From: Perna viridis
Taxonomy: Eukaryota
Direction of reading: 5' to 3'
DNA: 64,000 nucleotides
NCBI GenBank assembly: GCA_037379345.1
Contig: CM074524.1
Location: 6,855,635 to 6,919,634 of the forward strand
The notes under the pieces are model-generated. The model did no database searches. It was not told the DNA's origin and was given only the letters and a program-made list of their open reading frames with translations. This document shows, piece by piece, positions 1-64,000 of this stretch; the first letter of the stretch is position 1; each line of letters begins with the position of its first letter. The position numbers were made by a program, and so were the translations under genes.

Positions 1-100
1 GACACAAATAAACATTTTTTTTTTACTTTCCATTGAGCATCATTCATAATAAATCCAAATTAAGAGCATATCAAAACCCAATAAGATATTGAATACTTAC

Positions 101-180
101 TGAGGTCCACTAACAAAGAAAGAACCAAAGTTGACAGTGCCTTCTGGAGATGTTTTCAGCGTTTGAGGAGCTGGACTCAG
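101..180 (-). CDS. SMCHD1: SMCHD1 exon 31
   Basis: [26 protein letters not shown]|gtaagt. Confidence 0.8.
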
Positions 181-3100
181 CTAAAATAGAAAGACAACAG
201 TTCAAGAAACATACATGTACATCATATGTTTGTTACTATTTTTTTAATGTGTTTTTATTCAGAAGTATTTTCTGAATATCTACATAGTTTCATCAAATCT
301 GGTGCAGTAGTTTATTATATCAGGTACTTTACCTTAATCTTAGTGTCCTTAGCCATATGCATCTATATCAGGTACTTTACCTTAATCTTGGTATCCTTAG
401 TCATCTGTATCTTTATATTCGTGGACTTTACCTTAATCTTGGTATCCTTAGCAATCTGTATCCTTGTATCAGGTACTTTACCTTAATCTTGGTATCCTTA
501 GCTATCTGTATCCTTATATCAGGGACTTTACAAGGATTGTCATCGGCATCACAGATTTGTACAAGAAGGGGTTTGCTGATTTTGTTGTTATTAAGAACAG
601 TCACAGGCTGAAAATTAATCAAAACAATCATAAGATACATGTACATGAATTTGTAAGATTGCACAACAAATCATGTAATAAATGGTTGGTTCACTCAAAG
701 TAGCACTCCAGCTAAGAATCATGCAAAATGTGATTCACGGCTGGTAAGCCTACATATATTATTTTTTATACTTTGTTTAAAATGTTATAGTTAACAGAAA
801 TTAACATGTGACTTTTCATATAACCCATGCTCATAGGAGATACAAACTATATAGAATGTACTGTAGAATTCAATATTAAAGGAGACAATTCAATAAATGT
901 CACAAAAATACAATAGAAACTGTTGGATTTTCCATGTTGATTATCTTCTAAGAGCACTCCTTGTGGACTCTACTCCCGTACCGCAAGATGATGAAGAGCA
1001 GACAGATTGAAAAGAATAATTAAAAATTTCATCATATAGACCTATAAAGTAACTTAATAACAAAAATAAAAATATGTAGCTTTTTTAAAGGTGTATCACA
1101 TTTTACAGATTTTGCATGATTCTCAAAAGACTGCTACTTAATCTTTCTGATACATTTTCTTACACGAGCTAAAATATTTCTTGGTTTCCACACATTCCCT
1201 CCCACTTTTCATGGGTATATTATTACAAAATCAATGAAAATGCAATTAAATGTATAACCCTTAAGTTCAATTATCTCCCTTTAGAGTAGTCAGACACTAA
1301 CTATGTTCCTTCATACAGATCTACATATGATGCCCAACCTTCCTATAAAATTTAATCACAATTCCTTAAGCAGTTTAAGAGGAGTTTCCCAAATGACATT
1401 TAAAATGTTAAGTTGGATTATCTTCCTTCTGCGTGTTAGTCCTTCATGAACCTGCCTCGTACTCAAGTTACACACCTAGCCAGATCTTCATTGTGCTAGA
1501 TCTTCATTTCACAGAAGCAACAGCCTGCAGGTAGGAATGCAATCCCTTTCAGACTCATTCTTCTGACTCTGAGCCAACCAGTCATCACTCTATCCCCATC
1601 AATTCCCCATGCCTGGTGGAGAAACAGTCTCTACCAATTCTAAAGTTGTTGGTTTGACTTAACAGCAAAGATTCGACCCCATGACCTCCCACACTTAAGA
1701 GAAGTAGGTCACCCAGAGGTCACCCAGGAAGTTGATTTATTACTTACTTGATTAAGATCCCATCCAGGTGCTATTAGTTTAGCTGGAGGTCCAGATACAA
1801 GTTGTATCTTACAAAAGTCTCGATGTTCTCTCCACTGAATCTTTATATCCTTGATTCCGACTTTAACTCCAACAAACTGGATCCCCTTTATCACAAATGT
1901 ACCCTAAACGACAAAAAAAAAAATTATTACAATAAGATGATTAAATATATCCCAGGGTAAACAAAGGAAGTGAAAACAGTTGAAATTGGAAGTTACTGTA
2001 CAATAAAATAAAGAATCATAAAACTAAAATTCTGACTTGAAAAAGTGGAATTCAGCTTTAAAACAGAAGAAAAGCAGGCTGATACCAATACATTAAGCAG
2101 AAGAGCTTGCTGACCAAGTGCACAGTAACCAATTTATATAGAATTCAAATATTGGGATTTGTCATATTCCAGCAGAAGATTTTCCATTGAAATCAACATT
2201 TTTACAAGAAATGTTAAAGAATGGCTCCTTGATTTTCTGAACATCATTAAAGAAGCCTGTTCTCAAAATCTGAATTATAATCACAACAATCTTGGTGATT
2301 GAAAGGAACTGTAACTCCTAAGCTGCTATACCTCCAAGACAGTTAGTGAGAAACTGATTTGGACCCAAATGACTCATAACATGATATTACGAAACTTTGA
2401 GAAACCATAATTTTATAGCCATAAATAAAGGTACCTCCACAGTTATCAAAATTATGACTGTTAAAATACTGTAACCGTAATATTTTTTGCTGTTGTTAAT
2501 TTTTGGTGGATTATGTCAAGTCAAAATATTCGCAGGTATAAATTTTGGTGGATTATGTCAAGTCAACATATTCGCAGGTATAAATTTTGATAGATTATGT
2601 CAAGTCAACATTTTCGCATGTATAAATTTTTATAAAGCTTCAAAAAATTATTAGTATCAGAGGCTGTTATAAGTCAATTTTGCAGGTACAATTTTTTTCC
2701 GCTTTTCTGTCCATCGTGAAAATAGCAAAAATTAGTACACCACAAAAATTAATAAGTTCAATGCATACATGAAACAAAACCAGTGGATCATACATGTACA
2801 TTAAATTCCTGAGATTACATATCCTTTTAAGATACACACCTTTGATTGGATAACCTTTATTTTATCAGATTCCAATCCATCTGCAGTTACACTGAACTCA
2901 CTGGTGGTATTTTTTGGCAGCTAAAGAAGAAAAAAATAAATATAATTAAAGAACCTTAGTGAGCGTGCTCACATACCCCACACGTCCTCATGTTGGATAC
3001 TCAAGTAAATTTGTAAGAGAACTACATATAGAAGGACCCTGATATAAAAAGGAATAAAAGTGTTTTTTTAGGCTTTTGACCTTTATCTTATAACTAAATT

Positions 3101-6100
3101 GTGTTACTCAGAATGGTAGTTTCAAACTCCAGACTGTGATTTCTTAGAGTTTTAGTTTATCGAAAGTAAATATCATCGTAGCGGAACAAAATGTACACTT
3201 AACCTGTAACTTATCATGGTGAACTTATATACCAAAAATCATGTCATAATCTGCAAGCGTTTAGAAAAAAGTCAGAAAAAAGGTTATTGCTGTGAAGTTC
3301 AAGGCCTGTAATTTTGGTAAAAATCATCCGAGTGGAACCAACTACAAACTTGTCCTGTAATTTATCATGTTGAATTTCTGTACTAAAAATCATATCAATA
3401 TCTGCAAACATTTAGAAAAAAAAATCCAGAAAACTGTTATTACTGTGAATTTTGCTAAGTTCAAGGCTGGTAATTTTGGTAAAAATCATCAGAGCGGAAC
3501 AAAACATAAACTTGACCTGTAACTTATGGTGAGTTTATATACCAAAAATCATGTCAATGTCTGCATGCATTTAGAAAAAAAGTCTGGAAAAAAGTTTTTT
3601 CTGTGAATTTTGCTAAGTTCAAGGACCGTAATTTCAGTAAAAATTGTCAGAGTGGAACGAAATGTCAACTTGACCTGTAACATATCACGGTGAACTTATA
3701 TACCAAAAGTCAAGTCAATATCTGCAAGTGTTTAGAAAAAAAGTCAGGATAACTGTTATTTTTGTGAATTTTGCTAAGTTCAAGACCCGTTATTTCGGTA
3801 AAAATCATCGGAACGAAACGAAAGTTAAACTTGACCTGACTTGATCATGGTGAATTATATACCATAAATCATGTCCATATCTGCAAGCGTTTAGAAAAAA
3901 AGTCAACAAAACTGATGATGGACTGATGTACGGACTGACAGACGGACCAAAAACATTATACCCTTCGCAACTTTGTTGCATGGGGTATAATTAATTGAAA
4001 ACATGTAATATACCTTTTTTTTAAAGCTGAAAAATGTAGCTTTCATCAAAAAAGGGCAAATAATTAAGGTTTTTCTAACGATGATTAGTCTTTTAAATAT
4101 ATTATATACACATAGCAAGTACATGTATATTTTTAGTAATGTTGAATCTTACAAGCTTAGCAGATAAGTCTTTTTTATCTACTTTATTTTAGTTCCTTGA
4201 GTGTTCATTTTCACTTACTTGTTGTTTTTAAATCTATTCTCTTCAATTCATCTTTAACCCTTTACAAAAGGGACAAGATTGGATCAGCTTACAAAAGTAG
4301 TTGAATACTGTGAAAGTACCTTAATTTGTGGACACAACTTTTCGATGATCAGGGAAGAAACACAAGTTCATGGATTTTTAAATTTGTGGTTTCAAAGTTT
4401 TCAGTGCACATGAATGGATATTTACTTTTCATTAGGAAGCGAATTAGACCTACCCACGAAAACCACGAAAATTGGTACTCCACAAACAATATTACTTTCA
4501 CAATAGATTATATCAAAATATTTTAATTTGATTTGAAACAGGCTTTCTGATTGGTTGGTTCTCTTTGAGCAAACCAAGTTATTTTGTATTACATTATTTC
4601 ACAAGAACAATGAACTTACATCTGATATCTCATTTCCAAATCTATCCTTGACCTTCACATGAAGTTCAGAAGTCAACACCTCCCCAATCCTGAGAAGATT
4701 TGACCCTTCACATTTGCATTTGATCTGGTTTGGTTCAGCCGGTTTACCACTGACGACAAAGTTGAAATCAACACCTGAGCCATCCTGAACAGAGACCTGA
4801 CAATACTTTACGTCTGATACTATAACAGGAACCTTGATGTCTGGTAGATTTCCACTAAGTATTTTGTCCTTGGCTGTTTTCGGTGTCCAATTTACCTGAA
4901 ACAATGCATTAAATTATTATTTTGTGTTGAGTATATACAATGCACAAGTATTACATATCACTGAGTGGGTTTGTTTTTTTTTAAAATGGACGATGGAAAT
5001 TCTCTGCATTTTCAAAAAACTGAGGAGAAAGTACTATTGTTCATGGGGTACCAATTTCGTGGTTTTTGTGGGTGAGCCAGACCATGAAGTCTGGTTTCTA
5101 AAGAAAAGAAGATTTCCATTGATGTGTATACTGAAAACCTCAAAGCCAGGAATTCAAGTATCTTCCCTGGTCCACAAAAATTGGTATCTATGAATTAAAG
5201 TACTTTCATGGTAATGATAAGTTTTGTCCGTCATGATTTTTTTCTGAGGAGACGATATGAATCGGGTTGTGAACTACATAATTGTAAAAACTACACGTAA
5301 GTTTAAACTCCACACAGCCACAATCCTTCACTTCAGAATATAATACATGTACAAGTGAATTCAGTAGGTTTTTGACATGCATGAATCCTGCCTTATCTTG
5401 AAAAAGACAGATACTAAGTGAGCTCATTACTCAACAAGACTTCCATCGATGAACAAACTTGAGGTCAGAGAAAAAAATAAGTTACCTGTTTAAGGTTACC
5501 CTACCTACCATAGTGCAACTTACTGGCTTTTTTAGTTGAGTACTATTAGTCAAGAAATCCTACCATAAGTGTCTATATAGAATAATTTCACAAAAATTTT
5601 ACTTTCCAACCCTACTTTGTCATTCAAGTCGCTCATGTGCTTGCAGAATGAAGGAGCTGGGAAATTGTATGCAAAAGAGAGTATAAAATTGCCCACAGAA
5701 TGAAGCGGGAAGGAAATTACATTTTACCTACCAACCATACTTTGTCATTCAAGTCATTCATTTGTTACATTAAATTCTTGGCCTAATAAACTATTCCTAA
5801 GACTTACTTTTATTTTTGCAGCAATTGCATCATCAATTTCAATATTTCTGCCAGCTTCATCAGTAAGGCTAAAACCTAAAATGGCAGACATGGTTTCAAT
5901 TCAACTACATGTTTTTGCATATGTATGACTCTGTATGTGAAATTTACTACACTAATTCCCTGCTTATATAATAACCCGTAACTTGACTATTTATGAGCAA
6001 CTTGGCGGGTGTTTCTAGAAAAGCAGAGGACTCCTCCACTAACACAAATTAGGTATAGGAGGAAGACATTTTTTAGTTTATACAACCGTGGTTGTCAGAA

Positions 6101-9100
6101 CTAGTGAGAATATGAATAAAATACTATTTATAAACTTATCTTAAAATTGCATCTGTTATCCCTCTGGTAAATGCATATATGTGCCTTCCCCCAATACATG
6201 TTTAAAAGAGCAGTCTCAGAAAAAATTAACTATAACATTTCATAAAAACAAGCATTCTGAGAGTATTGCAAAACAATATGTGGTCCCCTGTCTATATCAC
6301 TGAGTCAGTGAATGACCCAAATACTACTTTGGATCATCAAGTATAAATGACAAACTGAGGAAATGACCAATTTCCAATTGCAAAACTTAAATTTTGGTAA
6401 AATTTTCAAAGTTCAAGAGCCAAAACTCAACGAAGCACAACAAAGGTAAACATAATCTCTCATTTGGAAAATTACAATTTTTTTCAGGACTGACAGACAG
6501 ACGGAATGTAAATCTAAAGTCCCCTTCAGCTAAAGCCTGTAGGAGACCTACAATTAAAGGTGTGGAGGTTGCAATTAGGCCACCTATTGTCAGACTTAAT
6601 AATGACAAAATTTAAATAAATATTCTTTAAATTGTTATCAGTTCAACTTACAGTTGTATTTGGTCATCTCAAAATAAACTTTGACCCAAAATTATGTAAT
6701 GCCCCATTTAAACATAAGAAAGACTGTTGGCAAAGCTAACTGGCTTGATACTCCCCCCCCCTTCCACATTTTGAAAACATGCACCTTTTGACCTCCATTA
6801 TGAGTAATAAAAGTTTCATTAAATTCTATTTGGTGGTGTAGGAGGAGTAACGGACAAAAGATTGATACACATCTGCGAAAAGGAAAGCAGGAAGGATGGA
6901 CACCATATCACTGTAAAACCCTACTCAAAGTAGGGTTTTAAAAAGGAAACCTTGACATAAAAGTAACCAATGTAAAACATACTAAGCCCTTGGATGTTCT
7001 GTCCAGCAATGGCTTCTATTGTCTGCCCTTCTTTCAAGACAACTGGTTTGCCATTCTCCAACATGTGGCACACCTCTATACTTGAGATTCTACCACTGGG
7101 TACTATGTGGACCTTTCTTTCCACAGCTTTGACATCTTTATGACCCTGGAAATACATGCATGATGCTAAAGATTAAAATTACTGCTTAATTATTAAATAC
7201 AGAAAAATATACAAAAAAAAAGCTTTTTTTCTCATTCATATCTTTATCTCGATTTTTAAAAAGGCACCATTTTGACAATTCATGCATGTTTATTCCTGTG
7301 ATTTCATCATACATTTGATAACTACTTCATTCTTTAGACTTAAATTGGTTGCCCATTTAACTGTATGTATTTCTACGTGTGTGTTACTTTGTTTATTTGA
7401 TCGTCTTTTGTTTTGCTTTGTTTTGTGGTGCTTTATTGCTTTTTGCTGTTTTTATTTTGCTTTATTATCATTGGATAATGCTTTTTGTTACCTTTAAATT
7501 TTGATTTGTCTACATGTCTTCATATCCAGTAATATCATCTTCATTAACATAGTTCACATTGTAAGAAATGGTCAATTTTCCTGTTTTTTATCATTACCTG
7601 TAATTCTATTTTTGCAGTTATAACCTGGTTGTCCTTTAACTTCTTCAGCAGGATTTCCTCCCCTGTCAGTTTACCAAAGCCAGCGGCTGAGCAGTCTAGG
7701 GAATAGGTAGGCAGTCCACTTACACCAGTAAACTGTGAATGCAGATAATATTGTTGAGTAAGAATGTTCACATTGAAAACATGAAAAAAACTTCAAACTT
7801 CAAAATATTAATCACTTTTTCAATTAGAAAAGTTTTATTTAATCTTTGGACTTTTACTATTAAGTAGATGTCCTTGTAAGAATCATGCAATATCTGAAAA
7901 ATGTGATACACCCCAAAAAAGGCTACATATTTTTATTTTTGTACTTAAGTTGTTTTATGGATCTATATAATGAAATGTGTAATTATTCTTTCAAATCCCC
8001 TATCCCCCAAAATGGTTCTACAACACTAAAAACGATGTAGCTTATATCTGATTACATAATAATAGAAATATCGAGGTTTAATCCAGCTTTTTTCCTATCA
8101 AAACATAACATCCATTGTCCTTGACCGGCGCCATTTTCGAATTTGTAACCAATGTAAACAAGTATGAAACTGATTGATTTTCAACACGTTTTGCTGTCAG
8201 TTCTGCTGATGGCAACACTCATCGTAGATCTCAATCACCAACACATCAAATCAGAGTACCTCGATGGGAAATATGACAATATACAAGGAAATACTTACCT
8301 GAAGTTAATACACTGCAGCGTTACAATGACAGTCAAATCCAGAAAATTACACTATCCAGTGTCAGACCTCTTCAACACTAACTTGTATACTTCAGCATGT
8401 TACTCATAATAAGATCAGCTGATGTGGAATGCAATCCAGGCCCACGAACACCAAAGTACCCATGTCAAGTCTCTTCAAAAGTTGTCACTTGGAAGCAAAG
8501 GGGAGTAGCCTGTGATGACTGTTCTAAATGGTACCATGCCGAATGCATGGGCATAACAACTCCAATATATGAAGCCCTTGCCTGTTCCAATATATCATGG
8601 CAATGTGTAAATTGTGGAATGCCCAACTTTGCCTCCTCACTATTTGAATCAACAATCATCGACTCCACTACCAATAACAGTTTTTCATCACTTTCATTTG
8701 ATGAAAGTATAACCACCCCTAAACCACCAACCTTTTCATCTTCACCGAAAAGTAGACCAAACCAGAATAAACATATACAATCCACCAAATCTTCTGACAC
8801 CAAGATAATAGTGGTTAACTTCCAGAGCATTAAAAATAAAAAAGAAGAAGTACTCACACAACTTGATCAAAACAACTAACGCCGACATAATCCTAGGCAC
8901 AGAGACATGGCTTCCAACAGATATAATCCTAGGCACAGAGACATGGCTTCCAACAGATATAATCCTAGGCACAGAGACATGGCTTCCAACAGACATAATC
9001 CTAGGCACAGAGACATGGCTTCCAACAGACATAATCCTAGGCACAGAGACATGGCTTCCAACAGACATAATCCTAGGCACAGAGACATGGCTTCCAACAG

Positions 9101-12100
9101 ATATAATGAGCTCTGAGATTTTTCCATCAACATATACTGTATATGGAAAAGATCGAAATGATGGTTATGGAGGAGTGTTAATAGCGATAAAAAACAACAT
9201 CACAAGTGAAGAACTTAAAGTCGACACCAGAACCGAATCAGTATTTGTTAAACTGACATGCCAGGGGAATAGAACAACCATTATAGGATGCCTATATAGA
9301 CCACCAAATAGTGTCATTGACTATATTGATAATATGCATTCTGCAATCGAATCAACATATCAACATCACAAAAACTCAGTTATGTGGCTAGGAGGAGATC
9401 TGAACCTACCAGACATAGAATGGAACACATCAACTATCAATGGACACCAAAACTCATCCCAGATAAACACCAGATTTATAGACAAACGAATGCTGCTTGG
9501 AACAGATTGTAGATTTTCCAACTAGAGGAACATCAATCCTGGATTTATTCTTAACAAATAGACCAACCCTGTTAAACTGATGTGAACCATTACCTGGAAT
9601 AAGCGACCATGATACAGTCTTTATCAACTCCAAAATAGCAACAAGAAATCCAAAACCGACAAAACGAAAGATCTATAGTAAAGCAATTCAAAGAACAGTT
9701 TAATGTCAGAAGCCAGGTAGCAGATATGTCGAACTACATACAGATAGAACTACTTGGGATACAAGAGGAACATGTACCATAAAAAATGACATCATCAAAG
9801 TTCCACCAACCATGGATCAACAGAGACATTAACAGAGTAACATCGCAAAAGAAAAAGGCATTTAAAAAAGCCAGAAGAACAAAATCAGAGAAAGACTTCA
9901 AAAGATATAAGAAGCTGAAGAAAACATCACAGAAAGAATGTAAGAACGCCTATGCCAATTATGTCCATGACATCATAAGCCCTGACTTCAAAGGAAATCC
10001 AAAGAAGTTCTACAGTTTCATCAAAAGCAAAAAATGGGATAACATAGGAGTATCACCACTGAGAAACAAAGATGGCCTAACTTACTCTGACAACAGTACC
10101 AAGGCAAATATACTCAATAATCAATTTTCCTCCGTTTTCAACTCCAATGAAGATAATTCCACCATTAAGACAATGAAAAGTGATCCATATCCATCAATGA
10201 CCAACATTACAGTCACAGAAAAAGGAGTACTTAAACTACAATCAGACCTCAATATTTACAAAGCAACTGGACCAGACAATATCTCAACCCGATTATTAGA
10301 CACTAGCACCAGAGCTGACACCACTATTCACCATCTCCTTCCAAGCCTCACTAGACCAGGGCAAGATACCAACTGACTGGAAGAATGCCAATGTAGTTCC
10401 AATATTCAAGAAGGGGGACCGTAGCCAAGCATCCAACTACAGGCCGGTTTCACTAACAGCAATACTCTGTAAAATGCTAGAACACATCATCTGCAGTAAC
10501 ATCCATAAACACCTGCAGCTACACACCATCTTGACAGATGCACAACACGGATTTAGAAAGGAGAGATCATGTGAATCCCAACTGATACTAACAGTCAATG
10601 ACCTGGCCAAGAACATAGATGACAAGGGACAAATAGATCTAATCCTACTAGACTTTTCTAAAGCCTTCGATAAAGTACCACACGGGAGGTTATTATACAA
10701 GATTGACCACTATGGCATCAGAGGTTCAACCCTAACCTGGCTCAGAGGCTTCCTAAGTAATCGGCAACAAAAATTTCTTCTGGAAGGTGAATGCTCAGCA
10801 ACAGCTTCAGTCCAATCAGGAGTTCTGCAGGGGAGTGTACTTGGACCACTAATGTTCCTCATCTTCATAAATGACTTACTAGAATATGTATCATCTGCCA
10901 ACGTAAGATTACTTGCTGATGACTGTGTCCTTTACAACCAGATCAAGAATACAGCAGACACAGAAACCTTACAAAATGACTTGAATGGTTTACAACAATG
11001 GGAGTCTGACTGGCAAATGGAATTCCATCCCCAAAAATGCCAATTATTGAGAATTACCACCAAAAAGACACCAGTCAATGGCCAATACAACATCCATGGT
11101 CACACACTTGAAGAGGTAGACTCTGCAAAATATCTAGGAGTGACAATCCACAAGACACTGAGCTGGAACCATCACATCAGCAACATAACAAAAAGAGCCA
11201 ATTCCACCAGAGCCTTTCTCCAGAGGAACTTGCGTAGCTGCCCTAATAACACCAAGGCACTCTGCTACCAGACACTAGTCAGACCATTGATGGAGTACTC
11301 CTGTACCATCTGGGATCCTCACACTCGGGAAAACATCAGTAAACTAGAAGCAGTACAGCAAAGAACAGCATGCTTTGTTATGAATGACTACAACAGGACC
11401 AGCAGTGTAACATCAATGCTGCAGAATCTTAAATGGGAGCCCCTACAACAACAGAGAGCGAGATGTAAAGCCATCATGATGTACCGTATAGTACATGGTC
11501 TGGTTGTCATACCACCAGGTGCATATCTAACATCACGCACAACCAACAACAGACGGAACTACCAGTTCAGCTATCTCGTCCCATTCGCAAGAACAGAAGT
11601 ATTTAGATACTCATTCTTTCCGGACACTATAAGATTGTGGAACGGGCTACCAGACACATTGATATCCAGCAGCTCTCTTGATACTTTCAAGTCAGGAGTG
11701 CAGTCCGTCCAAGTCAGATAAACAGCTATCGTCGTTTTTAATCTCACTGTATATATGGATCACTCACAGCACTACAAATTTGCACACAGATGTTTTTCTC
11801 GCATCGACCACTGTATATAAAAGTACGACGATACTCCAGTGAAGGACTGTACTTAAACGGAAAAGAAAAATCTGCCTGCTCTTGGGCGATAATCAACATT
11901 AAAAGTCCAATAGATTCTATTATATTTGAGTATCATTTACAGAGTTATCTCCCTTACTTCTAAATTCTACAGTGCATTCTATACAATTTTTATCTTCTAT
12001 GAGCACAGGTTATATTAAAAACCAAATGTTAAATTCTGTTTACTAAAGCATTTTAAACAAGATAACAAAAACAAAAATCTGCAGGTTTTCAAACCATGTA

Positions 12101-15100
12101 TCACATTTTGCATGATTCTTAGCTGGAGTGCTACTAAAATAATTCCTAATTATAGTTGTTACATGAATATATATGTATCATCTAATTGTTAGATATCATA
12201 CAAAAAATATGACATTAATAGAACATTAAATGATACCCTGACATATTATGTTGGAAAAAGTGGATGGCAAAATGTCCAAAATGGCATAAATCAAAAACAA
12301 CATTTTGGATTTTGCTGAAATTGAACTAAACCTGTATTTTATGGTACTATACAACTAGGCCAAGTTGTAAAAAAACCATTGTTCCATTCTCAACCTATCC
12401 TCTGGAAATCTTTGTGTGGGACAGACATATAGACAGACATGCAACTTTTCAGAGGGTATCGTAATATCTTACCACTTTTTAGTGGTGAGGCATAAAAACA
12501 CAACTAAAAACTTTTCTTTTGAGTATTGTTTTTTTTTTCCCTTTTTCCTCCGTGAGCCTCTTTAAATACTTCGCTAGCAAGTAACAAATCTAGGTTTACC
12601 ATTTATGAGCCACAAGGTATTGGGACTACAGCTTTAAATGTGATCTTAAATTTTAATTTTTAATGGTGTACAAATGTCTTAAGGTATGCATGAACATGTA
12701 TGTGTAGTTTAATTGATGAGTAAATAATTTATGTCTTGTTGTAGTTCATGAATTTTAGAAGGGAATAGTGGTTAATAAAGGCAATATTGAACATATCATT
12801 ATCTACAATCTTGAGATTAATTTTGTTTGCTCCCATTTTGAGAATTCATTATTTTTTTAAATTTTAGATAAGGAAGCAGAATCCATAAAACTGCTGCTTT
12901 TAAAAAGTTAGATGTAATTTCTTTTCAAACATGTCTATATGTTTAGCTAAAAATGCGGAAATTGCCAAAATCCGAAATAAATATAAGGTAAACAGAAAAA
13001 TCTAGATTTGAAAAAGGGGATGTAAATCTAATCTTCATTTTACATTTGCGGCAGTTTTTCGATAGACCTTGCATATACACATGAGTTTCCCAAAATTAGT
13101 GAATTTTTTTAACCAACCTTAGATGTACACACGAGTTTCCTGTCATACGTGATGTTTTTGACTGACCTTACATGTACATATGAGTTTCCCATCATTAGTA
13201 ACATTTCCAGCAAAGTCATGGATTTCTACATTAAATATGACAGGATTTCCATTCTCAATCTCTACATCTTTCCCTTCCTTAACTACCAATTCAGCTGGTG
13301 AGCCTGCACAACATATCAATAGAACAATTACGGTGAAATTTGTCTAAACCAAAACTGACATGAATGAACTTAAGGAGGTAGACCTAAGGTAAGAAACGTA
13401 ACTCTTGAAGTCAGTGATATGTTTGTATCATACTCAATTTCACCAAATATTAACAAGCTTTCCTTTGAAAAAGAATGAAATCAGTCCAAGTTACTCTGAT
13501 GCTTGCATGAGATTGATGTAAAATGCTGAATACAAAGTGTTCCAATGATTTGTAAGAGTTGTGTCCCTTACCCGAGATCTAGCCTTAAAACAATGTCTGG
13601 TTATGACAGATTACTGGTTTGGTTGTGGTGCAGTTAAGACAGGTTTTACTGTATTAAGTATAATTCTGTTTAAAAGTCATGCATGGGGTGCTTCATTACT
13701 TAACAAGTAAATCTGGTTTGTAAGATGTATTTTAATTGGCTGAATCATTAGTAGTTACAATGATAAAAAATCTTTGTCATGACATCATACACATAATTTC
13801 AACTTTTTTAAAGCACAAATATCATGTAATTGTACTGAATTTTAGTTCTATTTATCAAAAATTAACACTACTTCCATTTAAAAACTACCCAACCTGCTTC
13901 TTGTAAAATGAACAATCTACAATACGAATTCCCATTTTTTATTGAGGATATTATCTTGAATAATCTATAAACTATAGAAAGATATATATTCTAATTTTAA
14001 TTCTATGATGGGAATTGGAAAATAAGGAAAACCCATAAGCCTTATGACAGCCAATTTGTCAGTTTACATGTACATTTACACATATTGAGTATATGTATTT
14101 TAGCATGATAGGTAACCAGTCACCCCCATTATTAAGTACTTCTCCATCTAAGAATCGGGCAACATGTATACAAGGTGTGGCACATGAGGGACAAAAATGC
14201 AGATTTTATTGCATTAACCAATTATTTATACCTGATAACCTCCAGAAATAACCATCAAAGTGTTTGTAAAATTTGCCTTTTTAAAACATTGATAAGTCAA
14301 ATTTAGTTGAAATGCACTATGGAAAAATGGCGGGAAAATTTTTCGACAATTTTTCCTTATATAAGCAGTCAAAAAATATCTATGTCATAGAGGCTTCAGA
14401 ATAAATTTAAATAGTTTTTCTAGGTGTATTGAATATATTTGTGGCAAAACAGACCAAATTGAGAAATATGATGTGCCACTCTTTGCCTGATTCTCACACA
14501 GAATGGTACTTAAAATCTACTCCATTAACTGACCTGGAAGAAATCTAATCTTTAATGTCTGAGATGCATTATCTAGCTGCTTGATCTTTACTGTCAGGTT
14601 GAAACTCTAGGAGAAATATAATATCAAAGTCAATAATGTTAAGTAGCAGTCTTTCTAAAAATCAGACAGAAGGTGATTCATGCATGTCAAAAACCCACCA
14701 AATTCAGTTTTATTTCTTGTTCTTAGTTTTTCATTTGGTTGTTGCACTTTTGAAATAAAAATTATATAGATTGTACATGAAATTTGCACTTTGCAAGAGT
14801 TGTTGTTCTTGATGTGGTTTCATTTGGTTGCTTTTAGTGGAGATTAATGTATGATTTTCTAAAAAGTGCAAATCTATATGCAGAAAGGTTGTTGCTTTGT
14901 GAAAGTATAGCATATGTAGACTAAAAAAGCATTGTTTATTTGGTGGGTTTTTCTTGACCATGAATCACTTTACCATTGGTAGTGTCATAATTTTACATGG
15001 ACTGGTACTTAACAACTAAGAAATTACTGTAACAGAAGCTTAAATAATATTTGACGAATGATACTGATTAAAACATCATTAAAACAGACTAACTAACTTG

Positions 15101-18100
15101 CCTGATATGTCTTCAACCTGTCCCTTGGCCACACATCCATCAAACTAACCTTGCCTGATATGTCTTCAACCTGTCCCTTGGCCACACATCCATTAAACAA
15201 ACCTTGCCTGACCTGTCTTCAACCTGTCATTTGGCCATACATCTATTTAACTTACCTTCCCTGACCTGTCACCAACCTGTCCTATGGCCATACATCTATT
15301 TCATATACCTTCCCTGACTTGTTCCCAACATGACCTTTGGCCATACATCCGTTTTAACTAATTTTGCCTGACCTGTCTCCAGCCTGTCCTTTGGCTACAC
15401 ATCCATTAAACTAACTTTGTCTGATCTGTTGCCAACCTGTCCTATGGCCACACATCTGTTAGACTAACCTTGCCTGACCTGTCGCAAACCTGTGCTTTTG
15501 CCATACATCTATTTAACATACCTTTCCTGATATGTCTTCAACCTGTCATTTAGCCATACATCTATTTAACTTACCTTCCCTGACCTGTCCCCAACCTGTC
15601 CTTTGGCCACACATCCATTAAACTAACCTTGCTTGATATGTCTTCAACCTGTCATTTGGCCATACATCTACTTAACTTACCTTCCCTGACCTGTCCCCAA
15701 CCTGTCCTTTGGCCACACATCCATTAAACTGTCCTTGCCTGATATGTCTTCAACCTGTCATTTGGCCATACATCTATTTAACTTACCTTCCCTGACCTGT
15801 CCCCAACCTGTCCTTTGGCAACACATCCATTGACTAACAAATTATTTCCCTTTACTTTGGTTGAACTGTAGGTCAAGTCTATGCCACTGAAAATTAAGCA
15901 CACCAAAATTACAGTTTGTTCTACTGTGCACATTAAAAAATAGATGGTAAATGAATATTGGCACTTCAAAACAGTAATAGTTCATAATTTTATACATTTT
16001 AGAAGGCGATTAATATATGACTTCCTCAAAAATACATATCTACATTCATAAGAACTCTAGTTACATAAATGTATAATGTAGACTGAAAGAGGATCATATG
16101 TTTATAGGGTTTAACTGTGCCATGTATCACCTCGAAAGCCACATACCATTGGCAGAATTTCATATGGATCAGTACTTAATTCCATGTTTGAATTCTAGTA
16201 ATTCCATGTTTGAATTCTAGAAGTTTTACCTAGTTTCTAGAACAGGAGTGAAGCTATCTACAGGTTTGGCAGAATTCCCAAATTCATCTTGAAACTCTAG
16301 GGGAATCTGGAAAGGTACTCCAACTCTAAACGGTCCATCTAACATCCCTACTGCAAACTTCTTAGGATCACTCTCTACAATAATATCATTTGGAAAAAAA
16401 TGGGAGTTCAATTATTAGAAGTAGAATGCAGAAAATCTTGGAAATTCTATAACACAGAAATAGCCTTAAACAGATCAGACATGAATTTACAAATCAACAA
16501 ATTAAGCAGAAATTGACAGAATGGGAAGTAAACAGAAGGAAAAAAGAGAAACATAAAATTGGGATCTGAATTTGGTTTTAAAGCAGAAGAAAATAAAATC
16601 TAAGCCGATAACAAGTTAGACCAATTGATATCTAGACCTGCATTGCACTGCAGCTGCGATTTATCTTGCTGAGAAAAATATGATCAAGAAAAATTTATGG
16701 ATGGATATACAGAACTACAGAACATAATTCCCGTAAAAATGGAGAATCCAAATTTTCCTATTACAGTGAACCTTCTCCAAACCAGCCACTACAGGGACAA
16801 GAGGAAATGGCCCGTTTATAGGGGTGGCCCGTTTTGTGAAAAATAGCAATGCATTCTTGTATCCATTAACGTATTCCAAAAAACTACACTTTGTCAGTTT
16901 GTTGGTCAAGACATGTTTAATGCAAATTCAGAACTTTGGGCCTTTTATTAAATTTCAAAGCTTGCATCATTTGTAAATGATTTGATTTTACAAACGGTAC
17001 TGCCGACATAACAATGTTCACGCTTCTGAAAGAATGTGTATTAAAGATCAAAGGGCTATTTTAGTAAATAAACATTTGTATTATTTTTGTAAATTCCTTT
17101 AGTCTACTGTCCCCTTCAATCTCAATCTGTTCACTGATGAAATGCCACCCGGTCAGTGAATTATTAATTATGTAATATTACATAATCATTTACAGTTTTG
17201 TTGATACATATATTATAGGTAAATAACCGGGCAGCCGGAATTGAGGTTGTTTTTACATAATATGTAACTAAAACTGTGAAAAACCAGCTGATGTACGGTT
17301 TTAAGGGGTGGCTGGTCTATTGAAGACAATACACACAGGTTATAAGGTATATTGGCCGGGACTTTTGAAAACGGTTGGTTTGAAGGGTAGACTGGTAGAC
17401 CTGTTTTCTGAGGGTCCGGTTTAGAGAAGTTTCACTATATTATGCACAATTACATATGGTGTTCTTGCTAAATAATGAGTTTTGGGAATTCTGTCAAGTT
17501 GTTTCAGAGGAGTTGCAATGACAAGCTGATGTTTCATTATGTTACAGACATATGGGCAGACAGACGGATGGAATGAGTGCTCTTACTCCTGGACCTGCTT
17601 CCACCTTTGGCAAAGCAGGTAAAATGGGACTTAAGAAGATGACAGGTTTCAGTTTTTTATGCTAGATTTTGACACATTCCACTGTATTCTTACAGTGTTG
17701 GGTTTTGACACGTTCCACTGTATTCTTACAGTGTTGGGTTTTGACATATTCCACTGTATTTTTAGTTTTACTGACCTGTTACAGTAAATCTTATTTTGTG
17801 TGATGGAAGTTCCTTCCCTGAGTAGACTGTATTACCACTCTCATTCAGGACAACTTGTAAATGTAGTGTGTGGGCACCAAGGTTACGAATGTTCTCTGTA
17901 AACAAAATTTTTAAAAATACATGTAAGACCTACATTTTTATGGCAATTCCAATTACTGAAATACATATATTGATACAAATCGTAATTTGTCCACAATATC
18001 TTAATATGTATTGTTTGTGTTTCTGGTGTGCCGTTGCAGCCATGAATGTCACAATTTTCACCATAATGGTGTGCCAACCAGCACACAACTATTGATCAAT

Positions 18101-21100
18101 TGCAATTATACTTATATCAGAAAGTATTATTCCAACACTTCATCTTAGTGTAAACCGGGTTAATCGGTAATTCATCAGCATTGCACTTGAAGGTACAAAA
18201 AAATCAGGTCTGCTATATACGAACTGTCTATAATTACACTTTCACATCACATTTTAAGAAATATAAACATGAAGTTGCATGTGCAAATCCCTAAACATAC
18301 AATAATTTGATATCTGAAAATTGCTTACAACATATGCCCCATCTATATGAAGGTACACACCAAATTTGAAATCAATCCATCTATTGGGAGCCAAGATAAT
18401 TGCAACACAAATTTGGATGGACAGAGTGAAGGATGGACAAGGTCATTCCAATATACCAACCACTCACTGTGTGGGAGTATAACTAATGCCATACTTACCC
18501 ATTTTCCTAAACCAGTAACCCCAATTTTTACTGAATTGACTTATATGTGATACCATCACCTCATCTCTTGAAGGTCCTGTAAAAAAATGAAATCCTAAAA
18601 AATCGTATACAACCAGAAATACTGATCAATTTACATTCTGATAATTCACTTAGTATTAAGAGTTGCAGAATCTAGAATTCTTACTTCCTGTTACTTGAAT
18701 GAAGTTTACCCATGGGAAAATATTGCAGGTACATGTAGAATTTGTTGGTGGAAATATCATTTTTCTTGCCCAACTTTCCAGTCACATCAAAGGAAGAAAC
18801 TTCCCAATATTTTTGAATACCGACTTAAGTACCCCAAGAATCTTGTTAAGTATTTATTCCACAATTTATTTTGTTTTTAATTTCGCTACAAAGTAAAATT
18901 CAAGAATGACAAAATTGATGTTGGTGCTTGCTTAAGGACTTCAAATAATTCAACATACCTGAGTGTTAATCATTTTTTATGTAAAATTTAGAAATATGAA
19001 AACGTATCACTGTCTAAAAGGTTGCTAACACTTCATCTTTTATCTGATACACGAAGGTTTTATTTCTTACCATGCCAAATGATTTTCAGTTCAACTAACA
19101 ATCTCTTGGATGAAGTAGCATTTCCAGGAAGTTTACTGATTGTCTCCCCTTTCTTGTTTGCTATCTCTAACTTTATTGCACCTGCAAAGAAGGGTAGTAA
19201 CAAAATTGTTGAACTGACAAAGTCTAGGCAATAGTCAAAGGGAAAGTCTGTAAAACAGATGACAATATCAGGTTGTAAACCAATAAGTCAGAGACCACCG
19301 CAATAATCCTGACTTGTTTCATTTCAGTTTTAAAACAGAAAAGGTATTGCAAATTCTGAACTTAATGCAGTTTTGCTATTTTAATCAACAATGCTATTAC
19401 ACTGTAACAGTCTTTCCAAAGGTTCAGTTTTTTTTTTCAGGACATTCGATCCAGTGACGACATACTATTTTTAGGACAGAACTAAGTTTTATCGTCCATT
19501 TAGACCTAAATCAAGAATGACTAATATTGGAAATTTTCTGAACTTCCGGTCTGGCATTCCGTATTTTTTTACCAGTCCTTTCACATTTTTTACCGCTGAT
19601 ATCCGATGGTCCAACGAACCTTCAGAAAGACTGTTGTAAAACTCGTTACCAAAGGGACATATGAACACATACTATGAGGAAAAGGGACCTAACGACTCAG
19701 CTTCAAAAAAAAAAACAATGAACCAACTACGTAACTACTAAACTGGCAGTAAAATTGATAATGAAGTCTTTTTATTCCTTTTATTCAAGAATATGAAATT
19801 GTCAGATGAGCTAAGAATTGCAGAAAGCCCAAAATGATTCAATCAGTGAAGCTTCAGTGGCTGAATTCACAAAATTTTGAGTGTAAAACTAGTAAGTTAT
19901 GATGTCACAATACTATTTTTGACCCTCATGAATTTTTGTGAAATACATGTAGACCACTGTTTTACTATTACAAGTAATAATATGTATCTTTCCCCTAGAT
20001 AAAAAATTTTCTGTTATACATGTTGAATAAATAAAAAACAGATACAAAATATACATACATGTAAATACTAAGCAAATAAGGGCAAAAATACAGAAATACA
20101 TGTACAGGGATAAAAATTAGCAGTCACCCAGTAGCCACGCTAGATTTTGAACTGGGCTACCATACTTTTTGAGTAAAATTTAGTTGAACGTATGGAATAT
20201 ATTCAACAAAAATATGGTCTGGGCTACCAGCGTGTATTTTCTAATTTTTACTCCTGATGTATCAAAAGAATACACACCAATAGTTTCTCCAGCAGCTCTG
20301 CTTTCATTCTGTTTCACTTCATGTCCTTCTGGCCATGATACACACAAGACAGAAGGTAATCTGAAAAAGAACAATCAATTTTAAAGCAACATGAATTAGC
20401 TCCTGTTGTTGTGCTAGGTATATCACCGATCTTACAGGAAGTTGATACCAAAATCCTTTACAATGCATGACCCATCTATAAGAAACCAAACACCAAATTT
20501 GAAACAAATCCATCAATTGGGAGATCTTTGTGTTGAAAATTTTCTCAATCATTCCATATCATGACAAAGTCCCACAAAATAGGAAGTTGAAATGGGACAG
20601 TAACCAAATCACTTACAACACATGCCCCATCTATATAAAGCCTCACACTAAATTTTAAATCAATCTATCCAGAGCAAGTCACATTAACTGCCATGAAATT
20701 CAGATGGACGGAATGACGAATATGGTGATCACAATACACAACACACTTTTTAACTGGGTGTTTAATCTATACAACAGGAACTTGCCACATCAATTTAATT
20801 TGTAGATTCTCATCCACCAGCAACTAAAACAATGGGGTGGCACCGAGGATTTTATTTTTTATTTTTCCAAGATATGTAAAACATTATTTCCGCTAAGAAA
20901 CTTGTTAATGTGTACTTTTGGTTATGTTTGTGCCCCACCAAGGCTTTATTGCTTTAATTCCCCTTATAATGCAACTAACAATGAAAACCATCCTGAGATC
21001 TGACCAAAAATATTAAGATATTCTGTAAACATATACGTTACCAGTTTTTTTACCGGAAGTCTATAGTAATGTGTAGAAGTAGAGTCATGACGGATATGGA

Positions 21101-24100
21101 CATAAAAGAAATCTGTTAATTTGAACCGTCGAAAAAAAAATACATTTAAAAGGCCAGTCCTTCGAGTAGGCGTGGGTGGGATGAGAATATACAAATCAAC
21201 TTGTTGAGGCCTTGCATATTAAAACCCAAAGAACATAATTTACAGGTATATTATTAAAACATTTTCCCAATAAAGATACCCAAACATCCCCACTTAAATA
21301 TTTCTTCAAAATAAAAAAACAGTAAAAAAAGCTGAGAAATTAACACCTACAGCATACTAAAATCTTGCCATGATATCAAGTAACCATCATAAGTAGTCGC
21401 AGAGAACACTATTGTGGAAAATGCATGATGGACTGACAGATGGGCAAACAAGAGCAAAACAAAATATCCCTCCTTCAAAGCAGGGGCATCAATATAGTTT
21501 CTACTTCAGTAATGAGTGGTTTAAATTATTTCTCCACTGGAGATGGTAAAATTTACAATTTACACACTTATCTTTAACGAGCATATTAAAATCTTAATTT
21601 TGCAATAGAGAGTGAAGAAGTCATTTGAATTAAGAATGGACTGAAGCAGAATCAGTTTCTCCCATGAAATCTGTAGAAAACTTTGATAATGTAAAATGGT
21701 GAGAAATTTCTTGCAGAAATTTATTCACCAACAGGTGGTTCAAAAGTCACATGCATTTTTTAATCACTGGCTTGGAATGGGAAAAAAAAGGTAGTAAACA
21801 TACTTTGCTTCTTCCTCTTCAAGGCATCTCCTAATTAAATGAGAAGAAGCCAGTCTGTCTAGCTTTGAGAGAGGGACAACTTTCACGTCATCGTACAAAG
21901 ACTTTGGTTCCTGTATCACCTCAAGGTCACCTCCAGTAGCGAAAACATCTCCATCATATTCTCCATATAGTAAGAATCTCTTTATGGTTCCAAGGAGTAA
22001 AGGAACTGTACGAGTAATCCTGACCTGAAATGTAATAAGGTTAAATACCATTATATCACCACCGATGAGAAAATAAGGAGACTGACCATTGTGCAAATAC
22101 ATTATAGGTATTGCAAATCTCAGTCATCCTAGGGTATGAATGTTCAATCTTCCTATAATAAGCATATGCAGACAGTGTTTACAATGGAACAAGCTGGAGG
22201 CCAATTTGCATGCTTCAAACACCTGCTTTTTCTGTGAAAATGGAAAATGTTACAAATCATTCAATTAAAAATTAAAAGATTTGTCCTTTCAGGAGAAAAC
22301 AAGGTGAAAACATTGGCAGAGTTTACAACAATCTTGTCTTACCAAAGGGTTCTATGATTTCCCAATCTTACATGAAAATAATTGATATTTGATTCTTTTT
22401 TTTTATATAATTTTCAATTTGATTTTAGATTAAATGTTTTGAACTGAATTGACATATTACAATTAATCTTGACATGTCTATGTGACCATCCATATAGATC
22501 ACTTAAAGACACTGGATCATAAAACTAAACGAAATGATAAATCAACTGTTATCCTCAGCAAATTCTGGAATTTTAAACATAAATTGGTAAGATACATGTA
22601 TAATTTATTTTTATTTTACTTTAGTATACCAAGTTTTTACCTTTTAAATGTTAAAATCTTGTCTTCCTTCAAAGTACACCAAGTGTGGGTATCATTTCTG
22701 TGTTAAGATGATTGATTGAATGTGGTTTAATGTTCTATGGCAGATACTTCAAGCATTTATAGATAAGAACTATCAAACACACCCTATTGTGTACTAGATT
22801 GACATGATGAGCCAATCAAACACACCCTACTGTGTACCAGTTTGAAATGCTGAGCCAGATCTTATACTAGCACACAGAAACAATCACCCACAGGTACGCA
22901 TGCCACCCACAGACACACTTTTATGACTCCAAGGCAACCAGTTGCCACTCTATCCCCTAAATACCAAGTGCTCATAGAAGCAGAGACTACCATCTTTTAA
23001 GTCTTTGGTATGACTCAGCCTTGACCTATGACCTCCCACACTTGATGCAAGCATACTACCACAAGACTACTATGGTAGTTTTTAGTATAGTAAATTTTAC
23101 ACTGCTACTACAATACCAAAATATAAATAAGGTGAAAGACCCCTGTACACCCTAGTCAGGTGGTGATGGTGGGGTTATTGTATAAATCCTGGCTATTGAT
23201 AAACAAATAAAAAAAAAAAAAAAAAAACACTGTTGAAGCACTTCAATTCGCAAATACCAATTTTTTGCAAATTTGGGAAGAACAACAAATTCATGAATTC
23301 TTGAATTTGTGGTTTTAAGATATTTAGTATACATATCAATATGACTCCTTTTCATTGGGAACCGCAATTTCATGGTTTGACCAACCCATGAAAACCAGGA
23401 AAATTCGAACCCCACAAATTATAGTACTTTCACTGAGACCATTATGACAGTTTGGAGTCAAAAAAATTTGTTCACTGCTGATACAATACATACATACATG
23501 TAAATTGTAGAACAACTTCTCACTATGGGCGATTCCAGAATTAATTGTGGGGGGTGGGGGGTTCCAAAACCTCATTAAAGTTTGATGGGCAGTTGTTATT
23601 TAAAATAAATGCCTTAACAGCGAAAGAAAATAATTAAAATTGTATGCACGGTGGGGTCAAATAAGTAAAATTGTATGCACGGTGGGGTCAAATAAAAGTG
23701 CCTCCTGACACCTCCCCCTTTACATTTATTTCTGGAATAGCCCTAATCCTTACTAGTTGGCCTTTCTTGAAGACTTTTCCATCCCATTCTACTTGTTGGA
23801 ACTCAGCCCAGGGTGTCTGCCTTTGTTTAGGTAGATCTGTTCTGACAACCTGACCTTTGAAATCTGTGAAATGTATCTGTTTGTCACAATGTTCATGACA
23901 TTCTTTCAACCAGTGTAAAAATTCCTTGTCAATGGCAGTTCTTTTTTCCTACAAGTATATCATATTTAGGATACTTATATTGCAATATTTATTTTCTTTT
24001 TCATACATGTATCATGCAATACAACTATTTCATGGTAAAGTTTTATTTGATAATTTACTAAAATCTACATAGTATTCTAGTATTATGAGAAATACATCAT

Positions 24101-27100
24101 AGATAAGCATTAAACACTTCCTCACCTGACCATTTGATATCCTGTGGTAGACTGTATTCTTCTCTTTCATTCTCATTTCAAGGTCAATAAAGGTCAACTT
24201 GTTGGTACTGACTTGGAAATGATCATTTGTGAACAGTACACCTGATATTCTGAAAATGAGCAAAATTTGAATTTGGAACAGACAAGCTAAAGTTGAATTA
24301 TTTCCCTTATATCAAATCAGGATTGTTTATGCAAAATATACAATTTTAATTAAAGATGATTCACTTTTTAAATTTCCACACTTGATACTGCAATTTTTCA
24401 ATTTGTAAAGGATTTTTATAAACAATATACATTGGATGACCTTATGAATTTTGTTAAAAAATGGGAATATTTGTGTAATTATCATCACATGCATTTCAAA
24501 AGTTACAGACCCATGTACATGTAATATGCAACATTTCATGGGCTGCAACTGTTTAGATAATATTCTAATGTTCAATAGTTGCACTTTTATTTGGAAGGAG
24601 AAGTCTGGTATACCTGTTATAGCATTCTAATGGTAAGGTCTTTCCTTTCTTGGGTTCAGCACACCAATCAAAACTACAAAACAAGCAATGAAGTCATATA
24701 AATACAATAAGGGCAGTAAATGCATGCACTGATTTCAAAATTTTTTTTTTTTAGAATTTTGCTATTGTTTTGAGTGAACAAGATAAGCATGTACATACAA
24801 AAAATATTCAAGCAGTATTTAAAATCAACAGCAGTTAAGAAGTTCGCACTCAGTGACTTTGGGTGAACTACAGTAACTGTTTTTTTTGCAGAGTTAAGTT
24901 CAAACTACTCAAACAATTGGACACAACAAAATTCTTAGCATGAAGACAATCAATGGGCCAAAAAATTAAATTAATAACACATGTATACATATCTCTCAAA
25001 ACGTTTTGGAGCTACACATGTATAATCCTATGTGCTGACAGACAGACAGACAGATAGTAGCATACCACACTATCACAGTTAAAAGACAGGTATTGAAAAA
25101 AATATAACGCAAGTCATACTCATCAATAAAGGTGTAAGGAATAAGCCTCCCATTCCAGTAGCATTCAAATATGGGTCTTCTTCCTCTCGCTGGTCTCTCA
25201 CTAGCAGCATAGTCATGTTCATCAAATACTTCTGGCTCACCTTAAATAACATGTGATACAGTAACACAATGTAATAGTCACACTAAAATATATCCTCTCA
25301 CACTATGCAAGGTATAATTCTTTTGAAAAATTCTAAAATTACTTTATGTAAGACCAATCAAAGTTAATACCTCAGTTCTCAAGCCCCTTTTCATGCAACC
25401 ACTGTGGAAAAGAGATAAAAATTGGTAATGAGGCACTATCAATAGAGACAAAAGAGAGTCTAGGAACCTAGAAATAATATTTTACTGGCCTAAAATGCAT
25501 GTAAATGCAGATAAACAAATACATACTTCTTGGGTCATACATGTCTGATGGGAACGTTTCCTTATCGTACAGAAAGGGGTGGTATCGTATGATGCCTTCT
25601 ACCACACCCTGCCCCTCCACCGTCGCCTTGAAGTCAAACACACTGGCACAATTCCTGACATACAGAGTCTGCATGTCATCATATACATCACGAAGATTGA
25701 TAACCTGAGGAACTGGATGTTTTGGTGTGTATAACTTCACCTATTAGAACAAGTAACATACTGATTAAGATTACAAAAAAAATAATAAATTGCATATTAA
25801 ATGTTACAATAGCAATTGGGTGAAAACTGTACTGTAGTGGAAAATTTGAAAGCACTGTTCACATCAGAGAATTTACAAATGTGTAAATGGAGCCAGTAAA
25901 ACAAGCATTTATTTGGCCTTACAGGGGTTTAAATAAGGATTCTCCCACTGGTCTGTGGCATGCAAATTTTATAACAGGCAAGTCATAGTTAAATAGATCT
26001 CACTGGGTTTTGAACGTTTTTTTTTTCAGTTCAATATATGAAAAGAACAGGTTAACTTCACTCCAGGCCAGTTTAGTTTCGCAAAACTTGCCCACTTGAT
26101 CAGTGGGGCTTGTTTTTCAAATTTCTACCTGTTTTAATATCTTCAAACCAAAGTTCTCAGAATTTTATAGAATGTTTACTACCTCAATATCTATACTAGC
26201 AAACGGACTTGGAGCTCTGTTGTTTCTGACAGAAGTTTCATCCACATTTCCCTGAGGTCCATGAATGTAGTAGTGGTAAATATGCCTATACGAAAAACAA
26301 ATAAATATGCACTTAAGGCTTCACAATCTTAAAACTCTTGGTTCTCAGACCCTCTTCATGGTAAGGGCTGTTCCATTAAAAGATATGAGGTAACCGGGGA
26401 AGGCACTTTTTCACAAGGGGAGCCACCCATAGATGTTCTATTGATGTTTAGTATTAAACTTTATATTTTGTCAAGAGACCTGAACACTCACCCGTATACA
26501 AAGAATAAAAGTGCCTCCCCCTCCCTCATGATTTTCATTTTAGCAATAAAATGGAAAAAAGAAATACCTACTTCCTTCAAGTTCATGAAAATTATTCGAT
26601 ACCCAAATATAAATTTTAAAGAGCCTTACAAATATTTAGTCTAGTGGCCTAACAAGATTCCTGAATTTCATGCAAATAGGTTTTCATGAAAATGGCTGGA
26701 GAACCAAATATTGAATTGTAATAGCCTTACAAATGAAGAAGGCAAAGTAAAGCCTATTAACAGTGATGATTTTATGATGTCTTCAAACAAAGCAGAAATT
26801 TGCAAAAAATGGGAAGTAAATATACAGTAACAAAAAATTGTAACAGTAAAATCAGGAATAGTGGAATTCTGCTAAAAAGCAGGAAAAAAATCATCCCTGT
26901 ATTAATGTTATAGCTACATCTTTGTCTTATCTGCTGATACCAAGTAATATTATCAACATATTATTTGAAGAAAATAATTAAAAATTATTTACAAAACCAA
27001 TGTACTGACTGAGAGATTAGTCATGCCTTTAATTATCTAACCTGAAATAAAACTCAAATTTTTGGGGAAAATTAAATTCTTTTAAACAATACTCTTCTGC

Positions 27101-30100
27101 TGAATTTTTATTGAAATTTACTACTTGTATGGTAACAGAAGTCATAACATTATCAATGAACCTACGCCAGTTGTCTGGTCCAATCTGTAACTCTTGTCTT
27201 TAGAAATACAATGTGATCTGGATTAATATTCTTTATCTGTACCACTGTAAAGCTGTCTTTCTTCTTTTCTTCTGTTATCACTTCTTTAAGGACTTCATCA
27301 TCAACATGTGTAGAATCACCTGGCTAAATTACAAAGCTTAGGATCAATTACATTCATATACATACTTCACCACCAACATGTGTTGAGTCACCTAGCTAAA
27401 TCAGAAAGTTCAGAATCAAATTACATTCATATACAAGAATATAGAATTATTTTTATATAGATGTAAGAACTTCAACATGTATGAGTCATCTAGCTAAATC
27501 AGAAAGTTCAAGATCAAATTACATTCATACACATGTAAGAAATTTTATCTTAAAAATGTATGGAGTCATCTGGCTGAATCAGAGAGTTCAAGATCAATTT
27601 ACATTCATATACATGCAAAACTCTGATCAACATGTATGGAGCCACCTGGCAAACTCAAAAAGTTCAGGATCAATTCACATAAAACATGTAGGAAAAAAAA
27701 CCTCTGCAAATCTCCTGCTTCTTGAAAATTTTGAGAGTGAAATCTCCCTCTCAAGAATTTTCTAAAGTAAATACATATGCAATCCAAATTTTTTGCTGTA
27801 TTTAAAGAACAACAGATTTATATTCAGTAACAGTGCTTGTCTTAAGCCACTAGCACGAAACCCTGGGCTAGTAAAAACTAGTTCGGGCTAGTGAAATGTT
27901 GTGTACTTTCCTTGTTTCAGGCTAGTAGAATCCTATACAGTCCTCCAATATTTGGGCTAGTTATTGAAAGTTTTGAAGAAAAGGACTGCAGTAAAGCGTA
28001 ATTTGCAGTCAAATTTGAGAAACTACAGAAACCTTTAAAGGTAAACGCCTCTTTGTAAATACTACCTTTCTGTTATGTATAAAACCACTATAAATAGCCT
28101 CCTGATTGAGTTCTTTCTGCTGGAATTCATCTTTAGATATTGTCAGTTCATGGACATCCTTGGATTCTTTAGATTTAGAAATCATCTGGAAAATATAACA
28201 TAAAGTAACATGCATTGTCATTCAAACAAAAAATCATCTAGAAAAAATGACATCAAGAACAATCTAGTTAAATGCACTGTCATTCAAACAAAAATTTGAT
28301 ATCAGATAGCAACTAGAAATGCTTCTAACATATGCCCTTTCTATACTTCAGCCCTAATTTAGCAGGTCCAAACACAAAAAGGAAATTGGCTAAGTCTAAA
28401 GCAAACATAAATGTACAGTGACAGTAATAAGGAAAGGCAGAGGCCATACGCCCATTGAAGTTGAAAATGACCCATTTAAATTAGAGGATTTTACTAAGAA
28501 TGTTAGTAAATGACCCACTGACAGCTTGAATACTTGTAATAAATGCTGTAAATAGCTCACTTAAAAACAAATCTTTCCAAACCACTGCAGTGATGAAAGA
28601 ATCATAACAATAAAATGCTGATTTGAAAAATTGGAATTCTGCTTTAAAGCGGATCTGTTGTAAAGCAGCATCCAAACTTTGAAATCTATCCTATTATTGG
28701 CAGTCAGGATAATTGTGACAAAATTCAAACATACCAACTAGGAAATCTATCCTAATAGACAGGTAAACATGGTGATTCTGAAATACCATCCACTTTTTAA
28801 GTAGGGTATAACTAGATTATATGTTAGGAATACAAAATAGAAACTACATGTACTTTCAGTTGCACATACAAATTCTGTAATATGTGATATACCCCCAAAA
28901 AGCTACACATTTTTATTTTTTTCTTTACAGGTCTATATGATGAAAAGTATAATCAACCATTCCAATCTGTCTACTCTTAGGAGATAATCAACATTGGAAA
29001 TCAAATGCATTCTTTAGTATTTTAGTCATTTTTAGAGTTATCTCCCTTAATATTGAATTTACAGTATATGCTCTGTATCTCTTATGAACAAGAGTTCTAT
29101 GAAAAACCATGTTATTTTCTGCTTACTTAAGCATCTTAAACAAAATATCAAAAAATAAAAATATATAGGCTTTCCAACCATGTATCACATTCTGCATGAT
29201 TCTTAGCTGGAGTGCTACTTAACTCCTGGTGACACTGTCTCCTGGACAGTTGTTTTCTGTCATATCTTTCATACCTTCAATGTTGGTTGAATGATTGATA
29301 ATTGATAGAAAGTAGTTTTGTGTCTTGTGATAATCATTTTATACACTTTATAACAGAAACATTTAACCAATTGAATAGACCCTGATTTTTAATAATAATA
29401 AGATAATTAATTGGAAATGGTGAATAATCAAAATACTATCATGAGTTCCAAATAACAACTAGATTAAATGAGTGGCGTGCACAAGTTAAATCTTAATGCG
29501 TTCTTGGTACGAGTTATCATACCTTGGTAATAAAAATGTCATGTTGTAATGATATTAAGGTTATTCTATTTATTATAAAGATTTTCTCCCTTATTTGATG
29601 CTATTTTCAATATAAAATTCAAATTTTTTTAACCGTGAATTGATATACATGTTGCAATGTTTTGGTGGAAAAAAGGCGAGAGTGAAATTACCAAATTTAT
29701 TTTACATTGTGAATTATCGAAAAAAAATTTGACATAGAGAACATTGGGTAAATCACTTCTATCTATAGAATAACAATAATAATAATACTTAGTACTTTAT
29801 TTCAAGAGGGTAACACAGTTAGTTTACAACTAATCTTTCCTCAGACCCTCACACAAAAACAAAAATGTAAGGTTAATTAAATGCATGGCAACATAGTTAT
29901 CATTTTACATTATAGTACATGTAAATACAGTTGGATTATTCTTTTGCCTGTTGTTCTAATAGGAAGATTTTTAATTTCTGCTTAAAAAAGACTTATCCAT
30001 TTTACACTTCTTCTTTCATTTAGGAGGGTATTTCAATGAGATCAGTGTTCTCCCCAGGCCATTTTAGTGCTATACTTTGCAGCACTATGATTTCTTAGCA

Positions 30101-33100
30101 CTGTGCTATCTGTAATTAATTTTAGTCAGAATGCACTATGGGCACTGTGCTATAATTTTGGAGGAAGGCCAAAAGAGCTGCGCTTTACCAGTAAGCAATG
30201 TGCTATTCAAAAATTATGGGAACTCAGTGTTTGAAACTGAATTTTTTGTCAACACAGACCCATCATAATTTTACATAGAGTGCACTGTACATTTTAAGGC
30301 AACTTGAGCCAATTTCATCATAGTCCTGCTTTATTTTACACAGACTCGGTCTGAATGTCTACTGATAATTTCTTTCACTGGAAATGGAATAATAAGTACT
30401 TCCAAGTAAATATAAATGTATAAAATCTTACCCTAGTGGAAGTACCAATGAAGAAAACAGCTTGTTTCCCGCCAACACCAAAGTAAGATATGTCACTGTT
30501 CAGAGAGAGCGGGACCTCTGGTTGTATCACAGAACTGTTTGAATCTTCATCCTCAATAAAACTCCTAAAAAGCAATATGAATTTAGAATTGCAGATAAGT
30601 TAGTGTACAAGTAAGTTATCTCACTGTTCAGAGACCGTGGGTACTCTGGTTGTATCACAGAACTGTTAGAATCTTCATCTTTTATACAACTCCTAAAAAC
30701 AATAAAAAGATAAAATGTTTCTGCTGAATGTTGAATTGCAGATAAGTTAGTGTACAAGACTGCACAATCTATCATAAGATGATAAATATACCACATGATA
30801 TAAAGAACAAGGTACATTATAGTATGTTTTTGGCCCCCTATTAAGCAGAATTTCTTAACATTGTAATAGAATGTTAGCAATCTGCATTTTAGTTAAGGAC
30901 TCAATGTGGAACAACAACATTACTATATTAGAATTTTGTGTTAGTTCTTGTTGAGAAATGACAAGTCTATCATAGTTAAAAACTCAAGTTTTTGCAAAAA
31001 TAGCTAAAATTTGGTACAATATTGATAACATTTTTCAAACTTGTGATGCCTGTGCCAATGTAGACCCTCCAAAGCTATAGGAATTCTGATAAAATAGACA
31101 AAAACCCTTCAGAATATCAAGATACTACATGAGTCTACTTGTGTTATTGTGGAATGGATAATTTACTTACTTATTTGTAAAATTTTAGAAAACCACCTAT
31201 TCTGACCAATAATCATGACTTAAATACACAGTACAGATAATTCACAGGTGTAAACAATTAAACTTTAGAATTAACACTTTTGTTCAGCAAGTAAAAGATT
31301 GCTCCAACTCAAATATCAATTTTCATAAAAAAAATGGGCCAATTTCACCACTAAACGTACCTAAACCTTTACATTTCAGACACTGTTAGGTAAGATATAA
31401 TAGTTCCCTAACTCAGTGAAGCCTCATTAAGAACTATGAAATAATACCCTCTGGTGTCTGATATCTCAAACTTGTATGGGTGTTAGATTTGTTAATAACT
31501 TACACTTTATCCCGTTTGTCTTTTCTTATGAACTTGGACAGCCTGTAAATGGCCCAGTTGTTCAGTTGTCGTGGTGTCATTCCTTTACCATTATCTATCA
31601 CAAATATACACGGGTTCTTCTCATCGAAGTGCTGAAAAATAATAAAACAATCTCAAAACATTGAACATTTACAAGTGGTATTTGCCAATCACAGTCTTTA
31701 TTATTTCCCTAAAAACCATGCTTCCACAATCACGAAAGCAGAAATCTAATTGACTGATTAGAAAACTCATCAGAACAGAATTTCGAAATGAGCATTGTTA
31801 CGATCCTAAATGCAGAGCATAGGACAGAATGGAACGATTAGTATGTGCAATTTTAATTGGATTGAATCTCCTCAAAACAGATATGCATTTCCAATAAACA
31901 TCAAGTTTGTTACATGTATACTTTCTAAGGTATGGGACACAACTCTTACAAATCATTGGAACGTTTGTATTTACTATTGTACAACAATCTCAGTTAAGCA
32001 TCAAAGTAAGTTGGACTAATTTAATTCTGTTTCAAAGAAAAGCTTAAAAGTCTTTGGTGAAATTGAATATGATACATACATATCACTGATTTGAAGAATT
32101 ATGTACCAGACCCTAGGTCAACCTCCTTAAACAAGAACTACAGAACCAGATAGATTTTTGTCTTTTATGAAAAGATTCACGTCATTTATTTTGGGACTTT
32201 TAACAACTTGATTTATAGAATGGGTTTTGCTGAAGACCATGTGGTGACCTGTAGAAGTTTAATTGTTCGTTGCTTGGCTTTTGGTGGATGAATGTCTTAC
32301 TGGCAATCATATCACATCTCCTATTTCTATATAGATGTCCTTGAGTTAAAATTACCTAGGACCACATTCTTAAGAGTATACATAACTTAATGTTACAAAG
32401 ACATCCTTAAAATTATGATCTTTGATCTTTTCCATGTTTTTGCTTCCAAGGATATACTTGCATAAAGTTCAGTAACCTAAGAAAAACCAACATTTAAAAT
32501 ACCAATAGGATTCCTGATTTCTTTCTTTAAATTCCTAAATGAAGACAATTATAGAGTGTTCATAAGAAAATACCAAATGCTTTTCATAACTTTATCAAAT
32601 CTATTCATAAATTACCTACCAGTCTGAGCTCAATTTTTCTTGGCCCTTCATTTTTGGCTGTGGCTGATAGAGCATTATCTATCAATTCTGCAAAAGCATA
32701 GGCTGAAAAAAAAACATATTAAAATGTACACACTGAAATTATTCATATATCTTAACTTTGCCCTACTCACTCAAGAGCTTAACATTAAAATTCATAGTAT
32801 ATTTTTTAGTATGCAAGTGGATATGGCTTTGATAAAAAATGAAAAGAAAGAGATTACTAGTCTTTCTAAAATTAATGTAGATGACTACATGCAGTGAATC
32901 TAAGGATGATGTATCTTTAAGATATACTGAATTAATTCTAAGAAAGTTTTTTTTTCCCATGTTAAGTGTCAGTATCTGTAAGAACCAAGCAGTGGATGAA
33001 ACATGGTACGAAAAAAAACACCATTTTGATAGAGTAATTTGACTATTTGAACCATCAGAATCAAGGAAAAAAGATATTTTCCATTTCATGTTGGTGCATT

Positions 33101-36100
33101 CAGTTATAATTTCATTGAAATGCACTGAAAATGAACATTTCAAGGGCAGATAACTCTGTCAAAACGCTCAATTTTTCTAACATTCTATTAAAAATTTCTG
33201 AGCAAAGCCAGTGATTCAAAGATCAAATAATGGTCTTTTCAAATAGAGAAAGTATCAGTGAGTAATATTACTGTCAGATCAGTAGGGCTTTGACATGCAT
33301 GTTTCTAAATTTTCCCATTTTGCCTGATTCTTACAAACACTTACACTTAATTGACCACTGTTTCATCCCATACTTTGCATATTAATTGTGAAATATTATG
33401 GGTAAGTCTTACAACATCACATAATGAATAAAACATACTAATTTTCGTGGATTATGTCAAGCAAACATATTTGCAGGTATCAATTTTCGCAGTTTCAAAA
33501 CAGGTTTGGCGTTATATAGTGTTAAAAATTAATTTCGCGAGTACTAATTTTCAGAGTTTTCTGTCCACTGCGAAAATAGCGAAAATTAGCACGTTTACAG
33601 TATATGTTATTCTTAAAAGATTGACAAAAAATGTTATTCTTAGAAGTTGACAAAAAAGCTCTTTTTGTTTTGTTAGAACATTTGGACAACTTATATATAT
33701 TTAATCAGAGAATGTGCATATCTTACATGTATTTATTTCGTGTACAATACTGAATACTGGCATGAATATACATACAAAGAGGATTTTGTCCTTCTGACGC
33801 ATAGTATTCATACATTCCACCCTTAACGATTGTGTCATAATGAGGCAGGAAGTTGACTCTTTCTTTAGCAGGAGCACATAACTCTTGATTGATGTCCCTC
33901 AAAACATACAAAGTATCACCTTTGTCTATTATGTCTGTAAAAAAGGAAAAACATTTGTGATACAAATGTATATATACTACATGAAAACTACAGTGTGGCT
34001 AGAAAAGAAATTGGAAAAGGTAACCATCTGCATAGGAACATTCCATCAGACTAATTGATTGATTGATCAATTATTGTGTTTAACATCCTATAGCAGATAT
34101 TTCATGCATGTCAGGACAAGCACAACTGATCAATCCAACAAACCCTGCTTTGAACTAGTTCGACAAGCTGAGCTGGATTTTAGTGTGCTAGCTCACAGAA
34201 GCAACAGTCTCCAGGTATGCATTCCACAACACTTGTACACATCATTCTGACTCTGAGCTAAGCAGTTGTCACTCTTACCCTTAAATGAAGTGTGCTAGGA
34301 AGAGAAGCAGTGACTACCAATTTTTTGGTGCGACTCGACAGCAGATCAAACTCACCTCTTTCACCCCAGAAAAGCATGCTATACCGAGACTAAAGAGCTG
34401 TAAACAACAGATTTTTAATTATTACAGGACAGACAATGCAAAATTCACATGACATCCATTTATACTTAACAGAATTGGGTTTTATTGATAAGTACTTTGT
34501 ACTATCTCAGTGATAGGGAAATCAGGGGCCATATGCAAAAGGTCCATTTAAGTTGGAAATGCCAGATTTAAGATATAAGACTTAAAACTGAATGATAACA
34601 AACAGGCAATTAAAATCTTAAATACATTGTACATGTATTTGTAAAAAAAAATGCTGAACCATTCAGAATCTGAAAACAATTCTGAATCTTCATGAGACCT
34701 TTCTCAACCAAAATATTTTCAACTGGAAATGATAGTCAGAAAAGTCTTGCACCAACTGAAATGGATACACAAATTTTGCACAGGCTTGAAATTGCAAAAT
34801 AGCATTTTCCACATGTTAAAGGATCTTTCTATTATTTATTCAGTGTGACTTACCCCATGATGGATCGTCTTTAATTTCTTCTCTGTTTGTTGTAGCAATT
34901 ATAAATTCATCATTCTTCTTTATACTAAGTACCTGGTAGATAAAAAAGAAAACGATCAGGCAATTGCAAATTTTTAAATTGCTAAATACCTGACATTTTG
35001 AGGTAAATGGTTGTAATATATAGAAGTTACATTATTTACAAGTGTAACTAGAATAGGTATGGTGAATATACTTTATAGTCTTCAAGTTTTAACATGACTT
35101 AGGGTTTACTTATAAACTGTAAATTCAATGTATAATGAATTTTGTTCAAAGTTTGCAGTCTTTCCAAAATATCTTCCATCAAAATTTGTCAGACCGATAG
35201 TTACATATGATTCGTCTGACTGGTAAATAAATCTGAAGCACTTCAGACCAGTGGTCTTTTTAAGTGTACCTGACTAAAAACATGATGCTGAAATACCATT
35301 CAAGACTTTCTTGTCTCACATTTTTCAGGGAAAAACAATAATTATAATTAATGTCACACGACACCAAACACATTTTCCTTTCTTTGCGTAACTAGTGCAT
35401 TTTGAAGTGAAGAATGTTCCTTCCGTAATTCTGTACATCACCGGATGTTAGTCACAAGCATGTAACCTAATATTTGTTCTCAAATGGGCACCATTTTTGT
35501 CTGAATATGTTATTGGAAAGATAACTAAGAAAATGCAGTACAATTCAAATCTTTGGTAATGCATGAAAATGAGAGGGCAACTTCTAGTCACTTTTGATTT
35601 GGTCCTGGAGCAAAGAGACTCACTCTTAATTGAGTAACACCAGGCAGTGTCCTAGCTAGGGCAAAATGGAGGGGTGCAGTACCCCTCTGCCCCTACTGAG
35701 TACCTCTTTAGAGCCCATTTACAATTATCTGAATGTCCCTTAAAGATTACACTCTTGTTAATAAATAACCCCAAACCAATTAAGAAGTGTCACCTTCATC
35801 AACTTTATCCTGTCTTTATTTACCCTCAGGTAAATATCAGTGATCAGCTGACCAGGGTTATCGGATGATGACTTGCAAGTAGAAATTGGATCCTGATTGG
35901 AACTATCACCATTTTATGGACAGCCAATCATCGGTTAAATAATTATTTTCTTTCCAACAATTAATTTCAGGTCTATGTTTTGTAGAACCCCGGGTGTAAA
36001 CAATTGCATGCTGCACAGGTTTGTCTATTCAAAATGTTAGTTACCTCCCTTCCAATTTCAATTATTTTCTAAATTTTCTACATCTTCAACAGTACAGGAC

Positions 36101-39100
36101 ATTTTTTAGAATTTATGATGACATTAGTTACAGGAAATAATATTCTGCTTCATTAAATATGATTTTGAAATTCAATTGGAGCAATATTGAATATCTGTTA
36201 CATTTCATGCATCATTTATTTTCATAGCACGTCATAAGTGTAAAGAATCACTTGCCCTTAATCACCTGTATATTGTGATAGTACGCTTCTTTTCTCCAAG
36301 TGCAATGTTAATTTTTATCTACACCTCATCCTTATATTATAGATTGTGTGTGCTCAACATATAGCTTCAGCTATTCATTTGTGGCTTAATCGTTTCTATT
36401 CTGTTATTCATTTAAACTGATTTATTCAATGGGTCATAGTTTTCCTTTCCTCGTTTGTCTACTCCGGACTTGACTTTTTATGAGCAACTCGGCGGGTGTT
36501 TCTAGAAAAGCAGAGGATGCTTACCCTGCCGGTGCACCGGGTCCATGCTCCCAGTTTTTAGTGGAGTCCGAGTTGCTCATTTGCTTTTGTTGTGTATGTC
36601 TGTTTTCCATGTCTGGTCTTTGTCCCTGGATTGCATTCTTTTGATTACCGCTGTAATCTTGGTTCCCTTGATTATTCTTTCCATTTATTATAGAATATGT
36701 AAATGTCTTCACAAAGCAGTTGTTTAACTGATAAAAGGTCTGTTAATACAGTAAAGGTGTCATGCGCATATCAGACATGATTTTACGAGGTCTACAAATA
36801 AAGACAGAAATTGGCAAATTCGGAAGTAAGAATTGTAACGATAAAATCCGAAATTTGAAATGGCAGAATTTCGCTTTAAAGTGGGAAAAAAATCATGTCT
36901 CACATATTATTGCAGTGAAACTTATTTGGTTTACAAAATATGATGCAACACTGTCCATTCACACATTGTGCCATCTTCACTTTCAAAAGTTGGCAGTTAT
37001 ATAATAAGAATATAAACATACAAGAAAAGCTAAAAATGAAGGAAGATATTTCTAACTTAATAGAAACATAAATCTTTAAAAAAAAAACTAAGACCAATGT
37101 CCATTTTTGGTTGAAAAAAAACATGCTAGGCATTAAAGTGCCCTCTTCCCTGTGCCCCTCTATTTTCACATCCTAACTAGATCACTGCCTGGGCAAATAT
37201 TTTGCCCAAATCTTGTTTATATCAATAACTCGATTAGGGAAAAAAATTAACACATCCTCCTAGACTTTAATGAGACTTCCATGTAAATTAGTTATTTCTA
37301 AATTGATCATTTTAAATATAAATTTAAGATTTGTACAAATATTCTGAATTTTCCAAAAAAGGATCATATTTTTCCAATGAAAAAAGGAGGAGGCCAACAA
37401 TACCACTGTGTCAGATATTTGCATACCATATTTATCAATGTCCACAACAAATTTGGTCCATCAAAAAGTATGTCTATCAGGCATGCAGTCTTTGGATGAC
37501 AGATCAAATGACAGACAAGAATTTTCAACTTTTTGGGAAGACTGAGTTTGTGAGTGAAAAAGTTTACAATTCTAATCACGAGTTTCTTCATGCCTTAGCC
37601 GTTTTTGATCAGTCGAGAGCGTCGTTACCAGAAAGTTCATATATGCATGAATGCCAGTCAACTTGAAACCAATATGGCAGCTGTGTAGTTCGGAAGAGTG
37701 TGGCAACGAACTGAACTGCATAATATAGCCGTAAGAGTAGTTTATTACATGCATATTGATTATACTAGTCAAGTTTGTTTACAGAGAATAACTTTCAGCT
37801 AGGGGAAAGAAACTTATAACTCTGTCCGACCGAACCCTTGAAAACACCTTGTTGTAATTTTTCTTCTTCCTTGTTGAATTTCCTTAATATACTCCTGTTG
37901 AATTGTTCACATCTCGTATTTTTCAATGCCAACTATCACTTTGTCCATGTCGTTATGCAGCTGGTTATGTGTAAATATTTGTCCGCGCTTCCATATGTGT
38001 GCAAAGGAATGTGTGTGTATTGAAGCGTTAACATAAACAGTGTACCAATATAACTGACGGAGACTCTCAGAGGGTAACTTTGACTGTCCATTGAATACTA
38101 TAAATTGTGTACTGTTACAGTAACTGACTTTTAGAAAATGGTGCCTTTATACACGTTATAGTGCCTTGACCTTTCAGAACGTCGAGTATCACTTATAAGT
38201 AAATGGCATTGGATTTCATGAGTAGACATTTGATAAACTGGACATTTAGACAGTCATTCTAATAGACTGGGTCAGTAGGTTACAAGCATGTACAGTTCTG
38301 TAAATATTTCTTTCTTCTGAACTTTGCCATGCCTTGACTTTACTTTGCACAAGATTACAAATGTATTACAGATGTACCTTCAAATAGTACTGTTAAATAA
38401 CAAAAATGTTTGTTGTTACAATTGTATGCAATAACTCTTATCAAATCAGCTCTAGAAGTGACAGGGGTCGCGCTGGGCTTCGCCAATGTCGCAATTTGCT
38501 ATTTTTTATTTTATCTGGCGACAAAAATAATCAGCTGGCGATTTTCTTGGCGCCTAGGTTTTGTATATTAAAATTGGCAGGAAGTTAATCAGCAACGGAT
38601 ATTCTCTCTAATTAAACAATTGGGTTGACACCTGGTCAGAGTTAATTGACCATGAAAAATTTACGACTGAAGGCAATTAAAGGTAATTAGACCAGGCGAT
38701 CATGACTGGCAATATGGGAGGTGTCAATCAAATGTAAATATAATATTGAGCCAATCAAAACTCTCATCAAAGGGAAACACAATTATGGCCATGTGCACGT
38801 GGCTACATACAAGCTTCACAGCCCTGTGATACATTCAGAAACACACTTACCTAATAACAGAATAAATTAAATCCAATTAACAATGATTATCCCATCAGGA
38901 AGTGTCTAAACACCTCGAAATGAAAGAATTGATATAAGAAAATTGATGACATTTGTTTACACTTTTGCCATGTGACTTTTTTTGCGGGAAAATCGGTAAA
39001 CAAATAGAATGGGGATTCCCAAAATCTAACGAAGGAAATACTACTCAGATATCAAAATAATTATACAGGGACACAATTAATGGTCCATGGTACAAAATGT

Positions 39101-40725
39101 AGTTTGCTAGAAATTTTATCACTTGAAAAAAAGAATCAAGTTTGTTGAAAATTAAAAAACAATCAAATTATATTGCAAGATAAATTAGACCATAAAGGAC
39201 AATTGTGAACATTTTATAAAATCAGGGACTATATAAGAATAGTTAAATAAAGTCCTTGATAGAAATAAAATACCTGTTTCTGGAGTAATACTTTATTTTA
39301 TGCATATGAAAGTGACAGACTAGAACTAACCTGCATTATACATGCATCAAGAGTGAATCTTGGTACATCCATGCATGTCATGAATTGATAAGTTATTTTG
39401 ATAAATTCACAAAGATGATTCATCAGTAGATTTAATACTATCACATTTTGGCACCCTTTGGCTCTAATTTCTAAAAATTAACGACAAAAAATGGCAGCTG
39501 GCAATTTTTCTGGCAACAGAATTTTGGAAGCCAGAGCAGCTCCTGTGTGACATGGCAAAAAAAATAAGTGTTTACTGTCACATGCTGAAAAAAAAGGGGG
39601 TCGTTAGGTCGATTTTTGGGGGGGTTGGAAGGGGGGGTGTTCAATTGTAGTTTCTAATAGGCTAATAAGCAACACTGAAACAGAAGACACTATAATGGTG
39701 CACATGCTTGTCTATCAGCTAGTTTTCTTTTTAAATTGCTAGCACTGGAGGCCTCCATTGTTGTTTAATACGATAAATAACAGTACAGGTGATGGAAAAA
39801 GTGAGAATTTCAGAAATTTTAGAAAATTGCCAATAAAAAAGTTAAGGTCACAGCAATAAAATGAGGGTCAGTCGGGTGACCATAAACACACATTTTTTTT
39901 TTTTTGGGGGGGGGGGGGGCGGGGCTATATACATGTAATAAAAATCTGAAAATCAGAAAATATAAGACACATGAAAAAGATTGATGAAAATAATAAAAAC
40001 TTTTCAGTCATGGGGTTTACATGGTCTGGCTATGGCAAACAAAATATTTTTTTATTTTGACCTTGAATACTGGAGATATTGCTTTTGTATTTATTAGTCA
40101 CACTCCAATATTCTGATGTTAAATGTTCATTTTCATGTAATGTGTGTACAAACTTAATAGATGTCAAGTTACATGCACTGTTTTGGTTTTGATGAGTAAC
40201 ACAAAAGTTGGCCCCACAGACGGCATAATATCTGAACTGCTGAACATTGTATGTGAAGATCAGAAAGAAAGTGAAATGATGCAATTTACAACATTTCAGG
40301 TAAGATTCACACATTTTTAAGTTTTTGGCAATTTAGCATCTTTAAACTATGATTGAGTATGAAAGCTCAAAAACACAAGCCACATTTTAAACGCAACACG
40401 ATCTGTGCTAAAATTCAATGAATAGGAATACAAGAACATTCTGCAAATCGCAATAAAAACTGCTATTTGATCCATAGTATTTAAGCATGCATTGAAATTA
40501 TTGCGTTGTAGTTAGTTTTTGTTTGTAAACAATCACTGAACTGAATCCTAAAATATCAACCTCGCAGACTCGTTTTACAAAATCGTCATAGTTCCACAGC
40601 CCCCCTGTAGGGATCTTGACTTCTGGCGCATCCTTTTCTCTCCGATCGAAGACGTAAACGAATGCATCGTCGTCTTCTAGCTGAGCAGAAGCTAACCCCA
40701 CGCTTTTTCTCGAGGGGGTAGCCAT
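101..40725 (-). CDS. SMCHD1: SMCHD1 orthologue (structural maintenance of chromosomes flexible hinge domain-containing 1), 5' 31 coding exons; gene continues past the left edge
   Basis: 31 GT-AG exons join in consistent phase (3995 nt). Peptides match vertebrate SMCHD1: [131 protein letters not shown] context AAACATGG. Hinge domain not in window. Confidence 0.93.
317..528. repeat. About 50-bp tandem repeat x4 spanning the SMCHD1 exon 30 donor
   Basis: Unit = last ~45 nt of exon + GTAAA. Confidence 0.9.
482..607 (-). CDS. SMCHD1: SMCHD1 exon 30
   Basis: [25 protein letters not shown]...KIK|gtaaag. Confidence 0.82.
699..1138. mobile_element. MITE with about 30-bp imperfect TIRs (AGTAGCACTCCAGCTAAGAATCATGCAAAAT)
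   Basis: TIRs at both ends; other copies in opposite orientation at about 7862-7997 + 11868-12135 (split by the LINE) and about 28860-29219. Confidence 0.75.
1475..1702 (-). mobile_element. Degenerate tRNA-derived SINE (bivalve type)
   Basis: Shares core with 22708-23076 and 34053-34400; B-box-like GGGTCGAATC on the minus strand. Confidence 0.6.
1748..1903 (-). CDS. SMCHD1: SMCHD1 exon 29
   Basis: [10 protein letters not shown]...[11 protein letters not shown]...WDLNQ|gtaagt. Confidence 0.85.
2840..2920 (-). CDS. SMCHD1: SMCHD1 exon 28
   Basis: [27 protein letters not shown]; phase 0/0. Confidence 0.75.
2948..3992 (+). mobile_element. Non-autonomous Helentron/pearl-like element carrying about 5 tandem ~160-bp satellite units
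   Basis: Units start near 3169, 3321, 3482, 3639, 3801; followed by GACG/GACA-like microsatellite and a 3' hairpin ATACCC..GCAAC/GTTGC..GGGTAT. Confidence 0.7.
4306..4505. mobile_element. About 200-bp fold-back MITE (ACTGTGAAAGTA.../...TACTTTCACA)
   Basis: Inverted ends, TA-flanked; related copies at about 5031-5208, 23228-23435, 45541-45735. Confidence 0.6.
4620..4895 (-). CDS. SMCHD1: SMCHD1 exon 27
   Basis: VNWTPK...LPDIKVP...[11 protein letters not shown]. Confidence 0.88.
5808..5875 (-). CDS. SMCHD1: SMCHD1 exon 26
   Basis: [22 protein letters not shown]. Confidence 0.85.
6247..6555 (+). mobile_element. Short Helentron/pearl-like element
   Basis: AACAAGCATTCTGA start, GTCCCCT sub-terminal motif, GACA microsatellite, 3' hairpin; same family as 46455-47150. 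Confidence 0.65.
6983..7145 (-). CDS. SMCHD1: SMCHD1 exon 25
   Basis: [17 protein letters not shown]...[10 protein letters not shown]. Confidence 0.85.
7598..7732 (-). CDS. SMCHD1: SMCHD1 exon 24
   Basis: [15 protein letters not shown]...ITAKIELQ. Confidence 0.85.
7998..11867 (+). mobile_element. Degenerate, apparently full-length CR1/L2-type non-LTR retrotransposon (2A-like motif, PHD, APE endonuclease, RT)
   Basis: Frameshifted ORF pieces 8164-8409, 8397-8879, 8863-9525, 9786-10376, 10474-11721; [12 protein letters not shown]...WQCVNC (PHD), GTETWL, YRPP, GDLNLP (APE), [23 protein letters not shown] (RT); candidate TSD AAATC at 7993-7997 and 11868-11872. Confidence 0.92.
8884..9107 (+). 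repeat. 36-bp in-frame tandem repeat x6 ([12 protein letters not shown]) inside the LINE endonuclease
   Basis: Unit GA(C/T)ATAATCCTAGGCACAGAGACATGGCTTCCAACA. Confidence 0.95.
13060..13192. repeat. Degenerate ~50-bp repeat x3 spanning the SMCHD1 exon 23 donor
   Basis: GGAAACTC.T.TGTA.AT..AAGGT recurs three times on the minus strand. Confidence 0.65.
13167..13303 (-). CDS. SMCHD1: SMCHD1 exon 23
   Basis: [35 protein letters not shown]...CTCK. Confidence 0.85.
13371..13588. mobile_element. TTAA-flanked MITE
   Basis: AGGTAGACC...GATCTAGCC inverted ends flanked by TTAA; second copy at about 58594-58794. Confidence 0.6.
14534..14606 (-). CDS. SMCHD1: SMCHD1 exon 22
   Basis: [24 protein letters not shown]. 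Confidence 0.85.
15090..15832. repeat. 53-bp tandem repeat x~14 spanning the SMCHD1 exon 21 donor
   Basis: Unit = last 45 nt of exon + GTAAGTTA; alternating subtypes give a 106-bp higher-order period. Confidence 0.92.
15787..15886 (-). CDS. SMCHD1: SMCHD1 exon 21
   Basis: [33 protein letters not shown]|gtaagt. Confidence 0.85.
16230..16374 (-). CDS. SMCHD1: SMCHD1 exon 20
   Basis: [33 protein letters not shown]. Confidence 0.9.
17667..17762. repeat. 36-bp tandem repeat x2.7 with internal hairpin CACTGTA-TTCT-TACAGTG
   Basis: Direct inspection; intronic, just after the exon 19 donor. Confidence 0.85.
17776..17895 (-). CDS. SMCHD1: SMCHD1 exon 19
   Basis: [20 protein letters not shown]...[11 protein letters not shown]. 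Confidence 0.88.
18499..18576 (-). CDS. SMCHD1: SMCHD1 exon 18
   Basis: [25 protein letters not shown]. Confidence 0.88.
19071..19181 (-). CDS. SMCHD1: SMCHD1 exon 17
   Basis: [19 protein letters not shown]...[12 protein letters not shown]. Confidence 0.88.
20278..20360 (-). CDS. SMCHD1: SMCHD1 exon 16
   Basis: [27 protein letters not shown]. Confidence 0.88.
21804..22024 (-). CDS. SMCHD1: SMCHD1 exon 15
   Basis: [21 protein letters not shown]...[19 protein letters not shown]. Confidence 0.92.
22708..23076 (-). mobile_element. Degenerate tRNA-derived SINE with (AATC)n tail
   Basis: GATTGATTG tail on the plus strand plus the shared core. Confidence 0.6.
23754..23948 (-). CDS. SMCHD1: SMCHD1 exon 14
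   Basis: [27 protein letters not shown]...[11 protein letters not shown]. Confidence 0.92.
24126..24249 (-). CDS. SMCHD1: SMCHD1 exon 13
   Basis: [24 protein letters not shown]...SNGQ. Confidence 0.92.
24614..24673 (-). CDS. SMCHD1: SMCHD1 exon 12
   Basis: [19 protein letters not shown]. Confidence 0.88.
25120..25240 (-). CDS. SMCHD1: SMCHD1 exon 11
   Basis: EPEVFDEHD...[23 protein letters not shown]. Confidence 0.9.
25527..25740 (-). CDS. SMCHD1: SMCHD1 exon 10
   Basis: VKLYTPK...[14 protein letters not shown]...[20 protein letters not shown]. Confidence 0.92.
26183..26285 (-). CDS. SMCHD1: SMCHD1 exon 9
   Basis: [13 protein letters not shown]...PFASIDIE. Confidence 0.9.
27166..27323 (-). 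CDS. SMCHD1: SMCHD1 exon 8
   Basis: [10 protein letters not shown]...DSFTVVQI...WTRQL. Confidence 0.88.
27300..27690. repeat. Spaced ~60-bp repeat x5 spanning the SMCHD1 exon 8 acceptor
   Basis: CATGT..AGTCA(C/T)CT(A/G)GCTAAATCAGAAAGTTCA.GATCAAATTACATTCATA recurs. Confidence 0.8.
28066..28185 (-). CDS. SMCHD1: SMCHD1 exon 7
   Basis: [21 protein letters not shown]...[11 protein letters not shown]. Confidence 0.9.
28860..29219. mobile_element. Copy of the 699-1138 MITE family
   Basis: Collinear similarity ending GCATGATTCTTAGCTGGAGTGCTACT. Confidence 0.7.
30432..30564 (-). CDS. SMCHD1: SMCHD1 exon 6 (GHKL glycine-rich motif)
   Basis: SFIEDED...[25 protein letters not shown]. Confidence 0.9.
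30480..30760. repeat. Partial tandem duplication of the SMCHD1 exon 6 acceptor and 5' part of the exon
   Basis: 30609-30692 copies about the first 84 nt of exon 6, with its own TTTTTAG. Confidence 0.85.
31504..31631 (-). CDS. SMCHD1: SMCHD1 exon 5 (GHKL DxGxG motif)
   Basis: [34 protein letters not shown]...|gtaagt. Confidence 0.9.
32620..32702 (-). CDS. SMCHD1: SMCHD1 exon 4 (GHKL motif I, catalytic Glu)
   Basis: [27 protein letters not shown]. Confidence 0.92.
33776..33934 (-). CDS. SMCHD1: SMCHD1 exon 3
   Basis: [11 protein letters not shown]...[25 protein letters not shown]; AG/GT flanks. Confidence 0.92.
34053..34400 (-). mobile_element. Degenerate tRNA-derived SINE with (AATC)n tail
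   Basis: Same tail and core (GAGCTGGATTTT...GCTAGCTCACAGAAGCAACAGTC). Confidence 0.62.
34854..34932 (-). CDS. SMCHD1: SMCHD1 exon 2
   Basis: cag|[26 protein letters not shown]|gtaagt; phase 0 to 1. Confidence 0.8.
35640..37192. mobile_element. Old TIR element containing a nested retroelement 3' fragment
   Basis: CCAGGCAGTGTCCTAGCTAGG versus CCTAACTAGATCACTGCCTGG; no TSD seen. Confidence 0.4.
36411..36680 (+). mobile_element. 3' fragment of the Penelope-like retroelement family
   Basis: Near-identical to 62903-63180 (GAGCAACTCGGCGGGTGTTTCTAGAAAAGCAGAGGA...). Confidence 0.65.
40561..40725 (-). CDS. SMCHD1: SMCHD1 exon 1 (CDS part)
   Basis: [10 protein letters not shown]...VYVFDRRE...FVKRVCE then GT; an alternative in-frame ATG lies at 40746. 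Confidence 0.75.
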
Positions 40726-40749
40726 GTTTGTTATTACCGCGTTCATTAG

Positions 40750-40812
40750 TTACCCGGATGTTGGTGATAAAACTATGTACGTTCCGGAAAGGAACAGGCT
40801 ACTTTTCCGGCG
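40750..40812. promoter_or_regulatory. Probable SMCHD1 proximal promoter
   Basis: Locally CpG-richer sequence with three CCGGA(A/T) ETS-like cores just upstream of exon 1. Confidence 0.35.
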
Positions 40813-42408
40813 AAGCTTCATGATGAAAAAGATAATTTTTTTCTCAAAAGTCTAATAAATAAGATAATAAATTTAATGCCATGAATATTCAAAATAAGAT
40901 CACTAGTGCCAAAAACTGAGTAAGATTTAACTTGTACACTGAACAAGTTCCACACACTCGTTTAATCTAGGCATTCTTGGCATTTGTGATCTACAATATT
41001 TTGGTAATTCACTCTTTCCAATTAATTATCCTATTAAGAAACCGTTTTATTATCTTTTATTTGGTCTTACCATTATTTTTGCAATGTACTTAAATTCTTA
41101 AGTTTTGAATTTTGCTACTCAACATTTTAGCCAGAAAAAGATCACCCTATCGTGTGCCAGTTTTTAATTGTTTATATTTTTAAGTTAAATCCTTTGTTCA
41201 ACTATCCAGTCCTTTTCTCTGGCTTACTCTTAGATAACATGATTTGCACATCTAACTGTCCAAGTCAAAGAAGATTTTCAATTTCCTGAAGTTTTCATCA
41301 TTTTACTTTTCATGAACAACTGTTGAGATGAATATGAAGTTTCAAGCAGTTGCAGCACTTCCTACTAAATTGAATTTCCAGCTCTTAGAACAGATCGAGT
41401 TTTTAGTGTTCAGTGTGATCTTGTTTATGAAATAACCTGCATTACAGTAAAATAGCGCAAGTTTTTGATCATGTTCATCCCTTATGTCTTTTTAACAGTG
41501 CCATAGCAAGAACTTGAATGTATTACATTACCAGAGTATTGTTTTTCTTTTTTTTCTGATTTATCTCTTGTTGACATCTATCAAAGAAATGTTCATCAGA
41601 GGATTAATATTCATTTTATTATTGGTTCTATTTCATCCCTTTTTTTCTTTTCCATTTTAACCCTAGCCCCAAGATTAAGGATTTGATCCCATTTTAAATT
41701 TACCAACATAACCCATTATGAAATAAGCAACATGGATTCCACTGAAGTCAACAGAACACAAGGATTTAAGCTTCTTGAATTACAAGTTCTCTTGGTTTGT
41801 TTTGTTCTTGATTTGAAATGAGTTTTTCAGTTGTTGAGCTAGGTTTACTCCAAGGAAGTTGACATCAGACTGCAACAAAAGCCACATATGAAGCCACATA
41901 CCAAATTTGAAATCAATCAAGTTGGGATAAATGAGACAAAATTTGGATGGACAAATAAGGTGTTTCCAATGTACCACCAATGAATTGAGATGAGGTATAA
42001 AATAGCATTGGTAAATTATCAAACCCTAACAGTGTACACGTTTTGTGTGTCAGCTTCGCAATCGTTCGCATATATATAACAACCGACTGTGTATCATAAC
42101 CTTGTTAACTCGTTAATGCCACAATTCACAACCCACTTTAACAACAAACCATACTAAAACAAGTTGCAGAGAAAACTGACAAAAATTACGAGTTGAAACT
42201 GTATGGTCAAAATATAATGATGTTGAACAGGAAGTTGATGTCGCTTTAGTAGTCTGATATCAGATCCCACAATATGGCATACCTCTACATCTATAAAATC
42301 GAGTTGCAACTTGCCAGAGAAATATCTGGGGGGTTTATGACAAACAGACAAGTGAGCATAATGACCACTACATTTGATAGAAATAATAAAACAGATTTTA
42401 AGATTTTT

Positions 42409-42414
42409 TTTATT
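42409..42414 (-). terminator. RPS8 polyadenylation signal
   Basis: AATAAA on the minus strand about 27 nt after the stop codon. Confidence 0.65.
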
Positions 42415-42440
42415 TGTCCTGCCTTTCCTCACATCACAGT

Positions 42441-42550
42441 TTATTTCCCTTTCTTGGTCTTGATCTTCCTCAAGTAGAATTCCAATTCTTTTCCCTCAAG
42501 GATATATCCGTCAGCACGTCCACATTTACCAGGTCGAGAAGCTAATTTGG
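42441..42550 (-). CDS. RPS8: RPS8 exon 6 CDS
   Basis: [35 protein letters not shown]. Confidence 0.96.
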
Positions 42551-45500
42551 CTGTAATAGAGAAAAAGACATTCAATATTATTGTGTACATACAATACTAG
42601 GTTTTAAAACAACATGAAATTTTCTCAATGCAAGTCTTCTGAATAGATAGATTCAAAATTTCTTCCAAACCTTAAAGAATATTTCCATTCACTCATGGGA
42701 CAAAATGCTTTGCATTCAGAATATATTAAAAGAAAATTTGTACTAAACATTTGGCCAAAATCTTGTTCTCAAGATGTCTGCCAGTGCTTCAACTAGTGAT
42801 GATCCTAAATTTTCCATTTTGAAAGTATATTTAAACTACTGTCAGCATAGTAAAAAATTAGTCAGGAACCATGGATTGAAACTTTTCAGAAAGTTATAAA
42901 GTTACTCAGAAATAATAATCATCACTGTCACTTAGGACTCGAAGCGAGCTGGGATTATAATTTACATCATTGTAACTTGTCAGATGAATATTAATACATG
43001 TAAAATGTCACTTCTAGTATTCCTACTAAAAAAATCTACACTTAGAATTATCTATCTTAATATAAATCAAATTGGTTCTGATGATCTAAATATTTTTTTC
43101 CCTGTTTATTAGAATCCAGGTCTAGGATAACTGGGAAGAGTGCAAATCACCACAAGTGCTGTACGTAGTTAAATACTGCTGACTAAAAGGAACTAAATGG
43201 TAAAGAAGCCCAAAAGTGGAAAATTAAAATTAAGGATCAGATATATAGGTCCCCAAAAAAATTAAGCACAATGGCAGAAAAGGAGTCTTCAGAACAAAAA
43301 TTTGAAAGATTTCCTAACATAACAACATACGAAATGTCAGACTAAAATTATAGGGACCATGCAGCTTCCCGACTGCTATAACAGGGGTTATGAAGCTCTC
43401 TTTCTTCAGGAGCATTTTAACTGAAAACACACCCAGAGGCAACTACCTTCAAAAACATTCTAATCAACCAAAATCATAACACTACAGAGGTAAATGTGTC
43501 AATGTCGACAATTCAAAATAACCAAATATTCCGTCAAGAACTATTTATGAGAGTATGTTACTCAGAAATAATAATCATCACTGTCACTTTGGACTCGAAG
43601 CGAGCTGGGATTATAATTTACATCATTGTAACACAGGATGCTTAGTACTGGAAATTTGCATGGATTCGTAAATTCTACAGGCAAACAATTAAGAACTCTA
43701 TACAAGATTGGATTATAATTTACATCATGATTTCAGTTAACAATTCGAACATCAAAGATTCTAAATTTATAGTGAAGTTCCAGTAAATGACTGTTATATG
43801 TAAGCACATTTTTTTTAATTTTCAACAGTGATCAAATTTAAGGGGAAATACTTGCTAATTGTAAGCTGAAATTCAATTTTGCTAGTAAAAATTATTTCTA
43901 CCTGCTAAAATTTGCTAGTAGAATTCTATATGTCATATTGATAAAGTCCAAAAATAACCCAAAAAAAACTTAAAAATTTAGCGAGTGTAAATTTTCTATT
44001 GTAGCAAGATAACAAAAGAAATCTGGAGACCACACGTTTATCTGTCAATCTTTCAAATAAATTTCTTCAAATGATTTGCAAAAAAAAATTCTCAGTGTAA
44101 CTATGACAACCATATCACTGAAAACAGTTACGCTGCTGTCAAAACGACGTCACAGCACTGATTTCTGGGTCAGAGTTGTATCATCATCGTAAAAGCAGCA
44201 TATTTTAAGTAATCCGTGGTTTACCTTTATTGTCCTTTTTTTTTTCATTTTTGTGACTAAAACATCGATTTATTGTTTGACAAAAGAATACATCTATTAA
44301 CAAAACATTATTTGAAAGATTCTTTTCGAGAGTTATCCAAAGAGTGGACAGAGTAAGACAATCTGATAGCAGTTTTCTAATTTACAAGTCTGTCCCAACC
44401 TGTCAGTCGCAAAACATAATCGACAGAATTTCGGGAAGAACAAAAATCCTCAGTAGATCATTTTTAATTAAATACCTTCAATGAACAGAAAATAAAATTG
44501 AAAATCTGTCAACTTTACAAATGCACCAAAGTCAGTTGCTAAATGTAATTAGGATACTGAAATCTACTAGCTTGTATTTTGTTAAGACTTCATCAAATCT
44601 TCCAGCAAATAAATTTACACATTAAATTGCTTATATTTATGTACTAGGTATATCCTCACTCATACAGAAGTTGATAACTGAGAGCAACCAAAGCCAATTA
44701 CAACGAATGCCCCATCTACCAAATTTGAAATAAACCCTTCTGTTGGAAGCAGAAACAGGGACTGAGCTCAGACAGACGGACAGAATCAAAGACACATACA
44801 AGACAATTAAAAAACACCATCAACTCATTGAGTGGGGTATAATATAGTGGACAATCATTGTTTGACCTCTACACATATTTGTGGGGTACACCTCAGGTAA
44901 AATATCATTTCCTGCAGATTTCAGATTGGTGATCAATGTCTTTTTCAAACTTCAAAAAAAATTCATTTTAAGCATCATCAGGGTAACTATGACAACCTAG
45001 TCATTGAAAGCAGTTACGCTGCTGTCAGAACGACGTTACAGCACTACTTTCTGGGTCGAAATTTTCATCATCACTTGATGCTTAAAGAACTATTGGTTCA
45101 GACATCTTGAAGGAAATTTATTTTATGAGTATTATGAATTCTTAAGCCGGTACAGACATATCATGTAAAAATCTTTAAAATCATTTTATACCAGGGTTAA
45201 TCTTAAGAGATTCCCCTTTAAACAAATGCATTTCATTGTGCGTACACATAGATTCAGACACAAAGCTATCAAAATAAAATATCTACTAGTATTCACATAC
45301 CTAAAACACGACCTGCACTGAATTCATCATCAAGAGCTTGATCAACTTTAGCAGTCTTCTGTCTTTCTTCATATTTTCTTTTTAACCTCTTGGAACCTTT
45401 TTCTAATTTGTTTAAAACAGTTTCTTCAGCTTCACTCTGGAAAAGAGAAATAAAATGTTACCTTGACCGAGTTTATTACTGGATGCTCAAAAAAAAAAAC

Positions 45501-46703
45501 ATAGCTAGATACCTAATCAGAGGTAGAACTCTGGAAAGTATACTGTAAAAATACTTTAATTCATGGATACTAATTTTCGTGGATTAGGGAGGAAACACAA
45601 ATTCGTGGTTTTGAAGTTTTCTACATGTATATAAACATCAATGGAAATCTCCTTTTCGTTGGGAACCAAATTTCTTATTTTGGTCTACTCACAAAATTCA
45701 AGAAAATTGGTACCCCACGAAAAATAGTACTTCCATATGAACACTACAGTTGATTCAACTCTGAGTTCTGATTGAAAAGAATTTTTTTTACACAGCAAGT
45801 CGAAGTAATCAGACATAAAATCTGTCATAACACAGTTATTTTTCATTGTCTAAAATTAAAAATCTAAACCTTATTTTACTTAACATGCTCATTATTTGTT
45901 GAAATAAATCACATTAAAAGAGGAAAAATTTGAAGACAGGCAAATTATATAATCTCAATAGACTGTAAGATTCGGTAAAGAAAAAAATTCCAAGAAATCT
46001 GTTTTCATTGTTTAATTTAAGATATAAAATTAGACCAACTAGATATCCTCACAAAAACCTGATCGAAGAAGTTGCCTCAGAAATTGTTCAATGCATCAAG
46101 ACTCAGCCGAAAGATGGTGATAGATGTTTCATTCATCATTGACACTTCTTACAAGGATTCAAATGAAAATCACTCCAAATTAATAAAAAACAATTATGTT
46201 TGGTTACATTGACAGCAAATGCTATACATCAATTTCTATGAAAAAAGTCGATGACTTCATTAAATGTCCAAAATAAAATTCCGAATTTTTGAGAGAGGTT
46301 AGCTGGATTTGCAGTCTCTTAACTGGTTCATAATAACCATATACTTGCCTGTGAAGTATATGTTTCCTTACCTTATTCTTGAGAAGTTGTAACAATGTTC
46401 ATTTCTATTTTTTTTAGATGCATCATAAAGGTCTTGAAATTCACAGGTTAGTAACAACAAGCATTCTGAGTGTATTGCAAAACAATACATAGTCCCCTAC
46501 CCATGTTTATATCACTGACCCAAATACTACCTTGGATCATCAAGTATAAATGACAAACTGAGGAAACGTCCTTGATTTTGAACAGAAGAAGGGATATGGA
46601 CAAAGACACGAAAGATGTTCAAATCCATTTAACAGATACTGATTTGCAAAGTTTTATGCATCGAAAATAGGACAGATTAGGTTTCAAATAACTATTGACC
46701 TGT

Positions 46704-46736
<33 letters not shown>

Positions 46737-49700
46737 AACACAATATCTGAAGTCTAAAACTGGAAGTTAGCAACTTTGGAAAAAATCAGAAAAGTAGAAC
46801 GAAATGTAAACTTGATCAGTAACTCATCAGGTTAGAGTCAAGTAATCAGAAAATCAGCTCAATATCTGCAAGCGTTTGGAAAAAAGGTGCTGAAAACTTA
46901 AACTTAAAATTTTGGTAAATTTTCAAAGTTCAAAGGCCATAACTCTGACAAAAATCAGTGAAACCTAACGAAACGCAAACTTGATCTGTAACACATCAAG
47001 GTTGACTCACATACCAAAAATCAGCTTAATACCTGCAAGCGTTATGAAAAAAGTGCGGAAATCTTCAATTTTTTTCCAGACTGACGAGCGGACAGACAGA
47101 GTGCAAATCTAAAGTCCCCTTCGGCTAAAGCCCGTAGGTCACTTACAATAAGAAATGCCAGAAAAATAGAAGACAACCTCTACCACTGTATGATTCAACC
47201 CTACCCTGTGGATAACTTTAAATAGACATTTAGTTACATTACAAGTAAACATTTCATTGCTAATTTTATCTAGCTTTTCCAATGACCCAAGGACCTTCTG
47301 AATGACTGACATGGTACCATCAGAAATAATAAATACATCAAGACTCAGCCGAAAGATGCTGATTAATGTTAATTCATCATAGGTACATTTGTACTTTTTG
47401 TAGTCAAATGTTCAACACTATTTGAGTTTGAACAGAATTATTATATCAAGAACCTCCTCACCGCTTACATTCAAACCTGATTTTACAAGGTCAACAAACA
47501 AAGCAGAAATTGGCGAAATCAATAGTAAATATACATTTAAAAAAAAAGAGTCATAACGGTAAAATCTGGATTTGAAAAAGCAGAAGAAAATCAGACTGTA
47601 TATTTGGAAAAGTCTTCAAAAAATGTGACGGCCAGCCAGCCAGACCTATCTTTACTGAACTGTTTTGATTGCCATTAAAAAAAAAAGCACAAATACAAAG
47701 AAAGTGCCTTCCCCCATTCCTCATATGTTTTACTGAAACAGACTTAAGTTATACATGTATTTTAACTTATCCTTGAATATTTCCTATGACAAAGGTATTT
47801 CAACATTGATGCATACTAATAGGTCAATATTTGATACTAATTGATGACCCCATGAAAGTATTGTGCTTTTAATTATCTTACAAATTTGGTCCCAAATAGC
47901 AATTTCTGTATTATTTAGGCATTTGTTTTTAAGGGTTTTCTTCAAAACAAATATGTGTGGTAAAGCAGGTAGGTCGATCAAATTTCTGGCAATGATTTTT
48001 GGAAAGAAGTAGACAAAAATTAGAGAGGCTATTTTACTCTTGTAACATATAGCTGCATTCCTGGCCTGAGAAAAGATTGGTGATAAAAAAGTACCATCAG
48101 GTTTATAAGATACATCAAGACTCAGTCGAAAGATGGTGATTGATGTTAATTCATCACAGGTACTGATTATAATATTGGAATTCAACAGGAAGCCATTGAA
48201 AGTCTACAACTCCAGTGTTCTAGGATTCCTATTTCCCCGTTACCCAGGGCAAGTGAAAATTGGGTCAGGGAAAGTTAGGTACTTAAATACACTTTCCCGT
48301 GGCAAGTTGAAAACTTCATTTGCTGTAAGGGTTTGTTTAGTTAGGAAAGCAGTCATTGACTGTGGGAAAGTTGCTTTTATATGAATTTTTCCCGAGGAAA
48401 CATCAATTTCTGAAAAATCCTAGAACACTGAACACTACATCATGTTTCCTTATTTCACTAACAAACAGGCATATACCAGAGGCAACAAAATATAATGACT
48501 GTTAAATGGTAAGGCTAAAAAAATGCATGTCTGTTTGCAGCAGCCCAACCAACCACTCAAAACCCCAGACCTGGATTTCTTTCTCTTTAAATTCCAGAAA
48601 AAAATCTTTGACAGTCCAATCCAAATTATAATGGGGTATCTCAATCAAGTGAAGCCGATCATGCCATTATCATTGATAATAAAAAAAAAAAAAACATTCT
48701 GACCTACTGACCTGTATATTTTTCCCCAGCAACCGAAAACAGACATCAAATCTGGTTACACAAGAAACAAGTACTATCTTTAAAAAAAAAGACAGCCGAC
48801 GCAGTAAAATTTCGTTCTTTTTTACTACTAAGTTTCTACATTTCTTTCAACAAAATAACACATGGCACGCAATAATAAAGTTTTTTTCTAATGCAATTCC
48901 AAATTTTCTATACAGATTTTTTGAATGCCACTAAGTTGTCAGTATTTGGCCAATCAGGAAAATAACTGTGATCAGGTGACTTGTGTTTCCATATAGAAGA
49001 GCGTCCTTAAGGTCAAAGGGTAAAAAGCAAAGCACTACCAACTGCGTCGGAAAAATTGGCAAAATTAAATGCTGATACACTGTAAAATGAGAATATGGAT
49101 GCGGAATATCAATATGACCTTTTAGAAGTAACTCTAGATTAAGTTTTAAGTCCTACAGGCCAAAGGTTACATACCAATTTGACATTCTTCTTTCTACCTA
49201 AAGGTTTAGCGTAGTGAGCTTCATACCACTGTCTGAATGGAGTAGCGTCAACTGATACAATTGCACTTTTGACAAGAGTTTTGGTTCTCACAAGCTCGTT
49301 GTTGCTAGCATTGTAAACAACATCAATGATACGAGTCTTCTTGGCAATGCCTGAAAAAAATTGCACAATTGGTCAAACATTTACAGTATATCTAATAAAC
49401 TATTCCAAAGTCTTACAAAACATAAACTGCAAGATTCACTTAAGAGACTACCATAGATTTCTGCTACCCATGAGTAAGTTTGCCCTGAAAATTAACTTTC
49501 CCACAACAGAAATCAATGCAAAATTTACAAATTTTGTACCTTCCACAGATTTAATTACGCTTGCCATAGGAAAACATAAATTTATTCTAGAGTCCTGTTT
49601 TGAAATCACTCAGAAATAATAATCTTCAATGTCTTCTGACTCAAAGCGAGCTGGGATTATGCTTTACATCATAGTGACTCACAAACTGAAAAAATCAACT

Positions 49701-52700
49701 CAAATTAAAAATAACCATATAATACCCTTGATTGGGATAAGAAGGAGCCCATGTGCAATTAATCATGTTTCAGCTGAAAATGTCCCATTTTAAAAATAAA
49801 TATTTTCTAAGAATGTTAAAGATAGCCTATGACTTTCTGAAGAACACTAGAAATGGCCCATTTTCAAATTTTTAATCCAAATCACAGTAGTACACCAGGT
49901 TCTCATACATCCTTGAAACCCGACAACTTAACCATTTTAATCTGAGCATCAACAATATTTATAAAGATTGATTGATTGTTGGGGTTTAATGCCCGAGCAG
50001 CAATATTTCAGCTATATTCTGACAATATATTAATATAGAGTTCAAATCCTACAACGTATACTTTTAATTTAACTGTCACTTGAAAATATACATTAGTTTG
50101 TACGGCAAAAATCTCAAGTTTTCTAACAAATGGATTTTAATGAGGATCGCAAATCTGAATATAAGGGATAAATTCCCATACATATTCTAGTGTATATTTC
50201 TGTATCAAAGTACCATCATAGTGCAATTGGTCATGCCACTCAGAAATAATAATCATCACCGTCACATTGGACTCGAAGCGAGCTGGGATTATAATTTACA
50301 TCATTGTGACATGATAGCACTTGGAAATAACAAGTACATTAGTGTAGATTTTAGAAAATTTTAGTTTTCATAGGAAATTGCAAAATAAAAATGAATTTTC
50401 CCACAGTCAAAAGTCTGCTTTCTGAACTTTAACAAATCCTTTCATAAATTCAAGTTTACTTTTTTCCAAAGGAAATATTGTTCCAAACCGAAGTTTCACT
50501 TGCCACAGGCGAAGGAAACATGGAATGCTAAAATAATGCAAGTGTATAACATACAAGTACTAAATCAATCAGTTTCTCAAAATCTTCTCATGGCACCTTT
50601 AGCAGGGATAAAGATTAACTTCTTAAGGCCAGTAACCACCTGGGCTACTACTATAAAATCAATTAGCCCAGAAAAAATGTTGGTAACCCAATCTTTTTCT
50701 GACAAAATTTTGGTACATAAAAATACTTGTTTGAGGGTATGAACTATTTGTTCATTGTTGAAACCCTCATGCAACATCAAAATGCAGAACAGGAATAAAA
50801 GCCCTGTTCCTTGATAATTTTTATTTCTTTAACTGTATTGTGTGATTTGTTGTCACACACATTCACTCATTCACTCCATAGCCTCCCTATTTATATGCAT
50901 CATGGAAAACCCTAAAATGTGCAATTAAAGTTAAAAATGTGCTTTGGAAAAAATATCTCTTTCAATGAATTAAAATTGTACCAGTTCATATAATTTCAAA
51001 ATTTTAATACATGAAACAGTAGACTCTTTGAATATTCTAGAGATGAATTTTGTTCAGGTTCTGAACAAATTAATCTCTAGAACATTCAAACAGTCTTGCA
51101 AAAACTGAATCCTCCTTTTAATCACTATCACATTCTGACACATTTTATGAAATACTGGATGCAGAAATTAATAAGCAATTCTAAAGATACCAACATCGGT
51201 TATGAACGATTTCCGTATTATTAGAACTGGTTACCAATTAGATTTAACTAGGGACACTACGTTTCCGATCAAATGGTATCCAGTTAAAACTCAGACCACA
51301 ACTTTTGTTCACAATAATTTTTTTTTTTGCAATTCGCCACCTGGGCTTCTAAAATAGAAAAAATGGTTGCCAATGCCCATTTCAGGTTGCCATTGGCGAG
51401 AGGGCAATCGTTAATCATTTCCCGTTTAGAAACACATTGTGAGAAAGGGCAGCTTTAATAAGACACATTAAAATTGTTGCTATTACAAAAATGTTTCACT
51501 ATTCATGGTGCATCAAAAAATGATGTTTGGACTAGGGTCTTCCCCTAAATGAAAATCATCTTTCCACTTGCCTCAAGAATTTGACTGAACAGTCCAGGAG
51601 CTTTAAACATTGCATAAAACAGAAATTAAAATGCCTACATGACCTAAGAAATCAAATTACAGATGAAAAAATTTCCCTTCAAATTGCACATCAACTACCA
51701 AAGACAGTGTGTCAGGCTATTGTCATTTAATCATTGGAAGACAAACTCTATACCCTGAACATAATCATTTTATGATACAGAGTAATCCATCTATACCCGA
51801 CATGTATAATGCAAGAAATTTGTGAAGCTCTTCAGATATGCTAAGTTTTATTAACTTCTGAGAAATCAGAAATGTAAGTTCATAATTGGTCCTATACTTT
51901 ATAAGAGAATCCTTTGCCCACATGATCAGTTCTTTATTTCTAAAAAATCTCCTTAGATGTGACCAGTTTTAACCATGATGAAAAAACTAAAAAGTCACTC
52001 AGAAATAATAATCTTCAATGTCGTTTGACTCAAAGCGAGCTGGGATTATGCTTTACATCATAGTGACTCACAAACTGTAAAAATCATTTAAATATCTAAT
52101 AACCACATAAAATAATTTGATTTGTTTTAATTTGTTGTTTTAAATTAGAACATGATGAAAAGGATCAGTCAACCTCAACCTATAACTCCTAAATGAATTA
52201 AGATTTGCACGTAAGGAAATGGTTTAATATGATGGCCTAGACTGCTTCCAATAGAAATTCTTGAAGTTGTTGATTATGGTTACATGAAGTTGACATTACC
52301 ATTTTCTAACCTACATAAACATGACAGCAGGAAAATGTATGTTCCAGTCTAATCCATAATGTAAGATAGAGGATACAGGTGGGAAAATTGAATTCTTATC
52401 CCCAGTTTAAAGAAGTATAACGACTCGGTATATACTGCACTGAAGAATTCAGTAGTTTGCACTTTTATCAATTTGTTAATTGGTCCAGTTCAGAAAAAAA
52501 AAAACCAACAATGAACTCTTCACAAGTGCATTTAGTATTATAATAATATTATCTAGAAATAGGATTGAAAATTAAACTGAAGTAACCAGACCAAATTCAA
52601 ATGGTATCAAGTATAGATGTCCTTGCATAGTGCTACCTTAACAAATGTTATTGCAAATCATACACACATATTTTTATAATTTTAATATCATGTATCTATG

Positions 52701-54973
52701 AATCCAAATGCAAAATTTTTCATGATCAACACAGAAATAAAACTCTGATAGATCTTGAACCATCAGATATAAACAAATACATCATCAACTCAGCCGAAAG
52801 ATGGTGATTAGTATTTAATCATCATTGGTTCACATTACTATGAAGTAGAGACTGAATAATAATAAGACCCAGGGCTTGACATTAAAATTTTAACCAACTT
52901 GTGCCTTTGGGCAAGTGCATGACAGATTTGATATTTTTTTGGGGAGAGTTTTATGTTTAAAGTAATAATATTTTTTAGTATTATTAATTTTTTCATTGAA
53001 AAAATATGCTTTTAAGCTTTATTATAGCCAAAATTTACTTCGAATGTCACCGTCAAACTCTCAACAGAGATCGAAATGGAAATGCTATCTGATTGGTTCT
53101 TTTTCATAGCGGAGCTTTCCGATTGGTAGTTTTTTTATATAACACATGTACCTGTGAAATGGGAAAACCAGATTAAATTGAAAATAGCAGTGCAAGTTGC
53201 CAAAGATTCCCGAAGAATAAATCGTTTATAAAAAGAAATTTTCTGAAGATATTTCGAGATAAATATCATTTCTTAAAACTTTTTAAGTTCAAACACCTGG
53301 ATTTTTTTTACTTTCCTGATTGGGCTAGCACTGAATGACTTTCACCTGTCTGAACGGAATTTTCACTTGACCCAGGCAGTCAGACAACCGTTATTGTCAA
53401 GCACTGAGACCATGACAAATATTTCACGCATTTGAGGATGAGAACAGTTCAGTAATCTTATAGACCAGTGTTACGGACCATGCTTTGTATCAGACTAGCC
53501 TAATCAAAGATATGAATACAGCGCTTAGATCAAATGGTAAAAAGAGATAATATATGACCTGATATTACCATGTATATGAAAATAAAATGGCAGTAATTGA
53601 GGAATTTCATAACTTCATTTGAAGATTTTAGATAACAATACCTACCTTCTGAGCCCCAAGCAAAGTTGCCTTGATCCAGTCGTAGAGCTCTATATTTCTT
53701 GTTACCACCCATGGTTCTCACTGTGTGAATTCTCTGAGGTCCCAACTACAATAAATAAAAGTTTACCACTACATTCCTAAGACACCAAGTAATAGTGTAA
53801 TAGTGTGTGCAACGTAATCCTGCACTTAAAATTTATGTCACACAATTTAACAGGTCGGGAACAACCCCTGAAATAAGGGTAACTGACAAATCGATTATCC
53901 ATTCTGATTTTGAGTACCTCTCATATGGCGACTATTTACCAATGCAATAATTTCAGGGGTTATTCCTAATCTGTTTGTTAGTTTATGTATCTTACATATT
54001 TGGTTTAAGGTTCCCCATATTAATGCACTAACTTTTTTCCTACTCCTTACTTTTTCAGTGTTATGGAGCAATGCACTCAAATTTCTGAAGATTTCCATAC
54101 ACAGGGCTGTAACAAAATACAAAATTTGAACCATCAGATATAAAAATAATACATCATCAATTCAGCCGAAAGATGGTGATTTGTATTTAATCATCATCAG
54201 TTCAAATTATATTTTGCAAGCCAGAAACATAAACAAGACAATGAGTTTTGTGCATAGAAATAAATATATTTGCCATCAATTCACGAAATAAAAGTAACTG
54301 AATATGTTGTGCTTAAATAACGAATGCCGAAATTCTAAAACTGTACTTTTGTGTTGGCAGCAGGTCTTCCCAACTCAAACTTTCTCTTCTTTCTCATCTG
54401 GGTCATACGCCCACCAGTCTTCCTCCTCTTGTGCCATTTATCTCGTGAGATACCTGCAAGAATATTCACATATTAAGAATCAAAAGACTTTAGGTCAGAA
54501 TTTTACAGTTAAGGCTTTTAAAAATCTATATGTCAAAATGAACAAATACTTTTCCCTAAAATACAAGCAATATTCAAAAATTCAGAATATTGCGAATTAC
54601 TGTCTGTAAGTGTAAACAGACTTGTGAAAATCGATTTCAATTCGACAATACACAATTGTCAAAATCTGAACATCGCAATATCGCTTGCCAATTAACACGA
54701 GTGTTACGGATATGCTAGCGCTGTTGACAATTTTATAATCGCGTTTCATTAAGAAAGAGGTCTATGTTTGTAAATGCATCATGTTGATTGGTAATGTATA
54801 TGCGGTACTTTAAGTGTTTTCAAGCTTATCCTTTGGCAAACCGTACTAAAAGACCTTTAATACGGTACGATGGAAATAAATTAAACTTAATGTATATCAA
54901 AATCTTATTTCAGTTGCCAAACTGATATGATGATGAAGGATTTTATTTTGAGAAAATTTCATATCGTACCCAT
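42441..54973 (-). CDS. RPS8: 40S ribosomal protein S8 (eS8), complete, 6 exons, 210 aa
   Basis: Exons 54970-54973, 54347-54453, 53646-53745, 49175-49350, 45301-45436, 42441-42550 give [16 protein letters not shown]...[11 protein letters not shown]...[16 protein letters not shown]...[17 protein letters not shown]...[22 protein letters not shown]...KKGK*. Confidence 0.97.
42900..42977 (-). ncRNA. Box C/D snoRNA, SNORD29/snR71-like, copy A1 (RPS8 intron 5)
   Basis: C box ATGATGT, guide TAATCCCAGCTCGC + D' TCGA, C' GTGATGA, D CTGA, stem AGTTAC/GTAACT; guide complementary to 28S GUGAGCUGGG. Confidence 0.82.
43556..43633 (-). ncRNA. Box C/D snoRNA, SNORD29-like, copy A2 (intron 5)
   Basis: Near-identical to A1; stem TGTTAC/GTAACA. 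Confidence 0.82.
44088..44192 (-). ncRNA. SNORD46: Box C/D snoRNA, SNORD46 (U46/U40, snR63)-like, copy C1 (intron 5)
   Basis: C box ATGATGA; 3' end TTGTCATAGTTACACTGA as in human U46; complementary to 28S helix 69 GUAACUAUGAC; central hairpin. Confidence 0.85.
44967..45086 (-). ncRNA. SNORD46: Box C/D snoRNA, SNORD46-like, copy C2 (intron 5)
   Basis: GTGATGA ... TTGTCATAGTTACC-CTGA; 11-bp external stem TTTAAGCATCA/TGATGCTTAAA. Confidence 0.85.
45301..45436 (-). CDS. RPS8: RPS8 exon 5
   Basis: [45 protein letters not shown]. Confidence 0.94.
46072..46144 (-). ncRNA. Box C/D snoRNA, SNORD51 (U51, snR39/snR59)-like, copy B1 (intron 4)
   Basis: ATGATGA ... ATCACCATCTTTCGG-CTGA (D') ... TGATGC ... 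CTGA; guide complementary to 28S CCGAAAGAUGGUGA. Confidence 0.85.
46455..47150 (+). mobile_element. Helentron/pearl-like element with satellite-related core (RPS8 intron 4)
   Basis: Ends match 6247-6555; core AATATCTGCAAGCGTT related to the 2948-3992 units. Confidence 0.65.
47314..47386 (-). ncRNA. Box C/D snoRNA, SNORD51-like, copy B2 (intron 4)
   Basis: Same layout; stem GTACC/GGTAC; one distal guide substitution (CAGCATC). Confidence 0.8.
48090..48164 (-). ncRNA. Box C/D snoRNA, SNORD51-like, copy B3 (intron 4)
   Basis: GTGATGA...TCACCATCTTTCGA-CTGA...CTGA; stem AGTACC/GGTACT. Confidence 0.82.
48213..48430. mobile_element. MITE with 15-bp TIR CAGTGTTCTAGGATT
   Basis: Perfect inverted termini; flanks AACTC/AACAC look like a degenerate 5-bp TSD. 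Confidence 0.65.
49175..49350 (-). CDS. RPS8: RPS8 exon 4
   Basis: [46 protein letters not shown]. Confidence 0.96.
49606..49677 (-). ncRNA. Box C/D snoRNA, SNORD29-like, copy A3 (intron 3)
   Basis: ATGATGT...TAATCCCAGCTCGCT-TTGA...TTGAAGA...CTGA; stem TCAC/GTGA. Confidence 0.8.
50231..50314 (-). ncRNA. Box C/D snoRNA, SNORD29-like, copy A4 (intron 3)
   Basis: A1/A2 subtype; 9-bp stem with one non-Watson-Crick position. Confidence 0.82.
51993..52068 (-). ncRNA. Box C/D snoRNA, SNORD29-like, copy A5 (intron 3)
   Basis: A3 subtype; stem AGTCAC/GTGACT. Confidence 0.82.
52756..52832 (-). ncRNA. Box C/D snoRNA, SNORD51-like, copy B4 (intron 3)
   Basis: ATGATGA...ATCACCATCTTTCGG-CTGA...TGATGA...CTGA; stem TGAACCA/TGGTTCA. 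Confidence 0.85.
52870..53406. mobile_element. Non-autonomous DNA transposon, TIR CAG(G/T)GCTTGACA, 5-bp TSD AGACC
   Basis: TIRs at 52870-52881 and 53395-53406; AGACC at 52865-52869 and 53407-53411. Confidence 0.72.
53646..53745 (-). CDS. RPS8: RPS8 exon 3
   Basis: [33 protein letters not shown]. Confidence 0.96.
54123..54208 (-). ncRNA. Box C/D snoRNA, SNORD51-like, copy B5 (intron 2)
   Basis: Same guide and boxes; external stem AATTTGAAC/GTTCAAATT. Confidence 0.85.
54347..54453 (-). CDS. RPS8: RPS8 exon 2
   Basis: [35 protein letters not shown]. Confidence 0.96.
54970..54973 (-). CDS. RPS8: RPS8 exon 1 CDS (ATGG)
   Basis: ATG G|gtacga downstream of a pyrimidine-rich start; phase fits exon 2. 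Confidence 0.85.
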
Positions 54974-54979
54974 GATGAT

Positions 54980-55010
54980 GGAGAAACGGAAAAGACCTAA
55001 TACCGGAAGT
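54980..55010 (-). promoter_or_regulatory. RPS8 TCT initiator / 5'TOP tract with adjacent ETS(GABP)-type site
   Basis: Minus strand TCTTTTCCGTTTCTCC about 20 nt upstream of ATG (predicted start at C 54994); CCGGAAGT at 55003-55010 and again at 55260-55267; typical of animal ribosomal protein promoters. Confidence 0.75.
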
Positions 55011-56634
55011 GCATAAAATACGTTTGGTTCTGGTGAAGGATATGATCCGATTCCGCAAAATGAGGGCTACAGGCTAAAAACCACTAATTCCACTTCCCAT
55101 AGGCTTCTATGCTAATTTCACAATATTCAATGGCTTCTCTGGACTTTACCTTAACTTTAACCTGCAGATGACTATATATCAGCATGATTCTACATATGTC
55201 AGCTCACAATCCTCAGAATGGCATATGGGGTTAGCAGACTTGCAGTGCAGTACTGGTCACCGGAAGTGAAGGGTCTATAAATAGCATGGGAAATCCTAGT
55301 GTTTTCACAAGATAGGGGTATATTTAAAAATCATTATGGAGATTAGGCTTCACATCACAAGAAGCAAAATGCACCTATAAAATGTACAGAAATGTTTTTC
55401 CTTTCAGAAACTGTTTAAATTTTTTAAATAAGATGAGAACTTTTTTCACAGCACTATGAGGAACAGGGGTAATTTTTGCGTAGGACTATTTTTGCGTACG
55501 TTCCGAATGCTCATTGGTTGAATTGGTGGTCTGTAACCTACAGACCTGTTCTCCTTACATAGATCGTACGCGATATTATTAGACTATTGTTTTCTTTGCT
55601 TTACAATCAGTTCCACTTTCAATAACGTTATTCTCAAACTCTCGGAGTACTCCTATAAAACATAAAACATGTCATTTTTCGGCTTATAAAAAAACTATAT
55701 TTTCGTTTCTCGGGGATATCATCAGTGAATAGGAAAAAAACAAGGTGTTGAATCCAGAAACAGTTAAGCGATCTAAATGATTGCGTCACAGTCACGCTGC
55801 GACTAACATGAGCACGCAACCATAGACTTGTTTATATAATTATAGGTCTGTGACATAACCTAGACCGCACTTTGGACTTTCGTTGTATCTTATTTTGTTA
55901 TGGCTTGACATAGATATGTAAACATCTGCACATGACGATATATCAAAATGCGACAAATTCAAAGACATCAAATGTATAGGCTTTATAAATGCACAGAGAA
56001 AATGAATTGACCCACGATTGTTTGAGGTTTTGCTGTTTGTTGTTTTTTTTTCGGGTTTTGGCTTTGGTTTTGTGCTTTCACATTGTGTTTGTTTTCGTCT
56101 TGCCTTGTTTTGTTGATGTTGTTTTAGGGGTTCAAAAGGGGACGTTTAGCCATCGCTTGATAGAAAAACTAGAAGTCAGGATTTTTTTTTTTTTTTGTTT
56201 TTCTCTTTTATTAATGCATCCTTAATTGTTTTACTAATTTCCTTTTCTATTTATCATTTCATGTTTCCATCTGGGGTTTATTTAAATGTTAATGATGGGA
56301 TGTTGACTTAACATATCTTAGCAATATATAACTGTTTCTTAAATCTTAATAAATCTTTTGTAGATAAAATACTTAATGTTTTGATATTATGAATTGAGTA
56401 CAGTATTCAAAGAACCAACATAAGTCGATCACCAATACAAAAACAAAAAAATAAATAATTATAATGATTTATCTAGTGTCGAATCTGATCAAGGGGATAT
56501 ATCGTTAGAAAATTTGTTAATTTCGTACGAAATTTTGACAATAATGAGCAAATAATAGTCGGAACCCCATTTTCAAAATCTGTGGACCCTGCTCTGATTT
56601 ATCAGTGGTTTATATACAAATATGTTTAATACCC

Positions 56635-57010
56635 AACAATGCATTTTTCGACTGTGGAGGGCTTGTATTGGTATTCAAGGTCGTTAAAAACCCCCATGCA
56701 ATCAATCATCACCACAATCCACTTTCGACCGTAAGAGGCCCGTTTTGGTATTCAAGGTCGTTAAAACCCCTAATCAGTCATCATCACAATGCATTTTCGA
56801 CCGTGGAAGGCCCGTTTTCGTATTCAAGGTCGTTAAAACCCCTAATCAGTCATCATCACAATGCATTTTCGGCCGTAAGGGGCCTGTATTGGTATTCAAG
56901 GTCGTTAAAACCCCCAATCAGTCATGATTACAATGCATTTTCGGCCGTAAGAGGCCTGTATTGGTATTCAAGGTCGTTGAAAACCCCAATCAATCATCAT
57001 CACAGTGCAC
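56635..57010. repeat. 72-bp minisatellite x5
   Basis: TATTCAAGGTCGTT at 56672, 56749, 56821, 56893, 56965. Confidence 0.9.
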
Positions 57011-57384
57011 TTTTGCACTACCCCGGGAGGGAATTGCGGGAGATTATTTAACTTTCAGTTGTCACTGAGCTTTTATATTGTTTGCTTTTGTTTAGGGTTA
57101 ATGACGCAATTTTCTCCTCGACTTGTTTTATGTGTAGGAATACCTGCAATCAAACGTGAAACTTGAAATCTAATCGAGACAACATTTCCAAAATATTTGA
57201 AAAAAACCTCTTTTTAATTTTGATCATCAGACATTCGCTACACATAATTTGACATATTGTTACTTAAAATAAACAAAGTCCAGCCATTTACAAATTGTTC
57301 TCTGTAGAAAAAAAATTAGAATGTCAAATAGAATGACAGTTTCGTCTATTTTTCAATTCATACCCCTTTTCGTGTTAAAGAGTA

Positions 57385-57815
57385 TAATCAAGGGAACCAA
57401 CTTCTAGCAAAAATCAAGAATGTAATCAGAGGACAGAGACTAGACATGGCAAACCGATACACACAACAAAGAACATAAAGCAACAAAAGTAAATTTCAAA
57501 TCGGACTCCACTAAAAACTCGGAGCATGGACCAGATGCGCCGGTAGGATAAGCGTCCCCTGCTTTTCTGTAGAAACACCCACCGAGCTGTTCATGTGCAG
57601 ATGGATACAAGTGCGCCCTCACGATCTGCGAGTTCATGATGATGACCATAAATCTTCTATAGTGATGACTTCAATCTTTTAGAAACATATCTCTGTTCCA
57701 AACCTAATTGTAAGAAGTCTAGCACGATACAAAAAGTCTGCATAGTTACGGCAATTTCGATCTGGCATAACCATAACGTATGAGTTATGATATGAGAACT
57801 CCATACGCAGGTGCT
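57385..57815 (-). mobile_element. Diverged Penelope-like retroelement 3' fragment
   Basis: Reverse-complement similarity to 62690-63150, including the RT C-terminal coding part. Confidence 0.6.
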
Positions 57816-58593
57816 AAAGTGATGTTGTTACAAACGAAAGGAAGTAGACAATACGGAATGAAAAGTCATCGTTCGTGTCGTTTAGTTTGGTCATTAGTTT
57901 TCCTTCACCATCGATCTCCAAGTGTAGGTCAATATATGAGACTGACTTCTTTATCTCAAGTTCTTTGGGGTGGATGCGATGTATGAAATCGCTGAAACTA
58001 GAATTGTTAACGGTAATACGCCATCTATATAGCAGAAATTGAGATCAATGGATCTGACTAAACGATGTTCCTTTCTTGGAATAGATTACCTACAAAGTCA
58101 ACCTCAAAAGAGTGAAAGAATAGTTCAACGAGTAAAGAAACACTTTTCCCATCGGAATGCCGACCGTTTGTCAATAGACATGACACGTACAATAAGAAAA
58201 TTCTGAAAATGGACGAAACTTGTTAAGAATATAATTCATGACTTAGACAGCCATATCTATTTGCAATGGACATTTCAATGACATATAACTTAATTTTCGA
58301 ACATTTTCATGAAAACTTTCCTAATCATACACATCAACTGATGCAGATATCAAATCAATAAAGAAGATTTGGAATTATGAATGGTGGGTTTTTGACATGC
58401 ATTTTCATATATTTTGTCATTTCGCCTAATTCTTCTAAAGACGCGTACTTAATTTGATCATGGACGTATAATACATCCACGATTTGATAAGAACCTGGTC
58501 GAGAAAAATATATAATACAAAGGTCAAGAATAAGAGAAATACTTCTTTGACAACAAAACCTTCGTTATAGTATGATCAAACTACCCAGCTTCT

Positions 58594-58794
58594 GGTAGAC
58601 CTAGGGTAAGGAACATTACTCTTGAAATCAATGATATATTTGTATCATATTCATTTTCAACAAAGCCTATCAAGCTTTCATTTGAACCAAATTGAAATTA
58701 GTTACTTTGATGCTTACATGAATTGGGTGTAAAATGCTGAATACAAACGTTCCAATGATTTGTAAGAGTTGTGTCCCTTATCCATGGTCTACCT
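58594..58794. mobile_element. Copy of the 13371-13588 MITE
   Basis: Shared AATGCTGAATACAAA..TTCCAATGATTTGTAAGAGTTGTGTCCCTTA; inverted ends GGTAGACC/GGTCTACC. Confidence 0.6.
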
Positions 58795-60284
58795 CATTAA
58801 TTGAGAATTTGTTCAAATGTGAAGAGTTCTGTGGTAAAAAGTTTAGTTACAGAATGATTTAAGAGACTTTCTAATCGATGATTTTTTTTAAGAAACCAGA
58901 TTGATTACACAGCAGTGAACTTCACAGTGAAAAAATTCCTAAAATTTGTAATGCCACAAAAACCTTAACATCATCAGTGGAGTTACCGTTGATTCGAAGT
59001 AACGGATATTCTATGACTATCTAGTTATTTTAAACCTTTGTGGTCACCGTCGTGGTCCCCAGATCAGGTATGAACTAAGGGCCAAGATTGTGTATATTTG
59101 TGTATATTAAGTAAACAAAGAAATCGAAACCAACAAAGTTTATCCCCCCCCTCAAAAAAATGTGCGTATTTAGGCGGCAGTTAGTTAAGCAATAAATAAC
59201 GAAAACTCCATTTTATCATTGTTTTACCACGGGCTGGTCATTTATAACGTTATTCAATCCCGAGCGACAAAACGGAGTTTCCGTGATTTATTTCGATTTT
59301 AATAGGACAAGTTTCTTTTGAATAGATTCAACCTTTGTGTTGGTCATGTGTTTATCACTTTTTTTTTTACCATGGCTCAGGTCTAAAGAGCTTTGAAGCA
59401 TGTCATATTAGAATGTTTACACCCCATAATCATGCTAATTGTTGGTCAACAACCTTGTTCTTAACTTTCCTTGTCGCTTCAGATAAACAGTACAACCTTG
59501 CACCTGTAATCTGTAACCTTATTTTACTCGAGTGTCCGATGTATGTCAGACACGAATAAAAGATTATTCTGAACCATAGCCCAAAACACCTAAACCTGGT
59601 TAAATTACTATTCTTCTTCTCAACATATAGACAACCAAAGCACGAAACTGCGACCACCACACATTCAAACCTACACATTTAGCCTTTCATTGGTTCGGGA
59701 TAGTGACAGTGACGGATCTTAGTGGCGGATCGGGGGAAGGGGGGGGTCGGTTTGCACCCCTCCTTTTTATTGGAAAATTTGTATTTTTCATGTGTAAAAT
59801 TGACAAAAAATGTAAATAATGTTATCCCCCCTTTTTTATGAGGTACCCCTGGATCTACACATTTTGAAAGGGGAACCAACTTCCATGACGGGAGGGGCGC
59901 TATGGTATTACATATTTATATTTATAAAAAAATGTTTTGTGCCTTTTATACACACATATATGGCAATATAATTTTTGTAATTGTTTTTTTTTTTATTTGC
60001 CTTTTGATCATGGGCAATGCAAGACAACGATAGGATAAACCACGTTCCCCTCAATAATAATGCTATATTTCTCTTGAAATATACAAAAGGATTATACACA
60101 ATATTTTGATATATAATATATATATCGTAGTTTTGTCCTCGTTTTAATCGTTACATAATTATATGCAATTTTATGTTCACAATGTATACATATGTAGACC
60201 AAACCTAAAGTGTTGCTTCTACAATCCAACTTCTACAACCATATACTTTTATATTTTGTCTCAATGATGTACCATCATAAGGTG

Positions 60285-60870
60285 TTTTCCTCGTTTGTTT
60301 ACCCCGGACTTGACTTTTTATGAGCAACTCGGCGGGTGTTTCTAGAAAAGCAGAGGACGCTTACCCTACCGGTGCACCTGGTCCATGCTCCCAGTTTTAG
60401 TGGAGTCCGAGTTGCTCATTTACTTTTGTTACTTTGTATGTATGAATTTAGTTACTTCATGTTCTTTGTTGTGTATGTCTGTTTTCCATGTCTGGTCTTT
60501 GTCCCTGGAGTACATTCTTTTGATTACCGCTATAACCTTGGTTCCCTTGATTACTCTTTTTCATATTTCGAGATCCATTATTAACAAGTTGCATCGAAAC
60601 CCGTCTAAACCGAACCTTTCTGGTCTATTCAAATACATTCAAAGAGCAACTCTGAGGGTGTTTTCGAAAAGCAGAGGACGCTTACCCTCCCGGTGCACGT
60701 GGTTCTTGCTCCCAGCTTTTAGTGGATTCCGGGTTGCTCATCTATTTTTGTATCTATTTTTTTTTTATTTTGGTTATTTCATGATAATTTTATGTGTGTA
60801 TACTTTTCTTGAAATCGTTTCAATTTAATTATGTTCTGTTTGATTACCGTTTGAATCCTGGTTGATTTGA
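60285..60870 (+). mobile_element. Two tandem 3'-UTR fragments of the same retroelement family
   Basis: Copies start near 60285 and 60643. Confidence 0.6.
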
Positions 60871-61674
60871 TTTCCGTTTCCCTCTCAAACCAACATGACG
60901 AAAAGATTAATTGAACTAGTAGAAATGATATGTTAAGGCACTGGCCTTTTTATCCTGATGGGCCGGGGGTGCCTGAAATTTGAGGTCGGATGAGAATTTA
61001 TGTTGGTTTTTTTTATAACATTTTTATTCATATTTTAGCAACAACCGAAATTTGATTGGAAAATTTGCATTGTTTCGTAATTGTCAAATTGTACAATAAG
61101 TGAATTTTCAATGGAGTAGTACACAATTTTTCTCCAAGATTTTAAACATTTTTTTCTCAAAAAGATACAAGCCACCATCTCGGTAATAAAATGGTCGGCG
61201 CCTAAAAGTACGATAATAGTGCAAGTTTAAGGCGATAGCATTTTATCTGTTCAAAAAGTGGACCAATATACTTTTCTGCAGACCCAAAAGGTCAGGTATA
61301 AAAGGAAGGTTGCAATACTGTCACGCAGTTATTACTCACAACTAGTTATCCAAACGTTCAAAATGGTCAGCCTTAGTTTCGTACTCGTAGTTGTAGTAGC
61401 CATCGGTAAGAGTCTTGACTTTGTTCATTATTTTTTTTGGTCTTGATTTTTTTTATTGTTTAACATTTTATGTCATGATAATTGGAGTTTCTTTGTTATA
61501 ATTTAGTCTTACCAAGATCTTGATATTTTCGCTTTACCAGGTATTTAATAAGTTTAAGTGGGGTTTGTAATTGTCATTTGTCATTGTCCCCCTTAATTTT
61601 ATCTTTTTTATTCTCTTTTACTGTTGTAAAATATTCCATAGTTTAGATTATGTAATACAAAAAATACCAATATA

Positions 61675-61718
61675 TTGATGTACAAGTGTTTCAAGGAGCA
61701 AACTTTCATCAGCTGCAT
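61675..61718 (-). ncRNA. Degenerate minimal hammerhead motif, same family
   Basis: ATGCAG-CTGATGA-AAG-TTTGCTC-CTT-GAAAC-ACTT-GTA-CATCAA; upstream flank also resembles that of 63943-63986. Confidence 0.5.
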
Positions 61719-62119
61719 TAATTACAATTAAATATATAGGAAAAAAAGTCAAAAACTAATTGCATATATAAGAAGTACTAAAACACAAAACTATCAAAAT
61801 AGGAAGCCAAACCTATCACCGATAGGTTCTACCATGTGAAATACAAAGAATAAAGCCTCGGTGTTCTAGATATTTTAAAATTTGTACTGCAAATTTTGAT
61901 AAATATGATAAAAAATCAATGAAAAAATAATATAATTCGGGGTCAGACAAGTCTGATTACTTTATCGCTGAATACCCTCGGGAACTTTATGTACACCAGC
62001 AGTGGCATCGACCCATTTATTTATTGAATATAAAACATATCAATCCTATATTGCAAGTTTCGATATGCGTTGTCCCCATTTTTGTTCGGATTTATCATTT
62101 TTAGAATACCGTTATAGAA

Positions 62120-62452
62120 TGAAAGGGACAGTTAGAAAGAATGTACTCCAGGGACAAAGACCAGGCATGGAAAACAGACACACACAACAAAGAACATAAA
62201 GTAACTAAAATCATACAAAGTAACAAAAGTAAATGAGAAACTCGGACTCCACTAAAAACTGGGAGCATGGACCAGGTGCACCGGTAAGGTAAGCGTCCTC
62301 TGCTTTTCTAGAAACACCCGCCGAATTGCTCATAAAAAGTCGAGTCCGGGATAGACAAACGAGGAAAGGTAAACTATGACCCGTTGAATAAATCAGTTTT
62401 CATGGTGCTGATGGATACATCATAACGATCCACGAGTTAATGATGACGACCA
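62120..62452 (-). mobile_element. Inverted 3' fragment of the Penelope-like family
   Basis: Reverse complement of 62869-63180. Confidence 0.65.
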
Positions 62453-62685
62453 AAATACGACGAAAAATACAATTCTTTATTTAGTAAAATATTTTGAGAA
62501 AGCTTCTATGTATGATAAGAGCTGTTTAACGGATAATCAATGACGTATTTTGAATTGGTATTCTATAATCGCTTAACATATTTTGATCATTTTCTTAAAC
62601 GATACAATGATTAACTAAACAAATTCTTAGCAATACTCACTAATTTGATGCCCCCACTCCCTCATTTGCTAACATGCAATTTCTC

Positions 62686-63180
62686 CCTTCGGCCCCTGCG
62701 TATGGTGTGTTCATATCATAACTCATACGTTATGCCAGAGCTTGCCGAAACTACGCAGACTTTTTGTATCGCGCTAGAACTCTAACAAATAGGCTTCTGG
62801 AACAGGGTTATGTTGCTACAAGATTGAAGTCATCACTACAGAAGTTTTATGGTCGTCATCATGAACTCGTGGATCGTTATGGTGTATCCATCAGCACCAT
62901 GAAAACTGATTTATTCAACGGGTCATAGTTTTCCTTTCCTCGTTAGTCTACCCCGGACTTGACTTTTTATGAGCAACTCAGCGGGTGTTTCTAGAAAAGC
63001 AGAGGACGCTTACCCTACCGGTGCACCTGGTCCATGCTCCCAGTTTTTAGTGGAGTCCGAGTTGCTCATTTATTTTTGTTACTACTTTGTATGTATGATT
63101 TTAGTTACTTTATGTTTTTTGTTGTGTATGTCTGTTTTCCATGTCTGGTCTTTGTCCCTGGATTACATTCTTTTGATTAA
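62686..63180 (+). mobile_element. 5'-truncated retroelement (probably Penelope-like): RT C-terminus plus 3' UTR
   Basis: 62686-62928 translates PSAPAYGVFIS*LIRYARACRNYADFLYRARTLTNRLLEQGY...LQKFYGRHHELVDRY...NGS*, with one premature stop; class assigned from recalled motif. Confidence 0.6.
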
Positions 63181-63942
63181 CAAAGAACATAGAGTAACTA
63201 AAATCATATATACAAACTAACAAGAGCAAATGAGGAGATGATAAAATTATGACGTTTAACTATTTCCAAACTACACAATGTTTGGTAATAATACAACGAA
63301 AATTCAAACAAGGAAATATCATGTTGATGTGCCGGTAAGTCGCAAACTGAATCTGTCTTCTGTTTTCAGGTAGACCGTACCTTTTACACTGAGCGTTCCA
63401 TTCCGTCATTTTACAAAATCATACAGACATATATATTTTCTATGCTCTAATAATGTTTAAAATGGTGTAAAACATTATGTCTAAATCATTTAAAAAAAAA
63501 TTACGTAAACAGTTGTTTAGCAAAATTACAAACATTAATTGTATAAAGCCTCTTTTTAGGGAAAATAATTTGCAGGAAAGTGTTTCACAGAAATGTATTG
63601 GGAATTTTAGTTCTTACTTTAATATTACAAGAGAAAGAGTTCGGCGACCCCCAATTTTCTTCAAGAAATAATGCCAGTTAATCATTCTTTATATAAATGA
63701 AGAAATTCTATCTACCACCTTTTTGATAGTTTGCGAAATAGTGAAATACCCCCCCCCCTCCCCACAGAATCCATATTGAAACTGCCGTTATTAAGGCTCA
63801 ATTATTTCGAAACCAAATTCGGTGCCATGTGCCAATTTCATGTAATATCTTTAAAGTGTTTTCCTCAAAAGTTCAACTTAAGACTAGAGCTGCATCTGAA
63901 TAAGAAATAAAGGGAGTTTTTGATCCTACATATTTGATTTTA

Positions 63943-63986
63943 ATGCTGCTGATGAGAGGTTACTCCATGAAACACGTGTACAGCAT
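63943..63986 (+). ncRNA. Minimal type I hammerhead ribozyme motif
   Basis: ATGCTG-CTGATGA-GAGGTTACTCCAT-GAAA-C-ACGT-G-TA-CAGCAT: perfect 6-bp stem I, full core, palindromic stem III, GUA cleavage triplet. Confidence 0.7.
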
Positions 63987-64000
63987 ATCGAAATTAACAA

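What the first reader, a model, noticed from the sequence alone, without database searches (positions are those of the whole stretch)
42900..54208. Twelve box C/D snoRNAs packed as multi-copy, mixed-family clusters inside four RPS8 introns
Seen: 5 SNORD29-like, 5 SNORD51-like and 2 SNORD46-like copies, all sense to RPS8. They number 1 in intron 2, 4 in intron 3, 3 in intron 4 and 4 in intron 5. Boxes and guides are conserved while terminal stems differ between copies yet stay complementary, which points to selection on several copies. Known: animal intronic snoRNAs are normally one per intron and are released by debranching and exonucleolytic trimming; polycistronic snoRNAs in yeast and plants need RNase III-type cleavage. 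Inference: this animal would need an endonucleolytic step, recursive splicing or hidden non-coding exons to free the internal copies, or else it accumulates long intronic RNAs capped by a snoRNP at each end (sno-lncRNA-like). This is the best candidate for an undescribed system here.
Basis: partly seen in the sequence, partly recalled or inferred. Interest (0 to 1): 0.85.

Follow-up and report, generated by a model that had tools for sequence, protein, structure and literature searches.

The report
Multi-copy snoRNA clusters in mussel RPS8 introns
A mussel ribosomal-protein gene (RPS8) carries twelve small RNA guides for ribosomal RNA methylation, up to four per intron, and the same crowded layout occurs in other molluscs, so it is real and conserved but belongs to a gene organisation already known from flies and rice.

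Summary
RPS8 lies on the minus strand. Its introns 2 to 5 hold 1, 4, 3 and 4 sense-strand box C/D snoRNAs: 5 SNORD51-like, 5 SNORD29/snoR69Y-like and 2 SNORD46-like. Eleven are canonical. One, 46_b, has lost its terminal stem.

- **Function:** each family has a guide that fits a conserved site in this genome's own 28S rRNA. In this assembly the three families were found only at this locus.
- **Selection:** copies resemble each other only inside the snoRNA body (0.81 identity). Flanks are at background (0.56-0.58 against 0.55). Terminal stems co-vary.
- **Splicing:** RNA contigs from four runs show introns 4 and 5 removed whole, with no hidden exons. Intronic depth peaks are dispersed repeats. 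No recursive-splice motif exists.
- **Conservation:** four Mytilus assemblies keep the same plan (intron 3: 29-like x3-6; intron 4: 51-like x3-5; intron 5: 46-46-29x2-3). An ark clam, a venerid clam (24 units) and a whelk also have multi-copy RPS8 introns.

This is a conserved intronic snoRNA gene cluster, a kind described in rice and Drosophila, here new for molluscs. How internal copies are freed is still inference; I favour endonucleolytic cuts in the spacers followed by trimming. Earlier unchecked notes of this scan report similar crowded introns elsewhere in this genome (CHD7, HUWE1, FAM199X).

The parts
54970..54994 (-). RPS8 exon 1 (TOP-like CTTTTCC start, ATG plus one G, then GT donor); start site inferred
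54347..54453 (-). RPS8 exon 2
53746..54346 (-). intron 2 (601 nt), holds 51_a
54123..54208 (-). 51_a, SNORD51-like box C/D snoRNA, 11-bp terminal stem, 14-bp D' guide to 28S A1019
53646..53745 (-). RPS8 exon 3
52756..52832 (-). 51_b, SNORD51-like (68.6 bits)
51992..52069 (-). 29_a, SNORD29/snoR69Y-like; D' guide of 10 bp to 28S A3242
50231..50314 (-). 29_b, SNORD29/snoR69Y-like, 9-bp terminal stem
49603..49680 (-). 29_c, SNORD29/snoR69Y-like; 253 nt upstream of the 3' splice site
49175..49350 (-). RPS8 exon 4
   Evidence: its last bases appear as the loose end at 45437
45437..49174 (-). intron 4 (3738 nt), holds 51_c, 51_d, 51_e; removed whole in RNA
48090..48164 (-). 51_c, SNORD51-like (best Rfam match Me28S-Am982, same clan)
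47311..47388 (-). 51_d, SNORD51-like; one C-to-G change inside the guide
46067..46149 (-). 51_e, SNORD51-like; terminal stem with an internal mismatch
45301..45436 (-). RPS8 exon 5
42551..45300 (-). intron 5 (2750 nt), holds 46_a, 46_b, 29_d, 29_e; the GT..AG joint 45301/42550 is seen in four RNA runs
44967..45086 (-). 46_a, SNORD46-like; 11-bp terminal stem; D guide of 11 bp to 28S A2543 and D' guide of 11 bp (2 G-U) to A3147
44092..44190 (-). 46_b, SNORD46-like with boxes and guides kept but no terminal stem; doubtful or decaying copy
43554..43635 (-). 29_d, SNORD29/snoR69Y-like
42899..42978 (-). 29_e, SNORD29/snoR69Y-like; 349 nt upstream of the 3' splice site
42380..42550 (-). RPS8 exon 6 (stop TAA at 42441-42443; 3' end approximate)

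Best explanation
This is a conserved intronic snoRNA gene cluster. RPS8, a very highly expressed TOP-type ribosomal-protein gene, doubles as the only detected source in this genome of three families of box C/D guides. Their predicted targets are 2'-O-methylation sites on 28S rRNA:
- A1019 (SNORD51-like).
- A3242 (SNORD29/snoR69Y-like).
- A2543 and probably A3147 (SNORD46-like).

Shown here:
- Each unit is self-contained, with C, D', C' and D boxes, a guide and its own 5-11 bp terminal stem.
- Introns 4 and 5 leave the mRNA in one piece.
- No unit sits at the 65-85 nt distance from the 3' splice site that vertebrate splicing-coupled assembly uses. The nearest are 253-632 nt away.
- Units, not spacers, are conserved between copies and between mussel genera.

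Inferred:
- snoRNP core proteins assemble on each terminal-stem/K-turn unit independently of its position, on the nascent or excised intron.
- The 0.46-1.7 kb spacers are then opened by one or more endonucleolytic cuts at non-conserved places.
- 5'-3' and 3'-5' exonucleases trim to the protected snoRNP ends, as in plant, yeast and fly clusters.
- Copy number turns over by local duplication and loss, while selection keeps several working copies per intron.
For: - **Identity and placement:**
- **Guides against this genome's own rDNA:** 14, 10 and 11 bp duplexes, with the fifth position upstream of D'/D on a conserved A.
- **Only locus in the assembly for all three families:**
- **Body against flank identity:** 0.81 for bodies, 0.56-0.58 for flanks, background 0.55 +/- 0.04.
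- **Terminal-stem covariation:** 5 copies are 100% paired with 2 compensated pairs. Over 34 distinct copies from five genomes, 4 of 7 pairs are compensated and the covariation score is above all 500 shuffles.
- **Whole-intron splicing:** the joint 42550/45301 has depth 929-18795 in four runs, and exon-4 sequence is the loose end at 45437 in all four. No cryptic-exon joints were seen.
- **Cross-species layout:** conserved in four Mytilus assemblies. Multi-copy RPS8 introns also occur in Tegillarca, Ruditapes (24 sense units, 1 antisense) and Babylonia.
- **What is conserved between the window gene and the Mytilus genes:** only exons and snoRNAs, so there are no conserved spacer elements or exons.
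- **Decayed copies exist:** 46_b here and L015:5793. Unselected copies do rot.
- **Precedent for the organisation and for endonucleolytic release:** PMC2780460 and PMC10557570.
Against: - No read-level small-RNA data. The runs available were contigs of what look like mRNA libraries, so neither mature snoRNAs, cleavage ends nor per-copy expression were seen.
- No cleavage signal was found. Flanks show no extra pairing beyond the terminal stem.
- The one strong hairpin between copies is a dispersed repeat.
- U-tracts next to snoRNA ends looked weakly enriched in the window (9 of 24, P about 0.03). They are not enriched over 104 units in eight genes (about 7% against 12% at random). A XendoU-type U-specific signal is therefore not supported, although the genome has at least 3 XendoU-family loci.
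- Gene conversion could contribute to body similarity.
Confidence: 0.6

Rival explanations
1. Exonuclease-only, stochastic release. On each excised intron only one unit, or only some, assembles a snoRNP. Exonucleases run through the naked units and stop at the protected one. Extra copies raise the chance that an intron yields something, and no endonuclease is needed.
For: - All units lie far from the splice-site position that favours assembly in vertebrates.
- RPS8 is expressed at thousands-fold the intron depth, so low yield per intron would suffice.
- No cleavage signal was found.
Against: - Whenever two units on one molecule assemble, the spacer is trapped.
- Introns mixing two families (intron 3: 51+29; intron 5: 46+29) would make the families compete.
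- Arrays of about 19 units in one Ruditapes intron are hard to see as insurance alone.
Confidence: 0.15
2. The main stable products are long intronic RNAs capped by a snoRNP at each end (sno-lncRNA-like), with functions of their own.
For: Two snoRNAs in one intron produce such RNAs in human cells (PMC11028025, PMC4233243). Spacers of 0.46-1.7 kb are in that size range.
Against: - Spacer sequence is not conserved at all between this mussel and Mytilus or between paralogous spacers.
- Intronic contig depth is 0-40 against thousands for exons, and its peaks are dispersed repeats.
- The three guide families have no other source in the genome, so free snoRNPs must be made.
- The libraries may have been poly(A)-selected, so absence of such RNAs is weak evidence.
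Confidence: 0.08
3. Minor alternative or recursive splicing events place a splice site between copies, so that each copy is at times alone in a sub-intron. The resulting mRNAs are destroyed by NMD and so are rare.
For: - This is known for human multi-snoRNA hosts such as SNORD49A/B (PMC4233243).
- Donor-like motifs exist at 46371 and 44223.
- Contigs drop rare variants.
Against: - No such joints in four runs from three studies.
- Contigs read through 46371 unspliced.
- No YAG|GTRAG ratchet site in any of the four introns.
- No conserved spacer block that could be an exon.
Confidence: 0.07
4. Most copies are silent relics kept similar by gene conversion, and only one copy per intron is functional.
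For: - Within this species the 29-like copies group with each other rather than with Mytilus copies, as conversion or recent duplication would give.
- 46_b is visibly decaying.
Against: - Similarity stops exactly at the snoRNA borders.
- Terminal stems differ between copies yet are compensated, which conversion would erase.
- Intron-specific subfamilies are shared among Mytilus assemblies.
- The multi-copy state persists across mollusc orders.
Confidence: 0.07
5. Each unit is transcribed from its own promoter inside the intron.
For: Some nematode and plant intronic snoRNAs are.
Against: - All 12 units here, and 104 of about 110 in eight genes, are sense to the host.
- Upstream 80 nt are at background similarity, so there is no shared promoter element.
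- Units have terminal stems typical of processed rather than capped snoRNAs.
Confidence: 0.03

Closest known systems
Intronic snoRNA gene clusters of Drosophila melanogaster and rice (Huang et al. 2004/2005; Liang et al. 2002, as cited in PMC2780460 and PMC2246290)
   Same: Several snoRNA genes lie in one intron of a protein-coding host, all sense, often as paralogous copies, and often in ribosomal-protein genes. They must be released from one excised intron.
   Different: A different phylum. Box C/D families are mixed in one intron. Spacers are long (0.46-1.7 kb), with no sequence conservation. The layout is conserved across mussel genera, and the same host gene is used across mollusc classes. 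I could not read the primary papers, so finer comparisons rest on citing papers and on memory.
Human RPS8 snoRNA host locus (SNORD46, SNORD38A and others)
   Same: Same host gene and the same SNORD46-type guide (GUCAUAGUUAC before box D). Human SNORD46 lies in an RPS8 intron (PMC5025248), and SNORD46 and SNORD38A are annotated at RPS8 (PMC6418160). The Ruditapes RPS8 array has a guide to 28S GGTGTCCTAAG, which I recall as the SNORD38 site.
   Different: [quoted passage not shown] From memory, human RPS8 has one snoRNA per intron and SNORD51 sits in EEF1B2. In the mussel, SNORD29-like and SNORD51-like copies sit in RPS8 and are multi-copy.
Human sno-lncRNAs and alternatively spliced two-snoRNA introns (PMC11028025; SNORD49A/B in PMC4233243)
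   Same: More than one box C/D snoRNA in a single intron, which raises the same problem for exonucleolytic trimming.
   Different: No snoRNA-ended long RNA and no alternative junction was seen here. There are up to 4 units per intron here, and about 19 in a clam, rather than 2.
Polycistronic snoRNA clusters of yeast and plants cut by RNase III (Rnt1) between units (PMC10557570)
   Same: Several snoRNAs on one precursor, which need internal cleavage plus trimming.
   Different: Those are mostly independent transcription units with short spacers and defined stem-loop cleavage sites. Here the precursor is a spliced intron and no conserved spacer hairpin exists.

Membership tests
box C/D snoRNA | C box (RUGAUGA) near the 5' end and D box (CUGA) near the 3' end, brought together by a terminal stem | tested here: met
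   10 of 12 pass a strict scan with a 5-11 bp stem. 51_e passes with an internal mismatch. 46_b has the boxes but no stem. The 29-like copies have AUGAUGU.
box C/D snoRNA | Guide of 10 or more nt upstream of D or D', complementary to rRNA, with the fifth position on the modified nucleotide | tested here: met
   Against this genome's own 28S: 14 bp (51-like), 10 bp including 1 G-U (29-like), 11 bp (46-like D) and 11 bp including 2 G-U (46-like D').
box C/D snoRNA | Accumulates as a 60-120 nt RNA bound by fibrillarin, Nop56, Nop58 and Snu13, and the target is 2'-O-methylated | not testable with these tools
   Only contigs of long-RNA libraries were available.
SNORD51 (RF00280, clan CL00054) | Score at or above the Rfam gathering threshold (50 bits) | tested here: met
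   68.6, 62.7 and 52.2 bits for three copies. 48.2 bits for 51_e. 51_c matches clan member Me28S-Am982 at 38.9 of 49 bits.
SNORD29 / snoR69Y (clan CL00051) | Score at or above the Rfam gathering threshold (45 bits for RF01198) | tested here: not met
   22.6-28.4 bits. I therefore call them SNORD29-like by guide and target only. The target is the A in CGUGA*GCUGGG of 28S, which I recall as the site of human SNORD29 and yeast snR71.
SNORD46 (RF00218) | Score at or above the Rfam gathering threshold (40 bits) | tested here: not met
   19.6 and 18.2 bits. The D guide and the host gene match human SNORD46 (PMC5025248), so these are SNORD46-like by guide and synteny.
intronic snoRNA gene cluster | Two or more snoRNA genes in one intron, same strand as the host, with no exon between them | tested here: met
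   Introns 4 and 5 are removed whole in four RNA runs. For intron 3 this rests on the gene model only.
sno-lncRNA | Stable RNA with a snoRNA at each end spanning the spacer | tested here: inconclusive
   No enrichment of spacers was seen in contigs. Contig depth is uninformative, and the libraries may exclude non-polyadenylated RNA.
RNase III-processed polycistronic cluster | Conserved stem-loop cleavage sites between units | tested here: not met
   No conserved spacer element between species. Flank pairing is at background. The one hairpin, at 51023-51094, is a dispersed repeat.

The most novel reading that the evidence does not exclude
Molluscs as a phylum routinely pack many snoRNAs into single long introns: 12 in this RPS8 gene, about 13-17 detected per gene in Mytilus, and 24 in a clam with about 19 in one intron. 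On this reading they free the copies by a processing route not yet described in animals. That route would be signal-independent endonucleolytic opening of snoRNP-studded introns, or multi-snoRNP intronic RNAs as real intermediates or products.
Probability: 0.2. Interest if true: 0.7.

Novelty: new member of a known kind. Interest (0 to 1): 0.45.

Why it matters
The predominantly one-snoRNA-per-intron picture of animal genomes comes from vertebrates and a few model species. Here an entire, conserved set of rRNA-methylation guides depends on introns that hold three or four units each, far more in other molluscs, with long unconserved spacers.

That gives a natural system for asking how internal units are released from a spliced intron in an animal. 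It also lets one ask how copy number of guides is tuned by duplication and loss inside one host gene.

It shows too that the RPS8-SNORD46 linkage is shared by human and molluscs, so it probably predates their split. For annotation, it warns that mollusc gene models and snoRNA finders that assume one unit per intron will miss most copies.

Tried and rejected
- **Hairpin at 51023-51094** (z = -7.4, miRNA-like Rfam noise), tested as a Drosha/RNase III site between 29_a and 29_b. Rejected: it has at least 20 dispersed copies in the genome.
- **Intronic RNA depth peaks** at 45.56-45.71, 46.4-46.6 and 47.4-47.6 kb, tested as cryptic exons or stable intron RNAs. Rejected: each is a dispersed repeat with hundreds to thousands of first-look candidates. 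The two short blocks shared with L018 fall in one of these repeats.
The motifs exist, but no joint uses them and contigs run through 46371.
- **Recursive splicing.** No ratchet motif.
- **Low-depth non-canonical joints** (43893/43973, 46528/46772, 46889/47091). These were single contigs at depth 4-6, without splice-site dinucleotides on either strand. I read them as indel alleles.
- **U-tracts as XendoU-type signals.** Weak in the window, absent over 104 units.
- **Long external stems.** At background.
- **Metagenome scan with the 29-like core.** It gave three contigs (L004-L006) from other eukaryotes without RPS8 exons, so it was no use for synteny.
- **Short contigs with exon 4** (L007-L014). 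They gave only one flanking snoRNA each.
- **Tree of 29-like copies.** Too short to resolve orthology: 22 of 31 branches are open.
- **Papers.** Huang 2005 and Liang 2002 are not held.
- Exon 4 was searched alone by reference, and full-length relatives came from the database.
- **Housekeeping.** The window has no N runs.
Full report
**What is there**

The window has no gaps. Rfam finds box C/D matches only on the minus strand between 42.9 and 54.2 kb. There are five in the SNORD51 clan, five to snoR69Y (the SNORD29 clan) and two to SNORD46.

Stop-to-stop translation, splice-site reading and RNA joints give an RPS8 gene on the same strand:
- Exon 1 is about 54994-54970.
- Exon 2 is 54453-54347.
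- Exon 3 is 53745-53646.
- Exon 4 is 49350-49175.
- Exon 5 is 45436-45301.
- Exon 6 runs from 42550, with the stop at 42443-42441.

In gene order they are:
- Intron 2: 51_a.
- Intron 3: 51_b, 29_a, 29_b, 29_c.
- Intron 4: 51_c, 51_d, 51_e.
- Intron 5: 46_a, 46_b, 29_d, 29_e.

A motif scan that needs a C box, a D box 45-125 nt later and at least 5 paired flanking bases finds ten of them. It finds only one chance hit in the rest of the 64 kb on both strands. Shuffles give 0.3.

**Are they working genes?**

I took this genome's own rDNA and paired the guides against it:
- The SNORD51-like D' guide makes 14 perfect pairs with 28S, placing the fifth position on A1019. It makes 13 pairs in 51_c, and 10+3 around one mismatch in 51_d.
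- All five 29-like copies share one guide that makes 10 pairs on A3242, if D' is read as UYGA.
- Both 46-like copies make 11 perfect pairs on A2543 through the D guide.
- A second, D' guide of the 46-like copies makes 11 pairs (two G-U) on A3147. This D' guide is kept in every mollusc copy I aligned.

Searches of the whole 723-Mb assembly found all three families only at this locus. I used a covariance model for the 29-like family, the Rfam model for SNORD51 and DNA for the 46-like family. Only the best candidates are scored, so these counts are a floor.

**Signs of selection**

Self-comparison of the gene shows that copies match only over the snoRNA body. The one exception is the 29_a/29_c pair, which shares 42 nt upstream.

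Global identity averages 0.81 for bodies. It is 0.58 and 0.56 for the 80 nt on either side, which is the background for random intron pieces (0.55 +/- 0.04).

Terminal stems differ between copies but pair. In the five 29-like copies every one of 35 cells pairs and two positions change on both sides.

46_b is the exception. Its boxes and guides are intact, but no stem brings C and D together, and the predicted fold buries the C box. Both Mytilus counterparts keep a stem. I therefore count eleven sound copies and one doubtful copy.

**Splicing**

The four best RNA-type runs, from three studies, are contigs. They are clearly RNA: exon bins reach depths of thousands and intron bins 0-40.
- All four carry the joint 42550/45301 (GT..AG on the minus strand, skipping 2750 nt).
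- All four have exon-4 sequence as the loose end at the exon-5 acceptor (laid to 45437; exon 5 starts at 45436).
- So introns 5 and 4 are each removed in one piece.

No joint uses an intron-internal site. The three low-depth joints lack splice-site dinucleotides and look like indel alleles.

The bins with raised intronic depth are dispersed repeats. There is no YAG|GTRAG ratchet site in any of the four introns.

Contigs lose rare isoforms, so minor NMD-targeted forms are not excluded.

**Other molluscs**

Exon 4, searched alone by reference, led to fragmentary relatives. Through one of these I reached annotated full-length RPS8 proteins and their genes. The three models were run over these genes and the exons mapped.

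| Locus | Taxon | Intron 2 | Intron 3 | Intron 4 | Intron 5 |
|---|---|---|---|---|---|
| L015 | Mytilus assembly | none | 29x6 | 51x4 | 46-46-29x3 |
| L016 | Mytilus assembly | none | 29x6 | 51x5 | 46-46-29x3 |
| L017 | Mytilus assembly | none | 29x5, then 51 | 51x3 | 46-46-29x2 |
| L018 | Mytilus assembly | none | 29x3, then 51 | 51x3 | 46-46-29x3 |
| L020 | Tegillarca granosa | 51-51 | 51 | none | 46-46 |

The Mytilus rows match the plan of the window (intron 3: 51-29-29-29; intron 4: 51x3; intron 5: 46-46-29-29).

The generic scan finds more:
- Ruditapes philippinarum (L019) has 24 sense units and 1 antisense. About 19 are in intron 5, including some 13 copies of a 67-nt unit whose guide fits 28S GGTGTCCTAAG.
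- The whelk Babylonia areolata (L021) has 14 sense units. Eleven are copies of a 55-nt unit in a 605-bp tandem repeat.

Between the window gene and the Mytilus genes, nothing but exons and snoRNAs aligns.

Over 34 distinct 29-like copies from five genomes, the inner six stem pairs are 91-100% paired and four pairs show compensatory change. The covariation score exceeds all 500 shuffles and all slid controls.

A tree of these short sequences is mostly unresolved. It does show intron-specific groups shared by the Mytilus assemblies, while the window's copies group among themselves. That fits duplication, loss and perhaps conversion within lineages.

**How it probably works**

These points are shown:
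- The units are self-contained and selected.
- Introns 4 and 5 are excised whole.
- Spacers are free to vary.
- No unit lies at the short fixed distance from the 3' splice site that splicing-coupled assembly uses in vertebrates. That distance (65-85 nt) is from my knowledge of Hirose and Steitz. The nearest units here are 253-632 nt away.

From that I infer position-independent snoRNP assembly on each terminal-stem unit. Endonucleolytic opening of the spacers would follow, then exonucleolytic trimming. This is the route accepted for yeast and plant clusters and proposed for splicing-independent release in Xenopus (PMC10557570).

I found no cleavage signal:
- Flank pairing is at background.
- The only strong hairpin between units is a repeat.
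- A weak excess of U-tracts in the window disappears over 104 units.
- XendoU-family genes exist in the genome, but nothing ties them to this locus.

The rivals cannot be excluded without small-RNA and end-mapping data. They are stochastic single assembly, sno-lncRNA-type products, rare alternative splicing, silent copies and own promoters. Each fits the evidence less well, as set out in their entries.

**Comparison and novelty**

[quoted passage not shown] Human two-snoRNA introns give sno-lncRNAs or use alternative splicing (PMC11028025, PMC4233243).

The host link is old. Human SNORD46 lies in an RPS8 intron (PMC5025248), and SNORD46 and SNORD38A are annotated at RPS8. SNORD29 is annotated at the SNHG1 locus in human (PMC6418160).

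My paper search found no study dedicated to mollusc snoRNA organisation among the best-ranked papers.

I therefore file this as a new member of a known kind.

Earlier notes of this scan report the same habit at other genes of this genome: CHD7 with seven copies in one intron, plus HUWE1, FAM199X and U17+SNORA16. I did not check those.

Noticed in passing
window 51023-51094 (minus strand): Near-perfect 35-bp hairpin (z = -7.4) with weak miRNA-family matches. It is a dispersed palindromic repeat with at least 20 copies at 84-93% identity in the genome, probably a MITE.
   Followed up: yes
window 45560-45710, 46456-46620, 47470-47585: Three short interspersed repeats inside intron 4 (336 to over 3000 first-look candidates genome-wide). 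They account for the RNA depth peaks in the intron. Bins 43800-43999 and 48200-48399 also show raised depth. I suspect repeats there too but did not check their copy number.
   Followed up: partly
window, all five 29-like copies (for example 42906-42925): The stretch before box D (GAUUAUUAUUU) is invariant in all five copies but has no convincing rRNA target. The best matches are 18S position 868 (12 bp with 4 G-U) and a 10-bp A/U-only match 38 nt past the 28S 3' end. A second function or target is possible.
   Followed up: partly
window 45020-45036 and 44136-44152; A8 alignment: The SNORD46-like D' guide (GUCGUU then YUGA) is invariant across 13 mollusc copies and fits 28S A3147. This predicts a second methylation site for the family.
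   Followed up: partly
L019 (Ruditapes philippinarum RPS8) 10056-19386: One 9.3-kb intron holds about 19 canonical box C/D units. About 13 are copies of a 67-nt unit with a guide to 28S GGTGTCCTAAG (SNORD38-type by my memory), and others belong to at least two further families.
   Followed up: partly
L021 (Babylonia areolata RPS8) 5500-12900: A 605-bp tandem repeat, about 12 units long, inside intron 3. Each unit carries a 55-nt box C/D unit and a fragment resembling part of exon 4. It could be a real array or an assembly artefact.
   Followed up: no
L016 17578-19803 and L017 18656-20107: A hAT/ZBED-type transposase gene (741 and 483 aa) lies antisense inside Mytilus RPS8 intron 4, which helps explain why those introns are much longer.
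   Followed up: no
L005 (metagenome contig VSKX01095676.1) 300-3400: Tandem cluster of snoR69Y-like, SNORD82-like and Z157-like units repeated about three times, with no RPS8 exons. It is a polycistronic cluster from some other eukaryote that shares the 22-nt core of the 29-like family.
   Followed up: no
window 42934: In run X1 a contig reads T for A here. On the RNA strand this makes 29_e the same as 29_d at this spacer position. It could be an allele, a conversion or a contig chimera.
   Followed up: no
It is not part of this finding and I did not examine it.
   Followed up: no
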